A stretch of DNA of 60,973 nt from an uncultured archaeon (GTDB lineage Archaea > Aenigmatarchaeota > Aenigmatarchaeia > QMZP01), in assembly GCA_964353635.1 (NCBI GenBank), contig CAYGVS010000003.1:1-60973 (forward strand). The letters run 5' to 3'. This document shows, piece by piece, positions 1-60,973 of this stretch. The position numbers and the translations under genes were made by a program. The stretch's first letter is position 1; every line of letters starts with the position of its first letter. The notes beneath the pieces are model-generated. The model ran no database searches and was not told the DNA's origin. It saw only the letters and a list, made by a program, of their open reading frames with translations.

Positions 1-507
1 GAGATATTCGGGGCTGATGTGAAGGTCCCTGAGCTGCCATTCAAGAGGCTCACCTACAGCGATGTGATTGACCTCCTTGCAAAGAACGGGATAAAGAAGG
101 GGTGGGGGGAGGACCTGGATGACCCGGAAGAAAAGCTTCTGGGGGAGATAATGCAGAAGAAAGGCCATGAGTGGTATTTCATAACCAAATATCCCTCCAA
201 AATCAAGCCCTTCTACATAATGATGGAAGGCAAGCTCTCCAGGGGCATGGACCTGGACTGCAAGGGCCTGGAAATCGCTTCCGGAGGTCAGAGAGAGCAC
301 AGATATGAGGAGCTGGTTAAGGTCATGAAACAAAAAGGCCTGGACCCTCACAAGTTCGAGTTCTATCTCACAGCCTTCCAGTACGGCATGCCTCCTCACG
401 GAGGATTCGGCCTGGGCTCGGAGAGGCTGATTCAGCAGGCTCTAGGCCTGGAGAACATAAAAGAGATGATACTTTTCCCCAGGACTCCTGAGAGGCTTGT
501 TCCGTAA
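1..507 (+). CDS. aspS: Aspartyl-tRNA synthetase, C-terminal fragment (5' end outside the window)
   Basis: Frame 1 is open from base 1 to the TAA at 505-507. The class II aaRS C-terminal core GGQREHRYEEL...MPPHGGFGLGSERL...LFPRTPERLVP matches archaeal/eukaryal-type AspRS. Confidence 0.85.
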   Translation, partial: EIFGADVKVPELPFKRLTYSDVIDLLAKNGIKKGWGEDLDDPEEKLLGEIMQKKGHEWYFITKYPSKIKPFYIMMEGKLSRGMDLDCKGLEIASGGQREHRYEELVKVMKQKGLDPHKFEFYLTAFQYGMPPHGGFGLGSERLIQQALGLENIKEMILFPRTPERLVP

Positions 508-517
508 ATGCTGGCAA

Positions 518-2071
518 TCACATCGTGAAGGGCTTTTGCTTCTTCTTCTTTTTCACAAGCAGAAAAATGGCTCCTGCTACCACGGCAGCCACTGTTATTA
601 TTATCAGCCATCCCCAGTCCGCAAGCATGACCCCAACAGAGGGGCTTTCCCCAACGCATGCATAATCCTGGCAGCCTGTCTGGCAGGTCTGCAGGGTTAT
701 CCAGTTGTCTCCCAGGGGAGCGCACAGCTGCAGGTTCATGCCAGCGCATCTCCTCTCGCCGGGATTGCATATCATGACAAAACCAGTTCCGGTTGGGGTT
801 TCAGTTCCTGAGGCAGCTCCTGCCTCATAGCCTTCTGCGTAAAGCTCTGTCTGGAACTGGTCTATCAGGGAGGTGTTGACCTCCTTCCTGACTGAATAGG
901 ATATGCTGACCTCCTGCCCTGGTGAAAGGGTGGCGTAATTGAAGACGTACTCTGGGTCAGCCTCGACTATCTGGTATCCTGAGGCTCCCAAGGCTGTCAC
1001 GGTGATGTTGACCGCATTGCTTGTGAAGGCCTTGGGGATTTTCTCATAGACAATGAAATTGCTCGCTCTGTTCTGCCCTGAATGCCTGTAGGTGTTGGTC
1101 ACGGTCGAGCTCCCATTGAACACCCTTATGCTCCTCGTAGCTGTAATGTTTGAGGTTATTGACTGGGAAAGCCTCAGCATGTTCTGGAAGGCCTCCTGGC
1201 TCATCTTTCCCTTGTTCATGATCTTTTCTAAGGCAGCCTGCAGCTTCAGGTTGTTTCGCAGGCCGACACCAGGGACAAGCACTGGTCTGCTGCTGGCGTT
1301 CTTCTCAGTCGGGGTTGTTGCATATCCTGGACCACCCCCTCCTGGACTGCTTCCGCCAGCTGGCGGATTCCCGCTTGAAGTGACAGTGATAGGTATTGTG
1401 TCTGTCTCAGAATCAGCGTTGGATGGTGATGTTGTTATAGTTATGGATGATGTGCTCACGCCAGAAAAGCTTACTGTCCACGAGATCCCGACGCTCTCGC
1501 CTGAGCCGCCCTCACCGCCTGCTATTGATGATATTGTTTGGATGGCGCTTCCCGAAGTCAGGGAGGCGCCTGAGGGAAGGCTGAAACCGACTGCGACGGT
1601 CTGAGCTGTGGTCTCGCCCCAGTTCTGGACAGTCATCTGGATTGTCTGGGAGCCTGTTGGGTTTGAAAATGAAGAAGGTGTGACTGAAGTGACAATGGAA
1701 GGGGGGAGCTTGATGTCAAAGGCGCTCGAGGTTCCTGAGTCCGAATATGGCACTGCTGAGACCGCGGATATGGTCTGCGCGGAAAGCTTCTCGTTGGCTA
1801 TGACAGAGGTCCAGGAGACGCTTGTGGTCCCATCGCTATATGTCTTTGTGGAGTTCTCTGAGGATGTAAAGACGCTGGAGTTCTGGAGAGTGGTGAGTGT
1901 TACGCTGCCTGAGCCTGTGAGCCCTGAAACAGTGACCGTGAGGGGTAGGGATTTCATCACGCTCCCTGAGTCAGCCCCGAACTGGTCCACTGAGACAGTA
2001 AGGGTTGCTGAAACGCTGGAGATTAGAGTGATTGAGCATAAAACTGCAGCAAACAAAATCATGTTTCTCAT
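518..2071 (-). CDS. Ser/Thr-rich secreted surface protein with C-terminal transmembrane anchor
   Basis: The ATG at 2071-2069 overlaps the stop of the upstream giant gene (TAATG). The track start at 2089 is a GTG alternative. Signal peptide MRNMILFAAVLCSITLISSVSA. Cys-rich module CNPGERRCAG..CQTGCQDYAC. C-terminal helix WGWLIIITVAAVVAGAIFLLV followed by KKKKKQK. Confidence 0.75.
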   Translation of the reverse strand: MRNMILFAAVLCSITLISSVSATLTVSVDQFGADSGSVMKSLPLTVTVSGLTGSGSVTLTTLQNSSVFTSSENSTKTYSDGTTSVSWTSVIANEKLSAQTISAVSAVPYSDSGTSSAFDIKLPPSIVTSVTPSSFSNPTGSQTIQMTVQNWGETTAQTVAVGFSLPSGASLTSGSAIQTISSIAGGEGGSGESVGISWTVSFSGVSTSSITITTSPSNADSETDTIPITVTSSGNPPAGGSSPGGGGPGYATTPTEKNASSRPVLVPGVGLRNNLKLQAALEKIMNKGKMSQEAFQNMLRLSQSITSNITATRSIRVFNGSSTVTNTYRHSGQNRASNFIVYEKIPKAFTSNAVNITVTALGASGYQIVEADPEYVFNYATLSPGQEVSISYSVRKEVNTSLIDQFQTELYAEGYEAGAASGTETPTGTGFVMICNPGERRCAGMNLQLCAPLGDNWITLQTCQTGCQDYACVGESPSVGVMLADWGWLIIITVAAVVAGAIFLLVKKKKKQKPFTM

Positions 2072-5000
2072 TAAACCACCCTGAACCACTTGCTTGTGGT
2101 CTCTGTATTTGCATTGTATCCTGTCTGAAATTCAACCATGTATTCGCCTGACCACTGTCCCAAAGGCGCTATCTTTAATATCGCATATCCGTCCTGGTTT
2201 GTGATGTTTGTCATCTGGGGAAGTATGTAATCGACTCCCTGCTCCAGCTTCTTGAATCCCATGCCAGGGATGTTCCCTTTTATGGATGTGATAGTTATGC
2301 CTGCTCCTTGGATCGGGCTCTGGTCGAAGTTGTATGCTCTTGTAAGGATGGTTATGTTCCTGCCGCTGGCTATCTGCCACTCGTCCTTCATAAGGAGCAT
2401 GTCTGTGCCATTATACTTCTCTATCCTCCATTCCGGCTGCTGCTCCCAGGACAGGCTTTCATTCCTTTCCCCGAACTGCACATTCCCTGACCATATGGAG
2501 CTTGGCAGGCTTCCGCTCTTCTCGCTTATTTCACCGCTCTCATTCGTGTAAAAGTCTTTCCTGTAAATCACATTGGAATTGGTGTTGCTTTCAGACCACC
2601 ATTCCTCTGTTATGTTAAGGTCATCATCAACAACTATCCGATTCAGAGCCTGCTGTCCATCATCAAGGTCATCATATACAACTGCATAAAATGTTGCGTT
2701 TTTAGCCCCATCCATGTTAAGGTCGAGGTTCAGGCCGGCCTCGCTGATGACGCCGTAATAGCTCGTAGTTCCATCCTTCACCCTAACATCTATCGCAGGC
2801 CTTGGCAGGCTTCCCAGACTGCTGAAGTTCCCTATGCTCACCCCCTCCCAAGGGCCTGGGCCTACTTTTGTGAGGTAGAGCTGGCTGGTGAAATTGTCCC
2901 CTGAGAATGCTGGAATGGCTGCCGAGAAGCTTGCAGAGGTGCTGAACCAGGCCATCTTTACGCAGTCCTGAACATTCCACACTGAGCACATGGGATAATC
3001 CACTGAAGCATTGGACAGCAGGATGTTATAGTCGGTCCCGCTTATGTTTATCCCCAATATATACCATACATTGGAGGTTGATGGCCCTCCCCCTCCTCCA
3101 CTGCTCCGCACGCTTACAGGATTCAAATAAATGCTATTTGGGAAATCCGTGTCCTTTATCCCTATCACGACATCGCCTGCGGTCGTATTCGCGTCCAGGA
3201 CCTTCATCATGTACATCCTGCCGTTCTTCGTCACGTTTATGGTGGGCGTTGTGGCTGAATTGTATCCGATCGCGCCGGTAGTGAAGTTGCAGTCTCCTGA
3301 CTTTATCCACACCCAGCTGTCATTGGCGGCTGTTATGTAGTAGAAATATTGGGGGTTCGTGAGCTTGCTGCTCCTGTAGGTGGCATTGTTATTGTTGTTC
3401 CCGGCTGCTGGAGGCTTCATGAAATTGCATGAAGCAAGGTTCTGCACCTGCTCTCCGGGGCTTGCGAAATCAAACACAGCCTTGAAGAACTTGCCTGCCT
3501 GCGTCCAGTTGAGGGTGTAAATATCCTGGACCTCCCCAAAAATCTCGCCATCATACCTTGATATGGGAAGTTGCTTGAATCCGGAAGAATAGCCAGCCTG
3601 GCCTGTATAGCCGTCCACAAGGAAGACCCTTGGGGAGGCGCGTGGCCACTTCCACTCCTCAAGTATCTCTTCTGTGTTGCCCTGTTTCACTTTTATCTCA
3701 AACACATATTCTCCTGCTCCAAACCCGTACTGGCTTATGTTGGATATAATCAGCTCTCCCGCGCCGTTTATGGTTGTGTTGGGAACTGGGTTCAGGGTAT
3801 AAATATTGTTTGTCGTGGCTTTCCTTACCCTTACGCTCTGGATAGAAACGTTTGCCTGCGCATTGTTGCCCGCAGGCGTCTTAACAAAAATAGGTATGGA
3901 AACATTCCCTGTTATCCTGAAGTCTCCCAAATCCGCCCAGTCGCCTATCTTGTTGGAATAGAATCTCACCGTGTCCGCCCTGGGATCTATGCTTAGCAGG
4001 GTCACTGTGTCATTAAGGCCAAACACCCTGTTGCTGGGATTGGTGTCGCTCACTGACAATGTGGTTGAAAAATTATATTCCCCTGTCTGGTTGAAAAAGA
4101 AGAATGTGTCATATATCCCAGCTGTCTGGCTGTCAGATATGGCTATGTATGTAAAGCTGTTTGTGCTGCCATCTCCATCAAGATCCAAGCCCCTGTTCTG
4201 GCCTGAACTCTTGTCCCATCCTCCAAGGTACTGCTCCTCAATCCTGCCTATCTTTATCACCCCGCTCTTGGAATTTGAGATATTTATGTAGGCGCCTGTC
4301 TGGGCCAGCACATTCACGCCTGTGAGCTTTACCCTAGTCTTGCTTATCGAGTTCACCTTCCACTGGCCCCCATAGGAATCGCTGAATGTGCCTGTTATGC
4401 TGAACGGGCCTCCAAGCTGGGTCATGTTCGAGGCGTTGATTGATATCCAGAGATAGCTTGTGTTGTGGTAGAAGTAAAGGGACCTGTTCTGGCTCCTGGA
4501 AAGCACCCTGTCAAAGTCCCCTGAACCCACAAGGTTTTCAGTGAACCCGTGGTAGAAGGTGGTGGAGCTTACAGGAGGGACCATGACATAGCCGCTTTGC
4601 TGGCATCCCTGGTTCCCACAGTTCGTCCACATCTCCCCGCATATGCCATTTGTGATATTGACCCTGAATTGGCCGTTGTTGTCGATTGAGACTATAGTCC
4701 AGCTCTTTCCTGCGGCAGAGAAGCTGGCTCCGGCACTATAATTTGTTGCACCTATCCTCAGCATGCTTCCATTGCCCAGAACAGTTATATTTGTTCCTGA
4801 CATTCCGCCTCCGCAGGTCTGGAAGTTCCATTCGCCTGAAGCCTGTATGCAGAAGGCCTGGCTGTTGTTCCACAAACCTGCCACAAACATACCGTTGAAG
4901 CCCCTCTGGTTATCACATCTGTCCCTGTCATTGTTCACCTCTATGTCCTTGGATGGCGTGTCTGAATACCACACCCCTGCTTGCTCTATGCTGGGTATCC

Positions 5001-8000
5001 CGAACATCATGTTCTGGACCATGAACTCCAAGTATTCCTGCTTCTCATATCCCTGGCTGTCATTTATCACGTATTCCGCTGAATACCAGCCTGACTGGAG
5101 GGAGGAAAGGTTAGCTGATATGCTGCAATAGTTTGTTGAGCATATCGTGCCTGCGCTCAGCTTCACAGGGGTCTTTGTCTTCTGGTCATACACGCCCTTC
5201 AGCTTGGTTCCCTGCAGGCTGAGCCCGTGCGGGCTGTAATCAAAATTCAATGCAGTGAAGTTCACTGTGAGGTTCTCTGATGAGGAGAACATAGGCTTCC
5301 AGTCATTCATCCCCCTGTAATACGCGTTTATTCTGTATGAGGAAAGTCTGAAGAAGAAGCTGCCTATGTCAGAGCCTTTGGATGTGGACACCCGCACATT
5401 TGCCTGGAAATCCCCTTCCTTATTAAGGCCTGATATGTTCACCACCTTCATGCTGACAGGTCCTGGGTTGTTCTCTATATATACAGGCACTGTGCTGATG
5501 GATATGGAAAAAGTGCTGTTGGGGATTTCTGGGGGTGGCCATCTTGTCAGCCACTTAAGGCTTTCGAACGTGGCTGAAGAGATTGTAAGCATGTCCCCTG
5601 TAGAAGGGTCCTTTGCAACCGCGGCAAAAGCCACGGAGCCGTCCTTCTCGAATACGCCTCCTTTATCCCATGAGGCGAAAAGGGCTGTTCCGTTGCTGTC
5701 TATCTTCATCGTATCCACATAAAGGTTCCTTATCTCAAACCCTCCCCAGCCGAAGTAGGACCTGCTCTCATCCGCAGGGTCTGTCACTATAAGGTCCAGC
5801 CCGTACCATCCGCTCTGCATTTTGGAGCTCTTGGGCACTATTGTTATCTCTGCTGTGGCGTTCGAAACCACGCCTTTCACAACCTCATAGTCAGCGTCCT
5901 TGACCATCTCCTTCATGAGCTGGTCATTCCTGAGTGAGCTCACATCAACAACCAGGCTGTCGCAGTTGGTGCAGGTGAGCGAGCTTGTGCCCTTGCCCAT
6001 CTGGGTCATCATGCTTCCCTGGTCTATGTCAATCGCGTTCACAGTAAGGGTTATGTTCTTGCCCATGCCCGATATGCAGGGGCCTCCGCTTTCCTGGCTG
6101 CATTTTGGGGTCGCCCATATCATGTACTTCTTGAGCTGGAAGAATGCATTCCCTATTCCCGTTTCTTCTGTTCCGTTAACCAGGGCCCTGAACTTAAACT
6201 TGAGCGAGAAGAAACCCTCTGCATCAGGGGCGTTGAAAACAAGGTTGCCGCTCTGCACGCTCTCATTTGCAGAGGCCCTGAAACTGGGGGTGAAGATGTC
6301 CTGGAAATCCGGAAACTCCTTGTGCATCTCTATTATCTTTGCGCCAGTTATGTTCTCTGCAGGCAGGTCCTGCCTTGTGGAGAGATCCTTTATCTTGAGC
6401 TTTATTTTCATTGTTGTATTAGGCGCAAAGAACCAGTAGTCATCCCCCTTCGAATCCACGGAAGCCCCTTCTGCATAAAGCCTCTGTATCCCAAAGGTCG
6501 CCCCGGCCTTCTTCAAATCATTATTATAATTTACCTGTGCCACTGCCTGGTATGTGCCTGTCCTGTTTGGAGCTGCAAAGATTATCACACACTGCCTCAT
6601 GACCACTTGAGGGGGCTGCTCCTGAAGGCTTACGCCTGCCATGGCTATCGCCCTTGAAAGATTCATTATAAGCGCTCCTGGCACGGCCACGGAAGCCCCC
6701 CTGTCATCCCTGAGCTCTGCCAGGGAAACAAGCGCCCCGCACTCATCCGTCCCTGTGCTGACATTATCTATGTCTATCAGGCCCATGCCCTCGGGCCCAT
6801 TGGATTGGGCACCGCCAGCGGATATGTTAGAGAGGAAAACAATCAGGGTGACATTGTCCTGAGGGGCAAAGGCATTCACATCCCCGGCTCCGCTTTCTGC
6901 CTGGTCTATGAAGTTCATGTTCATTGGCGTGATCTGGACAGAGACTGACTCCACTGAGAAACCTGTTATGAACTCCTGGTCGCTGCTCCCATAGCTTCCG
7001 GTCACCTTTACCCCGTAGCTGCCTGAAAGCGAGCCTATGCTGAAATCATAATAGTATAATCCCGTTTCGCTTTGCGTGAGGCTTGAGCTTACAGTGTTAC
7101 CGTTCGGGTATGTTATCCTGACGGTGCCTGAAGTGAGGTTCACGGCATTGCCGTCCGCATCCCTTGAGTACGCATATACCCTTGCCACTGAGTTGGGTGT
7201 GATAGAGCTTGCAGGGTTGTCGCTCATATCCGTGACCTTGCCTGAAAGCTTGAATGACTCCACTGTGAAGAATCCCGTTCCCTTGCTGTTGTTCAGGTCT
7301 ATTATATAAGTTCCTGCTCCTGAGGGAGCTGTGAAATTCGCTGTGAAGAATCCCATCTCATTCGTGGTGTTGGTTATGGTGGATATCACGCCTTTCGATG
7401 AGTTGAGCAGCCTCACCTGCACGGTCTCCCCTGGAACGAAGTTCTTGTTGGGGTCCTTTGCCATGACTATGAAATTGACTGCGGAACCCGGAGAATATAC
7501 AGAAGAGCCTTTCGGTTTTCCTAGCACTACCCTGTTCCCTGTATTGAACTCTATCTCGCCTACCATGTAATCCCCGAGCTTCTGGCCTTTCTGGAGCATC
7601 TTTTCGGTGCTTGAGTTCTGCCCCGAGTCCTCGGTGTCATTGTAAAGCTCGAATCTTATATCATCATCCACGTAGAGCGTATCGTAAGTGAGATTGTAGT
7701 TCTGGTCCACCAGAACAAAGTGATAGAGCCTGTCAAGGGTTATGTTGCCGTAATGCAGAGTGCCTGAAATGGAAAGGTCCCTGAGCTCTGTGAAATTCCC
7801 TCCCATTGCATTATTTGTTGATATCTCTGAGCTCGTGTCAACAGACCTTATATCCTGGGTATTGATCAGATGCGCCTCAAGATAGGTTATCTGAGAGACC
7901 ACCTCGAACCTGAGGGATATAGTAGCTGACCCGTCGCTCACATTAATTGTGTATGTTCCTGAAGAGAGTCCTGAAAGTGTGTGAGATAGTGAAAACAGAT

Positions 8001-8226
8001 TGGAGCCGGTTGTATTTGCGCTCATCTCGTAAAAAGCCACAGGTGTGGAGTTCGAAACCACAGCAGTCATGTTCACAGCGGCCATCGAGTTCGTTATATT
8101 GCCAGTAACTGTAAGGTTGTCCGATGCTAAGTAGACCATCTTGTTCGTGGTGGCATAGAAGGATGCCTGCACGTTTGCAAGCATCAAGAAGAAAGCCAAC
8201 GCCGAAAGGAGAGGTATGCTTTTCAT
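2071..8226 (-). CDS. Giant (2051 aa) secreted, sequon-rich beta-sandwich-repeat surface protein
   Basis: Uninterrupted 6.1-kb ORF. Sec-type signal peptide MKSIPLLSALAFFLMLANVQA. Many N-x-S/T sequons. Recurrent Ig/MG-like strand patterns (e.g. GETVQVRLLNS...GFFTANFTAPSGAGTYIIDL). No C-terminal anchor. Confidence 0.85.
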   Translation of the reverse strand: MKSIPLLSALAFFLMLANVQASFYATTNKMVYLASDNLTVTGNITNSMAAVNMTAVVSNSTPVAFYEMSANTTGSNLFSLSHTLSGLSSGTYTINVSDGSATISLRFEVVSQITYLEAHLINTQDIRSVDTSSEISTNNAMGGNFTELRDLSISGTLHYGNITLDRLYHFVLVDQNYNLTYDTLYVDDDIRFELYNDTEDSGQNSSTEKMLQKGQKLGDYMVGEIEFNTGNRVVLGKPKGSSVYSPGSAVNFIVMAKDPNKNFVPGETVQVRLLNSSKGVISTITNTTNEMGFFTANFTAPSGAGTYIIDLNNSKGTGFFTVESFKLSGKVTDMSDNPASSITPNSVARVYAYSRDADGNAVNLTSGTVRITYPNGNTVSSSLTQSETGLYYYDFSIGSLSGSYGVKVTGSYGSSDQEFITGFSVESVSVQITPMNMNFIDQAESGAGDVNAFAPQDNVTLIVFLSNISAGGAQSNGPEGMGLIDIDNVSTGTDECGALVSLAELRDDRGASVAVPGALIMNLSRAIAMAGVSLQEQPPQVVMRQCVIIFAAPNRTGTYQAVAQVNYNNDLKKAGATFGIQRLYAEGASVDSKGDDYWFFAPNTTMKIKLKIKDLSTRQDLPAENITGAKIIEMHKEFPDFQDIFTPSFRASANESVQSGNLVFNAPDAEGFFSLKFKFRALVNGTEETGIGNAFFQLKKYMIWATPKCSQESGGPCISGMGKNITLTVNAIDIDQGSMMTQMGKGTSSLTCTNCDSLVVDVSSLRNDQLMKEMVKDADYEVVKGVVSNATAEITIVPKSSKMQSGWYGLDLIVTDPADESRSYFGWGGFEIRNLYVDTMKIDSNGTALFASWDKGGVFEKDGSVAFAAVAKDPSTGDMLTISSATFESLKWLTRWPPPEIPNSTFSISISTVPVYIENNPGPVSMKVVNISGLNKEGDFQANVRVSTSKGSDIGSFFFRLSSYRINAYYRGMNDWKPMFSSSENLTVNFTALNFDYSPHGLSLQGTKLKGVYDQKTKTPVKLSAGTICSTNYCSISANLSSLQSGWYSAEYVINDSQGYEKQEYLEFMVQNMMFGIPSIEQAGVWYSDTPSKDIEVNNDRDRCDNQRGFNGMFVAGLWNNSQAFCIQASGEWNFQTCGGGMSGTNITVLGNGSMLRIGATNYSAGASFSAAGKSWTIVSIDNNGQFRVNITNGICGEMWTNCGNQGCQQSGYVMVPPVSSTTFYHGFTENLVGSGDFDRVLSRSQNRSLYFYHNTSYLWISINASNMTQLGGPFSITGTFSDSYGGQWKVNSISKTRVKLTGVNVLAQTGAYINISNSKSGVIKIGRIEEQYLGGWDKSSGQNRGLDLDGDGSTNSFTYIAISDSQTAGIYDTFFFFNQTGEYNFSTTLSVSDTNPSNRVFGLNDTVTLLSIDPRADTVRFYSNKIGDWADLGDFRITGNVSIPIFVKTPAGNNAQANVSIQSVRVRKATTNNIYTLNPVPNTTINGAGELIISNISQYGFGAGEYVFEIKVKQGNTEEILEEWKWPRASPRVFLVDGYTGQAGYSSGFKQLPISRYDGEIFGEVQDIYTLNWTQAGKFFKAVFDFASPGEQVQNLASCNFMKPPAAGNNNNNATYRSSKLTNPQYFYYITAANDSWVWIKSGDCNFTTGAIGYNSATTPTINVTKNGRMYMMKVLDANTTAGDVVIGIKDTDFPNSIYLNPVSVRSSGGGGGPSTSNVWYILGINISGTDYNILLSNASVDYPMCSVWNVQDCVKMAWFSTSASFSAAIPAFSGDNFTSQLYLTKVGPGPWEGVSIGNFSSLGSLPRPAIDVRVKDGTTSYYGVISEAGLNLDLNMDGAKNATFYAVVYDDLDDGQQALNRIVVDDDLNITEEWWSESNTNSNVIYRKDFYTNESGEISEKSGSLPSSIWSGNVQFGERNESLSWEQQPEWRIEKYNGTDMLLMKDEWQIASGRNITILTRAYNFDQSPIQGAGITITSIKGNIPGMGFKKLEQGVDYILPQMTNITNQDGYAILKIAPLGQWSGEYMVEFQTGYNANTETTSKWFRVV

Positions 8227-8251
8227 TGCTTAATTATTATTGTTGAACAAG

Positions 8252-8313
8252 TATATAAAAAATGTTTCTCTGGCAAGCAATCCCTGCACAGCCCATCAGA
8301 TTTTATTATTTTA
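8252..8313. promoter_or_regulatory. Divergent promoter region with two TATA-like boxes
   Basis: tatataaaaaa (8252-8262) lies ~26-36 nt from the ATG of the minus-strand giant gene. ttttattatttta (8301-8313) lies ~25-35 nt upstream of the ATG at 8336. This spacing would fit leaderless or short-leader archaeal transcripts. Confidence 0.35.
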
Positions 8314-8335
8314 GCATGGAATCCAAGATTATTCC

Positions 8336-8728
8336 ATGAAAGGGCAGATGTTCTTGATCACCATGATATTCATGACGGGCCTTGTCTTCATGGTCCAGCA
8401 GCTTCTTATCCAGTATTCTGCCCTGGACCTTTCAGCCCCTTTCAGGGAGAACGAGATATACCTTCTCCGAAACACAAGGGACATCATTAACACCACAATC
8501 AAGAGCACGCCTGACTGCGAGGTGTTCTCTGACAAGATGGAATCCCTGGCGAACTTCCTCAATTCAAGGGACCCCAAAGGGGGATATATAATCTCTGTAG
8601 ACTACAGGCTGAACTGCGCATACTGGGGCAATACTCCTCCTGCCCAGGCCCCCTTGAATGTCTCAGTCAAGATTGTAACAACAATGAAATCCGAGTCGAG
8701 TGAGAACTACTTCATGTACAGTGCCTAA
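8336..8728 (+). CDS. Pilin-like protein with class III (prepilin-type) signal peptide
   Basis: The N-terminus MKGQ/MFLITMIFMTGLVFMVQQ has a short basic leader, KGQ, then ~20 hydrophobic residues. It is the first gene of a 7-gene same-strand set. Confidence 0.6.
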   Translation: MKGQMFLITMIFMTGLVFMVQQLLIQYSALDLSAPFRENEIYLLRNTRDIINTTIKSTPDCEVFSDKMESLANFLNSRDPKGGYIISVDYRLNCAYWGNTPPAQAPLNVSVKIVTTMKSESSENYFMYSA

Positions 8729-8785
8729 TTTATAAGCGTGCACGGACAATATTTACATATGCCTGCTAAAGAGGGAAGGCGACAC

Positions 8786-9394
8786 ATGTCGCCTTCAGGC
8801 CAAAAAAAAGGTGCCATTGAGCTTAGTCTTAGTTTCATAGTCACTGTTGTTTTTGCAGTTGTTTTGCTGAGCTTGGCCATTATGTGGCTCCAAGGATTCT
8901 TCGGGCAGCTGCCAGGAATAAGCAACAATCTTGTTCAGCAAGCTCAGGCAAAGATTCAGGATACGTTCGCCAATACGCAGAGTAATTTTGCAATCTGGCC
9001 CACACAGTATCCCATTAAGGCAGGGGACAATATCAGAATGTGCGCTGGAATAAAGAACGATGCTGACGATGGAATGGGTCATGATTTTGCTATAAAGGTT
9101 GAATTAGTATCCGCAAGTCTTAGCATATGCTCGACAGGTGATGTGACCACATGCGGGAACCTCAAGACGACTGTTGAGAATAACTGGTTAAGTTATAATA
9201 AGAAAAAATCTCCCATTTCAATAGGTGGCATCGATGCATGTAGGCCCATTGATTTAACTGTTCCTGCCAACGCGAAGAAAGGTAACTACATATTTGACAT
9301 ACTCGCATGCAAGGATGTTGCATCGTCAGATGAATGCACTGCTGAAAACATGTGGGGTGGAAGTGCACAACATCTGACCTTAACAGTGAACTAA
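8786..9394 (+). CDS. Pilin-like protein with class III signal peptide
   Basis: The ATG at 8786 is preceded by gagggaagg (8771-8779). N-terminus MSPSGQKKG/AIELSLSFIVTVVFAVVLLSLAI. The track ORF starts earlier, at 8738. Confidence 0.65.
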   Translation: MSPSGQKKGAIELSLSFIVTVVFAVVLLSLAIMWLQGFFGQLPGISNNLVQQAQAKIQDTFANTQSNFAIWPTQYPIKAGDNIRMCAGIKNDADDGMGHDFAIKVELVSASLSICSTGDVTTCGNLKTTVENNWLSYNKKKSPISIGGIDACRPIDLTVPANAKKGNYIFDILACKDVASSDECTAENMWGGSAQHLTLTVN

Positions 9395-9435
9395 ATTCTG
9401 AGAATAATATATTCCAGCTAACCATATAGTACTAC

Positions 9436-9906
9436 ATGGACGTTTCCATGATTTTCGGCATAATCTTCACCCTCATTCTTATCGGTTTTATTCTGGTTTT
9501 TGGGGGAGAGCAAATCGCCAATTTATTAGGATTAGGAACACAGACCCAAGTCCTCAAGACCATAGACAATCTTCAGGAGAAAGTGGATGAGATATACAGG
9601 CTTGCTGAGAATTCTGCTGAGGAATTCAAGCTTTCCTTCCCAAAGGAATACAAATTATGCTTCTTCAATACTTCGGACCCGAAGCAGCACCTGTCAGCAG
9701 GATGGAATCCAGACATCACAATGCTTTATCTGATAAACCAGAGCAGATATAACATATGGTTTTACCAAGGGAACAATAACGCTGCGGGCCAGGGAAAGAG
9801 GATTCCATACCTTGATATTCTCACAGATAAAAATTTCTGCGTCCCAGGGGGCTCCAAGGTCTATGTGACAAAGAGGTGGAGTGGAGTCAGCATAGAGAAG
9901 ATTTGA
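9436..9906 (+). CDS. Small N-terminally anchored pilin-like protein (atypical leader)
   Basis: N-terminus MDVSMIFGIIFTLILIGFILVFGGEQ. It shares the MIFGII helix start with the next ORF and sits in the same operon. Confidence 0.5.
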   Translation: MDVSMIFGIIFTLILIGFILVFGGEQIANLLGLGTQTQVLKTIDNLQEKVDEIYRLAENSAEEFKLSFPKEYKLCFFNTSDPKQHLSAGWNPDITMLYLINQSRYNIWFYQGNNNAAGQGKRIPYLDILTDKNFCVPGGSKVYVTKRWSGVSIEKI

Positions 9907-9913
9907 GGTTCGC

Positions 9914-11029
9914 ATGCTCGCAATTCACCGCATCTTCCAGATGATATTCGGGATAATAGTCTCCGTCACCATTCTCTATTTCCTGATTGTCTATTCAGGC
10001 CAGTACAAGCAGAACCAGGAGGACTTTCAGAAGGCGCTGATACTGAAGGCCTTTGCTGATGAGGCGAAGAGCGTCTACCTCACAGGCATATCCACGAACT
10101 TCACCCAGTTCTACAAGTATGACTTCTCCTCATGCTTCATTAAACCCCAGACAAAGTCCCTTCCTGAAATGCAGTGCATGGGGACTGGCATTGCAGACGT
10201 GCCTGTTGACACGCCACTCATCTTCTATCCCGGCAAGCAGGTGTACATAAGCAGGGGCTCCCTGGATTACGGCTGGTGGGTGTACAACTTCGCTGAGGCC
10301 ATGCCCAGCATCACCTTTGTATTCAATCCAGAAGGCTCCCAGGAAGAGAAGGATGTCATAACCAGCATTGTGCAGCTTATACCTGACACCACTGATGACT
10401 GGAGCGTGGTCAAGGTCGGGTTCGCAATATGCGATGGCGGCAGCTTGTCCAACTGTGGGGACCAGCCTTGCAGCAAAGATGATATTCTCTCAATTATCAG
10501 CTCATGGGAAGCTAAAACCAAATGCACAGCGTCCCTGAAGAAGAGCATGAAGCTTGTGACAGTCTCCCGGTCATGCGGGAGCTTCATGCCCCAGAGCGGC
10601 GTTTGCATAGGCTATCCCAACACTTATGGTGTGGGCAATGCCTACATCCAGGGCTCCGGGAAGGAGTATGTATGGAAGGACCCCCTTGACCTTGTGGCCC
10701 TCTCTCTGGGAGGCTCTGAGAAGGATGAGTTCGGGAAGACCGCAGGAGAGAAGCTCTATGAGATCAAGAATTCAGCCCTTATGGCAAGGCTCTCCCTGGC
10801 CGCGGACATCACTTCCAGGAGGATAGAGCTGATCCTGCGCAGCATCAGCCCTGACAATCCTTGTTATGCGTCTTATGTAAGCCTTGTGAACGAGCTTTCA
10901 GGCATTGGTGGGAAGGATTACACAGACCTTTCCCAGATGGATGGGCTAAACCAGCATCTGAACGCTGCAAAAGCATACTTCCAGAGCCTGGAGGAAGCGG
11001 GCTGCGAGAGGAGCATGTATGGAGCGTAA
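9914..11029 (+). CDS. N-terminally anchored pilin-like protein, 371 aa
   Basis: N-terminus MLAIHRIFQMIFGIIVSVTILYFLIVYSG. It starts 8 nt after the previous stop. The globular remainder has several Cys. Confidence 0.5.
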   Translation: MLAIHRIFQMIFGIIVSVTILYFLIVYSGQYKQNQEDFQKALILKAFADEAKSVYLTGISTNFTQFYKYDFSSCFIKPQTKSLPEMQCMGTGIADVPVDTPLIFYPGKQVYISRGSLDYGWWVYNFAEAMPSITFVFNPEGSQEEKDVITSIVQLIPDTTDDWSVVKVGFAICDGGSLSNCGDQPCSKDDILSIISSWEAKTKCTASLKKSMKLVTVSRSCGSFMPQSGVCIGYPNTYGVGNAYIQGSGKEYVWKDPLDLVALSLGGSEKDEFGKTAGEKLYEIKNSALMARLSLAADITSRRIELILRSISPDNPCYASYVSLVNELSGIGGKDYTDLSQMDGLNQHLNAAKAYFQSLEEAGCERSMYGA

Positions 11030-11513
11030 TCCGGCCAGAAAAGGCCAGTCAGAGATAATGGAATACATAGTCATGGTAGTCCTCATAGTGGCAGCAATCA
11101 TAGCCATAATATTATTCCTGAGCTGGTGGAGCATAATGCAGATCGAGATGCAGGGGTCCAAGAACCAGAATGATAAGATTGTCTCTCTTGGCCAGATGAT
11201 AATGGGAGACTACATGCTCATAAACGAGCAGGCAATGCTTGATGACGCCAAGCTCACATCGCTGGTATCAATGAGCTCTGAAGGATGCGAACGGCTCCAG
11301 GCCTTGCTGGGAGCAAACTGGTACGCCAAAATAAAATCCCTTGACATGGAAGGAGATATCCCTTGCACGTGGGGGAATTACCCGGATTGCAACTCCTGGA
11401 CCATATGCGAATACAAAGAGCCTCACATAGCTCAGGTGTTCCCGGTCAATGTCTACAGGAAGCTATCTGACAAGGCCGCCCTGGCTGTGCTCGAGGTGGG
11501 GGTGTACACATGA
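11019..11513 (+). CDS. Pilin-like protein with class III signal peptide
   Basis: N-terminus MERNPARKGQ/SEIMEYIVMVVLIVAAIIAIILFL (KGQ + E at +2/+3, DUF361/EppA-substrate-like pattern). It overlaps the upstream gene by 11 nt. Confidence 0.65.
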   Translation: MERNPARKGQSEIMEYIVMVVLIVAAIIAIILFLSWWSIMQIEMQGSKNQNDKIVSLGQMIMGDYMLINEQAMLDDAKLTSLVSMSSEGCERLQALLGANWYAKIKSLDMEGDIPCTWGNYPDCNSWTICEYKEPHIAQVFPVNVYRKLSDKAALAVLEVGVYT

Positions 11514-12028
11514 ATTCAAAGAAGGCCCAAAGCAGCATGATCCTGATAATAATAGTAATAATGATATTCGTGGCCATGATAGTCTTCCTGCTCAACCTGG
11601 CAGGCTCAGTGAACAGGGAGACCTACACCAACCTCTATGTGAACAACCTTCTCCTGTCCGTTATGAGGACAGACACAGGATACACTGACTCCAAATGCAA
11701 GCTTGTCTCAGACCTTGTATTCTGCGCGTACTTTACGCCGGAGTGGAGGTGTGGGAATGAAAGATGCCTTGACCTGGCGAACGAGACCCTGCACAAATAC
11801 CTGGGGGTCTTCGCCAAACAGACCAACAGCAGCATGAGATACCTTTTCACAGTCACCACGAACACGCTGGCCACCAATGAAGGGGAGCCGATAACCCTTG
11901 AAATGGGTGATGCGTCAATCAAGACAGCCAAGGCCACAAAAAGATACTCTTATCCTCTTGTGCTCACCAAGTCGGACGGCTTCAACCAGCACACCCTGAA
12001 GATACAGCTCGTGGTCGCCAAGAACTAG
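11510..12028 (+). CDS. Pilin-like protein with class III-like signal peptide
   Basis: N-terminus MNSKKAQ/SSMILIIIVIMIFVAMIVFLL. ATGA overlap with the upstream stop. Confidence 0.55.
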   Translation: MNSKKAQSSMILIIIVIMIFVAMIVFLLNLAGSVNRETYTNLYVNNLLLSVMRTDTGYTDSKCKLVSDLVFCAYFTPEWRCGNERCLDLANETLHKYLGVFAKQTNSSMRYLFTVTTNTLATNEGEPITLEMGDASIKTAKATKRYSYPLVLTKSDGFNQHTLKIQLVVAKN

Positions 12029-12095
12029 GCAAGACATTGCTATCTGGAATTTCCGTCACATTATAATATATACCAAGAAAGATAATTAGTTATAT

Positions 12096-13964
12096 ATGGC
12101 TAAAGGCCAGGCTGAGATAGCTGTGATTCTGGGCATCGTGATTGTTGCAGCTGTTGTTGTAATTTATGCCGTCCTACCCATTATCGATTCAGGAATTCCA
12201 GGCCCTATTAGGCTGAAATACAATGCCTTCAAGGCCTCATTTGAAGGCCTTGTGAGGGAGGGCTCCCAGGACGCCTTGACTAAGCTCAGCTCCAATGGCG
12301 GCTATGCTGACAATCTGTCTTTCCAGATGGGCTCTGTGAAGTTCCTTGACAAGGATGTCCCATACTGGCAGCTCAACGGCCAGGTGAAATACCCCGATGT
12401 CAAGTCCAATTTCGATTCTCTGATTAGTTCATACATAACCCAGAACAAGGACAAGCTGCTGCAGGAAACGGGAATGAGCGGGATAGAGCTTGGGAATGCC
12501 CAGGTCTCCACCAAATTCTATGACAGCAAAATAACCGTGACAGTTAACATGCCCACAACGATTGACGACCAGAAGATTAATCCCCCCTACACTTCTTACA
12601 TTTTTGATATCCAGACAAGATTATCCCAGATAAACGACTTCGCCAAGGGCTTCAGCCAATATGAAGTTGCCCAAAGGCCTCTTGAATACTTCACACTATC
12701 CTCCATGGTTCTGAGCCCCATTGAGCAGGACGTGCAGACCGTTCCTGTCACCGTATCCCTCACTCAATGTGGGGAGTATGTCTTCAAGAGCTGGTGGGAT
12801 GTAAGGCCTGAGATGGAGAAAGTCGTGCAGACCACCCTTTCCAATGTGTACATGCCTGGAAAGGCGCCCACGGATTACATGAGAAGCTCCGCTTATCCAA
12901 AATACACTCTCGTCCCCATTAGCGGAAAGAGGTACGAGGACCTTGAGGTGGATTTCTTCACCCCCGATGAGTTCTCACTCTCCCAGCCTGATTTCCAGTT
13001 CACCCCTGACCCCATATCAGCCACTGCGAACTTCATCCCCATGACAGGCCTGTGCCTTTCTGACCCTGTTTATGTCAATTATTACCTTTCTTACCCCGCA
13101 ATCGTGCGGGTAAAGGACACGCTGACACAGAACGTGTTCCAGTTCGCTGTTGATGTTTACATAAGGGATAACCTGCCAGGCCCCTGGGCTAACCAGTCAA
13201 GCTATGAGTCTGATGCCCAGAAGCAGATTTGCTCCAACTACCAGTGCTTTGCGGACCTAAATGTGAAAGACAGCTCAGGCAGGCCTCTTGATTCAGCTGA
13301 GGTCATGTTCATGGGCTGCAGCCTCGGAAGGACAAACTCGCTTGGCAGGCTCATGGCAGCAGCCCCATGCGGCATAGGACCTTTGCAGATATACAAAGCT
13401 GGGTACAGCTTCCAGCCAGTGATGCAGAGCTCTGACAAACTAGTCGGGTTGGCTCTCACCCTTACAAAGACTCCTGTAGTCAGGCTGCACTTCTATGAAG
13501 CGATAGTGCAGAATCTGACTGGGCAATACAGCATAAACAAGGCTGACATCAGCCCGCTGGCAGAGAACCACAGGATTTACATGAAGCTGTATGACATGAA
13601 AGCGAACCAGCTGTATGAGAGGGGATTCAGCACAGCAGGAAGCCTTCTTAACAATATGCCTGCCAGCGATTACATAATCGCCGCTAGCCTTTACTCTGTC
13701 GACAAGGACATCCAAGGCATAAACAGGGTGACCGAACTCGGGAGCATACTGCTCAATTACACGCTGTCTGAGGGGTTGGACGGCAAGGACCTTTACGTCT
13801 ATTTCCCCAGCACCATACAATACAGCCAGATAACAGACTCAACACAAAAGGCCGCATCCGGCCTCATGTTATCAAGCCTCCTGTACCATTGCGGCCTGGG
13901 ACCGATAACCAAAAACAGCACGCCGGGCTTCACCGTTTGCATAAAGGGATATGATGAAATATAA
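12096..13964 (+). CDS. Large (622 aa) pilin-like protein with class III signal peptide
   Basis: N-terminus MAKGQ/AEIAVILGIVIVAAVVVIYAV. An AT-rich attataatatata box lies ~35 nt upstream. The 3' end overlaps the next gene by 14 nt. Confidence 0.65.
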   Translation: MAKGQAEIAVILGIVIVAAVVVIYAVLPIIDSGIPGPIRLKYNAFKASFEGLVREGSQDALTKLSSNGGYADNLSFQMGSVKFLDKDVPYWQLNGQVKYPDVKSNFDSLISSYITQNKDKLLQETGMSGIELGNAQVSTKFYDSKITVTVNMPTTIDDQKINPPYTSYIFDIQTRLSQINDFAKGFSQYEVAQRPLEYFTLSSMVLSPIEQDVQTVPVTVSLTQCGEYVFKSWWDVRPEMEKVVQTTLSNVYMPGKAPTDYMRSSAYPKYTLVPISGKRYEDLEVDFFTPDEFSLSQPDFQFTPDPISATANFIPMTGLCLSDPVYVNYYLSYPAIVRVKDTLTQNVFQFAVDVYIRDNLPGPWANQSSYESDAQKQICSNYQCFADLNVKDSSGRPLDSAEVMFMGCSLGRTNSLGRLMAAAPCGIGPLQIYKAGYSFQPVMQSSDKLVGLALTLTKTPVVRLHFYEAIVQNLTGQYSINKADISPLAENHRIYMKLYDMKANQLYERGFSTAGSLLNNMPASDYIIAASLYSVDKDIQGINRVTELGSILLNYTLSEGLDGKDLYVYFPSTIQYSQITDSTQKAASGLMLSSLLYHCGLGPITKNSTPGFTVCIKGYDEI

Positions 13965-16900
13965 GGTAATAGCTCTGGAATCGCTTGCGATATTCGTGTC
14001 ATACCTAGTGTTCTCCCTCACCCTGGTCTCGGCGACCAATGTCAACATAATCTTCAACAACCAGGTGCAGGGCACTGCAACATATTCCCAGGAGGACCAT
14101 GTGAACATGAAGATATCCCCGAAGCATGAGGCCTCTGACATAACATGGACCAATGTGAAGCTTACGGTCAATGTGAACAGCGCAAGCCTGGGGCATAGCA
14201 TAACGAAGATATTCCTCTACAAGTGCCTTTCCCAGACCCCGACTGAATGCGCGCGCACCACCCCGGAGGTCTTTGACAATTATATTGATACAGATCTTCT
14301 CTGGAAGGACATTTCCCAGAAGACCGGCACAAGCCAGTATCCCCAGGCAGGCAATCTGCTCTTCATTGTGAAGCTCGAGGACCAGAACGGGAAGGAGAAC
14401 TGGGTCGGGTTCTTCACCCAGACCAAGAGGATGTCATACAACACTTTCGACACCCAGCAGCTTAGCATTAACAGCATAGAGGTCTATGCTAAATCCCTTA
14501 ATCTTGTGGAGCCCATAAAAGCATACATTGAGAACAAGCTCATGATCCCATTCAAGTGGGCCACCAAAGTCGCATTCACCGACTCCACCCAGCTTTATGC
14601 AATGGGGGGAAGCGCCTCTGAGATGGACTCGCACAACCTCCAGACTGCCATCGTATCCTCATCAGAGATTGCGTCCTTAAACAAGGAGTTCTATTTTGTC
14701 TCGCCCAAGACAAGCTCAGGCATAGCGAACCCCATTCTGCTTAACCTCAACCCTTCATTCGCCTGCGGGGACAACAAATGCGAGTCAGATATAGGGGAAA
14801 GCTCTGACTCCTGCTGCCTTGACTGCGGATGCGGCATAGGGCAGTACTGTGATGTGCCGGCAGACGCCAACCTCAGCCAATGCAGGAGCGGAACGCCAGG
14901 GATTTCAGTCATCTCCGCCTCCTCCGCGCTCATATCCGACTGCTCAAGGGGCTTCACTGGCAACATCTCATTAAGGGTCAGCAACCCGCCATCCAGCATT
15001 ACTTACCCTGTGACAGGCACTGTCACGCTTAACGGCACTGTCTACAGCGTCTCCTGCTCTGGGGTTGCCGCAGCGCTTGAGTGCTCGATGCCCATCACAT
15101 CAGGTATAAAATGCGGAGAGGGCTCTTATGTCATTGGCCCAGGCCACATCAACCTCACAATAAACTACAAGGATGGCAAGGGCTCCGCAAGCAAGGCCCT
15201 GAGCACAGCCTTCTCAGGGGTTTCCGTGAGCTATGACTGCGGATGTAGTGAGGGCAACTATTGCGACACTACAAAGAAGAGCTGCCAGTCAGAGTCCGCC
15301 ATCACCCTGGGCATAACCAATCTCACATCCTACCTTGACAATTACCATTCTGGAGATAGGTTATACCTGAAGGCAAAGATATTCAACCCTCCCGAAGGCC
15401 TTGTCCTGGTTGACAAGAGCGCCACAATGAATTTGACTAATGGCCAGGTTTCCCCAGGCACGCCTGACTGCTCAGCACCGAATTCCCAGTTCGAGTACAG
15501 CTGTTCAATCCCGTTCCAGATATCAAGTTACAGCAATGAAAAGGCATATACCTTCTCACCAAATAACCTCTACTTCACAATAACTTACAATGACGGTCCT
15601 CTTGCCAAGACCAAGACCATCTCTGCGCCTTTCGGCCCGGTAAGCATACCCTCTCAGGCATGTGGGGATTCAAGCTGTAATATGGGCGAGTCGCAGTCCA
15701 CATGCTGCCTTGACTGCGGATGTGGAGACAACACAGACCTTTACTGCGATAAGGTTTCTGGATGCCAGAGCCTTAATTCCATCGGGATCTCAATAAGCTC
15801 CCTTTACCCAACCAACTTCACTGACTGTAGGGAGGCCCATGATGCGAACTTGGAGATAGCTGTCAACAATGCCCCAACCGATATGACACTTACCTACTTC
15901 ACATACATGCAGGGAGGCCTTGTCAAAGGCTGGAACCTGGCGTGCGACAAGTCCAGCGTGAACATGCTAAAATGCACCCTGGCCATCCCTGCTCTGGAAA
16001 GCGAAGGCTGCTCCCTTCCCTACAAGGTGATAGGCCCCAATTCATTAAACATAACCATCTCCTTCTACAATGGGAAGAGCAAGCAGGTGACAAAGCAGCT
16101 CTCCACCGCCTTTGGCAATATCATAATCACTCCTGTGTACCACTGTGGAGACGGGACCTGCGAATCCGATCTTGGGGAGAGCGCATCCAACTGCTGCTAC
16201 GACTGCAGCTGCGCCTCTTCCTCTTCCTTCACTAACCATTACTGCGACTACGACATGACAACCAAGCTTGGCGGCTGCATTCCGAAATCCAACATCAAGC
16301 TCATCGTAGACTCCCCCAAGGCCCCAGTCCTCTTGCAAAGCTGCGAGCTCACCAACTCGGTCAACATAAAGGCCCACATAGAGGGCCAGCCCAAGGACAT
16401 GCGGCCTCAGTCCTACTATGCTACACTTAACGGCTCTGCCACTCAATACATATCCTGCAGTCCGGAGCAGGCTTTCTACGGGGCAAACTACACCTTCAAC
16501 TGCACGCTTCTCATCCCCAGGATCAGCAGTTGTCATATAGGCAACACTTACGACTATGAGCCTAACAATTTCTCCATGCTCATAACCTTCAGCAACGCAG
16601 CCGGAGCGAACAGTGTGGAGACCCGCACCCTCACAGGCTCCATCCCTCAAATCCAAATCTACCAGAACATACGCACGCTGTATGACATCATGCAGGATGC
16701 AAGATCCAGAGCCACCCAAAGGATAATGGACCTCAAGAATGTGATAAAGGATCTTATGGATTCCATCAAGGACTGCTATGAAAAGGTAAAGATGATAATG
16801 TACATGACTTTCATCACAGCCATCTTGGTGGGTTACAAGAGTTACCAGGATACACCCGCTCCAACCAATACACCTGGTAGCACTTCCGGTTCGATTAATG

Positions 16901-18543
16901 TCTTTATGAGCGGGCAGAGAGGTAAGGTCACAGCAGCCGCCCAGGACTCTGCATTAACCCTTGCCGCAGGCTCCAGCTTCGCCCAGGCTTGGGCCAAGTT
17001 CTGCGAGTTCCTGCAGACAGAATACCAGATGGCCATCAAGTCGCTTGAAATCGAGCAGAAGCTTGACTCGATGCAAACCTGCTTCGAGGTGCAGCAGCAC
17101 GAGATGGACATAGGCCACTGCGACAAGCAGGAGCAGACATGCTTCACCAGCATGGTGAACTGCATCAACTTCAATGCGATAAGCAGCATAGCCAATGACT
17201 ACAAGACCATCGCATCAGCTGGCTCCACTGTCCTAGGCCAGATGAGCTCGGCCTTCAATCAAGGCGCTACCTATGCGGGCCAGATAGGGGGGAGTACAAT
17301 TACTGGGGCTTATGGAAGCCTTCAGGTGGCATGCAATGGAATGACATCAAGTGAATGCTGTGGAGGCTATAAAGAATCTGTACAGTCGGGTGGCACTGTG
17401 ACATATCCATGCAGATATTCATCTGTCAGATTATCCATTAGTTCGTCGGGTTCCTCCACATCTTGTCCATCATACATAATTTTAGACACTACAAAAGCTG
17501 GAACCAACATAGTTTCGAATTCACAGACAATTTCTGGCAACATGTTCCTGGACGACTGCCACACATATTCATTATATTGTGATTTAAATAGAAACGGAAT
17601 TAAAGATGGAACAGATGCTTTTGTGGGAAGCGTACAAATGACTTTCATGAAAGTCGACCTAACAACTTGCACATGTACAAAACAACCCATAGAATGCGTT
17701 TCTAGCACAGGCCTGACAGCTAACGGAGCCATAATGGGTTGCTGCAACACCAGCAAAACTGAAACGAAATGCGAAAGCGCATCGCAAGTGGCTTGCGTGG
17801 GCCCGAACCCGACGACCGTTTCTTCAATCTCGTCGATTTTCTCCCCTTCGACCAACCAAGGGATTGGTATTTTATGGGAAGGGGGTAAAGAGTGCAGCAA
17901 TAATGTTTGCGTAACGAAAACGACAACCGCGACAACTACTCCTACGGCTGCAACAGGTTGTTGTATTGGTTATTCTGACGAAGTAACAATTAAAGGATGT
18001 ACAGAAGCACTAGATAAATCTTCTTGTGAAGTGCTTGGAGGGAGCTATAAAGGCGGCAATTCGAAATGCACTGACAGTGCATACCAATCTGATTATCAAT
18101 CTATATGTAAAGGAGTGACATCAACACCGTCAATAACATCCACATCTCCAAAAGCACAAATGGATTTGACTGTAGGTGGAGTAAAGGTTACTAGCGCTAC
18201 TCAAAACTTTGCTAGTGGGCAGAAACTTAATTTTGTATGCAATGCTTTGCCATCAACATCTGGCGATAAATACATGCTGAGGCTTACTGTAAAAACTAAA
18301 CTTATAAATGCCAATGATTATGATAGTCCTCTATATGATAATAGCAAAGAGTATACTCCCAATAAAGATGCAACTCCTCAGTTGATGTATAACTATAATG
18401 ATGTTAATTTCGATTGCAATTTTGGAACGCGAATGGTGGTGGGGGATTGCTCCATATATAAGATTCCTTCTGCAACTGTTACTGCATCTACTATAGAAAA
18501 CACTGATACAAAACAACTGACGTGTGTGGGATCAAATTTCTAA
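13951..18543 (+). CDS. 1530-aa cysteine-rich surface protein (putative adhesin) co-oriented with the pilin-like operon
   Basis: Signal-like N-terminus ...LAIFVSYLVFSLTLVSA. Three copies of CGDxxC-x(4-5)-GES-x(3-4)-CC-x-DC-x-C at nt 14761-14835, 15658-15727 and 16141-16212. Internal hydrophobic helix MIMYMTFITAILVGY. The C-terminal third is Cys/Thr-rich. Confidence 0.8.
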   Translation: MMKYKVIALESLAIFVSYLVFSLTLVSATNVNIIFNNQVQGTATYSQEDHVNMKISPKHEASDITWTNVKLTVNVNSASLGHSITKIFLYKCLSQTPTECARTTPEVFDNYIDTDLLWKDISQKTGTSQYPQAGNLLFIVKLEDQNGKENWVGFFTQTKRMSYNTFDTQQLSINSIEVYAKSLNLVEPIKAYIENKLMIPFKWATKVAFTDSTQLYAMGGSASEMDSHNLQTAIVSSSEIASLNKEFYFVSPKTSSGIANPILLNLNPSFACGDNKCESDIGESSDSCCLDCGCGIGQYCDVPADANLSQCRSGTPGISVISASSALISDCSRGFTGNISLRVSNPPSSITYPVTGTVTLNGTVYSVSCSGVAAALECSMPITSGIKCGEGSYVIGPGHINLTINYKDGKGSASKALSTAFSGVSVSYDCGCSEGNYCDTTKKSCQSESAITLGITNLTSYLDNYHSGDRLYLKAKIFNPPEGLVLVDKSATMNLTNGQVSPGTPDCSAPNSQFEYSCSIPFQISSYSNEKAYTFSPNNLYFTITYNDGPLAKTKTISAPFGPVSIPSQACGDSSCNMGESQSTCCLDCGCGDNTDLYCDKVSGCQSLNSIGISISSLYPTNFTDCREAHDANLEIAVNNAPTDMTLTYFTYMQGGLVKGWNLACDKSSVNMLKCTLAIPALESEGCSLPYKVIGPNSLNITISFYNGKSKQVTKQLSTAFGNIIITPVYHCGDGTCESDLGESASNCCYDCSCASSSSFTNHYCDYDMTTKLGGCIPKSNIKLIVDSPKAPVLLQSCELTNSVNIKAHIEGQPKDMRPQSYYATLNGSATQYISCSPEQAFYGANYTFNCTLLIPRISSCHIGNTYDYEPNNFSMLITFSNAAGANSVETRTLTGSIPQIQIYQNIRTLYDIMQDARSRATQRIMDLKNVIKDLMDSIKDCYEKVKMIMYMTFITAILVGYKSYQDTPAPTNTPGSTSGSINVFMSGQRGKVTAAAQDSALTLAAGSSFAQAWAKFCEFLQTEYQMAIKSLEIEQKLDSMQTCFEVQQHEMDIGHCDKQEQTCFTSMVNCINFNAISSIANDYKTIASAGSTVLGQMSSAFNQGATYAGQIGGSTITGAYGSLQVACNGMTSSECCGGYKESVQSGGTVTYPCRYSSVRLSISSSGSSTSCPSYIILDTTKAGTNIVSNSQTISGNMFLDDCHTYSLYCDLNRNGIKDGTDAFVGSVQMTFMKVDLTTCTCTKQPIECVSSTGLTANGAIMGCCNTSKTETKCESASQVACVGPNPTTVSSISSIFSPSTNQGIGILWEGGKECSNNVCVTKTTTATTTPTAATGCCIGYSDEVTIKGCTEALDKSSCEVLGGSYKGGNSKCTDSAYQSDYQSICKGVTSTPSITSTSPKAQMDLTVGGVKVTSATQNFASGQKLNFVCNALPSTSGDKYMLRLTVKTKLINANDYDSPLYDNSKEYTPNKDATPQLMYNYNDVNFDCNFGTRMVVGDCSIYKIPSATVTASTIENTDTKQLTCVGSNF

Positions 18544-18569
18544 GGGATAAAGGTTTATGCAGACAATCA

Positions 18570-18791
18570 CAATAATTAATATATGAAATCCGTTTTGCTT
18601 GGTTTTGCCCTGGCGCTTTTGGTTGTTTCAGGAAGCGCGCAGGCGCTCAAACTCACCGACGGCCTCTACTTCACAGTGCTTCCCAACTCTACAGCTGAGG
18701 TGTATTTCATACTTCCTGATGATGTGGGTGCTGGGATGGGGAAGGCTGATTATTTCATTACCGCAACCGCTATTCCGGACTGGGACAGGGA
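18570..18791 (+). repeat. Direct repeat copy A (diverged duplicate of the 19857-20078 region)
   Basis: Hand alignment at a constant offset of 1287 nt covers 13 nt upstream of the ATG plus the first ~69 codons. Roughly 18 mismatches in 222 nt. Confidence 0.85.
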
Positions 18792-18864
18792 TATGAGCAA
18801 TTGCCCTGGCGCGCTTGCAGGCGAACTATCCAAAAAGGCCTTGCTGATTAGAATGTTACGCTAA
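18583..18864 (+). pseudogene. Truncated 5' remnant of a paralog of the 19870-21288 surface-protein gene
   Basis: The first ~69 aa (MKSVLLGF.LALL.VSGSA.ALKLTDGLYFTVLPNSTAEVYFILPDDVG.GMGKADYFIT.TAIPDWDRD) match the 472-aa gene. The reading frame then runs into unrelated sequence and stops after 24 codons. Confidence 0.7.
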
Positions 18865-18875
18865 AACGTAACATT
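18852..18875 (+). terminator. 9-bp stem hairpin at the end of the gene remnant
   Basis: aatgttacg-ctaaaa-cgtaacatt is a perfect inverted repeat. The stop codon lies in the loop and an AT-rich run follows. Function as a terminator is an inference. Confidence 0.3.
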
Positions 18876-18905
18876 TATATAGTATTTGTCACGAAGCTTT
18901 TGTTT

Positions 18906-18958
18906 TGTAAATAATTTACATTAAAGTATTTATAGGACTTCAGTGTAAATAATTTACA
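18906..18958 (+). promoter_or_regulatory. Twin palindromic operator-like sites flanking a TATA-like box, at the HEPN gene start
   Basis: tgtaaatNatttaca occurs exactly twice (18906-18920 and 18944-18958). tatttata lies between them. The second palindrome abuts or overlaps the ATG at 18958. Confidence 0.45.
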
Positions 18959-19308
18959 TGACCATACAAGATGGCTTGAAAAGCGGAATTATTGAGTTCG
19001 AGCAGTCTGCAAGGGAAGAGGAGGCCAAAGGAAGGAATAGGGCTGCGGCCACCCTGTATTTCAAGGCCATTGCCACAGTATGCGATTATGTGATATATCA
19101 AAAGCTCAGGAAGATCCCGGACAACCATGCGGAGAGGTTCAGGATACTTGAAAGCCATTTCATCCTGCTTTATCGGGTGATAGACAGCATTTTCTCAACC
19201 TACCTGCAGACATACCGTTCCGGCATAAGCCAGGAGCAGATGGAGATGATGAAAGATGCTTTCAGAAAGGCTAAAAAGCTTGCAGAGTCTGTCGAGAAAT
19301 GTCTGTAA
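18958..19308 (+). CDS. HEPN-domain-like protein (putative toxin partner of the downstream nucleotidyltransferase)
   Basis: All-helical 116 aa. AATLYFKAIATVCDYVIYQKLRKIPDNHAERFRILESH resembles the HEPN helix-H motif (R-x6-H present). It is paired with a minimal NTase gene. Confidence 0.55.
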   Translation: MTIQDGLKSGIIEFEQSAREEEAKGRNRAAATLYFKAIATVCDYVIYQKLRKIPDNHAERFRILESHFILLYRVIDSIFSTYLQTYRSGISQEQMEMMKDAFRKAKKLAESVEKCL

Positions 19309-19804
19309 AGCCGAGAAGTCTGTGTTTGATGTGGTGCTTTTCGGCTCCTCCATAAAGGAAAAGTACAGGCCGGGGGACATTGACATATGCATAATATTCA
19401 GGCAGGAGATGGAAGAGCGTAAGAGAGAAAGGATAGCGGAAGTTTTTAAAGGATGCCATGTGGAGCATCTTTTCCTTCATGAATTGTACAAGGAGCCATT
19501 ATGGCAGACGCTCATCCATGAAGGGTTTAGCTTGGTGAAAAACAAGTTTGTCCACGAAATCTTCGGATTCGATTCACAGATTATTTTCAGATACGATTTG
19601 AAAAAACTAGACTCTGTAAAGAAATCAATGTTTTCCCATGCATTGGTTGGGAGGGATGGAGAAGGAGGGGTACTCAGGCAAACAAAAGGCATTGTCCTGG
19701 GAAAAGGATGTGTCATGATTCCTGCGGAGGCTTCAGAAAAAATAAGGGAGTTCCTTGAGACGTGGGGAGTGGAGTACTCTGTTATGAAGGCTTTAGTATC
19801 ATGA
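19256..19804 (+). CDS. Minimal nucleotidyltransferase (Pol-beta superfamily, MNT-like)
   Basis: LFGSSIKEKYRPGDIDICIIF is the hG[GS]-x(9-13)-DhD NTase signature. The start is uncertain: the ATG at 19256 overlaps HEPN by 53 nt, and a GTG at 19322 is the alternative. Confidence 0.7.
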   Translation: MLSERLKSLQSLSRNVCKAEKSVFDVVLFGSSIKEKYRPGDIDICIIFRQEMEERKRERIAEVFKGCHVEHLFLHELYKEPLWQTLIHEGFSLVKNKFVHEIFGFDSQIIFRYDLKKLDSVKKSMFSHALVGRDGEGGVLRQTKGIVLGKGCVMIPAEASEKIREFLETWGVEYSVMKALVS

Positions 19805-19856
19805 TTAATTCTTGGGTATTATTGATTATTTTCTTAAAGATATAACAAGTCTACTG

Positions 19857-20078
19857 CAATAATTAATATATGAAATCCGTTTTGCTTGGTTTTACCCTGG
19901 CGCTTTTCTTTGTTTCAGGGAGCGCACATGCGCTCAAGCTCACCGACGGCCTCTACTTCACAGTGCTGCCCAACTCTACTGCTGAGGTGTATTTCATACT
20001 TCCCGATGATGTGGGTACTGGGATGGGGAAGGCTGACTATTTTATCACCACAACCGCTATCCCGGATTGGGACAGGGA
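19857..20078 (+). repeat. Direct repeat copy B (start of the intact surface-protein gene)
   Basis: See copy A at 18570-18791. Confidence 0.85.
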
Positions 20079-21288
20079 CCTTACCCAGAGGACTATATCC
20101 ACGGACATTAACAACACTGCAATAATACCCATAAGGTTCTTCACAGTAGGCAAGTCTGAGGGGGAGTGCTCCAATTATAGTGTGGCCATACAGGCGCCAA
20201 GCCTGGGCTTGTCCAGGTCATGGAAAGGCGGGATATGCGTTTCTAAGTACATGGATGTGGACATTGTTACAGGCCCTGTATCAGGCCCTAAGGAGGCCCT
20301 GAACCAGAATGTGGACCTGTTCAGCCTGGGTTTCAGGACAGCCTCCAAGGCAGTCAAGCCTGGCGAGAACTTTTCACTTGAGCTTCTAGTCCAGTCCCAG
20401 GCAAGCCTCACAATAGATGTAAGTGTGGCTTCTGATGTCCAGCTGGCGCAGAAGAGCTTCATGCTGCAGACAGGCAAGGTCTCTGGAGCCAGCACGCTCA
20501 TGCTGGAAGGCACAGCAGGGGCAGCTGGAACCTACCAGATAAGGGCGACTGCGAAAGCCAGGAGCTGCACGCTTAGTTCATGCACAAAGCAAGCATCCAT
20601 GACCCTTGATGTTTCTGATTCAGGCCCGAAGAGCGGTTATTCTGTCTCAATATTCCCTGAGAACCTTGCAATTAAGAGCCTTGCGCCTGTGATTTATTCC
20701 TTTATAATCCAGAACAATTACCAAGCAGAGGCAAGCTTCGTGACCAGGGTGGAGAAGCCCTATGACTTAGACAGCTCCTTCGTGATAGATACTTTTGCAA
20801 TCCCGGCGCTCTCTGAGAAGACAGTGAATTTCACAGTCACGCCAAGGAACCAGACAGGATTCTATGAGATAAAGGTCATTGTGAACGCCAATGATATGGA
20901 GAAGGTTGCCTCAGCCTATCTGTCCACTAACGAGATGGTTTCCGATGTCTACAGGAGCGCTGATGAGGTCCGCTCCCAGGCCAGCACTGCTGTGAAGGCA
21001 GAGGTGGACAGCAAGGTGAAGACGTGGTACAGCTCCTACACCAAGTCAGAATACGGCTCCAACATGACAGCTTATGCAAGCCTTCAGAAGGACCTGGAAT
21101 CGGAAAAAGGGCAGTCAAATCAGACAGAAATCCCTGAGAACGAAACTGGGGAGGAGCCTGCTCCGGCCAGCCCTCTTGGGATGATAGTTATACCTGTTAT
21201 CATTGGTGTGGCTGTCCTTTTCGTTCTGCTATTCATGAGAAAGAGGCAAGGCAAAGAAGGAGACAGCCTGGACAGCATAAAGTTCTGA
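19870..21288 (+). CDS. Secreted surface protein with C-terminal TM anchor (472 aa)
   Basis: Signal peptide MKSVLLGFTLALFFVSGSAHA. The beta-rich body carries sequons. C-terminal helix GMIVIPVIIGVAVLFVLLF followed by MRKRQGKE. Confidence 0.8.
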   Translation: MKSVLLGFTLALFFVSGSAHALKLTDGLYFTVLPNSTAEVYFILPDDVGTGMGKADYFITTTAIPDWDRDLTQRTISTDINNTAIIPIRFFTVGKSEGECSNYSVAIQAPSLGLSRSWKGGICVSKYMDVDIVTGPVSGPKEALNQNVDLFSLGFRTASKAVKPGENFSLELLVQSQASLTIDVSVASDVQLAQKSFMLQTGKVSGASTLMLEGTAGAAGTYQIRATAKARSCTLSSCTKQASMTLDVSDSGPKSGYSVSIFPENLAIKSLAPVIYSFIIQNNYQAEASFVTRVEKPYDLDSSFVIDTFAIPALSEKTVNFTVTPRNQTGFYEIKVIVNANDMEKVASAYLSTNEMVSDVYRSADEVRSQASTAVKAEVDSKVKTWYSSYTKSEYGSNMTAYASLQKDLESEKGQSNQTEIPENETGEEPAPASPLGMIVIPVIIGVAVLFVLLFMRKRQGKEGDSLDSIKF

Positions 21289-21316
21289 TAAAATATTCTG
21301 AAAGTGATTGATTGGA

Positions 21317-21336
21317 AAAGTGACTCTTGTCACTTT
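21317..21336. repeat. Hairpin of the GAAR-N5-tctt-N5-YTTC family between convergent genes
   Basis: aaagtgac-tctt-gtcacttt has an 8-bp perfect stem. The loop (tctt) and design match the hairpins at 32202 and 32390. Confidence 0.5.
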
Positions 21337-21347
21337 CTGTCCAATGT

Positions 21348-23018
21348 TTAGTAAAAGTCTTCATCGGAGAATTCGTCCTCTCCCTCTTCAGCAGGGGCGT
21401 CCAGCTCCTCATCGCCGCCGCCCTTCTTCTTGAATTTCTTGAACACGAAGAACCCGACGACTGCAGCTGCTGCCACGCCGCCTATGATGATGGCGATGGT
21501 CACAAAATCTATTCCTTCTGATGAGGTTTTATTGGTCTCACATATATAAAGGGTAGAGCATGTCTCACCTGCTGTTGTGTCACAATCCTCGTTTGTGCAG
21601 CAGTCCACACAACTCTCGCTGCAGCACACGCCTGAGGTGCATGAGTCACCATCCGCCTTCCCGGAGCACTCGCTCTGCTGCTGACAGCTGTTGTAGGAGC
21701 ACGTGCCTGAGGTGCAGTCCGGGTCAGAGCAGCATTCCCCTCCTGCTATGCATGACCCTGAGCAGCATCTGCCTCCTGTGCATGCGGTCATGTCAGCCTT
21801 GCCTTCGCATTCTCCGGGAATCACAGAAGCCTCGCACTTGAATGAGGACGAGCACTTTTCTGCATAGCCGCAGTCCGAAACAGAGCAGCAATTCGCCCCA
21901 TTCTTCCTGCACACCTCTGCGCAGCATATTCCGCCAAGGCACTCTGCCTTGTCAGGCTTCCCTGTGCACGTGGTGTAGTCACCGCCAATCACGCTGATGC
22001 TAAATTCCATGGGTATCTGGAACTGTTGCACTATATTAGATGACATGGTTACTGTTGTTGATATATTCATGTCATCCTGTATGTTTTTCAGGGTGATTAT
22101 CAGGAAAGTGCTCTCGTTCGGCTTAAGGCTCGTGCTTTCTGCACTTATGCTTATGTAGTTGTTTACGTCAACAGGATCTGTGGAAAGAACAAAATTTATT
22201 GCGGTGATGTTTTCCGTCCCTGTGTTCGTCAGCTTGAATTTCTTGAGGGTGAAGGTCTGGCCAGAGTTTATGGTGGTTGCATAAACTATCTTGTTCACGG
22301 CCTGACATGAGTTTACTGTGCAGGATTCGAGGCTTATCTTTCCTTCAGAGGGTATGCCTTGCCCCACAGTTACTCTTGAGACGCCTCCGCCAAAATCAGT
22401 GGAGCTGCTAGCTGAGAAGGCTATGTAATATTCCCCGTTGGTAAGCGTTATATTGGCTGGATATCCAAAAAGCTGAGGATTGTAAATTATTGTTCCGCTT
22501 TTCACAAAATTAGAGATGTCTGCTGTGTTGTATACTTTATATGAAATTGAGTTTGGATTTCCTTTGGCCTGTGCTAAGATGTAAACATTTTGACCTATCA
22601 CATCTATCCTGCTTGTTATTGTTATACCTCCAACTGTAAGATTTAGTGTTGTATTTTCCGTTTGTTCATATTGATTGAAAGCTGTAATCCGAACTTCGTA
22701 TGGAATTCCCCACTCTGCAGAAGAATATTTGAATATACTAGGACCACAATTTTGTTGTGGGTCTGTATTTGAAAAATAGCACAGATACTCATTAATTTCA
22801 GTGTTATATGGGATGCCTCTCACACCGCTTTCCACGCCAGGAACTATCATTGTAACGCCGACAATCTCTGTTGGTGTTGCGTGAGGATTTATTGTAACAA
22901 TAAAACTGGAATTCGCCGATATCTTGTCCGGGATGAAAGTCACGTCAGGCGTCAGTATCGCTCCTGCGAAAGGAGCCAGCAGGAGAAAAGCTAGAAGCCC
23001 TGAGAGTGGGATTTTCAT
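21348..23018 (-). CDS. Surface protein with triple cysteine-rich repeat stalk, TM anchor and acidic cytoplasmic tail (556 aa)
   Basis: Signal peptide MKIPLSGLLAFLLLAPFAGA. Three tandem C-x-GK-x-D-x3-C-x-GG-x-CC repeats (about nt 21530-21975). Helix IAIIIGGVAAAAVVGFFVF, then KKFKKKGGGDEELD...DEDFY. Confidence 0.8.
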   Translation of the reverse strand: MKIPLSGLLAFLLLAPFAGAILTPDVTFIPDKISANSSFIVTINPHATPTEIVGVTMIVPGVESGVRGIPYNTEINEYLCYFSNTDPQQNCGPSIFKYSSAEWGIPYEVRITAFNQYEQTENTTLNLTVGGITITSRIDVIGQNVYILAQAKGNPNSISYKVYNTADISNFVKSGTIIYNPQLFGYPANITLTNGEYYIAFSASSSTDFGGGVSRVTVGQGIPSEGKISLESCTVNSCQAVNKIVYATTINSGQTFTLKKFKLTNTGTENITAINFVLSTDPVDVNNYISISAESTSLKPNESTFLIITLKNIQDDMNISTTVTMSSNIVQQFQIPMEFSISVIGGDYTTCTGKPDKAECLGGICCAEVCRKNGANCCSVSDCGYAEKCSSSFKCEASVIPGECEGKADMTACTGGRCCSGSCIAGGECCSDPDCTSGTCSYNSCQQQSECSGKADGDSCTSGVCCSESCVDCCTNEDCDTTAGETCSTLYICETNKTSSEGIDFVTIAIIIGGVAAAAVVGFFVFKKFKKKGGGDEELDAPAEEGEDEFSDEDFY

Positions 23019-23077
23019 ATATATTATATTGGCTCGGCTTATATAAACAATTTAAACCTGGGCGGAGAATATTGGTT

Positions 23078-23398
23078 ATGGTTTCGTTCAAGCAGTTCCA
23101 GGAGATGGACCTTCGTGTTGGGAAGGTGCTTTCAGCAGAAGGCGTGCCAGGGGCTGACAAGCTCTATAAGTTGACTGTGGACATGGGAGAGAAGAAGATA
23201 ACCCTGGTCGCAGGCCTCAAGCCTTACTATACCCCTGAGGAGATCAAAGGTAAGAAGATAATAGTCGTTGCGAATCTTGACCCGGTGATTCTGAAGGGGG
23301 TCAAATCAGAGGGCATGCTGCTTGCAGCCCAGGACGGCAAGGTAGTGAGCCTGCTGACTGTGGACAAGGATGTGAAGCCCGGCTCCAAGGTATCCTGA
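23078..23398 (+). CDS. tRNA-binding domain protein (Trbp111/CsaA-like OB fold)
   Basis: FKQFQEMDLRVGKVLSAEGVPGADKLYKLTVDMGEKKITLVAGLKPYYTPEEIKGKKIIVVANLDP..KG.KSEGMLLAA matches the EMAP/Trbp111 pattern. The ATG at 23078 is chosen because the longer track ORF (23006) overlaps the divergent gene and a ttatataaac box. Confidence 0.8.
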   Translation: MVSFKQFQEMDLRVGKVLSAEGVPGADKLYKLTVDMGEKKITLVAGLKPYYTPEEIKGKKIIVVANLDPVILKGVKSEGMLLAAQDGKVVSLLTVDKDVKPGSKVS

Positions 23399-23452
23399 CC
23401 TGGAAGGAAGTAATTGCATCATTAGCGGCTTGTTGTTAAGAAGTTGATTATC

Positions 23453-24148
23453 ATGGAAGCGCAGAAAGTCCTTAAAGGGGAGAAGGTTGTCATCCTGGCA
23501 GACCACAGGGAGATAGCCTCCAATGTGACAAGGCATCTCAGAAGCTTTGATGCTGATGTCAGGGAGTCCCAGCTTAAAGTAGGGGATTACATTGTCTCTG
23601 AGAGGGTTGCTGTGGAGAGGAAGGCCATCCAGGATTTCATACAATCCATCATCGACCAGAGACTCTTCAAGCAGCTGGAGGAGCTTACCTGCTCCTATGA
23701 GAGGCCTGTGGTCATGCTTGAAGGCAACCCTGAGGCTTTGTTCCTGGAGAGGAACATGCATGCCAACACAATACGTGGAGTCCTCTCCTCCGTAGCAATT
23801 GACTACAGGGTCCCTCTTATGTGGACCCGCAACTCAAAGGAGAGCGCAGCCCAGATATACTGGATGGCTTACAGGGAGCAGGTAAAGGAGAGTAAGGAAC
23901 TGCAGATAAGATGCAGCAAGAGGAACCATACGCTTGCGCACAAGCAGGAGTTTCTGATTGCGGGCCTCCCGAACATCTCCAATGTCCTGAGCAGGAGGCT
24001 TCTAAGCCATTTCGGGACTGTGAGGGACGTCTATGACGCCACTCCGGAGGAGCTCGTGCAGGTGGAAGGGATTGGGAAGGAGAAGGCCAAGAGGATTTGG
24101 GATCTTATTAATTCGGGTTACAAGCGTGATAAAGAGGTGCAAGAATAG
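23453..24148 (+). CDS. XPF/ERCC4-type structure-specific nuclease (short archaeal form: nuclease + HhH2)
   Basis: ERCC4 motif GDYIVSERVAVERKAIQD. C-terminal tandem HhH LPNISNVLSRRLL..F / VEGIGKEKAKRIW. First ATG at 23453 (the track start at 23444 is TTG). Confidence 0.85.
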   Translation: MEAQKVLKGEKVVILADHREIASNVTRHLRSFDADVRESQLKVGDYIVSERVAVERKAIQDFIQSIIDQRLFKQLEELTCSYERPVVMLEGNPEALFLERNMHANTIRGVLSSVAIDYRVPLMWTRNSKESAAQIYWMAYREQVKESKELQIRCSKRNHTLAHKQEFLIAGLPNISNVLSRRLLSHFGTVRDVYDATPEELVQVEGIGKEKAKRIWDLINSGYKRDKEVQE

Positions 24149-24178
24149 TCTCTATTCAGGCTGATTTTATAAGCATGC

Positions 24179-24538
24179 ATGACAATTCTTTTTATGGCAG
24201 TCGACATGGTTTACGACCTGCTCAAGAAGCACAACCCTATGCTGGCTTGCGTGATAGAAGGCCATGATATCCTTTACTGCGCTGAAAAATATCAGATTTA
24301 TGTTAAGGATGCTCATTATCAGAGCAACGGTCAACACATCCGCTCAAATCCTTTCTATCACATGGCTCATATCTCCCACAGGGAAAGAGCAAAAGCCAAA
24401 CCGGATATCGTAAAGCACTTTTCTAAAGGCAACTCGAAAAAGCACGAGCCAAATGCGGTATCCATACCACATTCTGTATATGACCGCGACCGCAGAAGAA
24501 AAATCGAGAAACAGCCATATTCTTCCTTGTTCCGGTAA
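24179..24538 (+). CDS. Hypothetical His/basic-rich protein
   Basis: ORF only. It fills the gap between XPF and the convergent pyrG. No recognisable motif. Confidence 0.3.
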   Translation: MTILFMAVDMVYDLLKKHNPMLACVIEGHDILYCAEKYQIYVKDAHYQSNGQHIRSNPFYHMAHISHRERAKAKPDIVKHFSKGNSKKHEPNAVSIPHSVYDRDRRRKIEKQPYSSLFR

Positions 24539-24542
24539 AAGA

Positions 24543-26243
24543 TTACTTCAGGCACGCTTCCAGGAATCCCCTGAAGAGCGGATGCGGATTTATTGGTCTG
24601 GATGTGAGCTCGGGGTGGAATTGCGTTCCAAGGAAGAACTTCTTCCCAGGAAGCTCCATTATCTGCATTATCCTCTTCTCAGGAGCGCGGCCAGAGAAGA
24701 CCATCCCATTCTTTTCAAGGCACTCTATGTACTTTGGGTTTACGTTCCAGCGGTGGCGGAAGCGCTCTCGGGCATGGGTTTTCCCGTAGAGCTTGTGAGC
24801 CAGGCTGTCTTTCTCTATTAGCAGGTCGAAGCCTCCCAGCCTCATGGTGCCTCCCAAACCTTTTATCTCCTCCTGCTCCGGAAGGATGCAAATGACAGGG
24901 TTCGGCGTCTCATCATCTATCTCTGTTGTGTGCGCCCCTTTCAGGCCGCACGCATTCCGGGCGAACTCTATGACAGCCATCTGCATGCCGTAGCATAAAC
25001 CAAAGAAGGGTATATCATGCTCCCTGGCATACCGTATGCACTCTATCTTGCCCTCGACCCCTCTCTCCCCGAAGCCTCCGGGAACTATAATCCCGTCCAC
25101 TCCCTCAAGCTTCTGCTTCACGTTCTCAGGGGTCACTGTGCTGGCCTCTATCCATTGTATCTTGGCTTTGGCACCAACGTAAGGGGAGGTGTGCTCTATT
25201 GCCTTGAGTATGCTCAAGTATGAGTCGTGCACAGTGGTGTACTTACCCACTATGCCTATGGTTATCTCCTTTTTGGCTGAGTTTATCTTCTTCACAAGCT
25301 CTTTCCACTTTTCATAATCCGCCATGTCGCCGTTCTTCTTCCTTGGAAGGTTGAGTATCTTTATTATCTCCTCGTCTATGCCAGTATCCTGAAGGAACAT
25401 GGGTATCTTGTAGATGTTGTCGATGTCATAGCAGCTAATCACCCTCTCCAAAGGCACGTTGGAGTATATGCTAATCTTCTCCCGGACCTTCTCGTTCACA
25501 GGGTTCTCGCTCCTGCATATCACTATGTTCGGCTGTATCCCCAATCCCATCAGGGTCCTGAGGCCAAGCTGGGCGGCCTTGCTCTTGTGCTCCCCCAGCG
25601 AGCGGGGCTGAAGGATGTAGGTAACTGTCACAAAGCACACGTTCTCCCTGCCCTCCTCATAAGCAAGCTCCCTCATGGCCTCAAGGAAGTATGAATTCTC
25701 GATATCCCCCACTGTCCCGCCAACCTCCACCAGCACCACATCAGCATCAGAGCCCACTGCCAGGCTCCTGAGGAATCCCTTTATCTCGCCTGTCACATGC
25801 GGGACGAACTGCACATCCCTGCCCAGGTATTTGCCAGCGCGCTCCTTGTCTATTATCATCTTGAAAATCTTCCCTGAGGTGAGGTAGTTGTCTTTCGAGA
25901 AGTTCGCGTTCATCATCCGCTCATAAGTCCCCAGGTCCAGGTCGCACTCAGTCCCGTCATCCAGCACGAACACCTCGCCATGCCTGAACGGGTTGAGGGT
26001 TCCTGCATCATAGTTGAGGTAGCCGTCAAACTTCACAGGCGAGACTCTGTAACCATGGAAGAGCTTGAGGAGTGTGCCTATGGAGGAGGAGAAGGTCCCT
26101 TTTCCAACCCCTGAAATCACTGTGCCTGTTATTATTATGTATTTGGTCCTGCCCTTCTGGTAGCCCTTGGGGAAGGAAGAAAAGAACTCGCTGTCATCTG
26201 ATTTCTTGGAGACAGCTTTGAGCATCTCATGGGATTCTGGCAT
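24543..26243 (-). CDS. pyrG: CTP synthase
   Basis: N-terminal synthetase P-loop region KYIIITGTVISGVGKG. C-terminal glutamine amidotransferase GLCYGMQ...HPE. It has a ~30-aa N-terminal extension. Confidence 0.9.
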   Translation of the reverse strand: MPESHEMLKAVSKKSDDSEFFSSFPKGYQKGRTKYIIITGTVISGVGKGTFSSSIGTLLKLFHGYRVSPVKFDGYLNYDAGTLNPFRHGEVFVLDDGTECDLDLGTYERMMNANFSKDNYLTSGKIFKMIIDKERAGKYLGRDVQFVPHVTGEIKGFLRSLAVGSDADVVLVEVGGTVGDIENSYFLEAMRELAYEEGRENVCFVTVTYILQPRSLGEHKSKAAQLGLRTLMGLGIQPNIVICRSENPVNEKVREKISIYSNVPLERVISCYDIDNIYKIPMFLQDTGIDEEIIKILNLPRKKNGDMADYEKWKELVKKINSAKKEITIGIVGKYTTVHDSYLSILKAIEHTSPYVGAKAKIQWIEASTVTPENVKQKLEGVDGIIVPGGFGERGVEGKIECIRYAREHDIPFFGLCYGMQMAVIEFARNACGLKGAHTTEIDDETPNPVICILPEQEEIKGLGGTMRLGGFDLLIEKDSLAHKLYGKTHARERFRHRWNVNPKYIECLEKNGMVFSGRAPEKRIMQIMELPGKKFFLGTQFHPELTSRPINPHPLFRGFLEACLK

Positions 26244-26302
26244 AATATATTAGGAGGCTAAAAAGATAAAAAGGTTGAAAGAAAGAAAAGAATCTTCCCG
26301 CT

Positions 26303-26599
26303 TTACTTCTTGCTGCCCTCGCCCACAAGCCTCTTCCCTATTATGAAGACCACAAGCAGGATTATTATCCAGTTTATCAGCTGCATCATGAAGTCTCCAA
26401 CAAGGAACTTGGATGGGCCGACATCTACTGATGTTGCTGGGTTTAGGAAGTTAAGGTAGGGTCCGTATATTGGCGTTATGATGTCCTTTACCAAAGCCTG
26501 CACTAATGCTGCTGTGGCAATACCAACTATGAATGCAAGGGCCACAGAAATGATCTTCTGCTCTTTCATATAGTCCATGAATTCCTTCATGAAACCCAT
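26303..26599 (-). CDS. mscL: Large-conductance mechanosensitive channel
   Basis: MGFMKEF..Y.K.....VALAFIVGIATAALVQALVKDIITPIYG...VGDFMMQLINWIIILLVVFIIGKRL parallels the MscL TM1-loop-TM2 layout. A gaggtgat SD lies 4 nt upstream. Confidence 0.8.
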   Translation of the reverse strand: MGFMKEFMDYMKEQKIISVALAFIVGIATAALVQALVKDIITPIYGPYLNFLNPATSVDVGPSKFLVGDFMMQLINWIIILLVVFIIGKRLVGEGSKK

Positions 26600-26667
26600 T
26601 GAATCACCTCAGGATTAGTTAAAAAGATAGATTATAAGCTTTTTGTCGAATAGAAATCAGGCTCTGA

Positions 26668-26952
26668 TTAATCATGTTCTCTGACAGAGGTTATGGCTTT
26701 CTGCGGGCAGACTTCCACGCAGATCAGGCAGCCTTTACAGACTTGATCATCCCAGACAGGCTTTCCTTTCCAATGGATGGCTGTATCAGGGCACATGAGC
26801 CAGCATTGCTTGCACTTCACGCATTTCTTCATGTCCCAAACAGGCCTGAACACCCTCCAGGCGCCAGTCCTCACCTCAACGGAGTTCCCCGGCTTCTCCA
26901 TGTGGGGGACGCCTTTGGACTTCTCGTACTTAATGCTGGATTCCTCAATCAT
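26668..26952 (-). CDS. porD: 2-oxoacid:ferredoxin oxidoreductase delta subunit (2x[4Fe-4S] ferredoxin-like)
   Basis: GAWRVFRPVWDMKKCVKCKQCWLMCPD...QVCKGCLICVEVCPQKAI matches the PorD pattern. Confidence 0.8.
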   Translation of the reverse strand: MIEESSIKYEKSKGVPHMEKPGNSVEVRTGAWRVFRPVWDMKKCVKCKQCWLMCPDTAIHWKGKPVWDDQVCKGCLICVEVCPQKAITSVREHD

Positions 26953-27017
26953 TCGCTTCGTCCTTTGAATTCACTCTTTTATTATTGTCTTGGTCTGAAT
27001 AAATATAGGGCAAGCTT

Positions 27018-28526
27018 ATGCAATACGTGAGCCATCCGCTGATAAGGGAGAATTTGGTAGAGGCAAGGTCCTACCAGGAGGCTGTGCTAGGCACTGCTGC
27101 AAAGAACCATACCCTCTGCGTGCTGCCGACTGGCTTGGGAAAGACCAATATAGCCCTGATGCTGGCTGCGCACAGGCTGGATAAGCACCCTGGCTCCAGG
27201 ATACTTGTAATGGCTCCAACCAAGCCTCTGGTCAACCAGCACTTCAAGACCTTCCAGGAGAGCATGAACATCCCTCAGGGTGAGATGGTGGCTGTGACAG
27301 GGTTCATCAACCCTATGGAAAGGGAGGAGCTTTATGGGAGAAGGCTCGTTTTCGCGACCCCCCAGGTGATAGAGAATGACTTGAGGAAGGGGCGGCTCTC
27401 CCTGAAGGATTTCTCGCTGCTTGTGATTGATGAGGCCCACCACTCGATAGGGGGGTATGCCTATCCCTTTGTAGCAAAGCTCTACCTGAGCCAGTCCAGG
27501 TTCCCTAGGATACTCGCCCTTACAGCATCACCGGGAGGTACGAAAGAGAAGATAGAGGAGATAAAGAAGAACCTTGGGATAGACGCTGTTGAGATAAGGA
27601 CTGATAATGACATGGATGTCATACCTTGGGTCAAGGAGAAGGAGGTCGAATGGATCTATGTGGACCTTCCCGAGAGCTTCCTGAAGATAAAAGGCTACCT
27701 TCAGGGTGCTGTGGAGGACAGGGTCAAGAGGCTCAAGTCAATGGGCCTGATAAAGAAGCCCAAGCCCTCCAAGCGGGATTTCCTGGAGCTGCAGGCCAGG
27801 GCCCAGGATTCCATCAGGAAAGGCTACAAGCCAGCCTTTGGGATATCCTCCCTGACAGCCCAGATAATCAAGCTGGAGCACAGCATAGAGCTCCTGGAGA
27901 CACAGAGTATAACAGTCCTGGAGAAATACTGGAACAAGCTTAAGGAGGACCCCTCCGGGGCTGCGAAGAACATCATGAAGGACCAGAGGGTTGCAAATGC
28001 CATTTGGCTCTCCAGGGGGCTGTTCGAGAGCGGCTCCAGGCACCCCAAGATGGGGAAGCTCTGCCAGATAATTGACAACCAGGTCCGGGAGAAGCCCGAT
28101 TCCAAGATAATAGTATTTGCCAACTACAGGGAATCCGTTAAGGATATCGTGTCCAGCCTGGGCAATATAGAAGGCGTGAGGCCTGTGGAGTTCGTTGGCC
28201 AGAAGGAGGGGCTCACGCAGAAGGAGCAGATACAAAGGATACATGACTTCAGGGAAGGCGTGTATAATGTTCTCGTGGGCACGAGCGTCTCAGAGGAGGG
28301 CCTGGACATACCCTCAATGGACCTGGCCGTCTTTTATGAGGCCATTCCCTCTGAGATCCGCTCGATACAGAGGAGGGGCCGGGTTGGCAGGCAGAAGATA
28401 GGGAGGGTCATATTCCTCCTTGCCAGAGGGACAAGGGATGAGGCTTACTTCTGGTCTGCCAAAAGCAAGGAGGCCAGGATGTACAAGACGCTGAAAACAA
28501 TGAAATCAAATCAGGAAAAGGATTAG
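27018..28526 (+). CDS. Hef/FANCM-family SF2 helicase (helicase part only, no nuclease domain)
   Basis: YQEAV..., motif I LPTGLGKT, motif II DEAHH, motif VI QRRGRVGR, with an inserted helical domain between the RecA lobes. The protein ends right after the helicase core. Confidence 0.85.
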   Translation: MQYVSHPLIRENLVEARSYQEAVLGTAAKNHTLCVLPTGLGKTNIALMLAAHRLDKHPGSRILVMAPTKPLVNQHFKTFQESMNIPQGEMVAVTGFINPMEREELYGRRLVFATPQVIENDLRKGRLSLKDFSLLVIDEAHHSIGGYAYPFVAKLYLSQSRFPRILALTASPGGTKEKIEEIKKNLGIDAVEIRTDNDMDVIPWVKEKEVEWIYVDLPESFLKIKGYLQGAVEDRVKRLKSMGLIKKPKPSKRDFLELQARAQDSIRKGYKPAFGISSLTAQIIKLEHSIELLETQSITVLEKYWNKLKEDPSGAAKNIMKDQRVANAIWLSRGLFESGSRHPKMGKLCQIIDNQVREKPDSKIIVFANYRESVKDIVSSLGNIEGVRPVEFVGQKEGLTQKEQIQRIHDFREGVYNVLVGTSVSEEGLDIPSMDLAVFYEAIPSEIRSIQRRGRVGRQKIGRVIFLLARGTRDEAYFWSAKSKEARMYKTLKTMKSNQEKD

Positions 28527-28534
28527 GGATTATA

Positions 28535-28909
28535 TTACAAGCTTAGGTTATCATCCAGCATATATTCTACATCTTTTACGTGTTCATCCCAGGAAGGACC
28601 CCATAGCTCAAGATTTCCCAAATACGCGACAAGATGGCCGTTTTTCTCGATTCCAAGAGAACGCTTTATTCCGGGTGGTATGGCCATCTTATAGTTTCTT
28701 ATTGTGTAAAACTTGCCCTGTTCTTCTGTATCAGGGATAAGAACCAGATATTTGTATCTTTCGTCTTGCTTTAGCGAGGCCTTGAAGCCTTTCACTACTG
28801 TGCTATCCAAGGCAGAGCAGAGGTCCTTGGGAAGATAAAATCTGTTCCCTTTAAAGCTTAGAGTATAGCTTCCTCTAATTCCGGATATCTTCATTTTCAT
28901 AAGACGCAA
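28535..28909 (-). CDS. Hypothetical protein co-oriented 4 nt downstream of tfb
   Basis: ORF only. The segment MAIPPGIKRSLGIEKNGHLVAYLG faintly resembles an AbrB/SpoVT-type swapped hairpin. That reading is not supported further. Confidence 0.45.
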   Translation of the reverse strand: MRLMKMKISGIRGSYTLSFKGNRFYLPKDLCSALDSTVVKGFKASLKQDERYKYLVLIPDTEEQGKFYTIRNYKMAIPPGIKRSLGIEKNGHLVAYLGNLELWGPSWDEHVKDVEYMLDDNLSL

Positions 28910-28913
28910 AGGC

Positions 28914-29954
28914 TTACCTGCCTTGTCTCTCTTCCTCTTCGCGGACCTTCTCTTCCACTTCGTCCTTTATGCCAAGGCTCTCCACCATCTCCTTGTACCT
29001 GTTCCTGATGGTGACTTCTGTGACTCCTATGGCATCAGCCACTTCCCTCTGGGTCTTCTTCTCACCCTCGAGGACTGCGGCTATGTACAGAGCGGCTGCG
29101 GCCACGCCTATTGGGCCCTTCCCTGAGGTCACGTCAAAGGTGCCTGCCTCATCAAGTATCTCAGCAGCGCGGACCTGTACCCTCTCTGAGAGGTTGAGTA
29201 TGGAGCCGAACCTGGGAACGTAATCCTGGGCCTTGGCTGGAAGAATCCTTATCCTAAGCTTCCTGGCTATGTACCTGTAGGTCTTTCCGATGTCCCTGCG
29301 GTTTATGCCTGAGGCTTTTGATATCTCGTCCAGTGTCCTTGGGGCGCCTTCCTCCCTGCAGGTTGTGTAGAGAAGGGCTGCGATTATGGACTCTGTGGAG
29401 CGGCCTCGAACAAGGCCCTTATTTACAGCCTGCTGGTAGAGCTTGGCCACCTTCTCGTGGACTGCCCTTGAGAGATGAAGCTGTGATACGAGCCTCTGGA
29501 GCTCTGAAAAAGCGAAAGAAAGGTTGCGGTCCTTGGACTTAATGAGCCTCTTGTGCCACTTCGTGAGCCTGTAGTACTGGGCTCTTTTCTTGGAAGAGAC
29601 CTTGAACAGCTCACCCTTGCCCTTGCCTATCTCAGTGGTTATCCCCTGGTCATGCTTCATTGGTGTAAGGGCTGCTCCTGTCCTGACCCTCCTGGAGCGC
29701 TGGTCCTCATCAAAGGCTCTCCACTCTTGTGTGAGGTCGACCATTGACTCGTTGAGCACAGCGCCGCATGCGTTGCAAATAGTTTCTCCTCTCTCGTAAT
29801 CATACTTTATCTTCTCTGAACCGCATTCAGGGCATGTCTGGACAGGCTTTTTTTCCATCATGGTATCCTCAATTGGAAGTGCCATCGGGCACTTCTCTCC
29901 GTTTGTTACTCCCTTCCAGTGATTATGAGGGTTTTTGAATGCTATATTTTGCAC
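28914..29954 (-). CDS. tfb: Transcription initiation factor TFB
   Basis: Zn ribbon CPECGSEKIKYDYERGETICNACG, B-finger/linker and two cyclin repeats. The true start may be an internal Met (MALPIED.. or MMEKK..). Confidence 0.9.
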   Translation of the reverse strand: MQNIAFKNPHNHWKGVTNGEKCPMALPIEDTMMEKKPVQTCPECGSEKIKYDYERGETICNACGAVLNESMVDLTQEWRAFDEDQRSRRVRTGAALTPMKHDQGITTEIGKGKGELFKVSSKKRAQYYRLTKWHKRLIKSKDRNLSFAFSELQRLVSQLHLSRAVHEKVAKLYQQAVNKGLVRGRSTESIIAALLYTTCREEGAPRTLDEISKASGINRRDIGKTYRYIARKLRIRILPAKAQDYVPRFGSILNLSERVQVRAAEILDEAGTFDVTSGKGPIGVAAAALYIAAVLEGEKKTQREVADAIGVTEVTIRNRYKEMVESLGIKDEVEEKVREEEERQGR

Positions 29955-29991
29955 TGGCTCATTTATAAAGGTATCGGTTTTTTTAAGGTAT

Positions 29992-30065
29992 ATTTAAATA
30001 CTTTTACCATCATTTAGTGATACTATTTAAACTTAACGTATTATCATGCTTGCATTTAAATACTT
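29992..30065. promoter_or_regulatory. Two exact copies of atttaaatactt (palindromic TATTTAAATA-type TATA boxes) in the tfb/thermosome intergenic region
   Basis: The 12-mer occurs at 29992-30003 and 30054-30065. It matches the archaeal TATA consensus TTTAWATA on both strands. Which genes they drive is not resolved. Confidence 0.4.
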
Positions 30066-30134
30066 GCTCGGTCAAACTATGATTCTATCCGCTCTCCTAA
30101 TTTTTGGTCAGTTTGGATAATAGAGGTGGTTTGG

Positions 30135-30302
30135 ATGGAATATCAAGTTTTTACCAAGGAAGCAGAAGGTATTGTGATAAAGGGAGTGATAGTAGGGAAT
30201 TGCATGTATTGCCCAAACCCACTGGATGATTACAGGAGCAAGACCTTAGAATACCTAAGGGGAAAGGGTATTCACAATATAGACCTTCCGGATGACTACT
30301 GA
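30135..30302 (+). CDS. Possible small protein (55 aa, CxxC-containing)
   Basis: ATG preceded by GAGGTGG (30123-30129). Open frame MEYQVFTKEAEGIVIKGVIVGNCMYCPNPLDDYRSK... to the TGA at 30300-30302. It is below the ORF-track length cutoff. Confidence 0.3.
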   Translation: MEYQVFTKEAEGIVIKGVIVGNCMYCPNPLDDYRSKTLEYLRGKGIHNIDLPDDY

Positions 30303-30324
30303 GATTTTTTAAGGGGGAAGGAAG

Positions 30325-31980
30325 CTAGTAGTCTTCCATTCCTCCGCCACCCATGCCCCTTGGAGGCATCGAAGGCGCTTTGCCTCCTGAGCCTGAGGAT
30401 GAGATCACATCATCAATCCTCAGTATCATCTCTGCTGCCTCTGCCGCGGACTTTATCGCCTGGGTCTTTATCTTGAGCGGCTCGATGACCCCCAGCTTTA
30501 TCATGTCCTGGACCTCTCCCGAGAACACATCAAGACCGAAGGTTATCCCTTTCTTGTCGTGCTGTGCCCTGAGGTTGGCTATCTTGTCTATGGGGTCAAG
30601 GCCTGCGTTCTCTGCCAGGCTCCTTGGTATCACTTCCATGGCATCCGCAAAGGCGTTTATCGCAAGCTGCTCACGGCCTTTGAAGGACTCTGCGTATTTC
30701 CTGAGCTCCTTGGCCACCTCTATCTCTGTGGCCCCTCCGCCAGCAACTATCTTGCCCAGCTCAAGGGCTGCTGCTATGCCTTTGACAGCATCCTCCACAG
30801 CCCTCTGGACCTCGTCTATCACATGCTCAGTCCCGCCCCTTATAAGGATGGTGACGGCCTTGGGCTGGGAGCATTCCTCAACGAAAATCATCTGGTCTCC
30901 GGCGATCTTCCTCTCCTCAACCCGGCCTGCGAAGCCAAGGTCGCTCTTGGTAAGGTCGTTCAGGTTGGAAACTATGCTTGCTCCTGTTGCGCGGGCAAGG
31001 GCCTCCATGTCTGATTTCTTGACGCGCCTGACTGCCATGATGCCTGCCTTTGTCATGAAGTGCTGCGCAGCGTCGTCTATGCCCTTCTGGCAGAAGAGCA
31101 CGTTCGCGCCTGACTTGATGACCTTGTCCGCCATGTCCCTGAGCATGCGCTCCTCCTGCTCTATGAAGGCCTGCATCTTCTCCGGGGAGTTTATGCTGAT
31201 TTTCGCATCCCCTTCCAGCTCCTTCACCTCGAGGGCAGAATCGATCAGCGCTATCTTGGCTTTCTCTGCTTTCTTGGGCATGGCTGAATGAACAACCTCC
31301 TTGTCTATGAGCACCCCGTTTATCAATTGGCTGTCGTTCATCGAGCCTCCTTCCTTCTTCTCGAGCTTTATGTTGTCCACATCTATGCTCACCACAGTCC
31401 CCTTCACTTCGGCAATTTTCTTTATGGCTTTGACCGCGATCTCCGCAAGCTCCTCGGACGCCTTCTCCGCGGACTTGCCTGTTATGGCAGTGTTCGCAAT
31501 CTGCTCGAGAGCCACATCGTCATTTATGTCAATCTTCCTGGAAATCGTGCTGAGGACTTCCAGGGCCTTCGCCTTGGCCATCCTGTAGCCCTTGGTTATG
31601 ACAGTGGGATGTATCTCCTGGTCAAGGAGGTCTTCCGCCTTCTTGAGCAATTCCCCTGCCAGCACGACTGCCGTGGTAGTCCCGTCACCCACGGACTTGT
31701 CCTGCGTCTTCGCTACTTCAACCATCATCTTCGCGGCCGGATGCTCTATATGCATCTCCTCCAGAATCGTTGCGCCGTCATTCGTTATTACCACGTCCCC
31801 TATGGTATCCACGAGCATCTTGTCCATCCCCTTGGGCCCTAGGGTAGTACGTACAGCATCGGCAACCGCCTTTGCTGCGGTTATGTTGGAGCGCTGGGCA
31901 TCCCTGCCTTTGCTCCTCAAGGTTCCCTCAGGTAATATCAAAATCGGCTGCCCGCCGAGTTGCGCGAATCCATTAGCCAT
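30325..31980 (-). CDS. ths: Thermosome subunit (group II chaperonin)
   Basis: [25 protein letters not shown] and VAGGGA motifs. C-terminal GGM-rich tail. A gaggtga SD lies upstream. Confidence 0.95.
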
Positions 31981-32115
31981 ATTTTCACCTCACTGGTAAA
32001 TATCAAAAACAATTCCATCTTAGATGGAATTGCATAGTATATGTAACCAATTAACTTATAAATGCTTTTCCATGCCATTTTCCCTTCAAAGGGAAAGAAA
32101 ATGGGCTCGCTGGGA

Positions 32116-32247
32116 TTTTCGAACGCACAGTTAGCCGTTTTATCAGCTTCCTATGTAAATCCTTTCTTTTGGATAAGCCCTACCCTTTTCAACGCCGAAA
32201 GGAAGGTGTCTCTTGACACCTTCTGGCTATTTCGAAAAGGGTTGGGT
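32116..32247 (-). other. Putative tRNA intron 3 (132 nt, in the T loop at 59/60)
   Basis: The geometry is canonical: T stem as the outer helix, 4-bp central helix UUCG/CGAA, and 3-nt bulges AUA and AAU. Cutting after the second bulge nucleotide yields a 7-nt T loop UUCGAUU. The intron is highly structured, with a 13-nt helix and a 9-bp hairpin. Confidence 0.6.
32202..32223. repeat. 9-bp-stem hairpin gaaggtgtc-tctt-gacaccttc (inside tRNA intron 3)
   Basis: Perfect inverted repeat. It differs from the 32390 copy only by a compensatory pair change (T:A versus C:G). Confidence 0.8.
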
Positions 32248-32269
32248 ATCGAACCCAGGACCTTCGGCT

Positions 32270-32321
32270 TCTACGCCATAGCAACCGCGATCTTTCTCTC
32301 TCGCGGGGCCTTATAAGACCT
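32270..32321 (-). other. Putative tRNA intron 2 (~52 nt, in the anticodon loop, 36/37 or 37/38)
   Basis: It lies between UUGCG(C) and A-GCCGA. It contains hairpins GGUC-UUAUAA-GGCC and CCGCGA-N10-UCGCGG. The helix-bulge geometry is off by one nt from a canonical BHB, so the exact junctions are unresolved. Confidence 0.35.
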
Positions 32322-32333
32322 GCGCAAGCCGGC

Positions 32334-32353
32334 CATAAAGGACGGCATTCGGC
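32334..32353 (-). other. Putative tRNA intron 1 (20 nt, at or near position 25/26)
   Basis: A GCCG repeat makes the junction ambiguous by 4 nt. A bulge-helix-loop arrangement is possible: 6-bp outer helix (AGUCGG/CCGGCU), 4-bp central helix (UAGA/UUUA) and a 3-nt bulge UGG. A competing strict BHB also exists but gives no sensible tRNA. Confidence 0.45.
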
Positions 32354-32389
32354 GCTCTACCGACTGAGCTACGAGCCCGATTGTGGATA

Positions 32390-32411
32390 GAAGGCGTCTC
32401 TTGACGCCTTC
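32390..32411. repeat. 9-bp-stem hairpin gaaggcgtc-tctt-gacgccttc (11 nt upstream of the tRNA 5' end)
   Basis: Perfect inverted repeat with the same loop and flanks as the 32202 copy. Confidence 0.8.
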
Positions 32412-32428
32412 AATCTCGATTCTGGATA

Positions 32429-32450
32429 GAAGTTGACTATTGTCAACTTC
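32429..32450. repeat. 9-bp-stem hairpin gaagttgac-tatt-gtcaacttc
   Basis: Perfect inverted repeat. The stem sequence is identical to the hairpin at 39801-39822. On the tRNA strand both leader hairpins are followed by TATCCA(G/C)AATC. Confidence 0.8.
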
Positions 32451-32525
32451 CAATCTTTTATGGATTTGCTATGCATCCAGCTAATTGTAGTTATTGGAGG
32501 ATACTGTTATAAATTAGAATGCTGG

Positions 32526-32963
32526 TCAGCCGGCAGCCTTTTTTTTCTTCGAGCGGAAGAGAAAGAGTTGTGCAATCTGCTCCATCATCCTGGGCTCCGC
32601 GGCGACTATGTCCACAGAGGAGACAATCCCGATGAGGCTGTTGTTGTAGACCACAGGCAGCCTCTTTATTTTCTTCTCTGTCATCGCATTGGCCGCGTCC
32701 TCTATCTCAGCGTCCGGCTCTATCACGACGACCTCCCCAGTCATGGCCTCCTGAACCTTGGTCTTTGATGGGGTCTTGTTCTTTGCAACGACCTCCCTCA
32801 TTATGTCCCTCTCGGTGATTATGCCAACAAGCCTCTTGCTGTCGACAACGATGAGGCATCCTATGCTGCATGAGGCCATTATTTTGGCCGCTTGCTGTAT
32901 GGTAGATTTTGGAGTAACAGTCTTCACATCTGTCGTCATTATATCCTTTACTTTCATTGTCAC
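32526..32963 (-). CDS. CBS-domain pair protein
   Basis: Two CBS repeats (VKDIMTTDVKTV...LIVVD..RLVGIITERDI and VQEAMTGEVVVIEPD...LPVVYNNSLIGIVSSVDI). ATGA overlap with the upstream gene. Confidence 0.85.
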   Translation of the reverse strand: MTMKVKDIMTTDVKTVTPKSTIQQAAKIMASCSIGCLIVVDSKRLVGIITERDIMREVVAKNKTPSKTKVQEAMTGEVVVIEPDAEIEDAANAMTEKKIKRLPVVYNNSLIGIVSSVDIVAAEPRMMEQIAQLFLFRSKKKKAAG

Positions 32964-33532
32964 TCCCTCTGCCTCTCCATCCTTGGCACGAATATCCTGT
33001 ACCTGTCCTTGTCGTTCATCTCCTCGACTATCCTTTTGACTATCATCTTCTCCGGGTCAGGGAGGAGCGGAACCCTCTTCTTAAGCTCGGTGAAGTTCTC
33101 GAATGGTTTGACCTTCCTTTCGTCTATTATCGCCCAGAGGTGGCGCTTGCCAATCCCATGCAGCAGCTCCAGTTGGTGCATTCTCGTCGTGAGCTGGCCT
33201 GATTTGTTGAAGAATTCCAGGAACTTCTGTGGGTTCTCATCGACTATCTTCTCAACCGCAGGCTGGACCTCGTCTTTTGCTGCGTTGGTGAGCTCCTTGA
33301 ACTCAAGCCTTCCCCGTATGTATTTCACCTTGTCCCTCTTTCCGTCGCCAATGTATATCCTTTCGCCTATCTTGAGCGCAGTGCCTTCCCTTATTATGAC
33401 CTCAAGCAGCGAGAAGAACATATCTCCCATAACCTGCGCGACAGGCTGCGATCTGTCCATACCGTAATGGCCGTGTGACAGGTATTCCAGGCAAACGGCC
33501 CATTCGTCCTTCTTTATATCGTGGGGAACCAT
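32960..33532 (-). CDS. DUF655/COG1491-type predicted nucleic-acid-binding protein (OB fold + HhH)
   Basis: VCLEYLSHG...FSLLEV....L.IGERIYIG...KV..I.GRLEFKELT..A..E....VEKIV.ENP.KFLEFFNK....T.R.HQLELLHGIGKR follows the conserved archaeal pattern. It sits in the conserved L21e-RpoF-DUF655 neighbourhood. Confidence 0.7.
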   Translation of the reverse strand: MVPHDIKKDEWAVCLEYLSHGHYGMDRSQPVAQVMGDMFFSLLEVIIREGTALKIGERIYIGDGKRDKVKYIRGRLEFKELTNAAKDEVQPAVEKIVDENPQKFLEFFNKSGQLTTRMHQLELLHGIGKRHLWAIIDERKVKPFENFTELKKRVPLLPDPEKMIVKRIVEEMNDKDRYRIFVPRMERQRE

Positions 33533-33599
33533 GAACTCACCATTTAGATTTTGAGCTAATCGTGTGATTTTAATAAAATTGGTTTTCAGTTTTAAATTG

Positions 33600-33926
33600 T
33601 TAGCTGAACTTCTTCACGATAGAGACTATCTTCTTCCTGTCTTCCTCCGAAAGGCTGATTATCTCGTTCGAGAAGAGCGTCCTCACTTCATCCGGGTCCT
33701 GTGGCATGTGGTTTATTATCGAGATTATCTGCCTCTCCTTGAGCCTCTCTATCTTCCCGAGCTCCTCGGCCAGCTCGGCAGCGGACTTCTCGGATATCTT
33801 GGAGAACTTCCTGAGGTGGTCCAGAGCATTTTTCTGCTCGTAGCTGAGCTCCTTCTCTTTCTCCTTCTTCTCGAGGATCTTCCTCACCTCAGACCAAGAA
33901 ACGAACTTCTCGTTTTCAACTTTCAT
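33600..33926 (-). CDS. rpoF: DNA-directed RNA polymerase subunit Rpo4/F
   Basis: ~108 aa, with the SWSEVRKILEKKEKEKELSYEQKNALDHLRKFSK...ELAEEL pattern of Rpb4/RpoF. Adjacent to rpl21e. Confidence 0.8.
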   Translation of the reverse strand: MKVENEKFVSWSEVRKILEKKEKEKELSYEQKNALDHLRKFSKISEKSAAELAEELGKIERLKERQIISIINHMPQDPDEVRTLFSNEIISLSEEDRKKIVSIVKKFS

Positions 33927-33963
33927 GCTCTTTCCTCACGGCTTGCCAGAAACTGAACAAATA

Positions 33964-34251
33964 TTAACTAACAGGCTTTAAATGCTCGGGCTTCAGCATG
34001 AGCGTCTTTTGCTTGTTGCCAAGCATTATGCTCACGACATAAGCCCTTCCGCGCTTCTTCAGGACCTTGCCGACCTTGCCCTTGTACCTGTAATGAGGCA
34101 TGTTCTTGGGGGAAGAAGGGTCGATGTCGATGAGCACTTTCTGGTTGCTATGGAACTCCCTGAGGAACCTCTCCACAGTGAATTTCTCGCCGTGCGGCTT
34201 CTTTAGCTTCCTTCTTGTTCCCGTCCTGAAACCTCTTCCCGATCTTGACAT
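33964..34251 (-). CDS. rpl21e: 50S ribosomal protein L21e
   Basis: MSRSGRGFRTGTRRKL...IDIDPSS..NMPHYRYKGKVGKV...GRAYVV matches the L21e signature. Confidence 0.9.
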   Translation of the reverse strand: MSRSGRGFRTGTRRKLKKPHGEKFTVERFLREFHSNQKVLIDIDPSSPKNMPHYRYKGKVGKVLKKRGRAYVVSIMLGNKQKTLMLKPEHLKPVS

Positions 34252-34339
34252 AACTCACACCGTGACAATTATACCTGGTTAATTGTATGCTTGCTATTTA
34301 AATTCTTGCTTGAGTCTGAAAGTGCCTTGGCATCTTCTA

Positions 34340-35557
34340 TTACTTGTTCCCTGGAAGATGTATTTTGACCACGTCAAGCTCCTCTACTTTGAGAGGGATT
34401 TCCAAAACGGATGAGAAGGAAGGCCTTGTCCTTCCGCTGTCCCCGTTTATGAGCTCCTTGATGTAAAGGCCTGCCGATCCCTTTATGGTGAACTCTATCC
34501 TGTTCTTTGGCATGAGCTTCCAGGAAACCGACTTCATGCGCTTTACCCTTGTCTTGTCAGCCCTCCTGTGCATGACCCTGGCTGGCGTCTGCTGGTTTAT
34601 CAGGGAAAGCTTCCTGAGTTTTGGAAGAAGCTCCCTGGGTATTGGTTTCTCAGAAGAGGCAATAGCCCTGTAGGTCTTGTCAGGCATGAGGCTCTTGACC
34701 TTCACGACCTCCTTCCTGTCAGAATACCGCATGCCGGAAACAGCCACCTTTTTTGTGCGGCCTATTTCAGCCTCCATCTTGGCAAGCTGGAAGGCGCGCT
34801 TCTTTGGTGATTCTATTTCCAGGACGAAAGGCCTCCATGCAAGGCACCTGGCATCAATGTCCTCCCTCCCCGAGGCATGCAGCGAGTGCCCGCTTCCGCC
34901 TGATTCCCTCATGAAAGGCTTGGCGATTATGTCTTCTACTGTCTCCTTGTACATCTCCCATTTGGTTTGGGGAATCCCTCTCACAAGCTTCCGGTATCTC
35001 CCATAGACGTAGACCGGGTTAATCTGCAACCTCAGCGCATTCTTCTCCAGGTCAAGGATGAACGCCACATCAGGATTGCTTTCGTCCGGTTCCTTTCCGG
35101 TCTTTGCGGCTATCAGCTTGCCCAGCTCCCTGTTTATCTCTGATTTTATAGGCTCGCAGTTCTCAATCCCGATCTCCTCCCACAGCTCCTCTTCCTTGTG
35201 TACAAGCGAGCTGCTTAGCTTTGTGGAGACCACGAATGTCCTGCACTCTATCCTTGCTAATTTCTTTCCAGCCTGGCTGGCCCATTTCCCCAGCTCATCG
35301 AAGAGGCTGCCGCATATGCTGCATGGCTCGTGCTTCTCCTGGATGGGGATTTTTTTCTTCCTGAAGTCAAGTCCGGAGAAGTTGGCCTTGTCTGTGGGGA
35401 AGGGCTTCATGGAGTATTCCATAGCCAGAATAATCCGTAGGGAGCGGCCCCTCTCCCTGTTAGTGAACCCAGAGAGTATCTGCGCGAACTGCCTTCCCAT
35501 GCAGTTGTCGCACACGTAGCCTTTCTGCAGGATTTCCTTCGCGGTTTCGAGGATCAT
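34340..35557 (-). CDS. pus10: tRNA pseudouridine synthase Pus10 (full length)
   Basis: Zn ribbon CDNCMGRQF...CSICGSLF, THUMP-like middle, catalytic GREDIDARCLAWRPF, and a complete C-terminal lobe. Confidence 0.85.
   Translation of the reverse strand: MILETAKEILQKGYVCDNCMGRQFAQILSGFTNRERGRSLRIILAMEYSMKPFPTDKANFSGLDFRKKKIPIQEKHEPCSICGSLFDELGKWASQAGKKLARIECRTFVVSTKLSSSLVHKEEELWEEIGIENCEPIKSEINRELGKLIAAKTGKEPDESNPDVAFILDLEKNALRLQINPVYVYGRYRKLVRGIPQTKWEMYKETVEDIIAKPFMRESGGSGHSLHASGREDIDARCLAWRPFVLEIESPKKRAFQLAKMEAEIGRTKKVAVSGMRYSDRKEVVKVKSLMPDKTYRAIASSEKPIPRELLPKLRKLSLINQQTPARVMHRRADKTRVKRMKSVSWKLMPKNRIEFTIKGSAGLYIKELINGDSGRTRPSFSSVLEIPLKVEELDVVKIHLPGNK
34691..35089. repeat. 399-bp near-identical tract shared with 36209-36607
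   Basis: Hand alignment at offset 1518 gives 3 mismatches in 399 nt. Identity drops clearly on the 5'-coding side and vanishes on the 3'-coding side. Confidence 0.9.
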
Positions 35558-35593
35558 GGGTATAGTTTGCCTGGTGGGAATATAAATTAAGAA

Positions 35594-37108
35594 TTAGCCT
35601 ATCTTGTATCCTAATAGTTTTAGCCTTTCAGTATATTTCCCAATCTTTTCGCTTTTCTTTCTTGGGTCCAAAAGCGGATCTTCTTTTGCTATCTTGATGG
35701 CCTTATGAAAATCTCCGATGATATCATAAACTGGCCTGAGGCGTGCTTCAAAGCCGTTGATTTTCATTGTCGTGTTGTTTTCCCAATTACTGCTCAGAGC
35801 ATGAGATATTGCGCCTGGATCCATCAAGTCGAATTTAACGCTGCCAAGATTAAACTTGAGATGATCAAGAAATTCGGCCGATATGCTTTCCAATTTGTTT
35901 GGTATTCCCAAGCTATTAAGGGTTTTCGCGATTGCATGTGCGTAAGCTTCTTTTCCTGCGACAATTATGTCTATGTCAGAGGACTCTAAAAGCGCATCTT
36001 GAAGAACCAGGCTTGCTCCGCCGAATACTATGAAATCAGAAGACCTAGGTATGTATTTAGTTTTGGTCTCATATATTCTTGGCTCCGGAATTATTCCATG
36101 TTTTCCCATCATTTGATAGAAACTTATGAGGGCATCAGACAGAATTTCCTTTTTCATGAGGCTTTTGTTTGTGTTTAGATATTTAACCTCGTTGAGGGAA
36201 AACGAAGAGCTCTTGACCTTCACGACCTCCATCCTGTCAGAATACCGCATGCCGGAAACAGCCACTTTTTTTGTGCGGCCTATTTCAGCCTCCATCTTGG
36301 CAAGCTGGAAGCCGCGCTTCTTTGGTGATTCTATTTCCAGGACGAAAGGCCTCCATGCAAGGCACCTGGCATCAATGTCCTCCCTCCCCGAGGCATGCAG
36401 CGAGTGCCCGCTTCCGCCTGATTCCCTCATGAAAGGCTTGGCGATTATGTCTTCTACTGTCTCCTTGTACATCTCCCATTTGGTTTGGGGAATCCCTCTC
36501 ACAAGCTTCCGGTATCTCCCATAGACGTAGACCGGGTTAATCTGCAACCTCAGCGCATTCTTCTCCAGGTCAAGGATGAACGCCACATCAGGATTGCTTT
36601 CGTCCGGCTCCTTTCCAGTCTTCTCAGCAATCAGCTTGCCCAGCTCCCTGTTCACCTCTGATTTAATGGGCTCGCAGTGCTCTATACCTATGTCCTCCCA
36701 CAGGGATTCCTCATTCTGGACAAGCGCCCTGCTAAGCATTGTGGACACCACGAAGGTCCTGCATTCGATTCCAGCCAGCTTCTTTTCCGCCTGGCCGGCC
36801 CACTTATCAAGGTTTTCAAAGAGGCCGCTGCAGGTTTTACAAGGCTCATGTCTATCCGGCATTTGGATTTTTTTTCTGAAGTTCAGGCCTGAGAAATTCG
36901 CCTTATCTATCGGGAAAGGCTTTATGGAGTACTCCATGGCCAGAGCAATCCGTATGGAGCAGCCCCTTTCCCTGTTCGTGAATCCAGAAAGGAGCTGAGC
37001 GAACTGACGGCCCAGGCAATTATCGCAGACGTATCCTTTCTGGAGGATTTCCTTGGAGGTATCGAGAACCATGGGTATAATTTCAATCGCAAGAATAAAA
37101 ACTATCAT
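35594..37108 (-). CDS. Chimeric protein: Pus10 N-terminal ~300 aa fused to a Pol-beta-type nucleotidyltransferase-like C-terminal domain
   Basis: The N-terminal part parallels Pus10 up to ...MRYSDRMEVVKVKS. It then continues as an unrelated ~205 aa with FGGASLVLQDALLESSDIDIIV (hGG-x13-DhD). The ATG at 37108 overlaps the upstream stop (ATGA). An alternative ATG at 37072 (MVLDTSKEIL) aligns with the Pus10 start. Confidence 0.75.
   Translation of the reverse strand: MIVFILAIEIIPMVLDTSKEILQKGYVCDNCLGRQFAQLLSGFTNRERGCSIRIALAMEYSIKPFPIDKANFSGLNFRKKIQMPDRHEPCKTCSGLFENLDKWAGQAEKKLAGIECRTFVVSTMLSRALVQNEESLWEDIGIEHCEPIKSEVNRELGKLIAEKTGKEPDESNPDVAFILDLEKNALRLQINPVYVYGRYRKLVRGIPQTKWEMYKETVEDIIAKPFMRESGGSGHSLHASGREDIDARCLAWRPFVLEIESPKKRGFQLAKMEAEIGRTKKVAVSGMRYSDRMEVVKVKSSSFSLNEVKYLNTNKSLMKKEILSDALISFYQMMGKHGIIPEPRIYETKTKYIPRSSDFIVFGGASLVLQDALLESSDIDIIVAGKEAYAHAIAKTLNSLGIPNKLESISAEFLDHLKFNLGSVKFDLMDPGAISHALSSNWENNTTMKINGFEARLRPVYDIIGDFHKAIKIAKEDPLLDPRKKSEKIGKYTERLKLLGYKIG
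36209..36607. repeat. 399-bp near-identical tract shared with 34691-35089
   Basis: See 34691-35089. The lower boundary (36209) coincides with the fusion junction. Confidence 0.9.
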
Positions 37109-38478
37109 TCTGCCAAAGGCCGCTGCTCTTGCTCTGAGGACGCGCTATCATTCTTGCTTTCCTCCTGCGGCACCACTATGCTCACCTTTTTCCCGCTGCT
37201 CTTGAAGATTATGTCCTCGAGCTCCTGCTTCTGTCTCTCCATCTCCTTCCTTATGCTCTCCTTGTCCTGGGCAGAGGCATTGAGCACTTTCTCCAGGGAG
37301 GCAATCTCGTCAAGGTTCCTCCTTATGCTGTTCTCGAGGTGGGCCTTCCGTTCAATGGCCCATTCATACCTGCTTCTTTCCCTTTCAAGCACCTTGGTTT
37401 CCTCAACTTTTTCATTGTAGTCGTACTTCAGGCTTCTTACGTCTGTATCCAGCCTGGAGGCAAGATCGTCTATCTTCTGCTTTTCGCTGTCCTTAAGGCT
37501 CACCTTCTCTTCCATTGCCGCCTTCCTTGTAATAAGCAACACCTCCCTGATTTGCTTCTCTTCACATTTCATGATGGCCTCGAAAGGCCTGTTTATCATG
37601 CTTTCCAGCGCAATCTCCTGCTCCTTCAGGATAGGATAGTTCTTGCTGACAAGGTACTCAAGCTTCTTGAGGGGCCTCTGGACAGAGGAAATCTCATCTG
37701 TTATGTGGTCCTTGAGAGCACTAATGGCTCTTCTGTTCTTCTCTAACTGCTCTCCTATGCTGTTGTATTCGGCGTATTCATGCCCCTTGACTATGCTGTC
37801 TATCTCAGCCAGGTGCTTCTCAGTCTTGTTCCTGAGGTCCTTTATGCGCATCTGTATCCCGCCTTCCTCCTTTTCCACGGTGCTCAGCCTCATCTTCAGG
37901 ATGGACTGTTGGTCCTTCTTGGACTTTATGCTGTGGGCCAGCTGTATGGTCTCCCCTTCAGCTTCCAAGAACTCCTTGAGGATAGAGACGTTCTCCTGCG
38001 TTTCCTTTATCCTCTCGATGACTGCGGAGCTATCCTTGCTGAAATAAGTCGAAAGAAGATATGCCTGCTTTGGCGTGATGCTGCTCATGTCAGCCAGCGC
38101 TTCCTCTGCAGCTTCCATGAACTGCTTGAGTATGTTGAAGTCGACTGGCTTGCCATTGAAATCCTGGATACCGCTGACAAGCGTGTGAATTCTTTTGACA
38201 AAAAGCTCCTTGGTCATGTTCACGACAGGCCCCAGCTTGTCAGGGCTCTCGAATTTCGCTGACTCCAGGATGTCTGCGGATTCCTTGATTCTCTGGAATC
38301 CCTTCATTATCCCTGAGTACAGCTCGTTGGCCCTCTCATGCTTGTCCTTGATCTTGCCTGCAAGCGTCTGGTTGACCCAGTCGCTGACCTCGTCTATGTG
38401 CACCTCTGTCTTCTCCGGCGCTTGCTCCGGGGCTTGCTCCTGCTCCTTTTTCTTCTTGAAAATATCGAATATCCCCAT
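37105..38478 (-). CDS. Coiled-coil protein, 457 aa, function unknown
   Basis: Long uninterrupted ORF. Heptad-rich K/E sequence. N-terminus MGIFDIFKKKK followed by an acidic linker. No catalytic motif recognised. Confidence 0.6.
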   Translation of the reverse strand: MGIFDIFKKKKEQEQAPEQAPEKTEVHIDEVSDWVNQTLAGKIKDKHERANELYSGIMKGFQRIKESADILESAKFESPDKLGPVVNMTKELFVKRIHTLVSGIQDFNGKPVDFNILKQFMEAAEEALADMSSITPKQAYLLSTYFSKDSSAVIERIKETQENVSILKEFLEAEGETIQLAHSIKSKKDQQSILKMRLSTVEKEEGGIQMRIKDLRNKTEKHLAEIDSIVKGHEYAEYNSIGEQLEKNRRAISALKDHITDEISSVQRPLKKLEYLVSKNYPILKEQEIALESMINRPFEAIMKCEEKQIREVLLITRKAAMEEKVSLKDSEKQKIDDLASRLDTDVRSLKYDYNEKVEETKVLERERSRYEWAIERKAHLENSIRRNLDEIASLEKVLNASAQDKESIRKEMERQKQELEDIIFKSSGKKVSIVVPQEESKNDSASSEQEQRPLAE

Positions 38479-38619
38479 CTCGCCACCACGCAGCTGCCTG
38501 AAATCCCTGCTATAGAATTGGATGTAAGGAATTTAAGGGGTTCATGGCGGATAGCCACTGCTTCCTTCCCTGCTTTTCGGCCAGCGGGTTTTATATCAGA
38601 CCCCTGGCAAATATAATTC

Positions 38620-39774
38620 ATGAAACCCGCATTGCTTGACGGCAACGCAGCGGCTGCCTGGGGAGGCAGGCTTTCCAGGGTGCAGGTCGTTCCCAATTTT
38701 CCTGTGACCCCGCAGACAGAGCTCATCGAAAGGTTTGCTGAATGGAAGGCCAAGGGAGAATGGAAAGGTGAGTTCCTCCCGATGGAATCAGAGCACAGCG
38801 TCCTTGCAGCTGCGATAGCTGCTTCTGCCACAGGAGCTAGGGTATTCAGCGGCAGTTCGTCCCAGGGGCTCATGCTCATGCATGAGATGACGTATGTGGC
38901 CTCAGGGATGAGGGTGCCTGTAGTGATGATTAATGTGTCTAGGGCATTGTCCGCGCCCATATCCCTTTGGCCTGACCACAATGACATTCTTGGACAGAGG
39001 GATTCCGGGTGGCTGATATTCTTCTGCGAGAGCAATCAGGAGGTCCTGGACACAGTGATACAATCCTTCAGGATTTGCGAGAATGAACGTGTGCTTCTCC
39101 CTGCATTCGTCAACATGGAGGGCTTCGTCCTTTCATACACAAGGGAGCCTACCAAAATCCCAGAGCAGAAGGCTGTTGACAGGTTCCTGCCCAAGTACAG
39201 GCCGAAGGTTTATCTTGACCCCAAGAAGCCCATGGCCATGGGTGTTGGAGTGATGAAGGAGTATCCATATTTCCGCAGTCAGGTCTATCTTGCCCAGAGG
39301 AATGCTTTGGATGTCATCCAGGAAGTGCACAAGGAATGGGGGAAAAAGTTTGGAAGGGAGTATGGTTTGGTCGAGGAGTTCATGATGGATGGAGCCAAAG
39401 CTGCCCTGATAAGCATGGGCGCGAACAGCTCCATTGCAAAGGCTGCTGTAAAAAGCCTCAGGTCTAACGGCGTGTCCGTAGGCCTTCTCAGGCTGAGGGT
39501 TTACAGGCCGTTCCCTAGAGAGCAGATAAGGAAGTCCCTGGAAGGCGTGGAAGCGGTTGGGGTAATAGACCAGAACCTTTCTCCAGGCTATGGAGGAATA
39601 GTCTATCCAGAGATAAGGGACTGCATTTATGACAGGAAGGTCCCTGTGAGCGATTTCATTGCAGGACTGGGAGGAAGGAATATCTCCCAGCAGGAGCTCG
39701 AGCAGTTCGGTGCAGAAGTTGCAAAAACAGCGAATTCCGGGAAGTCCCTCGTCCTTTGGCAGGAAGTTGATTGA
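38620..39774 (+). CDS. porA: 2-oxoacid (pyruvate):ferredoxin oxidoreductase alpha subunit
   Basis: LLDGNAAAAWG...VVPNFPVTPQTELIE...ESEHSVLAAAIAASATGARVFSGSSSQGL.LMHE follows the PorA/KorA pattern. Confidence 0.85.
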   Translation: MKPALLDGNAAAAWGGRLSRVQVVPNFPVTPQTELIERFAEWKAKGEWKGEFLPMESEHSVLAAAIAASATGARVFSGSSSQGLMLMHEMTYVASGMRVPVVMINVSRALSAPISLWPDHNDILGQRDSGWLIFFCESNQEVLDTVIQSFRICENERVLLPAFVNMEGFVLSYTREPTKIPEQKAVDRFLPKYRPKVYLDPKKPMAMGVGVMKEYPYFRSQVYLAQRNALDVIQEVHKEWGKKFGREYGLVEEFMMDGAKAALISMGANSSIAKAAVKSLRSNGVSVGLLRLRVYRPFPREQIRKSLEGVEAVGVIDQNLSPGYGGIVYPEIRDCIYDRKVPVSDFIAGLGGRNISQQELEQFGAEVAKTANSGKSLVLWQEVD

Positions 39775-39851
39775 AATCAACTTCGGTCCAGAAATGGCAG
39801 GAAGTTGACTGATGTCAACTTCAGTCTTCAATCGGCAGGAAGTAGGGCAGG
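39757..39851 (+). repeat. 2.5 tandem units (~38-39 nt) each starting tggcaggaagt; two carry perfect 9-bp hairpins
   Basis: Hairpin gaagttgat-tgaa-atcaacttc (39763-39784) has the porA stop TGA in its loop. The second hairpin is gaagttgac-tgat-gtcaacttc (39801-39822). A third partial unit is ggcaggaagtagggcagg. Confidence 0.8.
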
Positions 39852-39852
39852 C

Positions 39853-39933
39853 TTAGATGTGAATCGGCAAGTATAGCCCTATAATATATCCCAAGATAAC
39901 TCCAATGATGAATGCTATAATGTATTCTTTCAT
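39853..39933 (-). CDS. Possible 26-aa single-helix membrane micropeptide
   Basis: MKEYIIAFIIGVILGYIIGLYLPIHI starts 10 nt after the stop of the upstream coiled-coil gene. Very short, so weak. Confidence 0.2.
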   Translation of the reverse strand: MKEYIIAFIIGVILGYIIGLYLPIHI

Positions 39934-39943
39934 GCCAAACGCC

Positions 39944-40420
39944 TCACTCAAGTATGAGCGGCTGTGACGCCTTCAGTATCTTGATTTTTTCCTCCATCTC
40001 ACTCATCCTTTCCACTAACGGGTCCAAATCGAACTTCTGCATGCTGCCTTCGAGCCAGTGACTCTTCGCCTTGAGGCTTTCAAGGTCCCTTGTCAGGCTC
40101 TTCATGTTAAGCCTGTTCATCTCCTCTTCCAGGCTCATCACTCTGGCCATGTCATCCTTTAGGAACTTTATTTCAGCTTCCATCTTCTCAACCAGGTGGG
40201 TGTTTTTCTTTATGCTCTCCCTGACCTCGCTTTTGAGATGCTGGAACTCCCTTGCTATATCCTCCTCAAGGGTTCTGATGTTCCTGTCAGAAAGGATTGA
40301 GCTCTTGAGCGTCTCTATCTCCAGCTGCATCCCCCTTATCTCGCTAAGGACAGCAGCCGTGCCATTATCTGGCTGTTCGTGTTTCTCAGGAGCATGCTTC
40401 TTAAGCATGAGTTTGCGCAT
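39944..40420 (-). CDS. Coiled-coil protein (~158 aa)
   Basis: The start is set at MRKLMLKK (ATG 40420) because the longer ORF overlaps the upstream gene and a tttttatt box lies ~25 nt upstream. Heptad-like E/K/L-rich sequence. Confidence 0.55.
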   Translation of the reverse strand: MRKLMLKKHAPEKHEQPDNGTAAVLSEIRGMQLEIETLKSSILSDRNIRTLEEDIAREFQHLKSEVRESIKKNTHLVEKMEAEIKFLKDDMARVMSLEEEMNRLNMKSLTRDLESLKAKSHWLEGSMQKFDLDPLVERMSEMEEKIKILKASQPLILE

Positions 40421-40461
40421 GAATATAATTTGGATTGACTGAATAAAAAGCCCGCGGAATC

Positions 40462-40932
40462 TCAGAGCTCCTGCTTCAGGCTGTAGCCCTTGCACACGCT
40501 GTTGAGAACCTGCACCTCTGTCAGCTGGCCTGCCAGATTCTCTGTTATGTTGGCCTCTATGACAATGGATTCAGAAGGCTTGAGGGAGTTGTCAGCATCA
40601 ATCTGCTCTTTTGCCGGGAAGGATTTGTATCCAGTGCCCTGTATGTAGACCTGGAAAGAGAATCCGTAAAGGTTGATTGTGCCGGTATTGATTATCTTGG
40701 CTCTAAGCCAGTCGCTTCCACCTGAAAAATCCCATTCCACACCGTTGCTTCCGAAGGAGGAGTCGAAATCATAGCTTGTGCTCTGGCATGTTATCTGGCT
40801 ATTGGCGTTCTGTCCTGTGCTGTTAGCTTGATTTCTGGCGAGGTTTAATGCCCATGGCCCTATGATCCCTGCTATCACCACTATGATGGATATCACGAGA
40901 ATCGTGGATAGGATAGCGTCAATGGCTTTCAT
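40462..40932 (-). CDS. Archaeal type IV pilin-like protein (Pilin_N-type N-terminus)
   Basis: MKAIDAILSTILVISIIVVIAGIIGPW resembles the archaeal pilin N-terminal helix (..A.S.VI...L...I.V....). The beta-rich remainder follows. ATGA overlap with the upstream gene. Confidence 0.6.
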   Translation of the reverse strand: MKAIDAILSTILVISIIVVIAGIIGPWALNLARNQANSTGQNANSQITCQSTSYDFDSSFGSNGVEWDFSGGSDWLRAKIINTGTINLYGFSFQVYIQGTGYKSFPAKEQIDADNSLKPSESIVIEANITENLAGQLTEVQVLNSVCKGYSLKQEL

Positions 40933-41642
40933 ATCTCCGAACCTTCTATTTCGAGGAAATCGGCTCCTGACTCCAGCGTGAATTTAACCGTATATCCGGC
41001 GTAGACAGAATCCATGTGGCTGTATAGGGTCGCGTATGCCAGGTCCGTCCCGGACTGCTCAAGTGCTGTGAAGCCTGTGCCGGATTTTGATGAATCCATG
41101 CCATCGAGGCTAATGTCAAGCGACTGGATTGGCATCCGCTGGCCTGAGTCCTTCTGGTAGACAGCAAGAAGTATCTGGTCTGTGCTATAGCTCTGGTGGC
41201 TTGATGGTGAGCCTATTTTGCGGAAATAGGCCTTTATGTGCTCGTTTTCCAGGACATAGGACTGTGTCCCTTCAAAGATGTCCTCATAAGCCTGCGTATC
41301 AAGCTTGGAGCCGAATATCACATTTCCGAAACTCACGCTGGTCCTGGGGGAGATAAGAAGGCTTTCAGAATCAAAATCCCAGAATATTCTGTCTGAGCTG
41401 CCGTTGAAGGAAAGCCTGCCTGTATCGAACTTGAGGCTCACTGTCCTTTTCGAGCCATTGCCTTCAGAGGCCACTTCATGCGTGATGCTGTCCATCTCCG
41501 AGAACACGCCCTTCATCTTCTCCAAGGCTGCGGCATGCTGCATCCTCAGGACTACGGGCATCCCTGCATTATAAACTATTACCGTGGCTGCCAGCGTCAG
41601 GCCAATGAATATGACAGCAGAAATCAGGGCTATGGCTTTCAT
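40929..41642 (-). CDS. Archaeal type IV pilin-like protein (Pilin_N-type N-terminus)
   Basis: MKAIALISAVIFIGLTLAATVIVYNAG, followed by a beta-rich body. Confidence 0.6.
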   Translation of the reverse strand: MKAIALISAVIFIGLTLAATVIVYNAGMPVVLRMQHAAALEKMKGVFSEMDSITHEVASEGNGSKRTVSLKFDTGRLSFNGSSDRIFWDFDSESLLISPRTSVSFGNVIFGSKLDTQAYEDIFEGTQSYVLENEHIKAYFRKIGSPSSHQSYSTDQILLAVYQKDSGQRMPIQSLDISLDGMDSSKSGTGFTALEQSGTDLAYATLYSHMDSVYAGYTVKFTLESGADFLEIEGSEI

Positions 41643-41703
41643 GGATTATATTTGTCCTGATGGTTAAAATTGATTTTTTAAACCCTCCATTCATGTATAA
41701 ACC

Positions 41704-43811
<2,108 letters not shown>

Positions 43812-43812
43812 T

Positions 43813-44733
43813 ATGGAGACTGCGCTCGTAACCGGCGGGGCAGGGTTCTTGGGCTCCTGGCTTTGCCAGGACCTTGCCAAGAGCTATAGCGTCGTATGTG
43901 TTGACAATTTCTTGACAGGGAAAAAGCAGAACATAGCTCATCTTCTTGAAAGCAAATGCTTCAAGCTGCTCAGCCATGACGTTTCAAAGCCTCTGGCATA
44001 TGAAGGCAGAGTCGACCATATCTTCCATCTTTCCTCTCCTGCGTCTCCGGTTGATTACCAGAAGGTTCCGGTGGAAACCATGCTCGCCAATTCTTTGGGG
44101 ACCTATAACATGCTCAACCTGGCCGCTTCTAAGAAGGCCAAATTCCTGCTGGCCAGCACGAGCGAAGTCTATGGGGATCCCAAGGAGCATCCTCAAAGCG
44201 AAGACTATTGGGGCAATGTTAATCCGGTGGGTCCCAGGAGCTGCTATGATGAATCCAAGAGGTTCGCTGAGGCCTTGACTATGGCTTACTTCAGGAAGGG
44301 AGTGAACGCCAGGATAGTGAGGATATTCAACACGTATGGCCCGAGGATGAGGAAGGACGATGGCCGTGTCATCCCGAACTTCATCACGCAGGCGCTGTCA
44401 GGCAGTCCGATGACTGTTTATGGTGACGGAAAGCAGACCAGGAGCTTCTGCTTTGTTTCAGACCTCATATCTGGCCTGGAGAAGGCCATGTTCTCCGGCC
44501 CTGCCGGAGAGGTATTCAATCTGGGGAATCCTGACGAGCACAGTGTGATTGAGCTTGCGAATATCGTAAGGAGGATGGCTTCGTCAAAATCAGAGATTGT
44601 TCTCAAGGATTTGCCGGTGGATGACCCGGTGAAAAGGAAGCCTGACATAAGCAAGGCAAAGAAATATCTTGGATGGTCTCCAAAGGTTAGTCTGGAGGAA
44701 GGTTTGAGGAAGACCATAGAGGCATTCAGATGA
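43813..44733 (+). CDS. UDP-glucuronate decarboxylase (UDP-xylose synthase)-like SDR
   Basis: VTGGAGFLGSWL, YDESKR (YxxxK) and the RIFNTYGPRM motif typical of UXS. It lies directly after ugd. Confidence 0.8.
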   Translation: METALVTGGAGFLGSWLCQDLAKSYSVVCVDNFLTGKKQNIAHLLESKCFKLLSHDVSKPLAYEGRVDHIFHLSSPASPVDYQKVPVETMLANSLGTYNMLNLAASKKAKFLLASTSEVYGDPKEHPQSEDYWGNVNPVGPRSCYDESKRFAEALTMAYFRKGVNARIVRIFNTYGPRMRKDDGRVIPNFITQALSGSPMTVYGDGKQTRSFCFVSDLISGLEKAMFSGPAGEVFNLGNPDEHSVIELANIVRRMASSKSEIVLKDLPVDDPVKRKPDISKAKKYLGWSPKVSLEEGLRKTIEAFR

Positions 44734-45674
44734 AACTAACGAGGCTGTTTCCCCTGGTTGGGATTTTCATCTTCGCATACATACTCATGAACATAGATGT
44801 GGCGAAGACCCTGGATATAATCCTACGGGCAGACCCTTTATTTGTATTGTTAGGCGCGTCGATGATAGTTATTGCTGTGATCGTGAAATCAATAAAATGG
44901 AAATTTCTGATTGCGCTCTATGATAAGGAGTATCCCCTTAGTAAAATCATAAAGTCATGGCTCATGGGCTTTTCGATAAGCATGGTGACCCCGGCAAGGG
45001 TTGGTGATATCTCAAGGGCTTATTACATAAAGGATAAGATGGGGGTTGGAAAAGGGATGATCACGGTTGTTGCTGACAGGATAATTGATGTAGCTATTCT
45101 TTTTTCTCTGGCTGTATTGGGATTCATCTTTTTTATTGGCTTCTTCACCCAGTACTCTAGTATCTTTTATTGGGTCATTGGGCTGTTCCTCCTGTTCATT
45201 GCCGGGGTTTATCTCTCAACAAAGAAAAGGGTTATCAGGACGGTTTTAAGGCCTATTTTCAGCAGATTTGTCCCTGAAAAGCACAAGTCAAAAATCAACC
45301 TCACCTTCAATGATTTCTATGATGGACTAGGCACAATGAGGGAAAACAAAAGAAATGTTGTCATAGCATCATTACTTGGAATCGTTGTGTGGTTTTTCTC
45401 TATAATCCAGTATTATTTGTTGGCTATTGCAATAGGCATCCAGGTGCCCATTGCTTATTTCCTTTCAATCGTTCCTATCGTGGTGCTGCTTGATATGCTT
45501 CCCATATCATTCTCTGGAATCGGAACCCGCGACGCCGCGTTAATACTGTTCCTTTCGCTCGTTTCTGTGGGCAAAGAATATGCGATCTCCCTTTCGCTGC
45601 TTGTCCTATTCTTTGGCTATCTTACGGCAGGGCTTGCGGGTGCTGCTTTTATTCTTAGGGAGCATGCCAGATAG
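44730..45674 (+). CDS. UPF0104/LPG-synthase-TM-like (flippase-like) membrane protein
   Basis: ~8 predicted TM helices. The KSIKWKFLI motif region is typical of this family. ATGA coupling to the upstream gene. Confidence 0.6.
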   Translation: MKLTRLFPLVGIFIFAYILMNIDVAKTLDIILRADPLFVLLGASMIVIAVIVKSIKWKFLIALYDKEYPLSKIIKSWLMGFSISMVTPARVGDISRAYYIKDKMGVGKGMITVVADRIIDVAILFSLAVLGFIFFIGFFTQYSSIFYWVIGLFLLFIAGVYLSTKKRVIRTVLRPIFSRFVPEKHKSKINLTFNDFYDGLGTMRENKRNVVIASLLGIVVWFFSIIQYYLLAIAIGIQVPIAYFLSIVPIVVLLDMLPISFSGIGTRDAALILFLSLVSVGKEYAISLSLLVLFFGYLTAGLAGAAFILREHAR

Positions 45675-45709
45675 CATTATAAATTTCGCTACCAATCATA
45701 AAATGGTGA

Positions 45710-46603
45710 ATGTCTTTGAAAATCTCGGTAATAATCCCGACATTGAATGAGGAAGCCACTGTAGCGAAGGTCGTAAAGGATTTCAGGAAGAACAGGAAGG
45801 TAAGCGAGGTCATAGTTTTTGATGGCAATTCCTCTGACAGGACAAGGGAAAACGCAAGGAAGGCCGGGGCGAAAGTGCTCACACAGGACGGAAAGGGGAA
45901 AGGGATCGCCATAAGGGAGATTTTTGACAGGGTTGACACAGACATTTATGTCCTTGTTGACGGCGATGACACATACCCTGCAGAAAGCCTGGATGCGCTC
46001 CTCAATCCTGTATTGGAAAACAAGGCTGATATGGTGGTCGGAACGAGGATAAATAAAATGAGCCAGAAAGGTTCCCTGACAAGGTTTCATAGGTTCGGGA
46101 ACAAATTCATTTCAAGCCTCCTCAGCTTAAGCTTTGGCCAGAGGCTGACTGATGTTTTATCTGGCTATAGGGTAATCAAAAGGTCTGTTGTAAAAAGGAC
46201 TGTCATTACATCAAAAGGGTTTGAGGTTGAAACTGAGCTGAGCATCAAGGCCCTGCTTAACAATTTTAGGGTTCTTGAGGTACCGATAAAATACAGGAAA
46301 AGGTCTGTAAAAAGCGAGTCAAAACTAAGCTCATTCAGCGACGGATATCTGATAATCTACACTATCATATCAATGCTAAGAGATTATAAACCACTGTTGT
46401 TTTTTTCGGTGTTGTCGTTAATTTCAGGTGCTATAGGTTTGCTTACGGGCATATCTGTTGTCCAGGAATGGCTTGCAACCGGCCTCATAACAAGAATACC
46501 TACCGCCATTCTGTCAGCCCTCATGATATTCCTCAGCGTGCAATTCTTCACGATAGGAATTGTACTGGACTCAATAAAGAGAATGTTAGCGGAAAAGAAG
46601 TGA
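45710..46603 (+). CDS. GT2 glycosyltransferase, polyprenyl-phosphate sugar synthase-like (GtrB/DPM1 type, C-terminal TM helices)
   Basis: ISVIIPTLNEE, FDGNSSDRT, VDGDDTY, plus two C-terminal hydrophobic helices. Confidence 0.8.
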   Translation: MSLKISVIIPTLNEEATVAKVVKDFRKNRKVSEVIVFDGNSSDRTRENARKAGAKVLTQDGKGKGIAIREIFDRVDTDIYVLVDGDDTYPAESLDALLNPVLENKADMVVGTRINKMSQKGSLTRFHRFGNKFISSLLSLSFGQRLTDVLSGYRVIKRSVVKRTVITSKGFEVETELSIKALLNNFRVLEVPIKYRKRSVKSESKLSSFSDGYLIIYTIISMLRDYKPLLFFSVLSLISGAIGLLTGISVVQEWLATGLITRIPTAILSALMIFLSVQFFTIGIVLDSIKRMLAEKK

Positions 46604-46606
46604 TAA

Positions 46607-47716
46607 ATGCCTCTCGTGGGAATGGCATGTGATTTTATGATTACCGAATTGTTGATTCTGATTATATCACTTGTATTGCTCGGACTTCCTTTTATGATTG
46701 CATTCGCTTCCAGATTATTCAGGGAGCAGATGAATCCCAAACCATTCGAACCTAAAATCTCGATTATAATTCCCGCGCACAATGAAGAGAAAAACATAAG
46801 GTCAAAGGTTTTGGATTTGCTTTCAATTGATTATCCTAAAAACCGTTCACAAATAATTGTGGTTGATGACTGTTCCGATGACAGAACCGGTGACATATGC
46901 AGGCGGTTCAGAGGAAAAATAATATATAAGAAACTCAGCAAAAGGGAGGGAAAAATAGGTGCACTGAATGCTGGAATGAAACAGGCCAAAAATAATATCA
47001 TTGTCATTACCGACGCGGATACAAAAATCCAACCAGATTCGATTCGGATGCTGGTGAGGAATTTCAGCAGCCGAAAGATTGGTGCTGTGAACGGGAATCT
47101 TGAAATCAAGAATCATAAAGGCCTCATAGCCATGATGGAACGGGATTACGTGAATCAGAACAATAAGCTACTCTCAGCTGAAAGCAGGATGGGTTCTGTC
47201 GTATTTCTTTATGGCCAGCTGTGTGCATTTAGAAAGGATTTGATCAAAAAGATAGACCTTAAATCTGCTGTAGATGACATAGAAATTGCCCTGAGTATCC
47301 TTGAAATGGGAAATGATGTTGTACATGAAAGCCGGGCAGTAGTATTCGAAAAGCCTTCATCCACCCTTCATGATTTTTACAGACAGAAGAAAAGAAGAAC
47401 TGTGTGCAGCATGGAAGTGGTTTTCAGGCATATGGGGTTACTAAACCCAAGGTTTGGAGCAAAGGCCCTGTCGTTTTTCTCTCATAGAGTGATGCCATTC
47501 TTCAGCCCGTTTTTACTGGCGATTTTCATGTATGCAGCGGCTAGCATATCCTTTTATTTGATAGCTACGATATTATTAGGTGTTCTATTGGCCTCGATTT
47601 TCAAACCGGGATTTATTGCACATTTTATTTTCATGCAGGTTGTCGTAATCGCTTCTTGGATCAGCTTCCTTTCGGGAAATGCCCCGTCAGGGGCGAGCTG
47701 GAAACACAAGAAGTGA
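46607..47716 (+). CDS. Membrane-embedded GT2 glycosyltransferase (possibly processive type)
   Basis: N-terminal TM, ISIIIPAHNEE, VVDDCSDDRT, ITDADT, a Q-x-x-R-type motif (YRQKKRR) and C-terminal TM helices. Confidence 0.75.
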   Translation: MPLVGMACDFMITELLILIISLVLLGLPFMIAFASRLFREQMNPKPFEPKISIIIPAHNEEKNIRSKVLDLLSIDYPKNRSQIIVVDDCSDDRTGDICRRFRGKIIYKKLSKREGKIGALNAGMKQAKNNIIVITDADTKIQPDSIRMLVRNFSSRKIGAVNGNLEIKNHKGLIAMMERDYVNQNNKLLSAESRMGSVVFLYGQLCAFRKDLIKKIDLKSAVDDIEIALSILEMGNDVVHESRAVVFEKPSSTLHDFYRQKKRRTVCSMEVVFRHMGLLNPRFGAKALSFFSHRVMPFFSPFLLAIFMYAAASISFYLIATILLGVLLASIFKPGFIAHFIFMQVVVIASWISFLSGNAPSGASWKHKK

Positions 47717-47736
47717 TTTCGCCTGCACAAGGCATA

Positions 47737-48453
47737 TCACAAAACAGACTTTAGCCTGAGGATGTACGGTATCATCCCCAGCTCCCTTCCGAATCTGAAA
47801 GAGCTCTTCATCATCTCATTCCATCTTACAGGGATCTCCTTTATCCGATATCCCTTCCTCTGGGCCCTTATGAGGATCTCCGCATCCCAGAACCAGCCTC
47901 TCCTCAGCGAGCGGTCGTATCCTGCATCCTTCACGAGCTCAAGTATGATTTCCCTCTTGAACGCCTTGAAGCCACACTGATGATCCCTCACACTCGAGCC
48001 GAAATAGAGCCGCAGGAAGCTGTTGTAAGCAAGGCTGAAAAGCAGACGCGAAAGCCGCCTTTCCGTGACCGCGCCCTTGGCGTATCTGCTGCCGATCGCA
48101 ATCCCGTGCCTCTTAGCCGCCTCCACGAGCGCGGGCAGATAGCTTATGTCCGCTGCCAGGTCTATGTCCATGAAGACTATGATATCGCCGTTGGTCTCCT
48201 TGAACGACCTTGCAAGGTTCTCCCGCCTCGTGTATCCTTTCTCGTATCTTATATAGTTGATATCCAGCTCCTGCTTCAACCCGGAGGCGACTTCCGGCGT
48301 GCTGTCAGTGGAGCCGTCGTCCACCACGAAAAATTCATAGCGGTGCCGCGAGCCCTGTAGGGATTCGTGGACGCGCCTGACATTATCCCTCAGCCTTCCG
48401 GCCTCATTGTACACAGGAAACAAAACAGACACCAGATTCTCCATCCAAACCAC
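47737..48453 (-). CDS. GT2 glycosyltransferase (soluble DPM1-like)
   Basis: VSVLFPVYNEA, FVVDDGSTDST, FMDIDLA. Confidence 0.8.
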   Translation of the reverse strand: MVWMENLVSVLFPVYNEAGRLRDNVRRVHESLQGSRHRYEFFVVDDGSTDSTPEVASGLKQELDINYIRYEKGYTRRENLARSFKETNGDIIVFMDIDLAADISYLPALVEAAKRHGIAIGSRYAKGAVTERRLSRLLFSLAYNSFLRLYFGSSVRDHQCGFKAFKREIILELVKDAGYDRSLRRGWFWDAEILIRAQRKGYRIKEIPVRWNEMMKSSFRFGRELGMIPYILRLKSVL

Positions 48454-48519
48454 TCTTTAATTTAAAGAAGATGCTTTTTAATTAGTTCACATACGTCTGA
48501 TTTATATTCTGTTAGAGAA

Positions 48520-49545
48520 TTAGCTGCTATTGAGGGCCTCGTATATTTCTGTGAACACATCTTTCAATCCTATCCTGATGTCCCATCCTGGATAGTGCGA
48601 CCTTACCTTGTTTATGTTGGATATCCACCAGATGTGGTCAGCCTCCCTCTCAGGCGCATTCTGGTATTTCATCTTCTTCCCTGTTATCTCATCTATCAGG
48701 TCAAAGCTCTCTAGCAGGGAAATCGAATTCTTCAAGCCTCCGCCCACATTGTAGACTTCCCCAGGCCTAGGCTTCTCCACGAACCTGTAGAACAGCAGGG
48801 CAAGGTCCCGCGCGTGTATCACGTCCCTCACCTGGTAGCCGCCATGTCCATACACGTTTAAGGTCTCGCCAGCAAGCGCCTTCTTCATGAAGAACGGCTC
48901 CCAGTTATGCATCTCCACGGCCTTTGCAGCTGCCCCGGTTATACACCCCATCCTGAACACGCCTGTCTTGAGTCCATAAAGGTAGGCATATTCCTGTGTA
49001 TAAAGATCTGCCGCTACCTTGGATACACCAAAAGGCGTGTGCATGTTCCTGTCAATCTGCAGGCTCTCATCAAAGCCGTCTTTAAGTGAAGGGCTCAGAG
49101 GCACGAACCTATTGCCTTCTTTCCTGTATGCAAAATGATTTGGCATTTCTCCATAGACCTTATTAGTGGAGCAGAACACGAATGGCACATCCTTGTTGTT
49201 TTGTCTTACAGCCTCCAGAAGGTTCAGCGTCCCCCACGCATTTATCTGGAAATCCTCGAGAGGTATCTCAATCGATTTTGGGTGGGAGGGTTGGGCTGCG
49301 GTGTGGATAACAGCATCGCATCTTTTAATCAGGTCAGCAATCCTTTCGTCCCTGATGTCTATCTCGTGATGCTCCACGCCGAAATCTTTCAGGAAGGATA
49401 CGTTGGGTTTAGTCTGGCCTTCGGCGCCGAATATTTTACCCCTCATATAATTGTCAACGCTTAATACATCCCAACCTTTTTCAGAAAAAAGCCTGCAGCA
49501 CTCAGTTCCCACTAGTCCAACACCGCCTGTCACTAGAACGCGCAT
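48520..49545 (-). CDS. NAD-dependent epimerase/dehydratase (extended SDR)
   Basis: MRVLVTGGVGLVG, STNKVYG, YGVSKVAAD (YxxxK). The start is set at the ATG at 49545 because the longer ORF overlaps the upstream gene. Confidence 0.75.
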   Translation of the reverse strand: MRVLVTGGVGLVGTECCRLFSEKGWDVLSVDNYMRGKIFGAEGQTKPNVSFLKDFGVEHHEIDIRDERIADLIKRCDAVIHTAAQPSHPKSIEIPLEDFQINAWGTLNLLEAVRQNNKDVPFVFCSTNKVYGEMPNHFAYRKEGNRFVPLSPSLKDGFDESLQIDRNMHTPFGVSKVAADLYTQEYAYLYGLKTGVFRMGCITGAAAKAVEMHNWEPFFMKKALAGETLNVYGHGGYQVRDVIHARDLALLFYRFVEKPRPGEVYNVGGGLKNSISLLESFDLIDEITGKKMKYQNAPEREADHIWWISNINKVRSHYPGWDIRIGLKDVFTEIYEALNSS

Positions 49546-49597
49546 CAAAACACCTGTAAGAAATTCATATCTAAGTTTTATATCCTTTGGGTTTAGA

Positions 49598-50701
49598 TCA
49601 TTTCGCTCCAAAAAAGTTTTTCCTTATTCTTTCACTCTCATCAAATCGGTCGTTAGCCTGTGTCTTCTCTCCCCATGTCACAAGGGCTTTAAGCCCTTTA
49701 CTTATATTCCATTTAGGAACAAAGCCTATTTCCTTCTTCACCTTTGTTATGTCAGCGAAGTCGTGCCTGTTGTCTCCGACCCTGAAGTCGCCTGTGACAT
49801 TAGGCTGGACACCCGAGCCTGTCAACTCTGATAGGATTTCTGCAATCTCGTTCACGGAAACGGGTTCTCCTGTACCCAGATTGAAAACACCCTCTGCTTT
49901 GTGTTCCAGAACCTTGACAAGAAAATCCACAGCATCTTCTATGAAAACATAATCCCTCAATTGTTTGCCATCCTCAAATATCACAGGTGATTGTCCATTT
50001 TTGATTCGGCTAAGGAATATAGAGCATACCCCACTATACGGGTTGCTTAGGCTTTGCCCGGGACCGTAAATGCTAAAACCTCTGAAGACCATGGTGGATA
50101 TACCAAGTGCGCTTCCAAAAGTAAGGGCGAGGTTCTCTGTATCATACTTGGAAAGCGCATAAACTGATATAGGATTGATCGGCTTGCCCTCCTTTGTACC
50201 TATTGGAGAGACCTTTTCCCCGCATTTGGGGCAGTTGACTTCCCATTCTCCCCTTTCTAATAATTCCCTTTCCCTGAGTGGAGGGTAGACTATTCCACAA
50301 ACCTCACATTCATAGGTCCCTTCGCCATAAATGGTTTTTGAGCTTGGAATTATAATCCTCTTTACAGACTTCCTAATTTCAAGCTGGTTCAGGAGCACTT
50401 CATAAAGGTTAGCAGTGCCTATCGTATTTGTTTGAAGGAAGTGAACAGGCTTGTGCATGCTCTGACTTATACCGACTGCAGCGGCAAGGTGGTATACAGC
50501 TTCTACACCCTGTAATCCCTTAAGCCAGTCAGAAGGATTATTCACGCTGCCTTTAATGAATTCCACGTCTTCCGGGATATTCGTGTGATGGATTTGTGGA
50601 TCAAGGTTGTCAAGAATCCTCACACTGTTTCCTTCTTCGAGCAGCTTTTTCACAAGATGAGAACCGATAAAGCCGGCCCCTCCAGTGACAAGGATTTTCA
50701 T
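49598..50701 (-). CDS. NAD-dependent epimerase/dehydratase with an inserted CxxC...CxxC zinc-ribbon
   Basis: MKILVTGGAGFIGSHL, SSKTIYGE, YALSKY (YxxxK). About 35-40 extra residues, ECEVCG...NCPKCG, lie between the Ser and Tyr motifs. Confidence 0.8.
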   Translation of the reverse strand: MKILVTGGAGFIGSHLVKKLLEEGNSVRILDNLDPQIHHTNIPEDVEFIKGSVNNPSDWLKGLQGVEAVYHLAAAVGISQSMHKPVHFLQTNTIGTANLYEVLLNQLEIRKSVKRIIIPSSKTIYGEGTYECEVCGIVYPPLRERELLERGEWEVNCPKCGEKVSPIGTKEGKPINPISVYALSKYDTENLALTFGSALGISTMVFRGFSIYGPGQSLSNPYSGVCSIFLSRIKNGQSPVIFEDGKQLRDYVFIEDAVDFLVKVLEHKAEGVFNLGTGEPVSVNEIAEILSELTGSGVQPNVTGDFRVGDNRHDFADITKVKKEIGFVPKWNISKGLKALVTWGEKTQANDRFDESERIRKNFFGAK

Positions 50702-50763
50702 GCGTATACTGATGGATTATGTCTTATAAAACTAACAGCGGATGGTTTGCCACCATTCCACAA

Positions 50764-50877
50764 ATTTATATTCCTCACTCTTAGAAATGCATTATGAAAG
50801 CGATAATAGCGAACCCGCCCTGGATGTACAAGGAAGACAGGGTTGTTCCTCCGCCAATTTTTCATATGCATGTACAG
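50764..50877 (+). repeat. Duplicated promoter-plus-5'-coding segment (copy at the methyltransferase gene)
   Basis: atttatatt(c/t)ctcact...attATGAAAGC(g/a)ATAATAGCGAA(c/t)CCGCCCTGGATGTACAAGG is shared with 51582-51740. This copy lacks 45 nt present in the other. Confidence 0.75.
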
Positions 50878-51558
50878 GATAAGTCTGCTGAAAAAAAGTT
50901 CTTCGATTCCAGAGAGGAATGGAACGTGTTCTCCGAATGGAGATACAGCTCGCTTGTTGATTACTGGCTCAAGGAATCAGGAATCCGTTCGGGGGAATTG
51001 CTTGATCTGGGTTGTGGGAGCGGCATTTTCGGCCACTACTTCAAGAAGAAGGGCTTTCGAGTAGTCGGCTTGGATGTCTCTTCTTCCTTGGTTAAAGTCG
51101 CTGCAAAAAGGCTTGATTCGGCTGTTGTGGGAGATGCTGAAAACACCCCTTTCGAGGAAAGCCGATTTGATGGGGTAATCGCAGGAGGACTGCTTCACCA
51201 CTTTCCTTCAAAACAGAATCTGGTAAAAGAAATGAACCGCGTGCTCAAGAGAAAAGGCTTTTTGTTCACACAAGACCCTAACATGCTCAACCCGAAGATA
51301 ATGGTTTCCCAAGCCGCTTTCTCCCCATTTCGGTCGGGAGTTACAGAGAACGAATGCCCCATCACGCCTGAGGAACTGGTTAGGTCAATAAATCCCTTCT
51401 TCCAAACAGTCTCTCTAAAATTTTTCTCATTCATCCCGCCCCAAACGAGGTTGGGTGATAGAGCGGCTTCTGCTTATCTTAAAATGGAGTCTCTTCTGCA
51501 GAGAACGCCGCTCAAATATCTCGGAGCCGATTTGGTAAGCGTTTCCTCAAAGCGTTGA
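50794..51558 (+). CDS. Class I SAM-dependent methyltransferase with a borrowed radical-SAM-type N-terminus
   Basis: LDLGCGSGIFGHYF...VVGLDVS...GDAENTPFEESRFDGVI is the Methyltransf_11-like core. The first ~26 aa, MKAIIANPPWMYK...DRVVPPPIFHM, duplicate the start of the next gene. Confidence 0.8.
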   Translation: MKAIIANPPWMYKEDRVVPPPIFHMHVQDKSAEKKFFDSREEWNVFSEWRYSSLVDYWLKESGIRSGELLDLGCGSGIFGHYFKKKGFRVVGLDVSSSLVKVAAKRLDSAVVGDAENTPFEESRFDGVIAGGLLHHFPSKQNLVKEMNRVLKRKGFLFTQDPNMLNPKIMVSQAAFSPFRSGVTENECPITPEELVRSINPFFQTVSLKFFSFIPPQTRLGDRAASAYLKMESLLQRTPLKYLGADLVSVSSKR

Positions 51559-51581
51559 TTAATGTTCTCCAGCGAGACAAG

Positions 51582-51740
51582 ATTTATATTTCTCACTTCT
51601 AGAATAAGAAGGTATTATGAAAGCAATAATAGCGAATCCGCCCTGGATGTACAAGGGGTACTACGGAGTAAGGGCGACCAGCAGGTGGCCTCACCTGAGG
51701 AAAGACAGGGTGATACCTCCTCCGATATTCCACATGTACG
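51582..51740 (+). repeat. Duplicated promoter-plus-5'-coding segment (copy at the radical SAM gene)
   Basis: See 50764-50877. Confidence 0.75.
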
Positions 51741-53035
51741 CTGCCGCCGTCCTCGAGCAGAACGGGATACAGGTAAAAGGGATAGACGCCGTGCAGAAGG
51801 AGATGACCATAGAGGAATTCGTCCAGGAGGTCAAGGCAGGCAATCCGGACTACCTGTTCATGGAAACCGCGTACACTTCCTACAATTTCGACAAGCTGAC
51901 CATCGAAGCGCTGAGAAAGGAAACGCCTGCAAAGATAGTGATATTCGGGCCGCATTCCACCGCCATAGGCGAGCAACTGATGATGGAGAACCCGAATATA
52001 GATATGGCGGTCAAAGGAGAGTATGATTACACACTATCCGAGATAATGCAGAACCAGAGCAATCCTGAGAAGGTAAAGGGGATAGCGTTCAGGGACGGCG
52101 GCAGGATAGTGACGACGGAGCCTAGGCCGCTCATCACTGACATCGATTCACTTCCCATGCCGGCAAGGCATCTCTACGAGATACACGGCTACGAGGAGCC
52201 TATGTACAGGAGGCCGAATTTCCTTATATCTACCAGCAGGGGATGCCCGTACGGATGCTCGTTCTGCGTCTGGCCTGCGACAATCCACGGGAACATGTTC
52301 AGGTTCAGGAGCGCCAAGAACGTGGTGGATGAGATAGAACTCTTGGTTGAACGGTACGGAGCCAAGAGCATAAACATCGATGATGACACATTCACCGTCA
52401 GGAAGGACAGGGTGATAGAGATATGCGACGAGATTCTGAGACGGAAGCTGGACATAACATGGTATTGCTATTCCAGGACGAACATAGACGACATCGAGCT
52501 TTACGAGAAGATGGCCATGTCTGGCTGCGAAATCGTCAGGTTCGGTGTGGAATCCTCAAGCAACAGTGCCCTGAAGAACGTCGAGAAGAAACTGACAGTC
52601 GAGCAGATAAGGAAAGGCTTCCACATAGCTGAAAGGGCAGGGATAAAGACCATGGGGACGTTCACATTCGGCCTTCCAGGAGAGACGAAGGACGACATCC
52701 TGAACACGATCGAGCTATCAAAGAAGCTAAATCCGTTCGTCGTCCAATATTCTTTCATAGTCCCGTTTCCCGGGACAAAGCTTTATGATCAGGGGAAGGC
52801 GAACGGCTGGTTCAGGGATGAAGACATAGACGGGTTCTCAGGAAGCGTGATGCCGGTGCTTGTGCCCGAAGGCATGACGAGGGAGGAGCTTTCCTCGACC
52901 GTGAGCGGCGCCTATAAGAGCTTCTATCTGAGGCCCTCTTACATGATCAAGGCGCTGGGCATGTCCAGCGACATGCACGATTTAATGAGGCTCGCCAGAG
53001 GCTTCAATTCAATTGTAAAAAGGTTCGGGATCTGA
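51617..53035 (+). CDS. B12-binding-domain radical SAM enzyme (class B)
   Basis: N-terminal B12-like domain (IIANPPW...PPPIFHMYAAAVLEQNGIQV..ID), then SRGCPYGCSFCVW (CxxxCxxC). Confidence 0.85.
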   Translation: MKAIIANPPWMYKGYYGVRATSRWPHLRKDRVIPPPIFHMYAAAVLEQNGIQVKGIDAVQKEMTIEEFVQEVKAGNPDYLFMETAYTSYNFDKLTIEALRKETPAKIVIFGPHSTAIGEQLMMENPNIDMAVKGEYDYTLSEIMQNQSNPEKVKGIAFRDGGRIVTTEPRPLITDIDSLPMPARHLYEIHGYEEPMYRRPNFLISTSRGCPYGCSFCVWPATIHGNMFRFRSAKNVVDEIELLVERYGAKSINIDDDTFTVRKDRVIEICDEILRRKLDITWYCYSRTNIDDIELYEKMAMSGCEIVRFGVESSSNSALKNVEKKLTVEQIRKGFHIAERAGIKTMGTFTFGLPGETKDDILNTIELSKKLNPFVVQYSFIVPFPGTKLYDQGKANGWFRDEDIDGFSGSVMPVLVPEGMTREELSSTVSGAYKSFYLRPSYMIKALGMSSDMHDLMRLARGFNSIVKRFGI

Positions 53036-53062
53036 CCGGGTGATAAAATCAGGATACTGCTT

Positions 53063-54304
53063 GTGAGCGAGGGTTCTGTGCCCAGTTCCTACAAATCCAG
53101 CAGGGCGGATATACTGGCCATCTTCCTGAAAAGGGCGGGCCATGAGATAACAGTCGTATGCCCTGAGCCGAAGAACAAGAAGGACATGCAGAACAGCGAT
53201 TACGAGGGTATCAAGATAATCTACACTCCGGAGATCCAGCAATCGAGCCTCCTCAGTCGGGCCAAATCATTCTTCGCAATCCGGAAGGCTATGAAAAGAG
53301 TCCTTTCCGAGAGCGAGTTCGACCTGATAAGGTCGATCTCCCTCATCCCGGGATACGTTTCGGCCAAGCTCAGGCCGGAATGCCCGGTCATGACCAGCCT
53401 CACGGACTTCTATTCGGATTTCTACCTGCAATTCAACCTTCCCGCGAAAAGAATGGCCATCCCCATCATAAAAAGAATGGAGCGTTCGATAATGGAGAAC
53501 ACGGACCTGGTTGTTGTGGATACGCCCTCCCAGCGGGATGAATGGGGGAAATGGGGGCTCGACAAAACGAGGGGAGTGGCAATACCACACGGCATTGATC
53601 CGGCAAGATTCAAGAGTTCCAGGAAGAGCAACAAGATTTTGGAAAAGTATAGACTGGGGAAGAGCAGGGTCCTATTCTTCCACGGAGACATCAGCAACCT
53701 CGACGGACTGGATCTGCTGGCGGAGGCGGCCCAAAAACTGAGGAAGGAATTCGACATAAGGGTCATGGTGGTCGGTGACGGGAGAAGGAGGTACATGGAA
53801 TTCCTGAGGCAGGCTATTAGGGAAAGGGGACTGGAAGATATATTCATCTTCACCGGCTGGGTCCCGTATGAGGAAATAGAAGACTACCTTTCCTGTGCAG
53901 ACGTTTTTGTCTCTCCTTTTAGGCTTTCAAGCACTTCAAACACCAACGTCACAAACAAGATTCTGGAATACTTCGCAATGAGTAGGCCGGTTGTCACCAC
54001 AAAATCACTCGGTATAGACCAGATGTTTCCCGGATGCGTTTTCTATGCTGAACCGAATGATCCACAATCCTTGGCAGCTTCGATAAGGATGGCGCTCAAT
54101 GGCCAGCATTTCAAGGAAAAAATACAAAATGCCAGTAAGATACCAGCGATCTATTCGTGGAAGAATATAGTTAGACACGAAGAAATGGTAATGAATGCCC
54201 TTGTCAAAAATAGGAACCGGGATTTCCAAAGTTTCGATTGGAATCTCACATACCTGGGACAGGACAACTCCTTTAATATTTCAAAAACACAAGAACGATT
54301 ATGA
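53063..54304 (+). CDS. GT4-family (GT-B) glycosyltransferase
   Basis: VLFFHGD....DGLDLL..A...L.....I..MVVGDG, ADVFVSPF and NKILEYFAMSRPVV (E-x7-E region). GTG start. The in-frame upstream KIRILL would fit a longer N-terminus, but no canonical start codon is present. Confidence 0.75.
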   Translation: MSEGSVPSSYKSSRADILAIFLKRAGHEITVVCPEPKNKKDMQNSDYEGIKIIYTPEIQQSSLLSRAKSFFAIRKAMKRVLSESEFDLIRSISLIPGYVSAKLRPECPVMTSLTDFYSDFYLQFNLPAKRMAIPIIKRMERSIMENTDLVVVDTPSQRDEWGKWGLDKTRGVAIPHGIDPARFKSSRKSNKILEKYRLGKSRVLFFHGDISNLDGLDLLAEAAQKLRKEFDIRVMVVGDGRRRYMEFLRQAIRERGLEDIFIFTGWVPYEEIEDYLSCADVFVSPFRLSSTSNTNVTNKILEYFAMSRPVVTTKSLGIDQMFPGCVFYAEPNDPQSLAASIRMALNGQHFKEKIQNASKIPAIYSWKNIVRHEEMVMNALVKNRNRDFQSFDWNLTYLGQDNSFNISKTQERL

Positions 54305-55200
54305 TTTCCCGGAAGGCTGTTGGGAGGCTTAATATAGTTTTCTTTGCAGCGGGATTGATACTCCTAGCCTCTCTTCTGATATGGACAGGACCGGAAAAGG
54401 TCCTTCAATCCTTACTTGCAGCGAACCCGATTTTTCTCCTCCTGGCATTGATCCCTCTTTTTTCAGCAATCTTCTTGAGGATCATAAAAACCTCGATCTA
54501 CTTTATGACTCTTGGGATATATTCCGGGATGAAGAACTCTGCCGCATTCACCTTGTCAGTGCAGTTCATGGGTTCGGTGAGCCCCTTCCGTTCTGGTGAG
54601 ATAATGACAGGGCTGGCTGTCGAGGAAGGGAAGAGACAGAAATCCACAAGCGTCGTCGTGATTGATAGATTCCTTGAAACACTGGCGACGCTGATTCTCA
54701 TTTTCGTATCAACGTTTTTCTTCAGCTCTGGTTTCATAGACCAATATAGGATCCTTCTCCTTATCGGGGCGGCATTCCTAATCCTTACGTTCGTAATCTA
54801 TTTTGGGGAAAGATTGTGGGGATTCAAGAAACATATAAGACAGTTCAGCACGACAAGGATGCTTATACTTCTAGGGTTAGCCATTGCAGGGACTTTTCTA
54901 GAGTCTTTCATACTATATTTCATCCTTCATGCTTTCTCCATTGACGTATCGGTTAGCACTGCAATCTTTCTGCAGCAGACCGCAAATGTCATAGCATTTG
55001 CGGCAAGCATACCAGGAGGAATCGGAAGTAGGGAGGCCTATCTTGTGGCAGTGCTTTCAGGAAGCGGTTTTGAAACCGCTGCAATACTCACAACAGAACT
55101 GACTTACAAGCTAATACTATGGCTGATTGTAATCCCGCTTGGGGCAATCTCATTCCTTTCCCTCAAAAACAAACCGAATTTGCGCGGCAATAGGAAATGA
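54301..55200 (+). CDS. UPF0104/LPG-synthase-TM-like membrane protein (second copy)
   Basis: Multi-TM protein with the same family pattern as 44730-45674. ATGA coupling. Confidence 0.55.
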   Translation: MISRKAVGRLNIVFFAAGLILLASLLIWTGPEKVLQSLLAANPIFLLLALIPLFSAIFLRIIKTSIYFMTLGIYSGMKNSAAFTLSVQFMGSVSPFRSGEIMTGLAVEEGKRQKSTSVVVIDRFLETLATLILIFVSTFFFSSGFIDQYRILLLIGAAFLILTFVIYFGERLWGFKKHIRQFSTTRMLILLGLAIAGTFLESFILYFILHAFSIDVSVSTAIFLQQTANVIAFAASIPGGIGSREAYLVAVLSGSGFETAAILTTELTYKLILWLIVIPLGAISFLSLKNKPNLRGNRK

Positions 55201-56664
55201 TTATTTTCCGCCCTTTGCGCCGAACCTGTAGCTGAGCAGGTTGTAGAATCCTTTGACTTTCCTTTTCATATCGGACAGGTCCCGCACAGTCATTATGTGG
55301 TGGGCCCATACATTTGGCCTCAAATAGAAGCTTTCGTACAATCCCTTGTCAACAAGATTTACAATCTGCTCCTTTGTAAGCCCTGGATATTCAATGACAG
55401 TGCATTGCTCCCCACCATCAACCCACTCTGTCCATCGCTTGGCTTTTATGAGATTGTTTCTCTGACAGTAATCGTAGAACTCCGTACCTGGATACGGGAT
55501 GAGCGCGGACACCTGGATGGTGTCACATGCGAGATTCTTGATCAACTGTATAGTTTTGTTTGCTGATTCCATAGTCTCCCCAGGCCCGCCTATCATGAAG
55601 CACCCGTGCAGCCTGAGTCCAGCCTTCTTCGCGACCTTTGAGAAGCGTTTCATGTTTTCTATGGTCTCCCCTTTCCTGACGGAATTCAGGACCTTCTGAT
55701 CGCCGAACTCGAACCCGACGACAAGCATCCTGAAATTGGCTTTTTTCATGAGACTGAATAACTCTGGATCAAAAATGTCAGCCCTCGAATTGCCTGAGAA
55801 CGACAGCTTTCTATGGAGGCCCCTGCGCATTATCTCTTCACATATCTCTCTGCATCTTTCCTTATTGGCAGTTAAGGTATCATCCTCGAACATGATCTCT
55901 TTCAAGTAAGGGAACATCTTGAGGTCATGCTCAATCTCATCCGCTATGCTTTCCGCGGACCTCAGCCTGTATTTCCTTCCGTAAAGGGTCTGCGGAAGCA
56001 GGCAAAACGAACAATAATTGGGGCAACCCCTTCCAGCAATGATTGTAAGAAATGGGTACAGCTTTCCGGCATCAAAATATTTCCTCGGGTCAATGTGGTG
56101 CCATGCCGGAAATGGAAGTTCATCGAGATTCTCAATGAAGGGCCTGTCAGGATTTTTCCTTATATAATTCCCCTTCCTGTATGTTATACCTAAGACACCT
56201 TCAAGTCCCTGATTCTTATCTATTGAAAAGGCTATATCCCTGAGAGTGTAATCGTATTCTCCTCTTGCAATCACATTAATTCCAGGATCTATTTTAAGTG
56301 TCTGCTCAGGTAGGGCAGAGACATGGCTTCCGATCAGGATTGTGAGTGGTTTTCCACCAAGCGTTTTTTTTAGCTCAGATGCCTGCTTAATATCGTTGTA
56401 GATGGAGGGCGTCGTTGCAGGGATGACTATCATATCTGGCTTAAATCGCAACGCTTTCCCTTTCACATCTTCGAATGGCATCTCCGTTGAGGCGCAGTCA
56501 AGAAACATCACCTTATTTCTGGATTTCTCAAGGACTGCGACAGCGACCAGTGCATAATCAGGAGCGCGCGAAACCCTCCCCCTCGTTCTTGCGAACCATC
56601 TCTGTTCCCTGACAAACCCTTTAACGCCGTAAAAAGCCGGATTAAGGAAGAATACCTTGGCCAT
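55201..56664 (-). CDS. B12-binding-domain radical SAM enzyme (second, diverged)
   Basis: VFFLNPAF...PDYALVAVAVLEKSRNKVMFLD, then AGRGCPNYCSFCLLP. Confidence 0.85.
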   Translation of the reverse strand: MAKVFFLNPAFYGVKGFVREQRWFARTRGRVSRAPDYALVAVAVLEKSRNKVMFLDCASTEMPFEDVKGKALRFKPDMIVIPATTPSIYNDIKQASELKKTLGGKPLTILIGSHVSALPEQTLKIDPGINVIARGEYDYTLRDIAFSIDKNQGLEGVLGITYRKGNYIRKNPDRPFIENLDELPFPAWHHIDPRKYFDAGKLYPFLTIIAGRGCPNYCSFCLLPQTLYGRKYRLRSAESIADEIEHDLKMFPYLKEIMFEDDTLTANKERCREICEEIMRRGLHRKLSFSGNSRADIFDPELFSLMKKANFRMLVVGFEFGDQKVLNSVRKGETIENMKRFSKVAKKAGLRLHGCFMIGGPGETMESANKTIQLIKNLACDTIQVSALIPYPGTEFYDYCQRNNLIKAKRWTEWVDGGEQCTVIEYPGLTKEQIVNLVDKGLYESFYLRPNVWAHHIMTVRDLSDMKRKVKGFYNLLSYRFGAKGGK

Positions 56665-56697
56665 ATACCAAATTAATGCGAATAGCTTATAAAATCG

Positions 56698-58296
56698 TTA
56701 GCTAAAGAACGACGCCTTCCTCTTGTATATGAAGACCCTGTTTCCAGGCCAATTCCCTTCCATGACCATCACCAAGTCGAAATCGTCCCTCCTGTCAATG
56801 ACGTCCTTGAGCTTGTAGCCCGCACCCTCTTCGCCATCCCAGTACTCGTGCACAATCACCCACTCTATCGCAGGCGGCGTCAGGTTGAACTTCTCGTATT
56901 CAGGCTTGTGTGGCCTTCTCATGTAATCCTTGCTGTCAAGCATTATCTTCAGCTCCTCTTCGCCCCCGTCGGCGACATAGGGCTGCCTCTCTATAATCAC
57001 GTTCTTGTCTCCGAAGACGACGAAAGGCACGGATTGCATCCTTGAGAAGTCGGAGAGGACAGTCGTCCTGTTCGTCATCCGCTCGCTTATGTAAATGGCC
57101 GGAGCCACGAAATCCGTGCTTGCTTGTGATATCCTTCTATCCAAGGAAAACCCGTAGGACGAGAGGACGGAGATTATAAACAGCACCACAATTATGGCAG
57201 GCACTACGCTGGATTTCCTGCTGTCGTATAACGTCTGCATTCCCCTGACAACTAGCACAGTCGCCAATGGAACCAATGCTGCAAGGTACCTGAACTGGAC
57301 ATTTGGTATTATATTAAAGAAGAGCGAATAGTAGATTATCACCACAGCCAGCGTTATCTCCCCTGTCACTTTTTTTGACTTCCACAGCCAGTAAAGGATG
57401 AAAAATAGCATGACATGCAAGCCGAAGACGTAGGCTATCGTGTTGCTGACGTTCGCCAGGATTCCCTGGACAGTGTAGCCACCGCCAAAGACGTCACCGA
57501 CCCTTTCCCCTAGCTTTGATATCCCCATGGTCATGAAGACGTATTCCATGAGCAGCCAGGGCGACAGTATTAAGAAGAAAATGGCGGTCGCCTTCAAGAG
57601 CGCCTTTTTTTCTTTCAGCAGAAGCCGTACCCTCCTCTCCAGCAGGAGCGAAAGGAAGACCATGGGTATGAAAATTACAAAAGTGAATTTTGTGATGATG
57701 CCGAGACCAAGTGAGGCCGCGGTCAGATAGAGGTCCTTTCTCTCCTCGAATTTCATGAACCTCACGACGAAAAACGCTGTGGCTGTCGCGAAGAGCATCA
57801 CCCCGGGGTCATGGCTGAATGAGGCAGACATTGTGAAAACAGACGCATTGAAAGCTATCAGAAGCATCACAAGCCAGAGAATCCATTCCCTTTTTTCCTT
57901 GTACAGCATCCTGTAAAAGTGGTACGCAATGAACATCGTGAGCACAGTCTCCGCCGCGGTTATAAGATAATACGCTATCTGACTCTTCCCCATGAAGAAC
58001 GCGACCATTGCCACAAGAACTGATTGCAGCGGCGGGTAGTAAGAGATCCCCCCGAAGAACTTGTACTGCAACTCATAGTCATGGACAAAGGATTTTACGG
58101 CCTCGAGTGAGAGTGTTGGGTGACTGAACCACCATTTCGCGATGTCATCGAAAAAATAAGCGCCCAGAGCATGGAAATACCCGTCACTCTCCGCTGATAT
58201 GAAGACGTCGGCATTGTTAGCTATAAATATGCAGATTATTGCTATGAAGAACAACAGCATGGCAAGCTTTTTGTCTACATTAATAGACTGTGACAT
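56698..58296 (-). CDS. Polytopic membrane glycosyltransferase, GT-C fold (ArnT/PMT_2-like) with C-terminal soluble domain
   Basis: More than 10 hydrophobic helices over ~370 aa, followed by a ~150-aa soluble tail. No WWDYG (AglB) motif seen. Confidence 0.5.
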   Translation of the reverse strand: MSQSINVDKKLAMLLFFIAIICIFIANNADVFISAESDGYFHALGAYFFDDIAKWWFSHPTLSLEAVKSFVHDYELQYKFFGGISYYPPLQSVLVAMVAFFMGKSQIAYYLITAAETVLTMFIAYHFYRMLYKEKREWILWLVMLLIAFNASVFTMSASFSHDPGVMLFATATAFFVVRFMKFEERKDLYLTAASLGLGIITKFTFVIFIPMVFLSLLLERRVRLLLKEKKALLKATAIFFLILSPWLLMEYVFMTMGISKLGERVGDVFGGGYTVQGILANVSNTIAYVFGLHVMLFFILYWLWKSKKVTGEITLAVVIIYYSLFFNIIPNVQFRYLAALVPLATVLVVRGMQTLYDSRKSSVVPAIIVVLFIISVLSSYGFSLDRRISQASTDFVAPAIYISERMTNRTTVLSDFSRMQSVPFVVFGDKNVIIERQPYVADGGEEELKIMLDSKDYMRRPHKPEYEKFNLTPPAIEWVIVHEYWDGEEGAGYKLKDVIDRRDDFDLVMVMEGNWPGNRVFIYKRKASFFS

Positions 58297-58337
58297 GATA
58301 TCACTTGACTCTGGAATATTTAAATTTTCATAAGCGA

Positions 58338-59780
58338 TTATGTCTTTTTATATATTCTGGCGAAATACCTGGAATCGGAGAATTCCTTTATTTGGGTGAA
58401 ATCGATTCCATGCTCCTTTTCATATTGGTCGAGGGATATGGAATACCAAAAGTTTGATTCGACTATTATGTCTGCCGTCTCGTTTGTGCCTACAACTTTT
58501 CGTTCCCCATAATACACAAGTGCTCCAGATGGCGCGCCAAGCGGGAGCACGGTTGTTACTGGCGGTGTGTTATCCCTTATCCACAACCCGGCTTCCTCGA
58601 ATATCTGCGTGTTATTTTCACTCAAATTTTCCTTGAAAATAAAGTATGAAATTCCGACTACAAGGACTGCCTGAAGCAAAATAAGCGAAATAGCTATAAG
58701 CTTCCTTTTATTCAAATTGGCTTCAATGAACCGCACGAACAAAAAGGCAAGCGGGAGGGCAAAAGGTATGAGGTACCTTGCTCCAAAATATGAAAAGCCA
58801 ATAATGTGGAATATAAAGAACGCGAAAAACCATATAATCATTAGGCCATCGTATTTGTTCTTACCAAACTTTTTCCGCTTCAGTAGGAAGTAAGCAAATG
58901 ATATTGCCATCAGGGGCGTTGCATAAATAATGAGGGTTGCAAGAATGCGTGCAAGATTGACTAACTGTATTGGCACATTGGTGTCTATGGATAAGGGAAT
59001 CATGTTAACCGGCTCCCCGTTATAAAAGAAGGACTCAAGCCTGAAAACAAGGTGCCCATATCCCAATCCTGAGAAAAACACGCCGGCGACCTTGGCTTCA
59101 TTTGAGGCCAGAGCGAACCTCCAGATGCTCCATGGAAGTAGGAAAATTATTATTAGCATGAAAAGAAACAAAATCTGCTTTACGCCTATTTTCAGTCTAT
59201 TTCTGCGGACCAAAAAATATATAATATATATAGGGAAGAGCAGATAGCCTGTGAACTTTGTCATTATTGCTAGGGCTGTTATGATTGCACAGATGAAAAT
59301 ATTCGACTTGCTCCCCTTTTCGATAAATTCAATATAGCTCCAGATTGACAGGAAAATCAATCCAGAAAAGATCAGGTCCATCAGAGGAAGAAGTGAATTA
59401 TAAAAGACCAAAGGGGTCATGAAAAGGAATATAGTTGAGAGCAGGGCCGTTCTCTTATTCCTAGAAATCCTCAATGTAAGCAAATAGGAGGATAATATGG
59501 CAAATGCTGCAATGAAAGCCAGCATGGGTTTTATGAAGCCCTCTCCGAAAGCCAGCATGAACCCAGCTTCAAGCAAAGGGAAAATTGGTGGGGTGGTGGG
59601 CTGTTGTTGGTAATTCGAGCAGAAGCATCCGCTCTTAAGTAGGTTCTTTGATATATCCGTATACAATGCATTATCATAAAGCAAAGGTTCTGCCGGAGAG
59701 AGAGCAAAAACCAAGACAGAAATTACTGTTGCAAAAAGGACGATCCATTTATGCTCCGAGACAAGCCTTTGGAAATCCAT
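58338..59780 (-). CDS. Polytopic membrane glycosyltransferase, GT-C fold (ArnT/PMT_2-like)
   Basis: The first loop, DNALYTDISKNLLKSGCF, resembles the D-x-x-x-Y loop of ArnT/PMT_2 proteins. Many TM helices. Soluble C-terminus. Confidence 0.55.
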   Translation of the reverse strand: MDFQRLVSEHKWIVLFATVISVLVFALSPAEPLLYDNALYTDISKNLLKSGCFCSNYQQQPTTPPIFPLLEAGFMLAFGEGFIKPMLAFIAAFAILSSYLLTLRISRNKRTALLSTIFLFMTPLVFYNSLLPLMDLIFSGLIFLSIWSYIEFIEKGSKSNIFICAIITALAIMTKFTGYLLFPIYIIYFLVRRNRLKIGVKQILFLFMLIIIFLLPWSIWRFALASNEAKVAGVFFSGLGYGHLVFRLESFFYNGEPVNMIPLSIDTNVPIQLVNLARILATLIIYATPLMAISFAYFLLKRKKFGKNKYDGLMIIWFFAFFIFHIIGFSYFGARYLIPFALPLAFLFVRFIEANLNKRKLIAISLILLQAVLVVGISYFIFKENLSENNTQIFEEAGLWIRDNTPPVTTVLPLGAPSGALVYYGERKVVGTNETADIIVESNFWYSISLDQYEKEHGIDFTQIKEFSDSRYFARIYKKT

Positions 59781-59877
59781 ACTGTTAATATGCCAAAGGG
59801 ATAAAAAGGCTTAGCACTGCCTGCCTGTTTTTAAGTTTTGCTCCATATAATAAGGATGACGCTGGGAGCTTGATAAT

Positions 59878-60885
59878 ATGGGATGGGAAGATACAAGGGT
59901 GCTGGTGACCGGAGCAACAGGCTTCCTGGGCTCGTGGCTGACCGAAAGGCTTGTTAAAGAAGGTGCTATAGTTACGGTTCTCGTACAGGATAAGTGTACT
60001 CGAAGGCAGGTTCTGGATCATATTTCAGGAAAACTCAAGGTGATTCATGGGGATATAAGGGATGGCAAGGCAGTTTCTGACTCCTTGGATAGCCAGGAAG
60101 TGGTATTCCACCTTGCGGCAATAACCCAGGTAATATATGCAATTAGGAACCCTATTGAGACTTTCGAGGTCAACCTGACAGGGACGCTCAACATCCTTGA
60201 GGCCCTGAGGAAGAAGGAGCAGGAATCGTTCCTAGTCTACATGAGCACGGACAAGGTCTATGGTGAGCCTTCGAGGCTACCTATAGAGGCTGACGACCCG
60301 CTTTCTGCAAAGAGCCCGTATGATGCGAGCAAGCTTGCCGCTGACAGGGCTTGCTACAGCTTCCACAAGACCTACGGGACAAAGGTCTCGATTGCAAGGA
60401 GCTCCAACATATATGGGGGAAGGGAGGCCAATGAGCTCAGGGCTGTCCCTGATTTCGTAAGGTCTCTCCTAAAATCAGAGCCTCCAATAATAAGGGGAAG
60501 CGGATTGCACGAAAGGGATTATGTCTACGCGGAGGATGTTGCAGACGGACTACTGAAGATAGCAGAGAACCATAAGAAGACCAACGGCCAAGCGTTTGTC
60601 TTCGGAACTGGAAGACCGATCTCTGTAAAGGATCTGGCCAGCTTATGCATCAAGGTTTCCGGAATCAGGATGGAACCAAAGGTCCTGGGGAAACTCACCC
60701 CAGGCGAAATAGACAGGCAATACATATCATACAGGAAGGCCCAGGAAACATTCGGTTGGCAGCCTAAAGTGAGGCTTGAGGAAGGCCTTGCAAGGACCTT
60801 CAACTGGTATAGGGAGAATCCATGGATCGAACAAGTGATAAAGAGTACGTCGGAACGCTACAAAATAAGCTCTTTGGTCTCATGA
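59878..60885 (+). CDS. NDP-sugar dehydratase/epimerase (extended SDR, CDP-glucose-4,6-dehydratase-like)
   Basis: VLVTGATGFLGSWL, STDKVYG, YDASKLAAD (YxxxK). Confidence 0.75.
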   Translation: MGWEDTRVLVTGATGFLGSWLTERLVKEGAIVTVLVQDKCTRRQVLDHISGKLKVIHGDIRDGKAVSDSLDSQEVVFHLAAITQVIYAIRNPIETFEVNLTGTLNILEALRKKEQESFLVYMSTDKVYGEPSRLPIEADDPLSAKSPYDASKLAADRACYSFHKTYGTKVSIARSSNIYGGREANELRAVPDFVRSLLKSEPPIIRGSGLHERDYVYAEDVADGLLKIAENHKKTNGQAFVFGTGRPISVKDLASLCIKVSGIRMEPKVLGKLTPGEIDRQYISYRKAQETFGWQPKVRLEEGLARTFNWYRENPWIEQVIKSTSERYKISSLVS

Positions 60886-60973
60886 TTCCTCCTATTCCAT
60901 TCGACCGTATATCATTTTTATTATAGATAAAAGACTTTAACAGTCTGGTTTCTTTAAGTTTTGCCTCATATAA

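Follow-up and report, generated by a model that had tools for sequence, protein, structure and literature searches.

How archaea of the DPANN group recognise and hold their hosts is, to our knowledge, largely unknown, and the Aenigmarchaeota, which belong to this group, are without any cultured representative. A 61 kb stretch of a Candidatus Aenigmarchaeota (DPANN) genome, analysed as a whole and referred to here as the window, holds eight consecutive same-strand genes (g1 to g8), and these raise the question of what a series of pilin-like proteins running into a giant Cys-rich protein might do in such an organism. Host dependence has been inferred for the Aenigmarchaeota (PMC8407114), and the most likely function of the cluster is host-cell attachment by means of a pilus-type device.

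The ORF list places all eight ORFs, their junctions and the 1530-aa protein with its 76 Cys where the original prediction had put them (Table 1). The genes are closely packed: g3 and g4 are separated by a 7-nt gap, g4 overlaps g5 by 11 nt and g5 overlaps g6 by 4 nt (ATGA), while the claimed overlap of the g7 stop with the start of g8 amounts to 14 nt. A TATA-like box lies at 8301-8313, ahead of g1. The g2 frame is open from a GTG at 8738 (218 aa); the ATG at 8786 (202 aa) is favoured by the orthologues.

Table 1. Genes of the cluster and neighbouring surface-protein genes in the window; a slash marks a putative class III cleavage site.
Feature	Position	Strand	Length (aa)	Cys	Description
g1	8336..8728	+	130	2	ORF; pilin-like; N-terminus MKG/QMFLITMIF
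g2	8786..9394	+	202	6	N-terminus ..KKG/AIELSLSFIVTVVFAVVLLSLAI; candidate principal (polymerising) subunit
g3	9436..9906	+	156	2	Pilin-like without leader (MDVSMIFGIIF...)
g4	9914..11029	+	371	10	N-terminal helix without G/A cleavage motif (MLAIHRIFQMIFGIIVS)
g5	11019..11513	+	164	4	N-terminus ..RKG/QSEIMEYIVMVVLIV
g6	11510..12028	+	172	4	N-terminus ..KKA/QSSMILIIIV
g7	12096..13964	+	622	8 conserved	Large modular class-III-signal protein
g8	13951..18543	+	1530	76	Sec-type signal; no C-terminal anchor
dn_472	19870..21288	+			Surface glycoprotein, Sec signal and C-terminal transmembrane segment; context, possibly co-functional
dn_556	21348..23018	-			Cys-rich surface protein, Sec signal and C-terminal transmembrane segment; conserved convergent position; context
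up_2051	2071..8226	-	2051		Surface protein, divergently transcribed; MG2 domain; 68 sequons; context

The proteins g1 to g7 have a single N-terminal hydrophobic helix apiece, and their Cys counts are all even. The claim that all seven are prepilin-type genes holds for g1, g2, g5, g6 and g7, whose N-termini are of class III type, with a short basic leader, [K/R][G/A/S], Q or A, and about 20 hydrophobic residues. It fails for g3 (MDVSMIFG...), in which the helix begins right at the start with no leader, and for g4 (..HRIFQMIFG..), which has no G/A at -1 and no cleavage motif; judged by their sequences, these two are not supported as prepilins. Over its first 85 residues g3 shares homology with g4 (hhalign probability 94%, E 1.7e-7), and 7/10 g3 orthologues begin directly with M[DNS]V[SG]. 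Among the 108 window ORFs of at least 100 aa, a loose class-III pattern has 11 matches, five of them in the cluster and two from a second pilin pair at 40462-41642, and [KR][GA]Q has four matches, 4/4 inside the cluster; this concentration exceeds what chance would give.

The class-III-type motif is kept family by family in orthologues at 25-65% identity. K[GA]/[QE]MF of g1 is present in 7/8 orthologues, namely those with the N-terminus present (the L005 copy begins at a contig end), [KR][GS]/Q....E[YH] of g5 in 10/10 and also in the class B loci, and [KR][AG]/Q of g6 in 11/11 (K in 10, R in L004), while the A4 orthologues share the g2 motif [KR][GA]/A[IF][EQ][LM]SL. Class III-like N-termini with a +1 Gln had been predicted, and the motif is indeed retained in four families as well as in paralogues about 21% identical, among which conservation of the +1 Gln reaches 90% or more; Q5 (+1) and E7 (+3) of g7 are invariant in 28/28 sequences.

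Hallmarks of pilins include a helix more conserved than the globular part and families alike only N-terminally. The N-helices of g1 to g6 are 53-73% identical among orthologues versus 35-44% for the remainder of the proteins, and that of g7 is no better conserved than its remainder (48% versus 47%). Similarity between families detected by hhalign is N-terminal only, extending over at most about 57 residues (85 residues for g3-g4). Conserved charged or polar residues lie within the helices of g2 (+3 E/Q), g5 (+6 E) and g7 (+3 E). The g2 helix is by far the best conserved (73% versus 35% elsewhere in the protein), which casts doubt on the earlier statement that there is no obvious major pilin.

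The curated pilin models proposed as a check (Pilin_N PF07790, Class_IIIsignal PF04021 and the NCBIfam/TIGR archaeal pilin/flagellin models) do not match g1 to g7. Full-length g1 to g7 yield nothing at E<=1 in Pfam and NCBIfam, and a scan of 36 N-termini at E<=10 returned PF04021 for 2/36 (best E 0.38) and TadF for 2/36 (E 0.079), all below threshold. None of the eight proteins has a significant match in either collection and, as far as sequence comparison can tell, the cluster belongs to no annotated family. Sequence-profile searches of the PDB with g7, g8 and g2 gave nothing below E 0.2, g2 showing a weak beta-sandwich-like hint at E 0.2.

Related loci were gathered with a 10-sequence g7 alignment, and a metagenome scan with two patterns, one of them the g2 motif, returned 76 loci. 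In the gene-order check that had been called for, the order g1-g8 was found again in over 25 contigs of Aenigmarchaeota (L002-L006, L008-L010, L012, L030 and about 17 metagenome loci, 25-65% identity). The cluster is also modular: in some lineages class B loci consist of g2-g6 alone, g1 being missing from them, and some relatives have g1 fused with a large extension (1063 aa in L010). Some MAGs with a full cluster contain an additional, solitary g7'-g8' pair (L013/L005, L016/L003, L026/L004), and L019 and L024 carry tandem g7 copies ahead of a single g8. The overlap or tight spacing of g7 and g8 is kept in orthologues and paralogues, a tight coupling between the last pilin-like gene and that of the large secreted, anchorless g8. 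Homologues of g7 (219 clusters at E<=1e-30) come from Aenigmarchaeota only, wherever a name is given.

The observation that 61 kb contain no assembly machinery stands, a Pfam scan of all plausible window genes having detected no T2SSE, T2SSF or A24 peptidase. No ATPase, platform or peptidase of the type IV filament (TFF) family was found within ±10 kb of about 105 related loci, nor did a Walker-A pattern search of their flanks identify a T2SSE-type Walker ATPase, the matches being adenylate-kinase-like, KaiC-like and ORC-like ATPases only. Precomputed Pfam matches for genes near L001, L002 and L030 likewise include neither T2SSE nor T2SSF. FlaI and FlaJ homologues have been reported from most Aenigmarchaeota MAGs (PMC8407114). 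Since neither the window nor the ±10 kb flanks hold machinery, the TFF link rests on motif logic and phylum-level literature, not on this genome.

The last pilin-like protein, g7, comprises a MAKG/QAEIAVILG transmembrane helix (4-29), a flexible linker, an alpha/beta domain (36-375) and Ig-like or transthyretin-like beta domains (384-572), as modelled by AF2 for the whole chain and for residues 1-380 (pLDDT 87.6 and 88.3). The linker is variable, Pro-rich and of low confidence in the model, and separates the transmembrane helix from a second helix and the globular part. Structure prediction, suggested earlier as a check for pilin-like folds, gives no such match for g7: the predicted globular domain has no similarity to any solved pilin (AF2, Foldseek). 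Foldseek with the whole chain retrieves Ig-like tandem-domain matches only, and with residues 1-380 it finds no neighbour and no pilin in the PDB and BFVD (best E 0.018, TM<0.15). No substrate-binding-protein domain is recognised in g7 by Pfam; some g7 paralogues carry a C-terminal VWA domain.

After a Sec-type signal (..VSA/TNV), g8 has an N-domain (29-270), three modules of a CGDxxC..CCxDCxC knot plus an Ig-like domain (272, 571, 732) and a helical region (905-1130) that includes an internal hydrophobic helix (~943-962). This conserved body of about 1150 aa is followed by a hypervariable, sequon-poor tail, which differs across homologues in length (88-561 aa) and domain content. The hydrophobic segment (19-22 aa) follows an invariant C942 at the same position in 23/23 homologues, with varying sequence. 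Its two flanks both look extracellular: they are rich in Cys, and homologues carry PKD, Big and HINT domains downstream of the segment. Past the segment, N-glycosylation sequons are depleted eight-fold (12 observed versus 97 expected in 23 homologues); they are at chance in the N-terminal part (217 versus 250, same homologues) and in the window's cytoplasmic proteins (35 versus 30.9), and enriched in anchored neighbours. A simple type I topology, which would place the C-terminal half of g8 in the cytoplasm, was considered and rejected as unlikely, because that half is Cys-rich, shows sequon depletion where a neutral frequency would be expected, and in homologues bears PKD, Big or HINT domains.

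In one of the 23 homologues, the fully syntenic orthologue P0069 (locus L030), a PT-HINT domain precedes the C-terminal end. This domain was rejected as proof of a toxin system, being 1/23 with no toxin or immunity gene. Pfam finds no pre-toxin or toxin domain in the g8 of this window, the searches revealed nothing recognisable as a toxin, pore-forming or fusogen domain, and the gene downstream of g8 is not immunity-like but the conserved dn_472. No PilY1/PilC-type Pfam match (Neisseria_PilC) was obtained for g8 and 22 homologues, and the PDB profile search was also empty.

With moderate confidence, we read the block as encoding the substrates of a TFF system, that is, a pilin or pseudopilin set with an exchangeable adhesin cartridge, the machinery being encoded elsewhere. 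The proteins g1, g2, g5, g6 and g7 would be synthesised as preproteins with a short basic leader, which an EppA/PibD-type class III signal peptidase, also encoded elsewhere, would cut after [K/R][G/A/S], leaving an N-terminal Gln (Ala in g2) on the hydrophobic helix; g3 and g4 would join the same assembly uncleaved. The helices would bundle into a short pilus or pseudopilus, with g2 as main subunit and g3-g6 as minor or priming subunits, assembled by an ATPase of FlaI/PilB type and a FlaJ/PilC platform, the genes for both lying elsewhere. The large modular subunit g7, whose translation would be coupled to that of g8, would hold the Sec-exported, anchorless g8 on this structure, and g8 would expose a conserved stalk of Cys-knot/Ig modules together with a C-terminal head, exchangeable and free of glycans, that touches the host cell. 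The analysis itself establishes the motifs and their conservation, the order and modularity of the genes, a predicted domain architecture and the lack of linked machinery; we infer cleavage, polymerisation, the g7-g8 contact, a distal position of g8 and a host-binding role; that g8 might sit at the very tip is pure conjecture. The original picture of a pilin set with a tip adhesin is favoured by the class-III N-termini, the conserved g1-g6 helices and the g7-g8 coupling, and disfavoured by g3 and g4, the missing match to curated models and the modelled architecture of g7.

A rather less likely reading is that of a static envelope platform, in which the class-III-like N-termini, cleaved or not, would merely anchor g1-g7 in the symbiont membrane and hold g8 there; such a platform would resemble a bindosome or an archaellum stator, and ATPase-driven polymerisation would be unnecessary. 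The architecture of g7, a transmembrane helix, flexible linker and non-pilin globular domain, suits this reading, as do g3 and g4, whose missing cleavage motif is comparable to that of FlaF/FlaG-type anchored proteins, the fact that the cluster is never ATPase-linked in about 105 loci, and its surroundings of conserved anchored surface glycoproteins (dn_472, dn_556 and up_2051). However, the N-helices of g1-g6, above all that of g2, are far more conserved than is usual for simple anchors, and the invariant polar or charged residues within the helices, together with the invariant +1 Gln, argue for specific processing and helix-helix packing. It is quite improbable that these are unrelated signal-anchored envelope proteins serving envelope biogenesis or maintenance rather than attachment, their [K/R][G/A]Q being lineage-specific and without a TFF link. 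This view fits the lack of linked machinery and of homologues, by sequence or fold, among known pilins and TFF components. A chance coincidence of the conserved features is unlikely, however: 5-7 genes in series combine a basic leader with G/A at -1, Q at +1 and an immediate helix of about 20 residues bearing an acidic residue, and they have a giant secreted partner.

We give similarly little credence to a contact-dependent membrane-insertion or effector device, in which the C-terminal half of g8, presented by the pilin-like set, would enter or cross the host membrane, g8 then being translocon-like, fusogen-like or polymorphic-toxin-like. The fixed position of the hydrophobic segment, the extracellular look of its flanks, the sequon depletion confined to the part behind it and the PT-HINT domain of the syntenic orthologue are all consistent with such a role, but a BIL-type insertion could account for the PT-HINT domain, burial within a bundle or at an oligomer interface may be all there is to the hydrophobic helix, and neither a recognisable effector domain in g8 nor an immunity-like gene after it is found. 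A more far-reaching version, also improbable, would make g2-g6 the core of a contact organelle across the sampled Aenigmarchaeota clades, a pseudopilus-like stalk with interchangeable g7-g8 cartridges, and g8 a translocon or fusogen opening a symbiont-host connection; if true, this would add a new class of membrane-active proteins, presented by a TFF.

Among known systems, the TFF substrates proposed here are comparable to the Epd pili of Methanococcus maripaludis (TFF 'system 1', EppA-processed, DUF361/PF04021), with which they share a short basic K-G leader with +1 Gln and several distinct pilin genes in series; some Epd pilins, too, are encoded away from the ATPase/platform locus. System 1 has been reported from some DPANN archaea (10.64898/2026.04.22.720090). 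Unlike Epd pilins, however, the cluster proteins have no significant PF04021 match, place the acidic residue at +3 or +6, outside the QxSxE register, reach 622 aa and include two leaderless members, and neither the cluster nor its surroundings contain a gene for a peptidase, ATPase or platform. The layout also recalls the bacterial type IVa minor-pilin operon (fimU-pilVWXY1E), in which 4-7 pilin-like genes run into the gene of a large Sec-exported protein that is not a pilin. That operon stands at a distance from pilB, pilC and pilD, a genome can have more than one minor-pilin/PilY1 set, and some members bear VWA modules, as some g7 paralogues do here. The five-gene core g2-g6 with one well conserved 'major' member similarly resembles the T2SS pseudopilins GspG-K. 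These resemblances are functional analogy only: the lineage is archaeal, there is no sequence or fold homology, and g8, which sequence searches do not link to PilY1/PilC-type families, differs from PilY1 in its internal hydrophobic helix and hypervariable tail, VWA occurring only on some g7 paralogues.

The attachment of large extra domains to a class III N-terminus and helix is known from modular type IV pilins (Streptococcus sanguinis PilB and PilC, with grafted vWA/lectin modules) and from the binding proteins of the Sulfolobus bindosome, which have class III signals. In g7 these domains are Ig-like or transthyretin-like, with VWA in some paralogues; its membrane-proximal domain is not recognisable as a pilin module, unlike in the former, and it has no substrate-binding-protein domain, unlike the latter. 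With its conserved body, non-homologous tail and one PT-HINT-bearing orthologue, g8 is reminiscent of polymorphic toxins, but toxin and immunity domains were not found and HINT is restricted to that orthologue.

These results define a conserved, unannotated Aenigmarchaeota module consisting of a core of five pilin-like genes and a pair made up of a large modular subunit and a giant secreted protein whose head is hypervariable, with extra copies of this pair per genome. The module supplies concrete candidates for an attachment apparatus and for host-range determinants. If the proposed TFF assignment is right, the archaeal TFF repertoire gains seven protein families without a Pfam/NCBIfam match and one domain without a structural neighbour. 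The distal half of g8 offers two directly testable features, the internal hydrophobic helix and the strong avoidance of N-glycosylation sites.

The genes around the cluster encode further surface proteins (Table 1). In class A loci long enough to reach its position, dn_472 follows g8, and its protein carries 9 sequons versus 3.3 expected. The upstream position of up_2051 is conserved in close relatives only.

An ORF scan of the window confirms exactly the eight ORF positions and the tight or overlapping junctions of the original prediction (g1 to g8). Proteins g1 to g7 have a single hydrophobic helix each, which is N-terminal, and their cysteine counts are all even (2, 6, 2, 10, 4, 4 and 8, respectively). 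Orthologs collected across 30 genome loci yielded family motifs, in which a slash marks the predicted cleavage site: K[GA]/QMF in g1, [KR][GA]/A[IF][EQ][LM]SL in g2, [KR][GS]/Q....E[YH] in g5, [KR][AG]/Q[ST]S in g6 and KG/Q[AVT]E[IF] in g7. The claim of seven prepilin-type genes therefore stands for these five, but not for g3, whose helix begins right from the start (M[DNS]V[SG]MIFG), or g4, which has no G/A at -1; g3 and g4 have their first 85 residues in common (hhalign probability 94%). Residues Q5 and E7 of g7 are invariant in 28 sequences, and the Gln is at least 90% conserved even in paralogs with only about 21% identity. A Gln at +1 is typical of the EppA substrates known in Methanococcus. 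All [KR][GA]Q-plus-helix N-termini of the window lie within the cluster, and in g1 to g6 the helix is far better conserved than the remainder of the protein (73% versus 35% in g2); similarity between the g families is limited to the N-terminal part. These N-terminal properties are those of class III signal peptides and pilin N-helices. Pfam and NCBIfam models have zero matches among the eight proteins, and the HMM check proposed originally (Pilin_N, DUF361 and TIGR-type models) left the N-termini and full proteins unmatched by curated pilin and class III models.

The search for the same gene order in related genomes was successful: g1-g8 are collinear in L002-L006, L008-L010, L012 and L030 (30-65% identity), usually followed by orthologs of dn_472 and dn_556, two surface proteins with anchors. 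Scanning metagenomes with the g2 alignment added 76 loci, about 17 of which have g2-g8, with g1 also in most. Thirteen others, on Aenigmarchaeota-like contigs (L042, L051, L053, L055, L064, L069, L072, L073, L077, L078, L083, L084 and L092), contain g2-g6 without g1, g7 and g8, adjoin the same ERCC4/CTP-synthase neighborhood as in the window, and continue downstream of g6 with a conserved ORF (about 350 aa) and a radical SAM gene similar to MiaB instead; their ERCC4 is 50-57% identical to that of the window, so they belong to the same phylum-level group. Solitary pairs of g7-like and g8-like genes also exist, for example adjoining the alanyl-tRNA synthetase gene (alaS), and three MAGs contain both a solitary pair and a full cluster (L013/L005, L016/L003 and L026/L004). 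Two loci (L019 and L024) have two tandem g7 copies before a single g8. In orthologs and paralogs alike, the g7 stop and g8 start overlap or nearly abut. The system thus consists of a g2-g6 core, g1 and a g7-g8 cartridge, of which a genome has more than one version. Some relatives have g1 fused to a long C-terminal extension, which suggests that g1 can also serve as a large modular subunit. TATA-like A/T-rich boxes precede the ATGs of g1, g2, g3 and g7 by 23-38 nt; at the sequence level, they suggest four transcription units (g1, g2, g3-g6 and g7-g8), not a single operon.

The g7 superfamily comprises 219 clusters at 50% identity (E<=1e-30), and some members have a C-terminal VWA domain. The g7 model is confident (pLDDT 87.6, pTM 0.75). 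Its first helix (4-29) and its second (36-66) are connected by a Pro-rich linker, variable in length and modeled with low confidence; an alpha/beta domain extends to about residue 375, and the remainder consists of Ig-like or transthyretin-like beta domains. Foldseek matched the whole chain to Ig-like tandem domains only. Residues 1-380, modeled separately (pLDDT 88.3), had no neighbor in the PDB (best E 0.018, TM<0.15) or among the viral models searched, so g7, as modeled, combines a class III signal with a globular domain that had no structural neighbor in these searches, and is not recognizable as a pilin. Membership of a curated family is found neither at the HMM level (g1-g8) nor at the fold level (g7 model).

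The giant protein g8 begins with a Sec-type signal (VSA/T), and its residues 1 to about 1150 are common to 22 aligned homologs, the N-domain being retained in distant paralogs too. It contains three units composed of a CGDxxC...CCxDCxC knot and subsequent Ig-like sequence, and then a helical region. The tails (88-561 aa) are wholly dissimilar among homologs, with PKD, Big, FN3-like or Cys-rich modules, and none of the homologs has a C-terminal anchor. Directly after the invariant C942, all 23 sequences have a hydrophobic segment of 19-22 aa (about 943-962 in the window g8), conserved in position and variable in sequence, with flanks that both look extracellular. Downstream of this segment (about 966-1530), N-glycosylation sequons are eight-fold depleted (12 versus 97 expected from shuffles of 23 homologs); they are at chance in the N-terminal part (217 versus 250 expected) and in the cytoplasmic proteins of the window (35 versus 30.9 expected), and two- to three-fold enriched in the anchored neighbors (68 versus 29 expected in the surface protein up_2051; 9 versus 3.3 expected in dn_472). 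In one fully syntenic ortholog, P0069, residues 1240-1358 form a PT-HINT (pre-toxin Hint) domain, after which come 190 Cys-rich residues at the end of the protein; this domain represents a polymorphic-toxin-like cassette or else a BIL-type insertion. We consider it improbable that the C-terminal half of g8 acts on membranes or as an effector.

As originally predicted, type IV filament (TFF) machinery is missing from the window, which lacks the T2SSE ATPase, T2SSF platform and A24 peptidase families. No T2SSE-type Walker ATPase was found flanking any of about 105 related loci, and none of the three families is present in precomputed Pfam matches around L001, L002 and L030. Because most Aenigmarchaeota MAGs are reported to contain FlaG, FlaI and FlaJ homologs (PMC8407114) and DPANN genomes contain undetectably diverged pilins according to Makarova et al. 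(PMC6393860), machinery unlinked to the cluster is no anomaly. The window is archaeal: its genes include those for TFIIB, one thermosome subunit and two Pus10 proteins, along with an extensive block of glycosylation genes. The g7 homologs, wherever named, belong to Candidatus Aenigmarchaeota or Aenigmatarchaeota; therefore, the organism is a DPANN archaeon. Life in contact with hosts has been inferred for Aenigmarchaeota (PMC8407114). On balance, the cluster probably encodes a pilin or pseudopilin set of the TFF type, with g2 as the likely main subunit and g3-g6 as minor subunits, which would carry the g7-g8 cartridge as an adhesin for host contact. Processing and assembly of the set would depend on components from other parts of the genome. 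By functional analogy, the cluster comes closest to the bacterial minor-pilin/PilY1 operon or the T2SS GspG-K set; among archaeal systems, its motif relates it most closely to Epd (EppA, +1 Gln). The cluster may instead encode a static, membrane-anchored envelope complex, an alternative that we regard as rather unlikely. We give little credence to a further alternative, that of unrelated signal-anchored proteins.

Coordinates of features in the window and in related loci
Feature	Position	Strand	Remarks
up_2051	2071-8226	-	secreted, 2051 aa, alpha-2-macroglobulin MG2 domain
g1-g8	8336-18543	+	eight ORFs
Repeats with insertion	18548-20078		1.29-kb insertion
Direct repeat (244 nt)	18548-18791, 19835-20078		89% identical
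Duplicated dn_472 fragment	18583-18864		93 aa
ORF in insertion	18958-19308		116 aa
MNT ORF in insertion	19256-19804		nucleotidyltransferase domain
Pus10 paralogs	34340-37108	-	adjacent, two
Second pilin-like pair	39944-41642	-	leader MKA/I..., without Gln
Pilin-like gene	40462-40932	-	weak Pilin_N match (E 9e-4)
Pilin-like gene	40929-41642	-	weak DUF7289 match
Extended g1 ortholog	L010 3082-6273		1063 aa
Extended g1 ortholog	L002 5303-6313		336 aa
P0069 (g8 ortholog)	L030 10001-14659		PT-HINT

With up_2051, up_523, dn_472 and dn_556, this region is a cell-surface gene island of about 23 kb. The gene for up_2051 is divergently transcribed from g1 and is conserved in the closest relatives only. 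The direct repeat downstream of g8, a duplication of the dn_472 promoter and of the 5' end of this gene, flanks the 1.29-kb insertion. In tblastn searches, the duplicated fragment matches related loci only within the intact dn_472 ortholog; a second copy therefore appears to be absent from these loci, in which the MNT ORF itself has no match. The two ORFs of the insertion look like an MNT/HEPN-type toxin-antitoxin pair.

The second pilin-like gene pair is followed by a coiled-coil ORF, and again no assembly machinery is found nearby. Given its different leader type, one genome encodes two kinds of putative class III substrates. The second paralog of Pus10, a tRNA pseudouridine synthase, is 504 aa long; its match to the catalytic domain covers just the first half of that domain, and its C-terminal part is unrelated.

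Follow-up and report, generated by a model that had tools for sequence, protein, structure and literature searches.

A tRNA-Ile(UAU) gene with three predicted introns in an Aenigmarchaeota-like archaeon

Results

Genomic context and limits of the gene

Comparison with orthologous loci identifies positions 32378 to 32102 on the minus strand of the window (the whole 60,973-nt stretch of DNA that was analysed) as a genuine archaeal tRNA gene with three introns, the predicted product of which is tRNA-Ile(UAU). We put at about 85% the probability that this is a functional tRNA-Ile(UAU), the decoder of AUA, encoded by four exons and three bulge-helix-bulge (BHB) introns in an Aenigmarchaeota-like ‘DPANN’ host. 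A preliminary description of the same DNA had proposed a single 277-nt tRNA gene from which three endonuclease-type introns would be removed to leave a product of 73 nt, and this much is borne out by the comparison of orthologues.

The tRNA and its two neighbours, a CBS-domain gene (32526-32963) and a thermosome gene (30325-31980), lie on the minus strand, with Pus10, L21e, Rpb4 and DUF655 upstream and TFB downstream. Relatives keep the order Pus10-L21e-Rpb4-DUF655-CBS-tRNA-thermosome-TFB, and the tRNA is always found between their CBS and thermosome genes. A look-up of the exact thermosome product of the window returned no record. Since the closest thermosome relatives that carry names come from Candidatus Aenigmarchaeota/Aenigmatarchaeota MAGs, we assign the host, with a GC content of about 49%, to an Aenigmarchaeota-like ‘DPANN’ archaeon.

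The gene (32102-32378, minus strand, 277 nt) opens at 32378 with GGGCTCG-TA-GCTC-AGTCGGTA-GAGC, the acceptor strand and D arm that had been recognised in the preliminary description, and closes with CCCAG-CGAGCCC-A, where A73 lies at 32102; CCA is not encoded. In minus-strand numbering (S1 at 32378, S277 at 32102), CTGGG at S121, CCCAG at S265 and CGAGCCC at S270 each occur once within the 277 nt, as had also been described. Folded as a whole, the gene reaches -117.4 kcal/mol (z = -6.3 against shuffles) in a structure that includes the acceptor stem, D arm, T stem and a UUCG/CGAA helix. A TATA-like box, TTTATAA (32507-32513, minus strand), stands right after the CBS stop and is likely to be the promoter of the tRNA gene; TCTAATTTATAAC and the AACTACA box behind it also occur in the orthologous loci L003 and L006. 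The T-rich tract TTTTCTTTCCC (32091-32101, minus strand), immediately 3' of A73, likely acts as an archaeal terminator.

Detection by standard tools

ARAGORN, which the preliminary description had named as a check, found no tRNA across the whole 61-kb window at default settings; under relaxed settings it returned the same two gene ends with one 203-nt ‘intron’ between them. Rfam gave no match at the gathering threshold across the whole window, and at E<=10 its sole match was a partial tRNA of 15.9 bits, obtained via a pseudo T arm (CUGGG-UUCGAUA-CCCAA). With introns allowed, ARAGORN additionally reported a ‘tRNA-Leu’ at 55670-57150 with a 1386-nt intron, which overlaps a radical-SAM ORF and is false. 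The Rfam search of the region at E<=10 showed no ribozyme core, and the 132-nt insert described below contains no ORF and is far too short for a self-splicing (group I/II) or homing-endonuclease intron, a reading that was rejected.

A BHB scanner made for this analysis yielded about 10 ‘strict’ motifs per shuffled sequence versus 5 in the real one. Because shuffles yield more such motifs than the real sequence, BHB geometry in one sequence is weak evidence, and the motif argument therefore rests on the comparison of orthologues rather than on single-sequence geometry. Nor does the window by itself decide between an Arg and an Ile tRNA, since introns of 20 and ~52 nt, the lengths given in the preliminary description, also produce a legal cloverleaf. 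It is through alignment of orthologues, not from the window sequence alone, that the gene is established beyond chance.

Exon-intron structure and predicted product

All features of the gene lie on the minus strand. Exon 1 (S1-29, 32350-32378) comprises the acceptor 5' strand, the D arm, G26 and C27-G29, and is 29/29 identical in seven orthologue lineages with diverged introns. It is followed by intron 1 (S30-59, 32320-32349), 30 nt long, at position 29/30 and with a strict hBHBh' motif. Exon 2 (S60-68, 32311-32319), which reads GTCTTATAA, supplies G30, U31 and the anticodon loop C32-A38, with the anticodon TAT at 32313-32315. Intron 2 (S69-110, 32269-32310) has 42 nt, is placed at 38/39 and shows a relaxed BHB. 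Exon 3 (S111-131, 32248-32268) contains G39-A43, the variable loop AGGTC, the 5' strand of the T stem and T54-T59. The 132-nt intron 3 (S132-263, 32116-32247) interrupts the T loop at 59/60, its interior forming three stem-loops, and exon 4 (S264-277, 32102-32115) provides T60, the 3' strands of the T and acceptor stems and the discriminator A73.

Joined in genomic order, the exons of 29, 9, 21 and 14 nt form a 73-nt cloverleaf, GGGCUCGUAGCUCAGUCGGUAGAGCGCCGGUCUUAUAAGCCGAAGGUCCUGGGUUCGAUUCCCAGCGAGCCCA, with the predicted product junctions CGCCG^GUCUUAUAA^GCCGA and UUCGAU^UCCCAG (^ marks a joint). ARAGORN at default settings calls this spliced product tRNA-Ile(tat). Its anticodon arm reads CCGGU-CUUAUAA-GCCGA, with the anticodon UAU and, in the window lineage, a C27·A43 mismatch. 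A bacterial, intron-less tRNA-Ile(UAU) (L022) has an identical anticodon arm, G-UCGGU-CUUAUAA-GCCGA-AGGUC. The codon AUA accounts for 588 of the 1043 Ile codons (56%) in 26 ORFs of the window and is thus the main Ile codon.

Conservation among orthologues

Fourteen further loci were collected by a metagenome scan with a conserved 19-mer. As this pattern contains exon 2, the invariance of exon 2 among those fourteen is by construction, and only the loci found by synteny count as independent evidence. Four of the latter (L003, L006, L024 and L026) keep GTCTTATAA, and no orthologue, however it was found, is without CTTATAA and A73; this includes those that synteny alone brought up. The loci share three conserved blocks, ...GAGCG-YCG, GCGCAG-GTCTTATAA-GGCC and GGCGTAGAA-GCCGAAGGTC, separated by variable hairpins. 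When the same splicing rule was applied to 17 loci and to L026 and L025, all gave cloverleaves that ARAGORN at default settings calls Ile(tat).

More distant relatives help to fix the exon borders. In L025, L028 and L029 (thermosome 77-78% identical; found by synteny only; one of them the complete genome CP070801.1) there is no intron at 29/30 and the sequence runs contiguously as GAGCG-CCCGT-CTTATA, so that G30-U31-C32 must directly follow position 29. These loci have a strict canonical intron at 37/38, with the central helix CUUA/UAGG, and a 31-nt intron at 53/54. In L026 (JADHWJ010000004.1; thermosome 76%) the search pattern is absent, and GTCTTATAAGGCC and GGCGTAGAAGCCGAAG are kept. No archaeal relative examined is without intron 2.

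The 73-nt spliced products of the window and L003 are identical, at a distance where only 53% of the four-fold-degenerate thermosome sites match, and the intron cores are ~45-55% identical against fully conserved exons. This conservation against neutral divergence, together with the rank of AUA among the Ile codons, argues for a working gene rather than a pseudogene. A dead gene, that is, a tRNA-Ile once intact but disrupted by inserted copies of a hairpin repeat and other DNA and now giving no functional tRNA, would be consistent with the failure of ARAGORN and Rfam to recognise the locus, with a relative (L006/L023) that has the 3' part of the gene only, and with the occurrence in ordinary intergenic DNA of the repeat found in the leader and in intron 3. 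However, decay does not account for perfectly conserved exons where neutral divergence is saturated, for intron ends that retain their BHB motifs via compensatory changes, or for an interrupted gene that has stayed in place in relatives whose thermosome identity ranges from 99% to 76%; the rank of AUA as the main Ile codon also speaks against it. We consider this reading unlikely and retain that of a functional tRNA-Ile(UAU).

Intron 3 and the hairpin repeat

The third intron was placed correctly in the preliminary description: 132 nt, exactly at 59/60, with the spliced T loop UUCGAUU. L003, L004 and L005 (thermosome 93% identical) carry the same gene in a 153-nt version without intron 3, which has an uninterrupted T arm, reads ...CCTGGGTTCGATTCCCAGCGAGCCCA, that is, the predicted intron 3 junction, and ends ...GGTCCTGGGTTCGATTCCCAGCGAGCCCA. 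Six lineages (L003, L008, L011, L012, L018 and L019) have a clean junction in place of the intron, and the nearest of them read exactly TTCGAT^TCCCAG. The splice motif of intron 3, likewise as described earlier, consists of the T stem as outer helix, the central helix UUCG (32250-32253) with CGAA (32118-32121) and the 3-nt bulges AUA and AAU, and it is contained in the minimum free energy (MFE) fold. Across orthologues the central helix is UUCG/CGAR and the bulges are AUR and AAU (CUU in L024); the helix variants are UUCG/CGAA, UUCG/CGAG and, as a compensatory change in L026, UUCA/UGAA. The helix that follows the 5' bulge belongs to a three-stem junction and is not closed by the strand beside the central helix, so that h' is replaced.

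Inserts in the T loop measure 39 nt in L009 and L016, 76 nt in L014, 94 nt in L021, 101 nt in L010, 130 nt in L015 and 132 nt in the window. Those of L015 and L021 are homologous to the window intron and have the same three stems, with a few compensatory changes. Nested in stem-loop 1 of the window intron is a palindromic hairpin repeat, GAAGGTGTC-AAGA-GACACCTTC (32202-32223, minus strand), which lies inside the stem 1 loop in the window and L015 and is missing in L021. The full form of the repeat is GATTGAAGGCGNC...GNCGCCTTCAATC. The 39-nt T-loop intron of L009 and L016 consists of little else than this repeat, which also occurs in introns 1 and 2 of other orthologues. Two tandem copies lie in the 5' leader of the window gene (32390-32411 and 32429-32450, minus strand; span 32390-32450) and are absent from the short L003 leader; ordinary intergenic DNA of the window holds further copies at 39760-39850 (two) and 8775-8796. 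On this comparison, the length of intron 3 is explained by a palindromic repeat nested within an older intron of ~94 nt; the 132 nt therefore reflect the nested accumulation of a dispersed repeat.

C/D-box guides are known to reside in some archaeal tRNA introns, for example in the tRNA-Trp of Haloferax, and the strongly structured intron 3, with a three-stem architecture common to L015 and L021, might be taken to encode or release a stable small RNA such as a circular intron RNA or a guide RNA. The few compensatory changes in these stems are in line with such a role; on the other side, the intron has no Rfam match, and neither L015 nor L021 preserves its sole CUGA box, for which reason a C/D-box RNA was rejected. 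In close relatives the intron is absent or replaced by unrelated sequences of 39-101 nt, so no conserved function is required of it. A small RNA as the content of the insert seems very unlikely to us.

Splice motifs of introns 1 and 2

For intron 1, the modelled outer helix pairs A21-G22-A23 with U31-C32-U33, and the central helix pairs G24-C25-G26-Y27 (32352-32355) with GCGC (32322-32325). The bulges are CGA and AGG in the window (C28-G29-N and A-G-G30 across orthologues), and the inner helix begins directly after the bulge. In 15 distinct orthologues, both the outer and central helices are 100% paired, and six of the seven inner-helix pairs are changed on both sides. The covariation score of 0.29, against 0.14 in shuffles, was reached by none of 500 shuffles, and control registers slid by 1-3 columns scored 0.01-0.15. 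A compensatory shift from GCGY/GCGC to GUGU/GCAU was observed in the central helix of L026. The motif lies ~8 kcal/mol above the MFE fold because it opens the D stem. The preliminary description had allowed intron 1 only a relaxed motif; with the corrected borders, the motif is of the strict hBHBh' kind and its inner helix covaries.

The motif of intron 2 is of the relaxed kind only, with a weak central helix, UUAU/GUAG (two A-U and two G·U pairs), and GCC/GGC as the inner helix. Its 5' bulge is a clean 3 nt, AAG (A37-A38-G), and its 3' site falls in a 1x2 loop beside G39. Cleavage at 36/37, 37/38 or 38/39 would leave the same RNA; by geometry, the model places the site at 38/39. The canonical 37/38 geometry was rejected in favour of this shifted relaxed model, as its central helix CUUA/CGUA fails to pair. 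When enforced, the model lies 2-6 kcal/mol above the MFE fold. The terminal blocks AAGGCC and GGCGUAGAA are kept in all orthologues, including L026, and the interior hairpin covaries; the pairs of the motif itself never vary, so that covariation neither supports nor contradicts it. According to these models, then, each pair of intron boundaries is associated with a BHB or relaxed BHB motif.

The borders of 30 and 42 nt at 29/30 and 37-39 replace those of the preliminary description, in which introns of 20, ~52 and 132 nt gave an anticodon loop UUGCGCA and, tentatively, a tRNA-Arg(GCG). That splicing of the window, with junctions GCGCC^CGGCUUGCGC^AGCCGA, does yield a 73-nt cloverleaf, named Arg(gcg) by ARAGORN, and a BHB-like pairing GCGC/GCGU exists for it; however, its 20- and ~52-nt segments are not conserved in orthologues. 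The bases before GCGCAGG (its ‘32-33’) are TT, AC, GT, AT, GC or CC, most orthologues lack the CGGC stem strand, and neither the anticodon stem-loop CCGGC-UUGCGCA-GCCGA nor its loop TTGCGCA is conserved. We rejected this exon because a real tRNA exon would not vary so while the other exons are 100% conserved. Its middle exon corresponds to the 3' end of intron 1, namely the inner-helix strand, a spacer and the central-helix strand GCGC, and its second intron contains the true 9-nt middle exon GTCTTATAA. A role as 3' strand in the central helix of intron 1 accounts better for the GCGC block, and the GCGC/GCGU pairing was discarded as a 5' site of intron 2, the outer helix being absent in orthologues. 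Given, in addition, an atypical C37, the rarity of CGC and CGU (together 48 of 13,928 codons in window ORFs) and a UAU loop contiguous with the anticodon stem in L025, tRNA-Arg(GCG) is extremely improbable, and the orthologues point to UAU (Ile) as the anticodon.

Related loci

Two, three and apparently four introns are seen in related lineages, at positions 29/30, 37-39, 45/46, 53/54 and 59/60; the orthologue that appears to have four is L026.

L006/L023 retains only the part of the gene 3' of the intron 1 site, with an intact central-helix strand GCGCAG^G and a promoter-like box upstream. It may be the 3' half of a split tRNA or a pseudogene. A 5' half was not found within 10 kb on either side of the L006 gene; it would be expected to look like GGGCTCGTAGCTCAG...GAGCGCCG followed by a strand complementary to CCGGCCGTGT.

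Discussion

Proposed course of expression and splicing

The course of expression that we infer, from transcription through the chemistry of cleavage to the order of splicing, would start at the TATA box right after the upstream CBS gene, giving a transcript with a leader of ~100 nt. An archaeal splicing endonuclease would cleave within the 3-nt bulges of each motif, and an RNA ligase would join the exons. Intron 3 should be cleavable in the ground-state fold. For intron 1 to be cleaved, the RNA would have to adopt a different fold, with the 3' strand of the D stem paired to the 3' end of the intron and exon 2. RNase P would take off the leader and the CCA-adding enzyme complete the 3' end, yielding the 73-nt tRNA. 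The preliminary description had pointed to the type of the endonuclease EndA as a further check; a scan of 30 window ORFs revealed no tRNA_int_endo domain.

Significance

The gene is missed by standard finders (ARAGORN, Rfam), yet it probably supplies the decoder for the Ile codon most used by the organism. ‘DPANN’ genomes are often reported with incomplete tRNA sets, of which genes of this kind are a likely reason (PMC5829648). We regard the window gene on its own as of moderate interest and the picture given by the whole family, with its four-intron and half-gene relatives and repeat-laden introns, as of higher interest.

How archaeal tRNA introns are gained, grow and are converted to split genes is a long-standing question. 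Presence/absence polymorphism of individual introns at one fixed locus, together with a nested repeat, is useful for the study of intron gain, intron growth and the origin of split genes. It is possible, and we suggest it only tentatively as something less probable than its converse, that the locus shows, as a series provided by nature, a tRNA gene in the course of being disrupted in Aenigmarchaeota, its introns growing, and perhaps even arising, through insertion of a dispersed palindromic repeat. If true, this would offer a concrete route, at the level of DNA, to the gain and expansion of BHB introns, and the series would have among its members the first four-intron tRNA gene of an archaeon.

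Comparison with known systems

Archaeal tRNA genes in which one to three BHB introns occupy non-canonical positions are well documented, three introns per gene being the published maximum (PMC3239211, PMC4033280, PMC8450103). The window gene adds no new kind to these: three introns, the positions 59/60 and 37-39, and a tRNA-Ile(UAU) in ‘DPANN’ have all been described before. A close parallel in architecture is offered by Thermoproteales and other Crenarchaeota (Sugahara et al. 2008; Fujishima et al. 2010; PMC4033280, PMC8450103), which likewise have up to three BHB introns per gene, introns at the anticodon stem and T loop, strict and relaxed motifs in the same gene, and related intron sequences at different sites. 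The window gene differs from them in its ‘DPANN’ host and in having one intron extended to 132 nt through a nested palindromic genomic repeat.

Within ‘DPANN’, ARMAN-2 (Micrarchaeota) has a tRNA-Ile(UAU) as AUA decoder with an intron beside the anticodon, like the window gene, and its T-loop introns at 59/60 and 53/54 were cleaved in vitro; its endonuclease is of the epsilon2 type (PMC3239211). The 59/60 intron of ARMAN-2 has 13 nt and its tRNA-Ile intron 25 nt at 37/38, whereas the window gene combines introns of 30, 42 and 132 nt. ARMAN lineages are without TiaS (PMC3239211). Many disrupted tRNA genes and ‘missing’ tRNAs were reported from ‘DPANN’ lineages with alpha4-type endonucleases bearing an extra loop (PMC5829648).

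Split tRNA genes are known from Nanoarchaeum equitans and Caldivirga maquilingensis (PMC4033280), and the layout of L006/L023 is as expected of a 3' half of this type; unlike these, the window gene is contiguous. The same isoacceptor is found in a similar arrangement in the red alga C. merolae, the tRNA-Ile(UAU) of which has three introns, 5' of the anticodon loop, beside the anticodon and in the T loop, and by RT-PCR splicing of the outer introns was seen to precede that of the anticodon intron (PMC3728597). That gene is eukaryotic and of independent origin, and its first intron lies in the D stem rather than at 29/30.

Orthologues of the tRNA-Ile(UAU) gene

Among the relatives that carry the tRNA-Ile(UAU) gene between CBS-domain and thermosome genes, locus L026 (GCA_016783545.1, JADHWJ010000004.1, 2098-2387, plus strand) holds an orthologue that appears to contain four inserts, as does that of L027. 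The inserts in L026 lie at positions 29/30 (37 nt), 38/39 (60 nt), 45/46 of the variable loop (33 nt) and 59/60 (84 nt), and their removal leaves a 76-nt product called as Ile(tat) by ARAGORN. Published reviews give three introns as the maximum per archaeal tRNA gene (PMC3239211, PMC8450103), and a full-text literature search for an archaeal tRNA with 'four introns' returned no case. The orthologue of L017 (Ga0315277_10364399) reads AAAATCCAGCGAGCCCA, with the 3' strand of the T stem one C short, and is otherwise the same as in the window; the missing C could stem from a faulty assembly, or the variant is a disabling one.

Rearrangement of the tRNA locus

The entire tRNA gene is flipped with respect to its neighbours in L006, L024, L025 (CP070801.1, 2165-2307, minus strand), L028 and L029. 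Intron sets also vary between lineages, that of L025 comprising only introns at 37/38 and 53/54. From the inversions in some lineages and the differing intron sets we infer that the tRNA locus is a hot spot of rearrangement.

At L006 (identical to L023; GCA_026397335.1, JAPLVB010000006.1, about 1986-2340, minus strand), where the inversion is seen relative to the thermosome gene, a partial tRNA gene retains only the portion lying beyond the intron 1 site in the 3' direction and reads GCGCAG|GTCTTATAA ... CGAGCCCA. Exons 2-4 are intact, the same promoter-like box is kept upstream, and the leader is long and rich in hairpin repeats. No 5' exon of this gene was found within 10 kb on either side. 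The locus is a candidate split tRNA gene or else a putative pseudogene.

Other features of the window

Codon usage in 26 ORFs of the window is strongly skewed: AUA accounts for 56% of Ile codons and AGG for 413 of the 602 Arg codons. Two runs of ORFs encoding 156-371 aa, one of five (8738-12028, plus strand) and another of three (39944-41642, minus strand), gave no Pfam match at E<=1e-5. Adjoining the 3' end of the tRNA gene, Rfam reports a weak CRISPR-DR57 match (32064-32102, minus strand; 23.3 bits, below the 39-bit threshold). The match corresponds to one hairpin, TTTCCCTTTGAAGGGAAA, rather than to a CRISPR array, and lies where the T-rich trailer of the tRNA and the thermosome promoter region are situated.

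Dispersed hairpin repeat

A palindromic hairpin repeat with the consensus GAAGnnGnC-loop-GnCnnCTTC, and with the extended form GATTGAAGGCG.../...CGCCTTCAATC, is dispersed in the window at 8775-8796, 32202-32223, 32390-32450 and 39760-39850 (the last on the minus strand). It occurs in the tRNA leader, in tRNA introns of the window and of many orthologues, and in the intergenic DNA that follows a small ORF. This element looks like a REP or MITE.

Follow-up and report, generated by a model that had tools for sequence, protein, structure and literature searches.

Introduction

Archaeal Pus10, as captured by the family model TIGR01213 and by the structure of its human counterpart PUS10 (2V9K), combines a Zn ribbon, a THUMP domain and a catalytic domain, the latter featuring a GREDxD motif, a Tyr, a thumb-loop His-Arg pair, an Ile-Lys pair and a Leu. 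In MjPus10, the residues downstream of the GREDxD motif are Tyr339, His376/Arg377, Ile412/Lys413 and Leu440 (PMC3753934). Among minimal nucleotidyltransferases (NTases), the MenT/AbiEii toxins (DUF1814) are small single-domain enzymes that nucleotidylate tRNA 3' ends (PMC10435456, PMC7450476), while the TM1012/DUF6036 proteins of the Pol-beta superfamily comprise about 170-190 aa, with an N-terminal helix preceding an hGG-x13-DxD motif and a later acidic residue.

Genes can also be brought together by recombination. In homology-facilitated illegitimate recombination or insertion-duplication, which is described in bacteria, one end of the incoming DNA is joined through homology and the other by an abrupt non-homologous joint, so that foreign DNA comes to lie between direct duplicates of the target while the target gene stays intact. 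Prophage-like elements such as e14 and phage 21 in the icd gene of E. coli bring a replacement gene end into their target, whereby an intact gene with a diverged replacement part lies beside the displaced fragment. In T6SS effector loci, displaced gene ends likewise leave orphan fragments (PMC5361080).

The present analysis concerns the window, a metagenome-assembled contig of 60,973 nt (GCA_964353635.1 CAYGVS010000003.1:1-60973) whose host is an Aenigmatarchaeota (DPANN) archaeon. A preliminary description had reported tandem Pus10 paralogs, one of them fused to an NTase domain, and had proposed that the fusion could be a tRNA-directed nucleotidyltransferase, an activity of the kind known from MenT/AbiEii toxins. 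With a probability of roughly 70%, the locus is better read as a recent, strain-variable rearrangement of pus10 than as an evolved fusion enzyme; since a near-identical strain lacks the arrangement, the fused reading frame appears to be a by-product of recombination rather than a new tRNA enzyme. All features of the locus described below lie on the minus strand.

Gene content of the pus10 locus

Gene A (34340..35557) encodes an intact Pus10 of 405 aa, which matches TIGR01213 end to end (profile positions 1-402; 415.4 bits against a cutoff of 200) as well as Pus10_THUMP_arc and Pus10_C, in agreement with the complete Pus10 reported before. The Zn ribbon, the THUMP domain and the catalytic domain are all present, the last with GREDID at residues 230-235, Tyr296, the thumb-loop residues His330/Arg331, Ile366/Lys367 and Leu394, and the gene occupies the position that is conserved in the clade, ahead of L21e, RpoF and DUF655. 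Its product is predicted to be a tRNA pseudouridine 54/55 synthase, and the exact protein also occurs in two other samples. Unlike other archaeal pus10 genes, gene A is, as judged from its sequence, a mosaic of two diverged origins, with codons 1-156 of a divergent type and the remainder of the native type; the corresponding 468 nt of its 5' part, designated A-N (35090..35557), are 22% diverged from the native 5' part and absent from strain L020.

ORF B (35594..37108) spans 504 aa, or 492 aa from Met13, and consists of Pus10 residues 1 to about 300 followed by 204 unrelated residues, the switch taking place at 36209|36208 as originally described. It is composed of a Pus10 truncated at Ser300, a translated leader of 17 aa and the NTase. 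In contrast to archaeal Pus10, it covers only the first ~290 profile residues (TIGR01213 positions 2-291 of 402; Pus10_C positions 1-119 of 232): GREDID is retained, while the Tyr, His-Arg, Ile-Lys and Leu beyond Ser300, which are the equivalents of the MjPus10 residues named above (PMC3753934), are removed. ORF B is thereby devoid of four of the five residues of the Pus10 catalytic core and of the thumb loop. From Met13 onwards, its 5' part B-N (36608..37072) represents the native pus10 5' part, which includes the Zn-ribbon Cys pairs and the THUMP domain, matches Pus10_THUMP_arc and agrees fully with the corresponding part of the one pus10 gene of strain L020.

The ATG at 37108 is probably not the start of ORF B, because homology between A and B runs about 32 nt further upstream of the gene A ATG and all pus10 genes of the relatives begin at the Met equivalent to Met13. 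Within the resulting 12-codon N-terminal "extension" falls the spacer of the native pus10 promoter (37073..37104), in which the TATA-like box TTTTTATT (37094-37101) precedes the ATG at 37072 by 21 nt. The adjoining gene (37105..38478), a conserved upstream neighbour of pus10 in the clade that lies outside the rearrangement, encodes a coiled-coil protein of 457 aa for which no Pfam, NCBIfam or PADLOC family was matched. Its ATGA overlap with ORF B does exist, but the three-gene unit deduced from it is unsupported, since the relatives do not start at the ATG at 37108, which precedes the conserved promoter box.

Two further TATA-like boxes accompany the locus. The first, TTTATATT at 35579-35586, lies in the 36-nt spacer (35558..35593) that separates gene A from the stop codon of the NTase (35594-35596), and the second, TTAAATAT at 36179-36186, in the 51-nt NTase leader (36158..36208), which is read as the 17-aa linker in ORF B. 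A TT plus all-A/T 8-mer is found exactly 21 nt before each of the ATGs at 35557, 36157 and 37072. Such a box stands 20-22 nt before only 18 of the 2383 ATGs in the window; most of these are true gene starts, and at least 10 are the first ATGs of long ORFs. Moreover, TTAAAT boxes are present at 20-22 nt in four NTase homologues (L015, L017, L019, L026), and box and spacing equal to those of gene A occur upstream of pus10 in three relatives (L001, L014, L002), while no further copy of the NTase leader (48-51 nt) was found in the window or the loci. The boxes, from which promoters are assigned here by pattern only, suggest leaderless promoters at these ATGs, a probably leaderless NTase start at 36157 and a separate expression of the NTase as a 187-aa protein.

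A rare family of stand-alone putative nucleotidyltransferases

The NTase gene (35594..36157) encodes 187 aa, corresponding to ORF B residues 318-504, and the NTase signature noted earlier in ORF B, FGGASLVLQDALLESSDIDIIV, is indeed present as F45-G46-G47 ... D61-I-D63 (hG[GS]-x9-13-Dh[DE]h). Characteristic residues are Gly46-Gly47, Asp61, Asp63, Asp110, Arg141-Pro142, Asp149 and Lys174. An exhaustive HMMER search retrieved six homologues, all of them stand-alone proteins of 169-193 aa, and a profile search added one further member, which yields an archaeal family of 8 sequences among 1.8 billion representatives. G46, D61 and D63 are invariant across all 8 sequences, and the column of the downstream acidic residue D110 holds D or E in 6 of the 7 sequences compared there, with P0006 having Ser instead; the comparison covers all members but P0008. 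In the HMMER search residues 1-3 of 4/6 homologues align to the Met at 36157; the multiple alignment places the starts of all six there, with M1 as an invariant column, and in-frame stops are located 3-9 codons upstream of the ATG in all homologues. A word-indexed search for homologues of the 204 C-terminal residues yielded no match, and the same holds for a metagenome scan for relatives of the NTase.

Regarding its affiliation, the C-terminal part is NTase-like as proposed. Seven of the 8 members match Pfam DUF6036 (PF19502) at E<=0.01, all below the gathering cutoff of 23.6 bits (19.7 bits for the window protein and 22.6 bits for the highest-scoring member), and the family profile matches the putative NTase TM1012 (PDB 2fcl/2ewr/4hx0) with an E-value of 5e-4. 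The window family resembles these proteins in size, in the N-terminal helix and in the hGG-x13-DxD motif with the later acidic residue, but differs in being below the Pfam cutoff, tiny and archaeal, and in showing invariant R-P, D and K positions that are particular to it. PADLOC, PHROGs and NCBIfam assigned no family, a viral fold library returned weak NTase-like matches only, and a literature search on DUF6036 found no papers. An AlphaFold model built from the 8-sequence alignment is of low confidence (pLDDT 56.5, pTM 0.47; a single-sequence model with pLDDT 40 was set aside), and its Foldseek matches are nearly all NTases, among them each of the first 13 from the PDB, with TM scores of only 0.3-0.44. 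The best match is MenT1 (8an5_B; TM ~0.37), which is a small single-domain NTase as well; since this match derives from a low-confidence model (pLDDT 56), the specific resemblance to MenT1 is weak. None of the 8 members matched DUF1814 at E<=1, MenT1 was not among the PDB sequence matches at E<=10, and the comparison with MenT/AbiEii in PADLOC gave no match for the window NTase.

In the neighbourhoods of the homologues (L015-L019, L023-L027) the gene is never next to pus10, and these contain neither a conserved partner nor an adjacent antitoxin gene; a HEPN partner gene adjoins it neither in the window nor in the homologue contexts. In the window, the NTase gene is flanked only by pieces of pus10. 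The GC content of its segment is 0.40 compared with 0.51-0.54 in the flanks, and its GC3 of 0.399 is below that of every other gene among the 45 compared (mean 0.599, sd 0.083), a foreign composition that makes horizontal acquisition most likely.

The repeated tract and its distribution among strains

The gene A copy (R, 34691..35089) and the ORF B copy (R', 36209..36607) of a 399-nt tract differ, exactly as stated before, at 3 of 399 positions of the DNA alignment, namely 34794/36312 (C/G), 34748/36266 (G/A) and 34713/36231 (A/T). At all three sites strain L020 has the base of the A copy. The three substitutions private to R' all lie within 104 nt of the joint 36209|36208, and two of them are non-synonymous, including a Lys->Met replacement in the conserved DRKEVV. 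At 35021/36539, on the other hand, both window copies carry T where four other strains have C, and R and R' are supported as the product of a recent duplication or conversion, as had been surmised. R' ends at the illegitimate joint 36209|36208, where the similarity between A and B breaks off sharply, so the edge of the tract coincides with the fusion junction as claimed. A 9-nt match, AGCCTCATG, lies 48 nt from the observed joint and was for this reason dismissed as the site of recombination.

The 468 nt preceding the tracts are clearly diverged, as the preliminary description had noted, with ~78% identical DNA, 77% identical amino acids, a dS of 1.25 and a dN/dS of 0.10. Derived changes are distributed roughly equally between the two lineages (10 vs 16), and the 5' parts of A and B are sister sequences with similar branch lengths (NJ bootstrap 96%). 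The low dN/dS and the even derived changes fit orthologues that diverged in separate lineages; the tree of the 5' parts, for its part, does not separate a foreign donor of a sister lineage from a paralogue that arose in situ. The last mismatch of A-N to the pus10 of L020 before the tract is at position 35090.

All 16 loci from relatives (14 from genomes and 2 from metagenomes) have a single pus10 in the order coiled-coil gene, pus10, L21e and RpoF; by tblastn, the coiled-coil gene lies directly upstream of pus10 both in L001, L002 and L014, with 66-68% identity, and in L006, L007, L011 and L012, with 22-29%. One of them, strain L020 (JGI Ga0315277_10118245), is 99.9% identical to the window, with 3 SNPs in 2970 nt, and holds one intact Pus10 of 404 aa, which is composed of B's 5' part, the tract and A's 3' part and lacks any insert. 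The survey of related genomes that had been suggested thus yielded the Pus10-NTase fusion in none of the 16 related loci, this strain included, and the ORF B protein is a singleton in a collection of 15 billion proteins, where it is found on one contig of 60973 nt. The insert-bearing haplotype occurs in at least three other samples and the insert-free haplotype in one. Another sequence, L031, is mosaic at the diagnostic sites. In a search for the source of the A-type 5' part, the nearest sequence reached 76% over 43% of the query, and no lineage was found that carries this part, or the NTase adjoining pus10, and could have served as donor.

Origin of the arrangement

According to the preferred reading, a recent rearrangement, a single pus10 would have received about 1.1 kb of extra DNA (36208..35090) in two parts: a low-GC stand-alone NTase gene with its own TATA box and start at 36157, and the promoter plus first 156 codons of a divergent pus10. 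This insert would have been accompanied by a 399-bp duplicate of native sequence, one edge of the tract representing the illegitimate joint and the other a homologous crossover or the end point of a conversion. Downstream, the outcome would be the intact mosaic gene A, which supplies the tRNA pseudouridine 54/55 synthase activity. Upstream, the native promoter and pus10 codons 1 to ~288 (ORF B residues 13-300) would be displaced, and this remnant, presumably non-functional as a Pus10, would read through the leader into the NTase, producing a 504-aa ORF because the 51-nt leader lacks an in-frame stop. Since this ORF is intact and the native promoter should still drive a transcript into the NTase, the 492-aa fusion protein is probably made at some level.

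Two routes may be envisaged. Homologous recombination on one side may have been combined with an illegitimate event, or a circular intermediate may have entered by insertion-duplication accompanied by gap repair. As in the bacterial precedents, one end is homologous to the 5' part of pus10 and the other an abrupt non-homologous joint, foreign DNA lies between direct duplicates of the target, and the target gene is intact; here, however, the host is a DPANN archaeon, and we infer the route from the end product alone. The diverged replacement part and the intact gene beside a displaced fragment are also reminiscent of e14 and phage 21, with the difference that the 5' end and the promoter are replaced instead of the 3' end and that the insert amounts to only ~1.1 kb without integrase or att-type repeats. 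The 1.1 kb encodes only the NTase and the pus10 5' fragment, no integrase gene or short att-type border repeat was found, and the only repeat flanking it is the 399-nt gene tract. Neither tRNA genes nor Rfam families were detected in the contig, which rules out a tRNA-gene integration site.

An unlikely alternative posits old tandem pus10 paralogues that diverged in situ while their 399-nt tracts evolved partly in concert, the upstream copy being truncated later by the arrival of the NTase; L020 would then be a pop-out recombinant between the tracts, and the fused ORF again incidental. An old in-situ duplicate kept under selection is possible in view of the 5' parts of A and B, which are mutually closest (77% aa; NJ 96%), and the shared T at 35021/36539 together with the mosaic L031 indicates that conversion between copies does occur. 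In addition, the tract of L020 is compatible with a crossover in its first 295 nt, and because more samples carry the insert-bearing haplotype, the haplotype without the insert could have arisen by pop-out reversion instead of being ancestral. Yet none of the 16 relatives has two copies, and a dS of ~1.25 would require both copies to have been under purifying selection, while the low GC3 of the NTase would have had to persist or the NTase to have arrived later. Direct repeats of 399 bp that are 1.1 kb apart are, moreover, expected to be unstable over such time.

A functional fusion, in which the Zn ribbon and THUMP domain of Pus10 dock tRNA and hand it to the fused NTase in a regulatory or toxin-like role, and which is maintained by conversion with the intact paralogue, is less probable still. 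The reading frame is open over all 504 codons, the Zn-ribbon cysteines, the THUMP domain and the NTase catalytic motifs are intact, as is the native promoter upstream, the 5' part has a dN/dS of 0.10 without rate acceleration relative to gene A, and the best Foldseek match of the low-confidence model is a toxin acting on the tRNA acceptor end (MenT1; PMC10435456). However, the low dN/dS is equally explained if B's 5' part was the native orthologue until very recently, and no sequence signal of DUF1814/MenT accompanies the structural match. Every NTase homologue stands alone with stops just upstream of its ATG, a separate promoter-like box precedes the internal Met, the linker is no more than the translated leader, and the composition of the segment is foreign. 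Pus10 is cut inside its catalytic domain, just ahead of the conserved Tyr, and the half-domain that is left should be unable to fold; two of the three private R' changes are non-synonymous, one of them at a conserved Lys. Finally, the fusion occurs once among 15 billion proteins and in none of the relatives, nor in the 99.9%-identical strain. The notion of a maintained tRNA-docking NTase unit is not supported.

Assembly of the contig poses a separate question, as the window is a MAG contig whose 295-nt exact repeat exceeds usual k-mers, and the joint 36209|36208 is found in this contig only. In other assemblies of this population, breaks fall within the repeat or close to it: the head of L028 is chimeric at 35326, L031 begins at 34921, and the starts of L030 and L032 lie in the NTase or immediately behind it. 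That two co-occurring strains were nevertheless merged via the shared tract, so that no molecule with a truncated pus10-NTase exists, is highly improbable: no shared sequence is available at 36209|36208 for a graph assembler to join through, R' has, no more than 104 nt from the joint, three private substitutions that neither the gene A copy nor L020 shares and is therefore a separate physical copy that adjoins the NTase leader, the joint from the NTase to gene A was assembled independently in two other samples (L030, L032), and even in a chimera some truncated pus10 tract must precede the NTase.

Related layouts in the contig and implications

Two further loci of the contig share the layout of the recent pus10 rearrangement, that is, a duplicated promoter and 5' end, an inserted gene and an intact gene: one, at 18.5-20.1 kb, holds an MNT-type NTase cassette and the other, at 50.8-51.6 kb, a methyltransferase. 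It is conceivable, though doubtful, that these accessory genes and the NTase at pus10 spread between related genomes as integrase-free hitch-hiking cassettes. Each cassette would carry along a host gene's promoter and 5' end and enter that gene by homologous recombination (insertion-duplication), whereby the target stays intact and the leftover truncated copy can read into the cargo. If so, there would be a continual supply of raw fusion ORFs like Pus10(1-300)-NTase.

In general, the locus illustrates that an apparent domain fusion in a MAG can come from insertion plus duplication, which places a truncated housekeeping gene in frame with a horizontally acquired gene under a putative promoter of its own, and it advises caution, as continuity of an ORF alone is a poor ground for inferring function. 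Should the fusion act on tRNA after all, against the odds, it would be a natural case of a tRNA-docking module retargeting an NTase. Beyond that, the analysis documents a very rare archaeal family of stand-alone minimal NTases and a strain-level presence/absence polymorphism inside a conserved archaeal gene cluster related to translation. The recurrence of the same insertion layout in one DPANN contig may reflect a mode of gene gain without dedicated integrases in reduced genomes.

Two pus10 Copies at a Single-Copy Locus

On the minus strand, the gene order runs from a gene for a 457-aa coiled-coil protein (38478..37105) through ORF B (37108..35594, 504 aa), which joins a Pus10 part to a nucleotidyltransferase (NTase) part, to the pus10 gene A (35557..34340, 405 aa), followed downstream by the genes for L21e, RpoF/Rpo4, a DUF655 protein and a CBS protein. 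Gene A is a full-length match to the Pus10 equivalog TIGR01213 (415 bits versus a cutoff of 200), while ORF B covers only positions 2-291 of the 402 in this profile and positions 1-119 of the 232 in Pus10_C. At the DNA level, the first ~468 nt of the two copies share ~78% identity, a 399-nt tract (34691-35089 in gene A, 36209-36607 in ORF B) contains exactly 3 differences, and similarity ends abruptly after ...GTCAAGAGC (36209/36208). Hence, the two copies and the near-identical tract reported in the preliminary description are borne out by DNA alignment and profile matches alike.

One and the same gene is matched by gene A and by the Pus10 portion of ORF B in all 14 related loci from GTDB genomes, which are Aenigmatarchaeota (DPANN) MAGs with 48-74% amino-acid identity, and none of the 14 contains a segment resembling the C-terminal part of ORF B. 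In the closest relatives (L001, L002, L014), a leftward porA is followed by the coiled-coil gene, one pus10, L21e, RpoF and DUF655, and two metagenome loci (L021, L022) share this arrangement with its single pus10. Because the relatives' loci are all so arranged, a single pus10 is, judged by gene order, the ancestral state and the coiled-coil gene a conserved neighbour of pus10. The fusion itself is absent from all 16 relatives surveyed.

The copies remain homologous for ~32 nt 5' of the ATG of gene A (repeat family D2), and the start Met of pus10 in all relatives is equivalent to Met13 of ORF B. For both reasons, the ATG at 37108, which shares bases with the stop codon of the coiled-coil gene, is unlikely to serve as a start, and the three-gene unit previously proposed, which rests on this ATG, falls with it. 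The 457-aa protein (37105-38478) matches no Pfam, NCBIfam or PADLOC family; its gene lies upstream of pus10 in L001, L002, L014, L006, L007, L011 and L012, with identities among Aenigmatarchaeota homologues down to 22%. The contig also encodes two very large Cys-rich surface-type proteins (2071-8226, 2051 aa; 13951-18543, 1530 aa), and over its whole 61 kb (1-60973) neither a tRNA gene nor an Rfam family at gathering threshold was found.

A Probable Stand-Alone Minimal Nucleotidyltransferase

A word-indexed homologue search with the C-terminal 204 residues of ORF B found nothing. An exhaustive HMMER search of 1.84 billion representatives retrieved, besides the protein of the window itself, six homologues of 169-193 aa, to which a profile search added one further family member. 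An internal Met of ORF B (MKKEILSD..., residue 318, ATG at 36157) occupies the alignment column where every homologue starts, M1 being invariant, and thus coincides with their gene start; an in-frame stop lies 3-9 codons 5' of the ATG in all six homologue contigs checked. The homologues sit among archaeal genes of ordinary kinds (MCM, diadenylate cyclase, class-I LysRS, Spt4, GatC, RIO kinase), and these neighbourhoods contain neither a conserved partner gene nor a nearby pus10. As far as sequence comparison tells, the C-terminal 204 residues of ORF B represent a stand-alone gene.

The family keeps G46, D61 and D63 (hGG-x13-DxD), is acidic at position 110 (D/E in six of the seven aligned sequences displayed) and has F102, R141-P142, D149 and K174 invariant. 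Pfam DUF6036 ('nucleotidyltransferase of unknown function') matches 7 of the 8 members, all below cutoff, and DUF1814 none of the 8, while the family profile matches the putative NTase TM1012 of Thermotoga (2fcl, 2ewr, 4hx0) with an E value of 5e-4. The AlphaFold model built on the alignment of 8 sequences had low confidence (pLDDT 56.5); in a Foldseek search of the PDB, its first 13 matches were all NTases at TM 0.3-0.44, including MenT1, TM1012, ANT(2'')-Ia, poly(A) polymerases and TUTases. We conclude that the C-terminal part of ORF B is probably a minimal NTase of the Pol-beta type, from a rare and uncharacterised family that resembles TM1012/DUF6036-type enzymes by profile with matches below the Pfam cutoff. 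The earlier NTase assignment accordingly holds.

The contig of one homologue (P0008, locus L015) carries at 12545-15284 NTP_transf_2/Polbeta genes at two separate sites, both with a partner ORF of ~145 aa behind them and likely forming MNT/HEPN-type pairs, as well as an MmeI-like type IIL restriction-modification enzyme. This stretch looks like a defence-island-like neighbourhood, and none of these genes adjoins the NTase homologue.

In the window, three ATGs, all on the minus strand, are preceded at exactly 21 nt by an all-A/T 8-mer that begins with TT: TTTATATT (35579-35586) before the gene A start at 35557, TTTTTATT (37094-37101) before Met13 of ORF B at 37072, and TTAAATAT (36179-36186) before the NTase Met at 36157. 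Such a box occurs at 20-22 nt before only 18 of the 2383 ATGs of both strands, and at least 10 of the other boxed ATGs are the first ATG of long ORFs. The same TTTATATT geometry, with 21/23 nt to the ATG, precedes pus10 in L001, L014 and L002, and TTAAAT boxes stand 20-22 nt before the start of the NTase homologues in L015, L017, L019 and L026. In archaeal promoters, the TATA box sits about 25 nt ahead of the start site; against this background, the pattern suggests leaderless transcripts. TATA-like boxes at this distance from first ATGs are common in the window, which suggests mostly leaderless first genes.

Base composition sets the NTase segment apart as well, its GC content being 0.40 against 0.51-0.54 on either side and its GC3 of 0.399 the lowest of the 45 contig genes (mean 0.599, sd 0.083; neighbours 0.64-0.72). 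The NTase thus appears foreign in composition and has a promoter-like signal to itself. The 17 residues that form a 'linker' in ORF B would be the translated 51-nt leader of the NTase, by chance devoid of an in-frame stop.

A Near-Identical Strain and the History of the Locus

A metagenome scan with the 5' part of ORF B yielded L020 (JGI Ga0315277_10118245, 2970 nt), a near-identical strain with a single intact Pus10 of 404 aa that equals the ORF B 5' part, the tract and the gene A 3' part in succession. Positions 1-1629 of L020 align to 37837..36209 of the window with 5 mismatches, three of which are the diagnostic tract sites, and positions 1231-2970 to 35089..33350 with 2 mismatches; if the extra DNA is set aside, only 3 of 2970 positions distinguish the two strains. 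Relative to L020, the window carries 1518 extra nt. A second tract copy accounts for 399 nt, and the other 1119 'new' nt (36208..35090) comprise the NTase leader and gene, then a spacer of 36 nt and, last, a 468-nt pus10 5' part with 22% divergence.

Because L020 has the gene A base at all three diagnostic sites, the tract differences are private to the ORF B copy. These substitutions (36231, 36266, 36312) all fall in the 104 nt next to the joint (p about 0.02 under uniform placement), and two are non-synonymous, including Lys to Met in the conserved DRKEVV; such a pattern is consistent with weakened constraint or with error-prone repair of the joint. A 9-mer, AGCCTCATG, straddles the native pus10 break point at 34684-34692 (Ser289-Leu290-Met291 of gene A; AAG AGC/CTC ATG) and recurs at the NTase start at 36155-36163 (AAA AGC CTC ATG), 48 nt apart in ORF B. 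A microhomology-mediated step may have left this trace, though the joint as observed lies elsewhere.

The two 5' parts have diverged to a dS of 1.25 with a dN/dS of 0.10, have accumulated similar numbers of derived changes (10 on the gene A lineage, 16 on that of ORF B) and are sisters with respect to all sampled relatives (NJ 96%). In the favoured history, an A-type 5' part together with the NTase would have been imported from an unsampled sister lineage through one homologous crossover near codon 156 and an illegitimate joint at codon ~289 (gene A numbering) of the native gene, a route for which homology-facilitated illegitimate recombination offers a precedent (PMC3240628). Alternatively, a circular intermediate would have integrated by insertion-duplication, its gap being repaired from the chromosome. 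Either route would leave the target gene intact and a stretch of native sequence in duplicate. Metagenome and homologue searches for a donor of the A-type 5' part, or for an NTase next to pus10, found none.

Less favoured is an old in-situ duplicate whose tract underwent concerted evolution and which was later cut by the NTase, in which case L020 would be a pop-out and not an insert-free ancestor. Import from a sister lineage is preferred because the GC3 of the NTase is foreign, no two-copy state occurs in any of the 16 relatives, and direct repeats of 399 bp are expected to be unstable. Under either history, the ORF B fusion is a by-product.

Support From Other Samples

The possibility of assembly chimerism, raised in the preliminary description, is answered differently for the two joints. 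The junction of NTase and gene A is independently assembled, as the exact gene A protein, with the spacer of 36 nt and the end of the NTase gene before it, occurs in Logan contigs from ERR4334728 (L030) and ERR3804373 (L032), which equal the window except at 35021. The joint 36209/36208 and the 504-aa protein are found only in this contig, which constitutes the whole NCBI record. A graph-assembly chimera at this joint is nevertheless unlikely, given that no shared sequence exists there for an assembler to join through and that the ORF B tract has private variants adjoining it.

L028, a 15-kb ENA contig (k141_4837512), carries the A-type 5' part from 35326 on; its GC-rich head (positions 1-143), unrelated to the window and joined inside that 5' part, is probably a chimeric contig end at a strain-variable region. 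L031 starts within the tract and is a mosaic of gene A and ORF B bases at the diagnostic sites. At 35021 and 36539, one and the same tract position, both copies in the window have T, where four other strains, among the loci L020, L028, L030, L031 and L032, have C. The shared T and the L031 mosaic suggest either that conversion acts between the two copies or that short-read assembly collapsed the repeat. Recent duplication or conversion of the 399-nt tract, as formerly suggested, hence stands, with its 3 differences and shared T.

Probable Fate of the Fusion Product

The conserved catalytic core of MjPus10 comprises Asp275, Tyr339, Ile412, Lys413 and Leu440, with His376/Arg377 in the thumb loop (Joardar et al., PMC3753934). 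By motif, spacing and alignment to human PUS10 (2V9K), the equivalents in gene A are Asp233, Tyr296, Ile366/Lys367 and Leu394, with His330/Arg331. The Pus10 similarity of ORF B stops at Ser300 (Ser289 of gene A), seven residues before the Tyr, and consequently ORF B retains the catalytic Asp loop only, devoid of the other core residues and the thumb loop. A folded, active half-domain from this part thus seems unlikely.

Taken as a whole, and with a probability of roughly 0.7, gene A would be a working Pus10, the NTase a separate protein of 187 aa and the 492/504-aa product an incidental read-through of a displaced fragment. A functional Pus10-NTase fusion is, by contrast, improbable: the maintained tRNA-directed enzyme envisaged earlier conflicts with the stand-alone state of all NTase homologues, the lack of the extra DNA in L020 and the halved catalytic domain. 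Of the original interpretation, then, the NTase identity and the recent duplication or conversion persist, and the fusion enzyme and the three-gene unit do not. A decaying pseudogene diverging in place is ruled out by the dN/dS, the balanced derived changes and the sister status of the 5' parts.

A Recurring Layout

Two further loci of the contig show the succession of an upstream copy of promoter and 5' end, an inserted gene and the intact gene. At the first, 18548-18791 and 19835-20078 (244 nt, ~90% identity) represent a duplicated promoter with the first ~70 codons of a secreted-type gene of 472 aa. The truncated copy is followed by a 116-aa ORF devoid of Pfam matches (18958-19308), an overlapping minimal NTase of 182 aa (NTP_transf_2/Polbeta, 19256-19804) and, downstream, the intact 472-aa gene (19870-21288). 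This region (18548-20078) looks like a HEPN/MNT-type cassette inserted with duplication of the target 5' end. At the second, 50786-50833 and 51609-51656 (48 nt, 92%) are copies of one gene start: a 254-aa class-I methyltransferase gene (50794-51558, GC3 0.51) opens with the TATA box, the leader and the 13 initial codons (MKAIIANPPWMYK) of the downstream gene for a B12-binding radical SAM protein (51617-53035, GC3 0.71). The inserted genes at both loci have a GC3 below that of their targets.

Since the same layout recurs at these two loci, it speaks for gene gain by a general recombination route and not for selection acting on a Pus10-NTase protein. The locus adds to two known kinds, as a minimal NTase family member and as a structural variant probably generated by recombination. 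The main value of the locus lies in a clean, population-resolved example of such a variant, combined with a caution for annotation, and the recurring cassette layout constitutes the most interesting lead.
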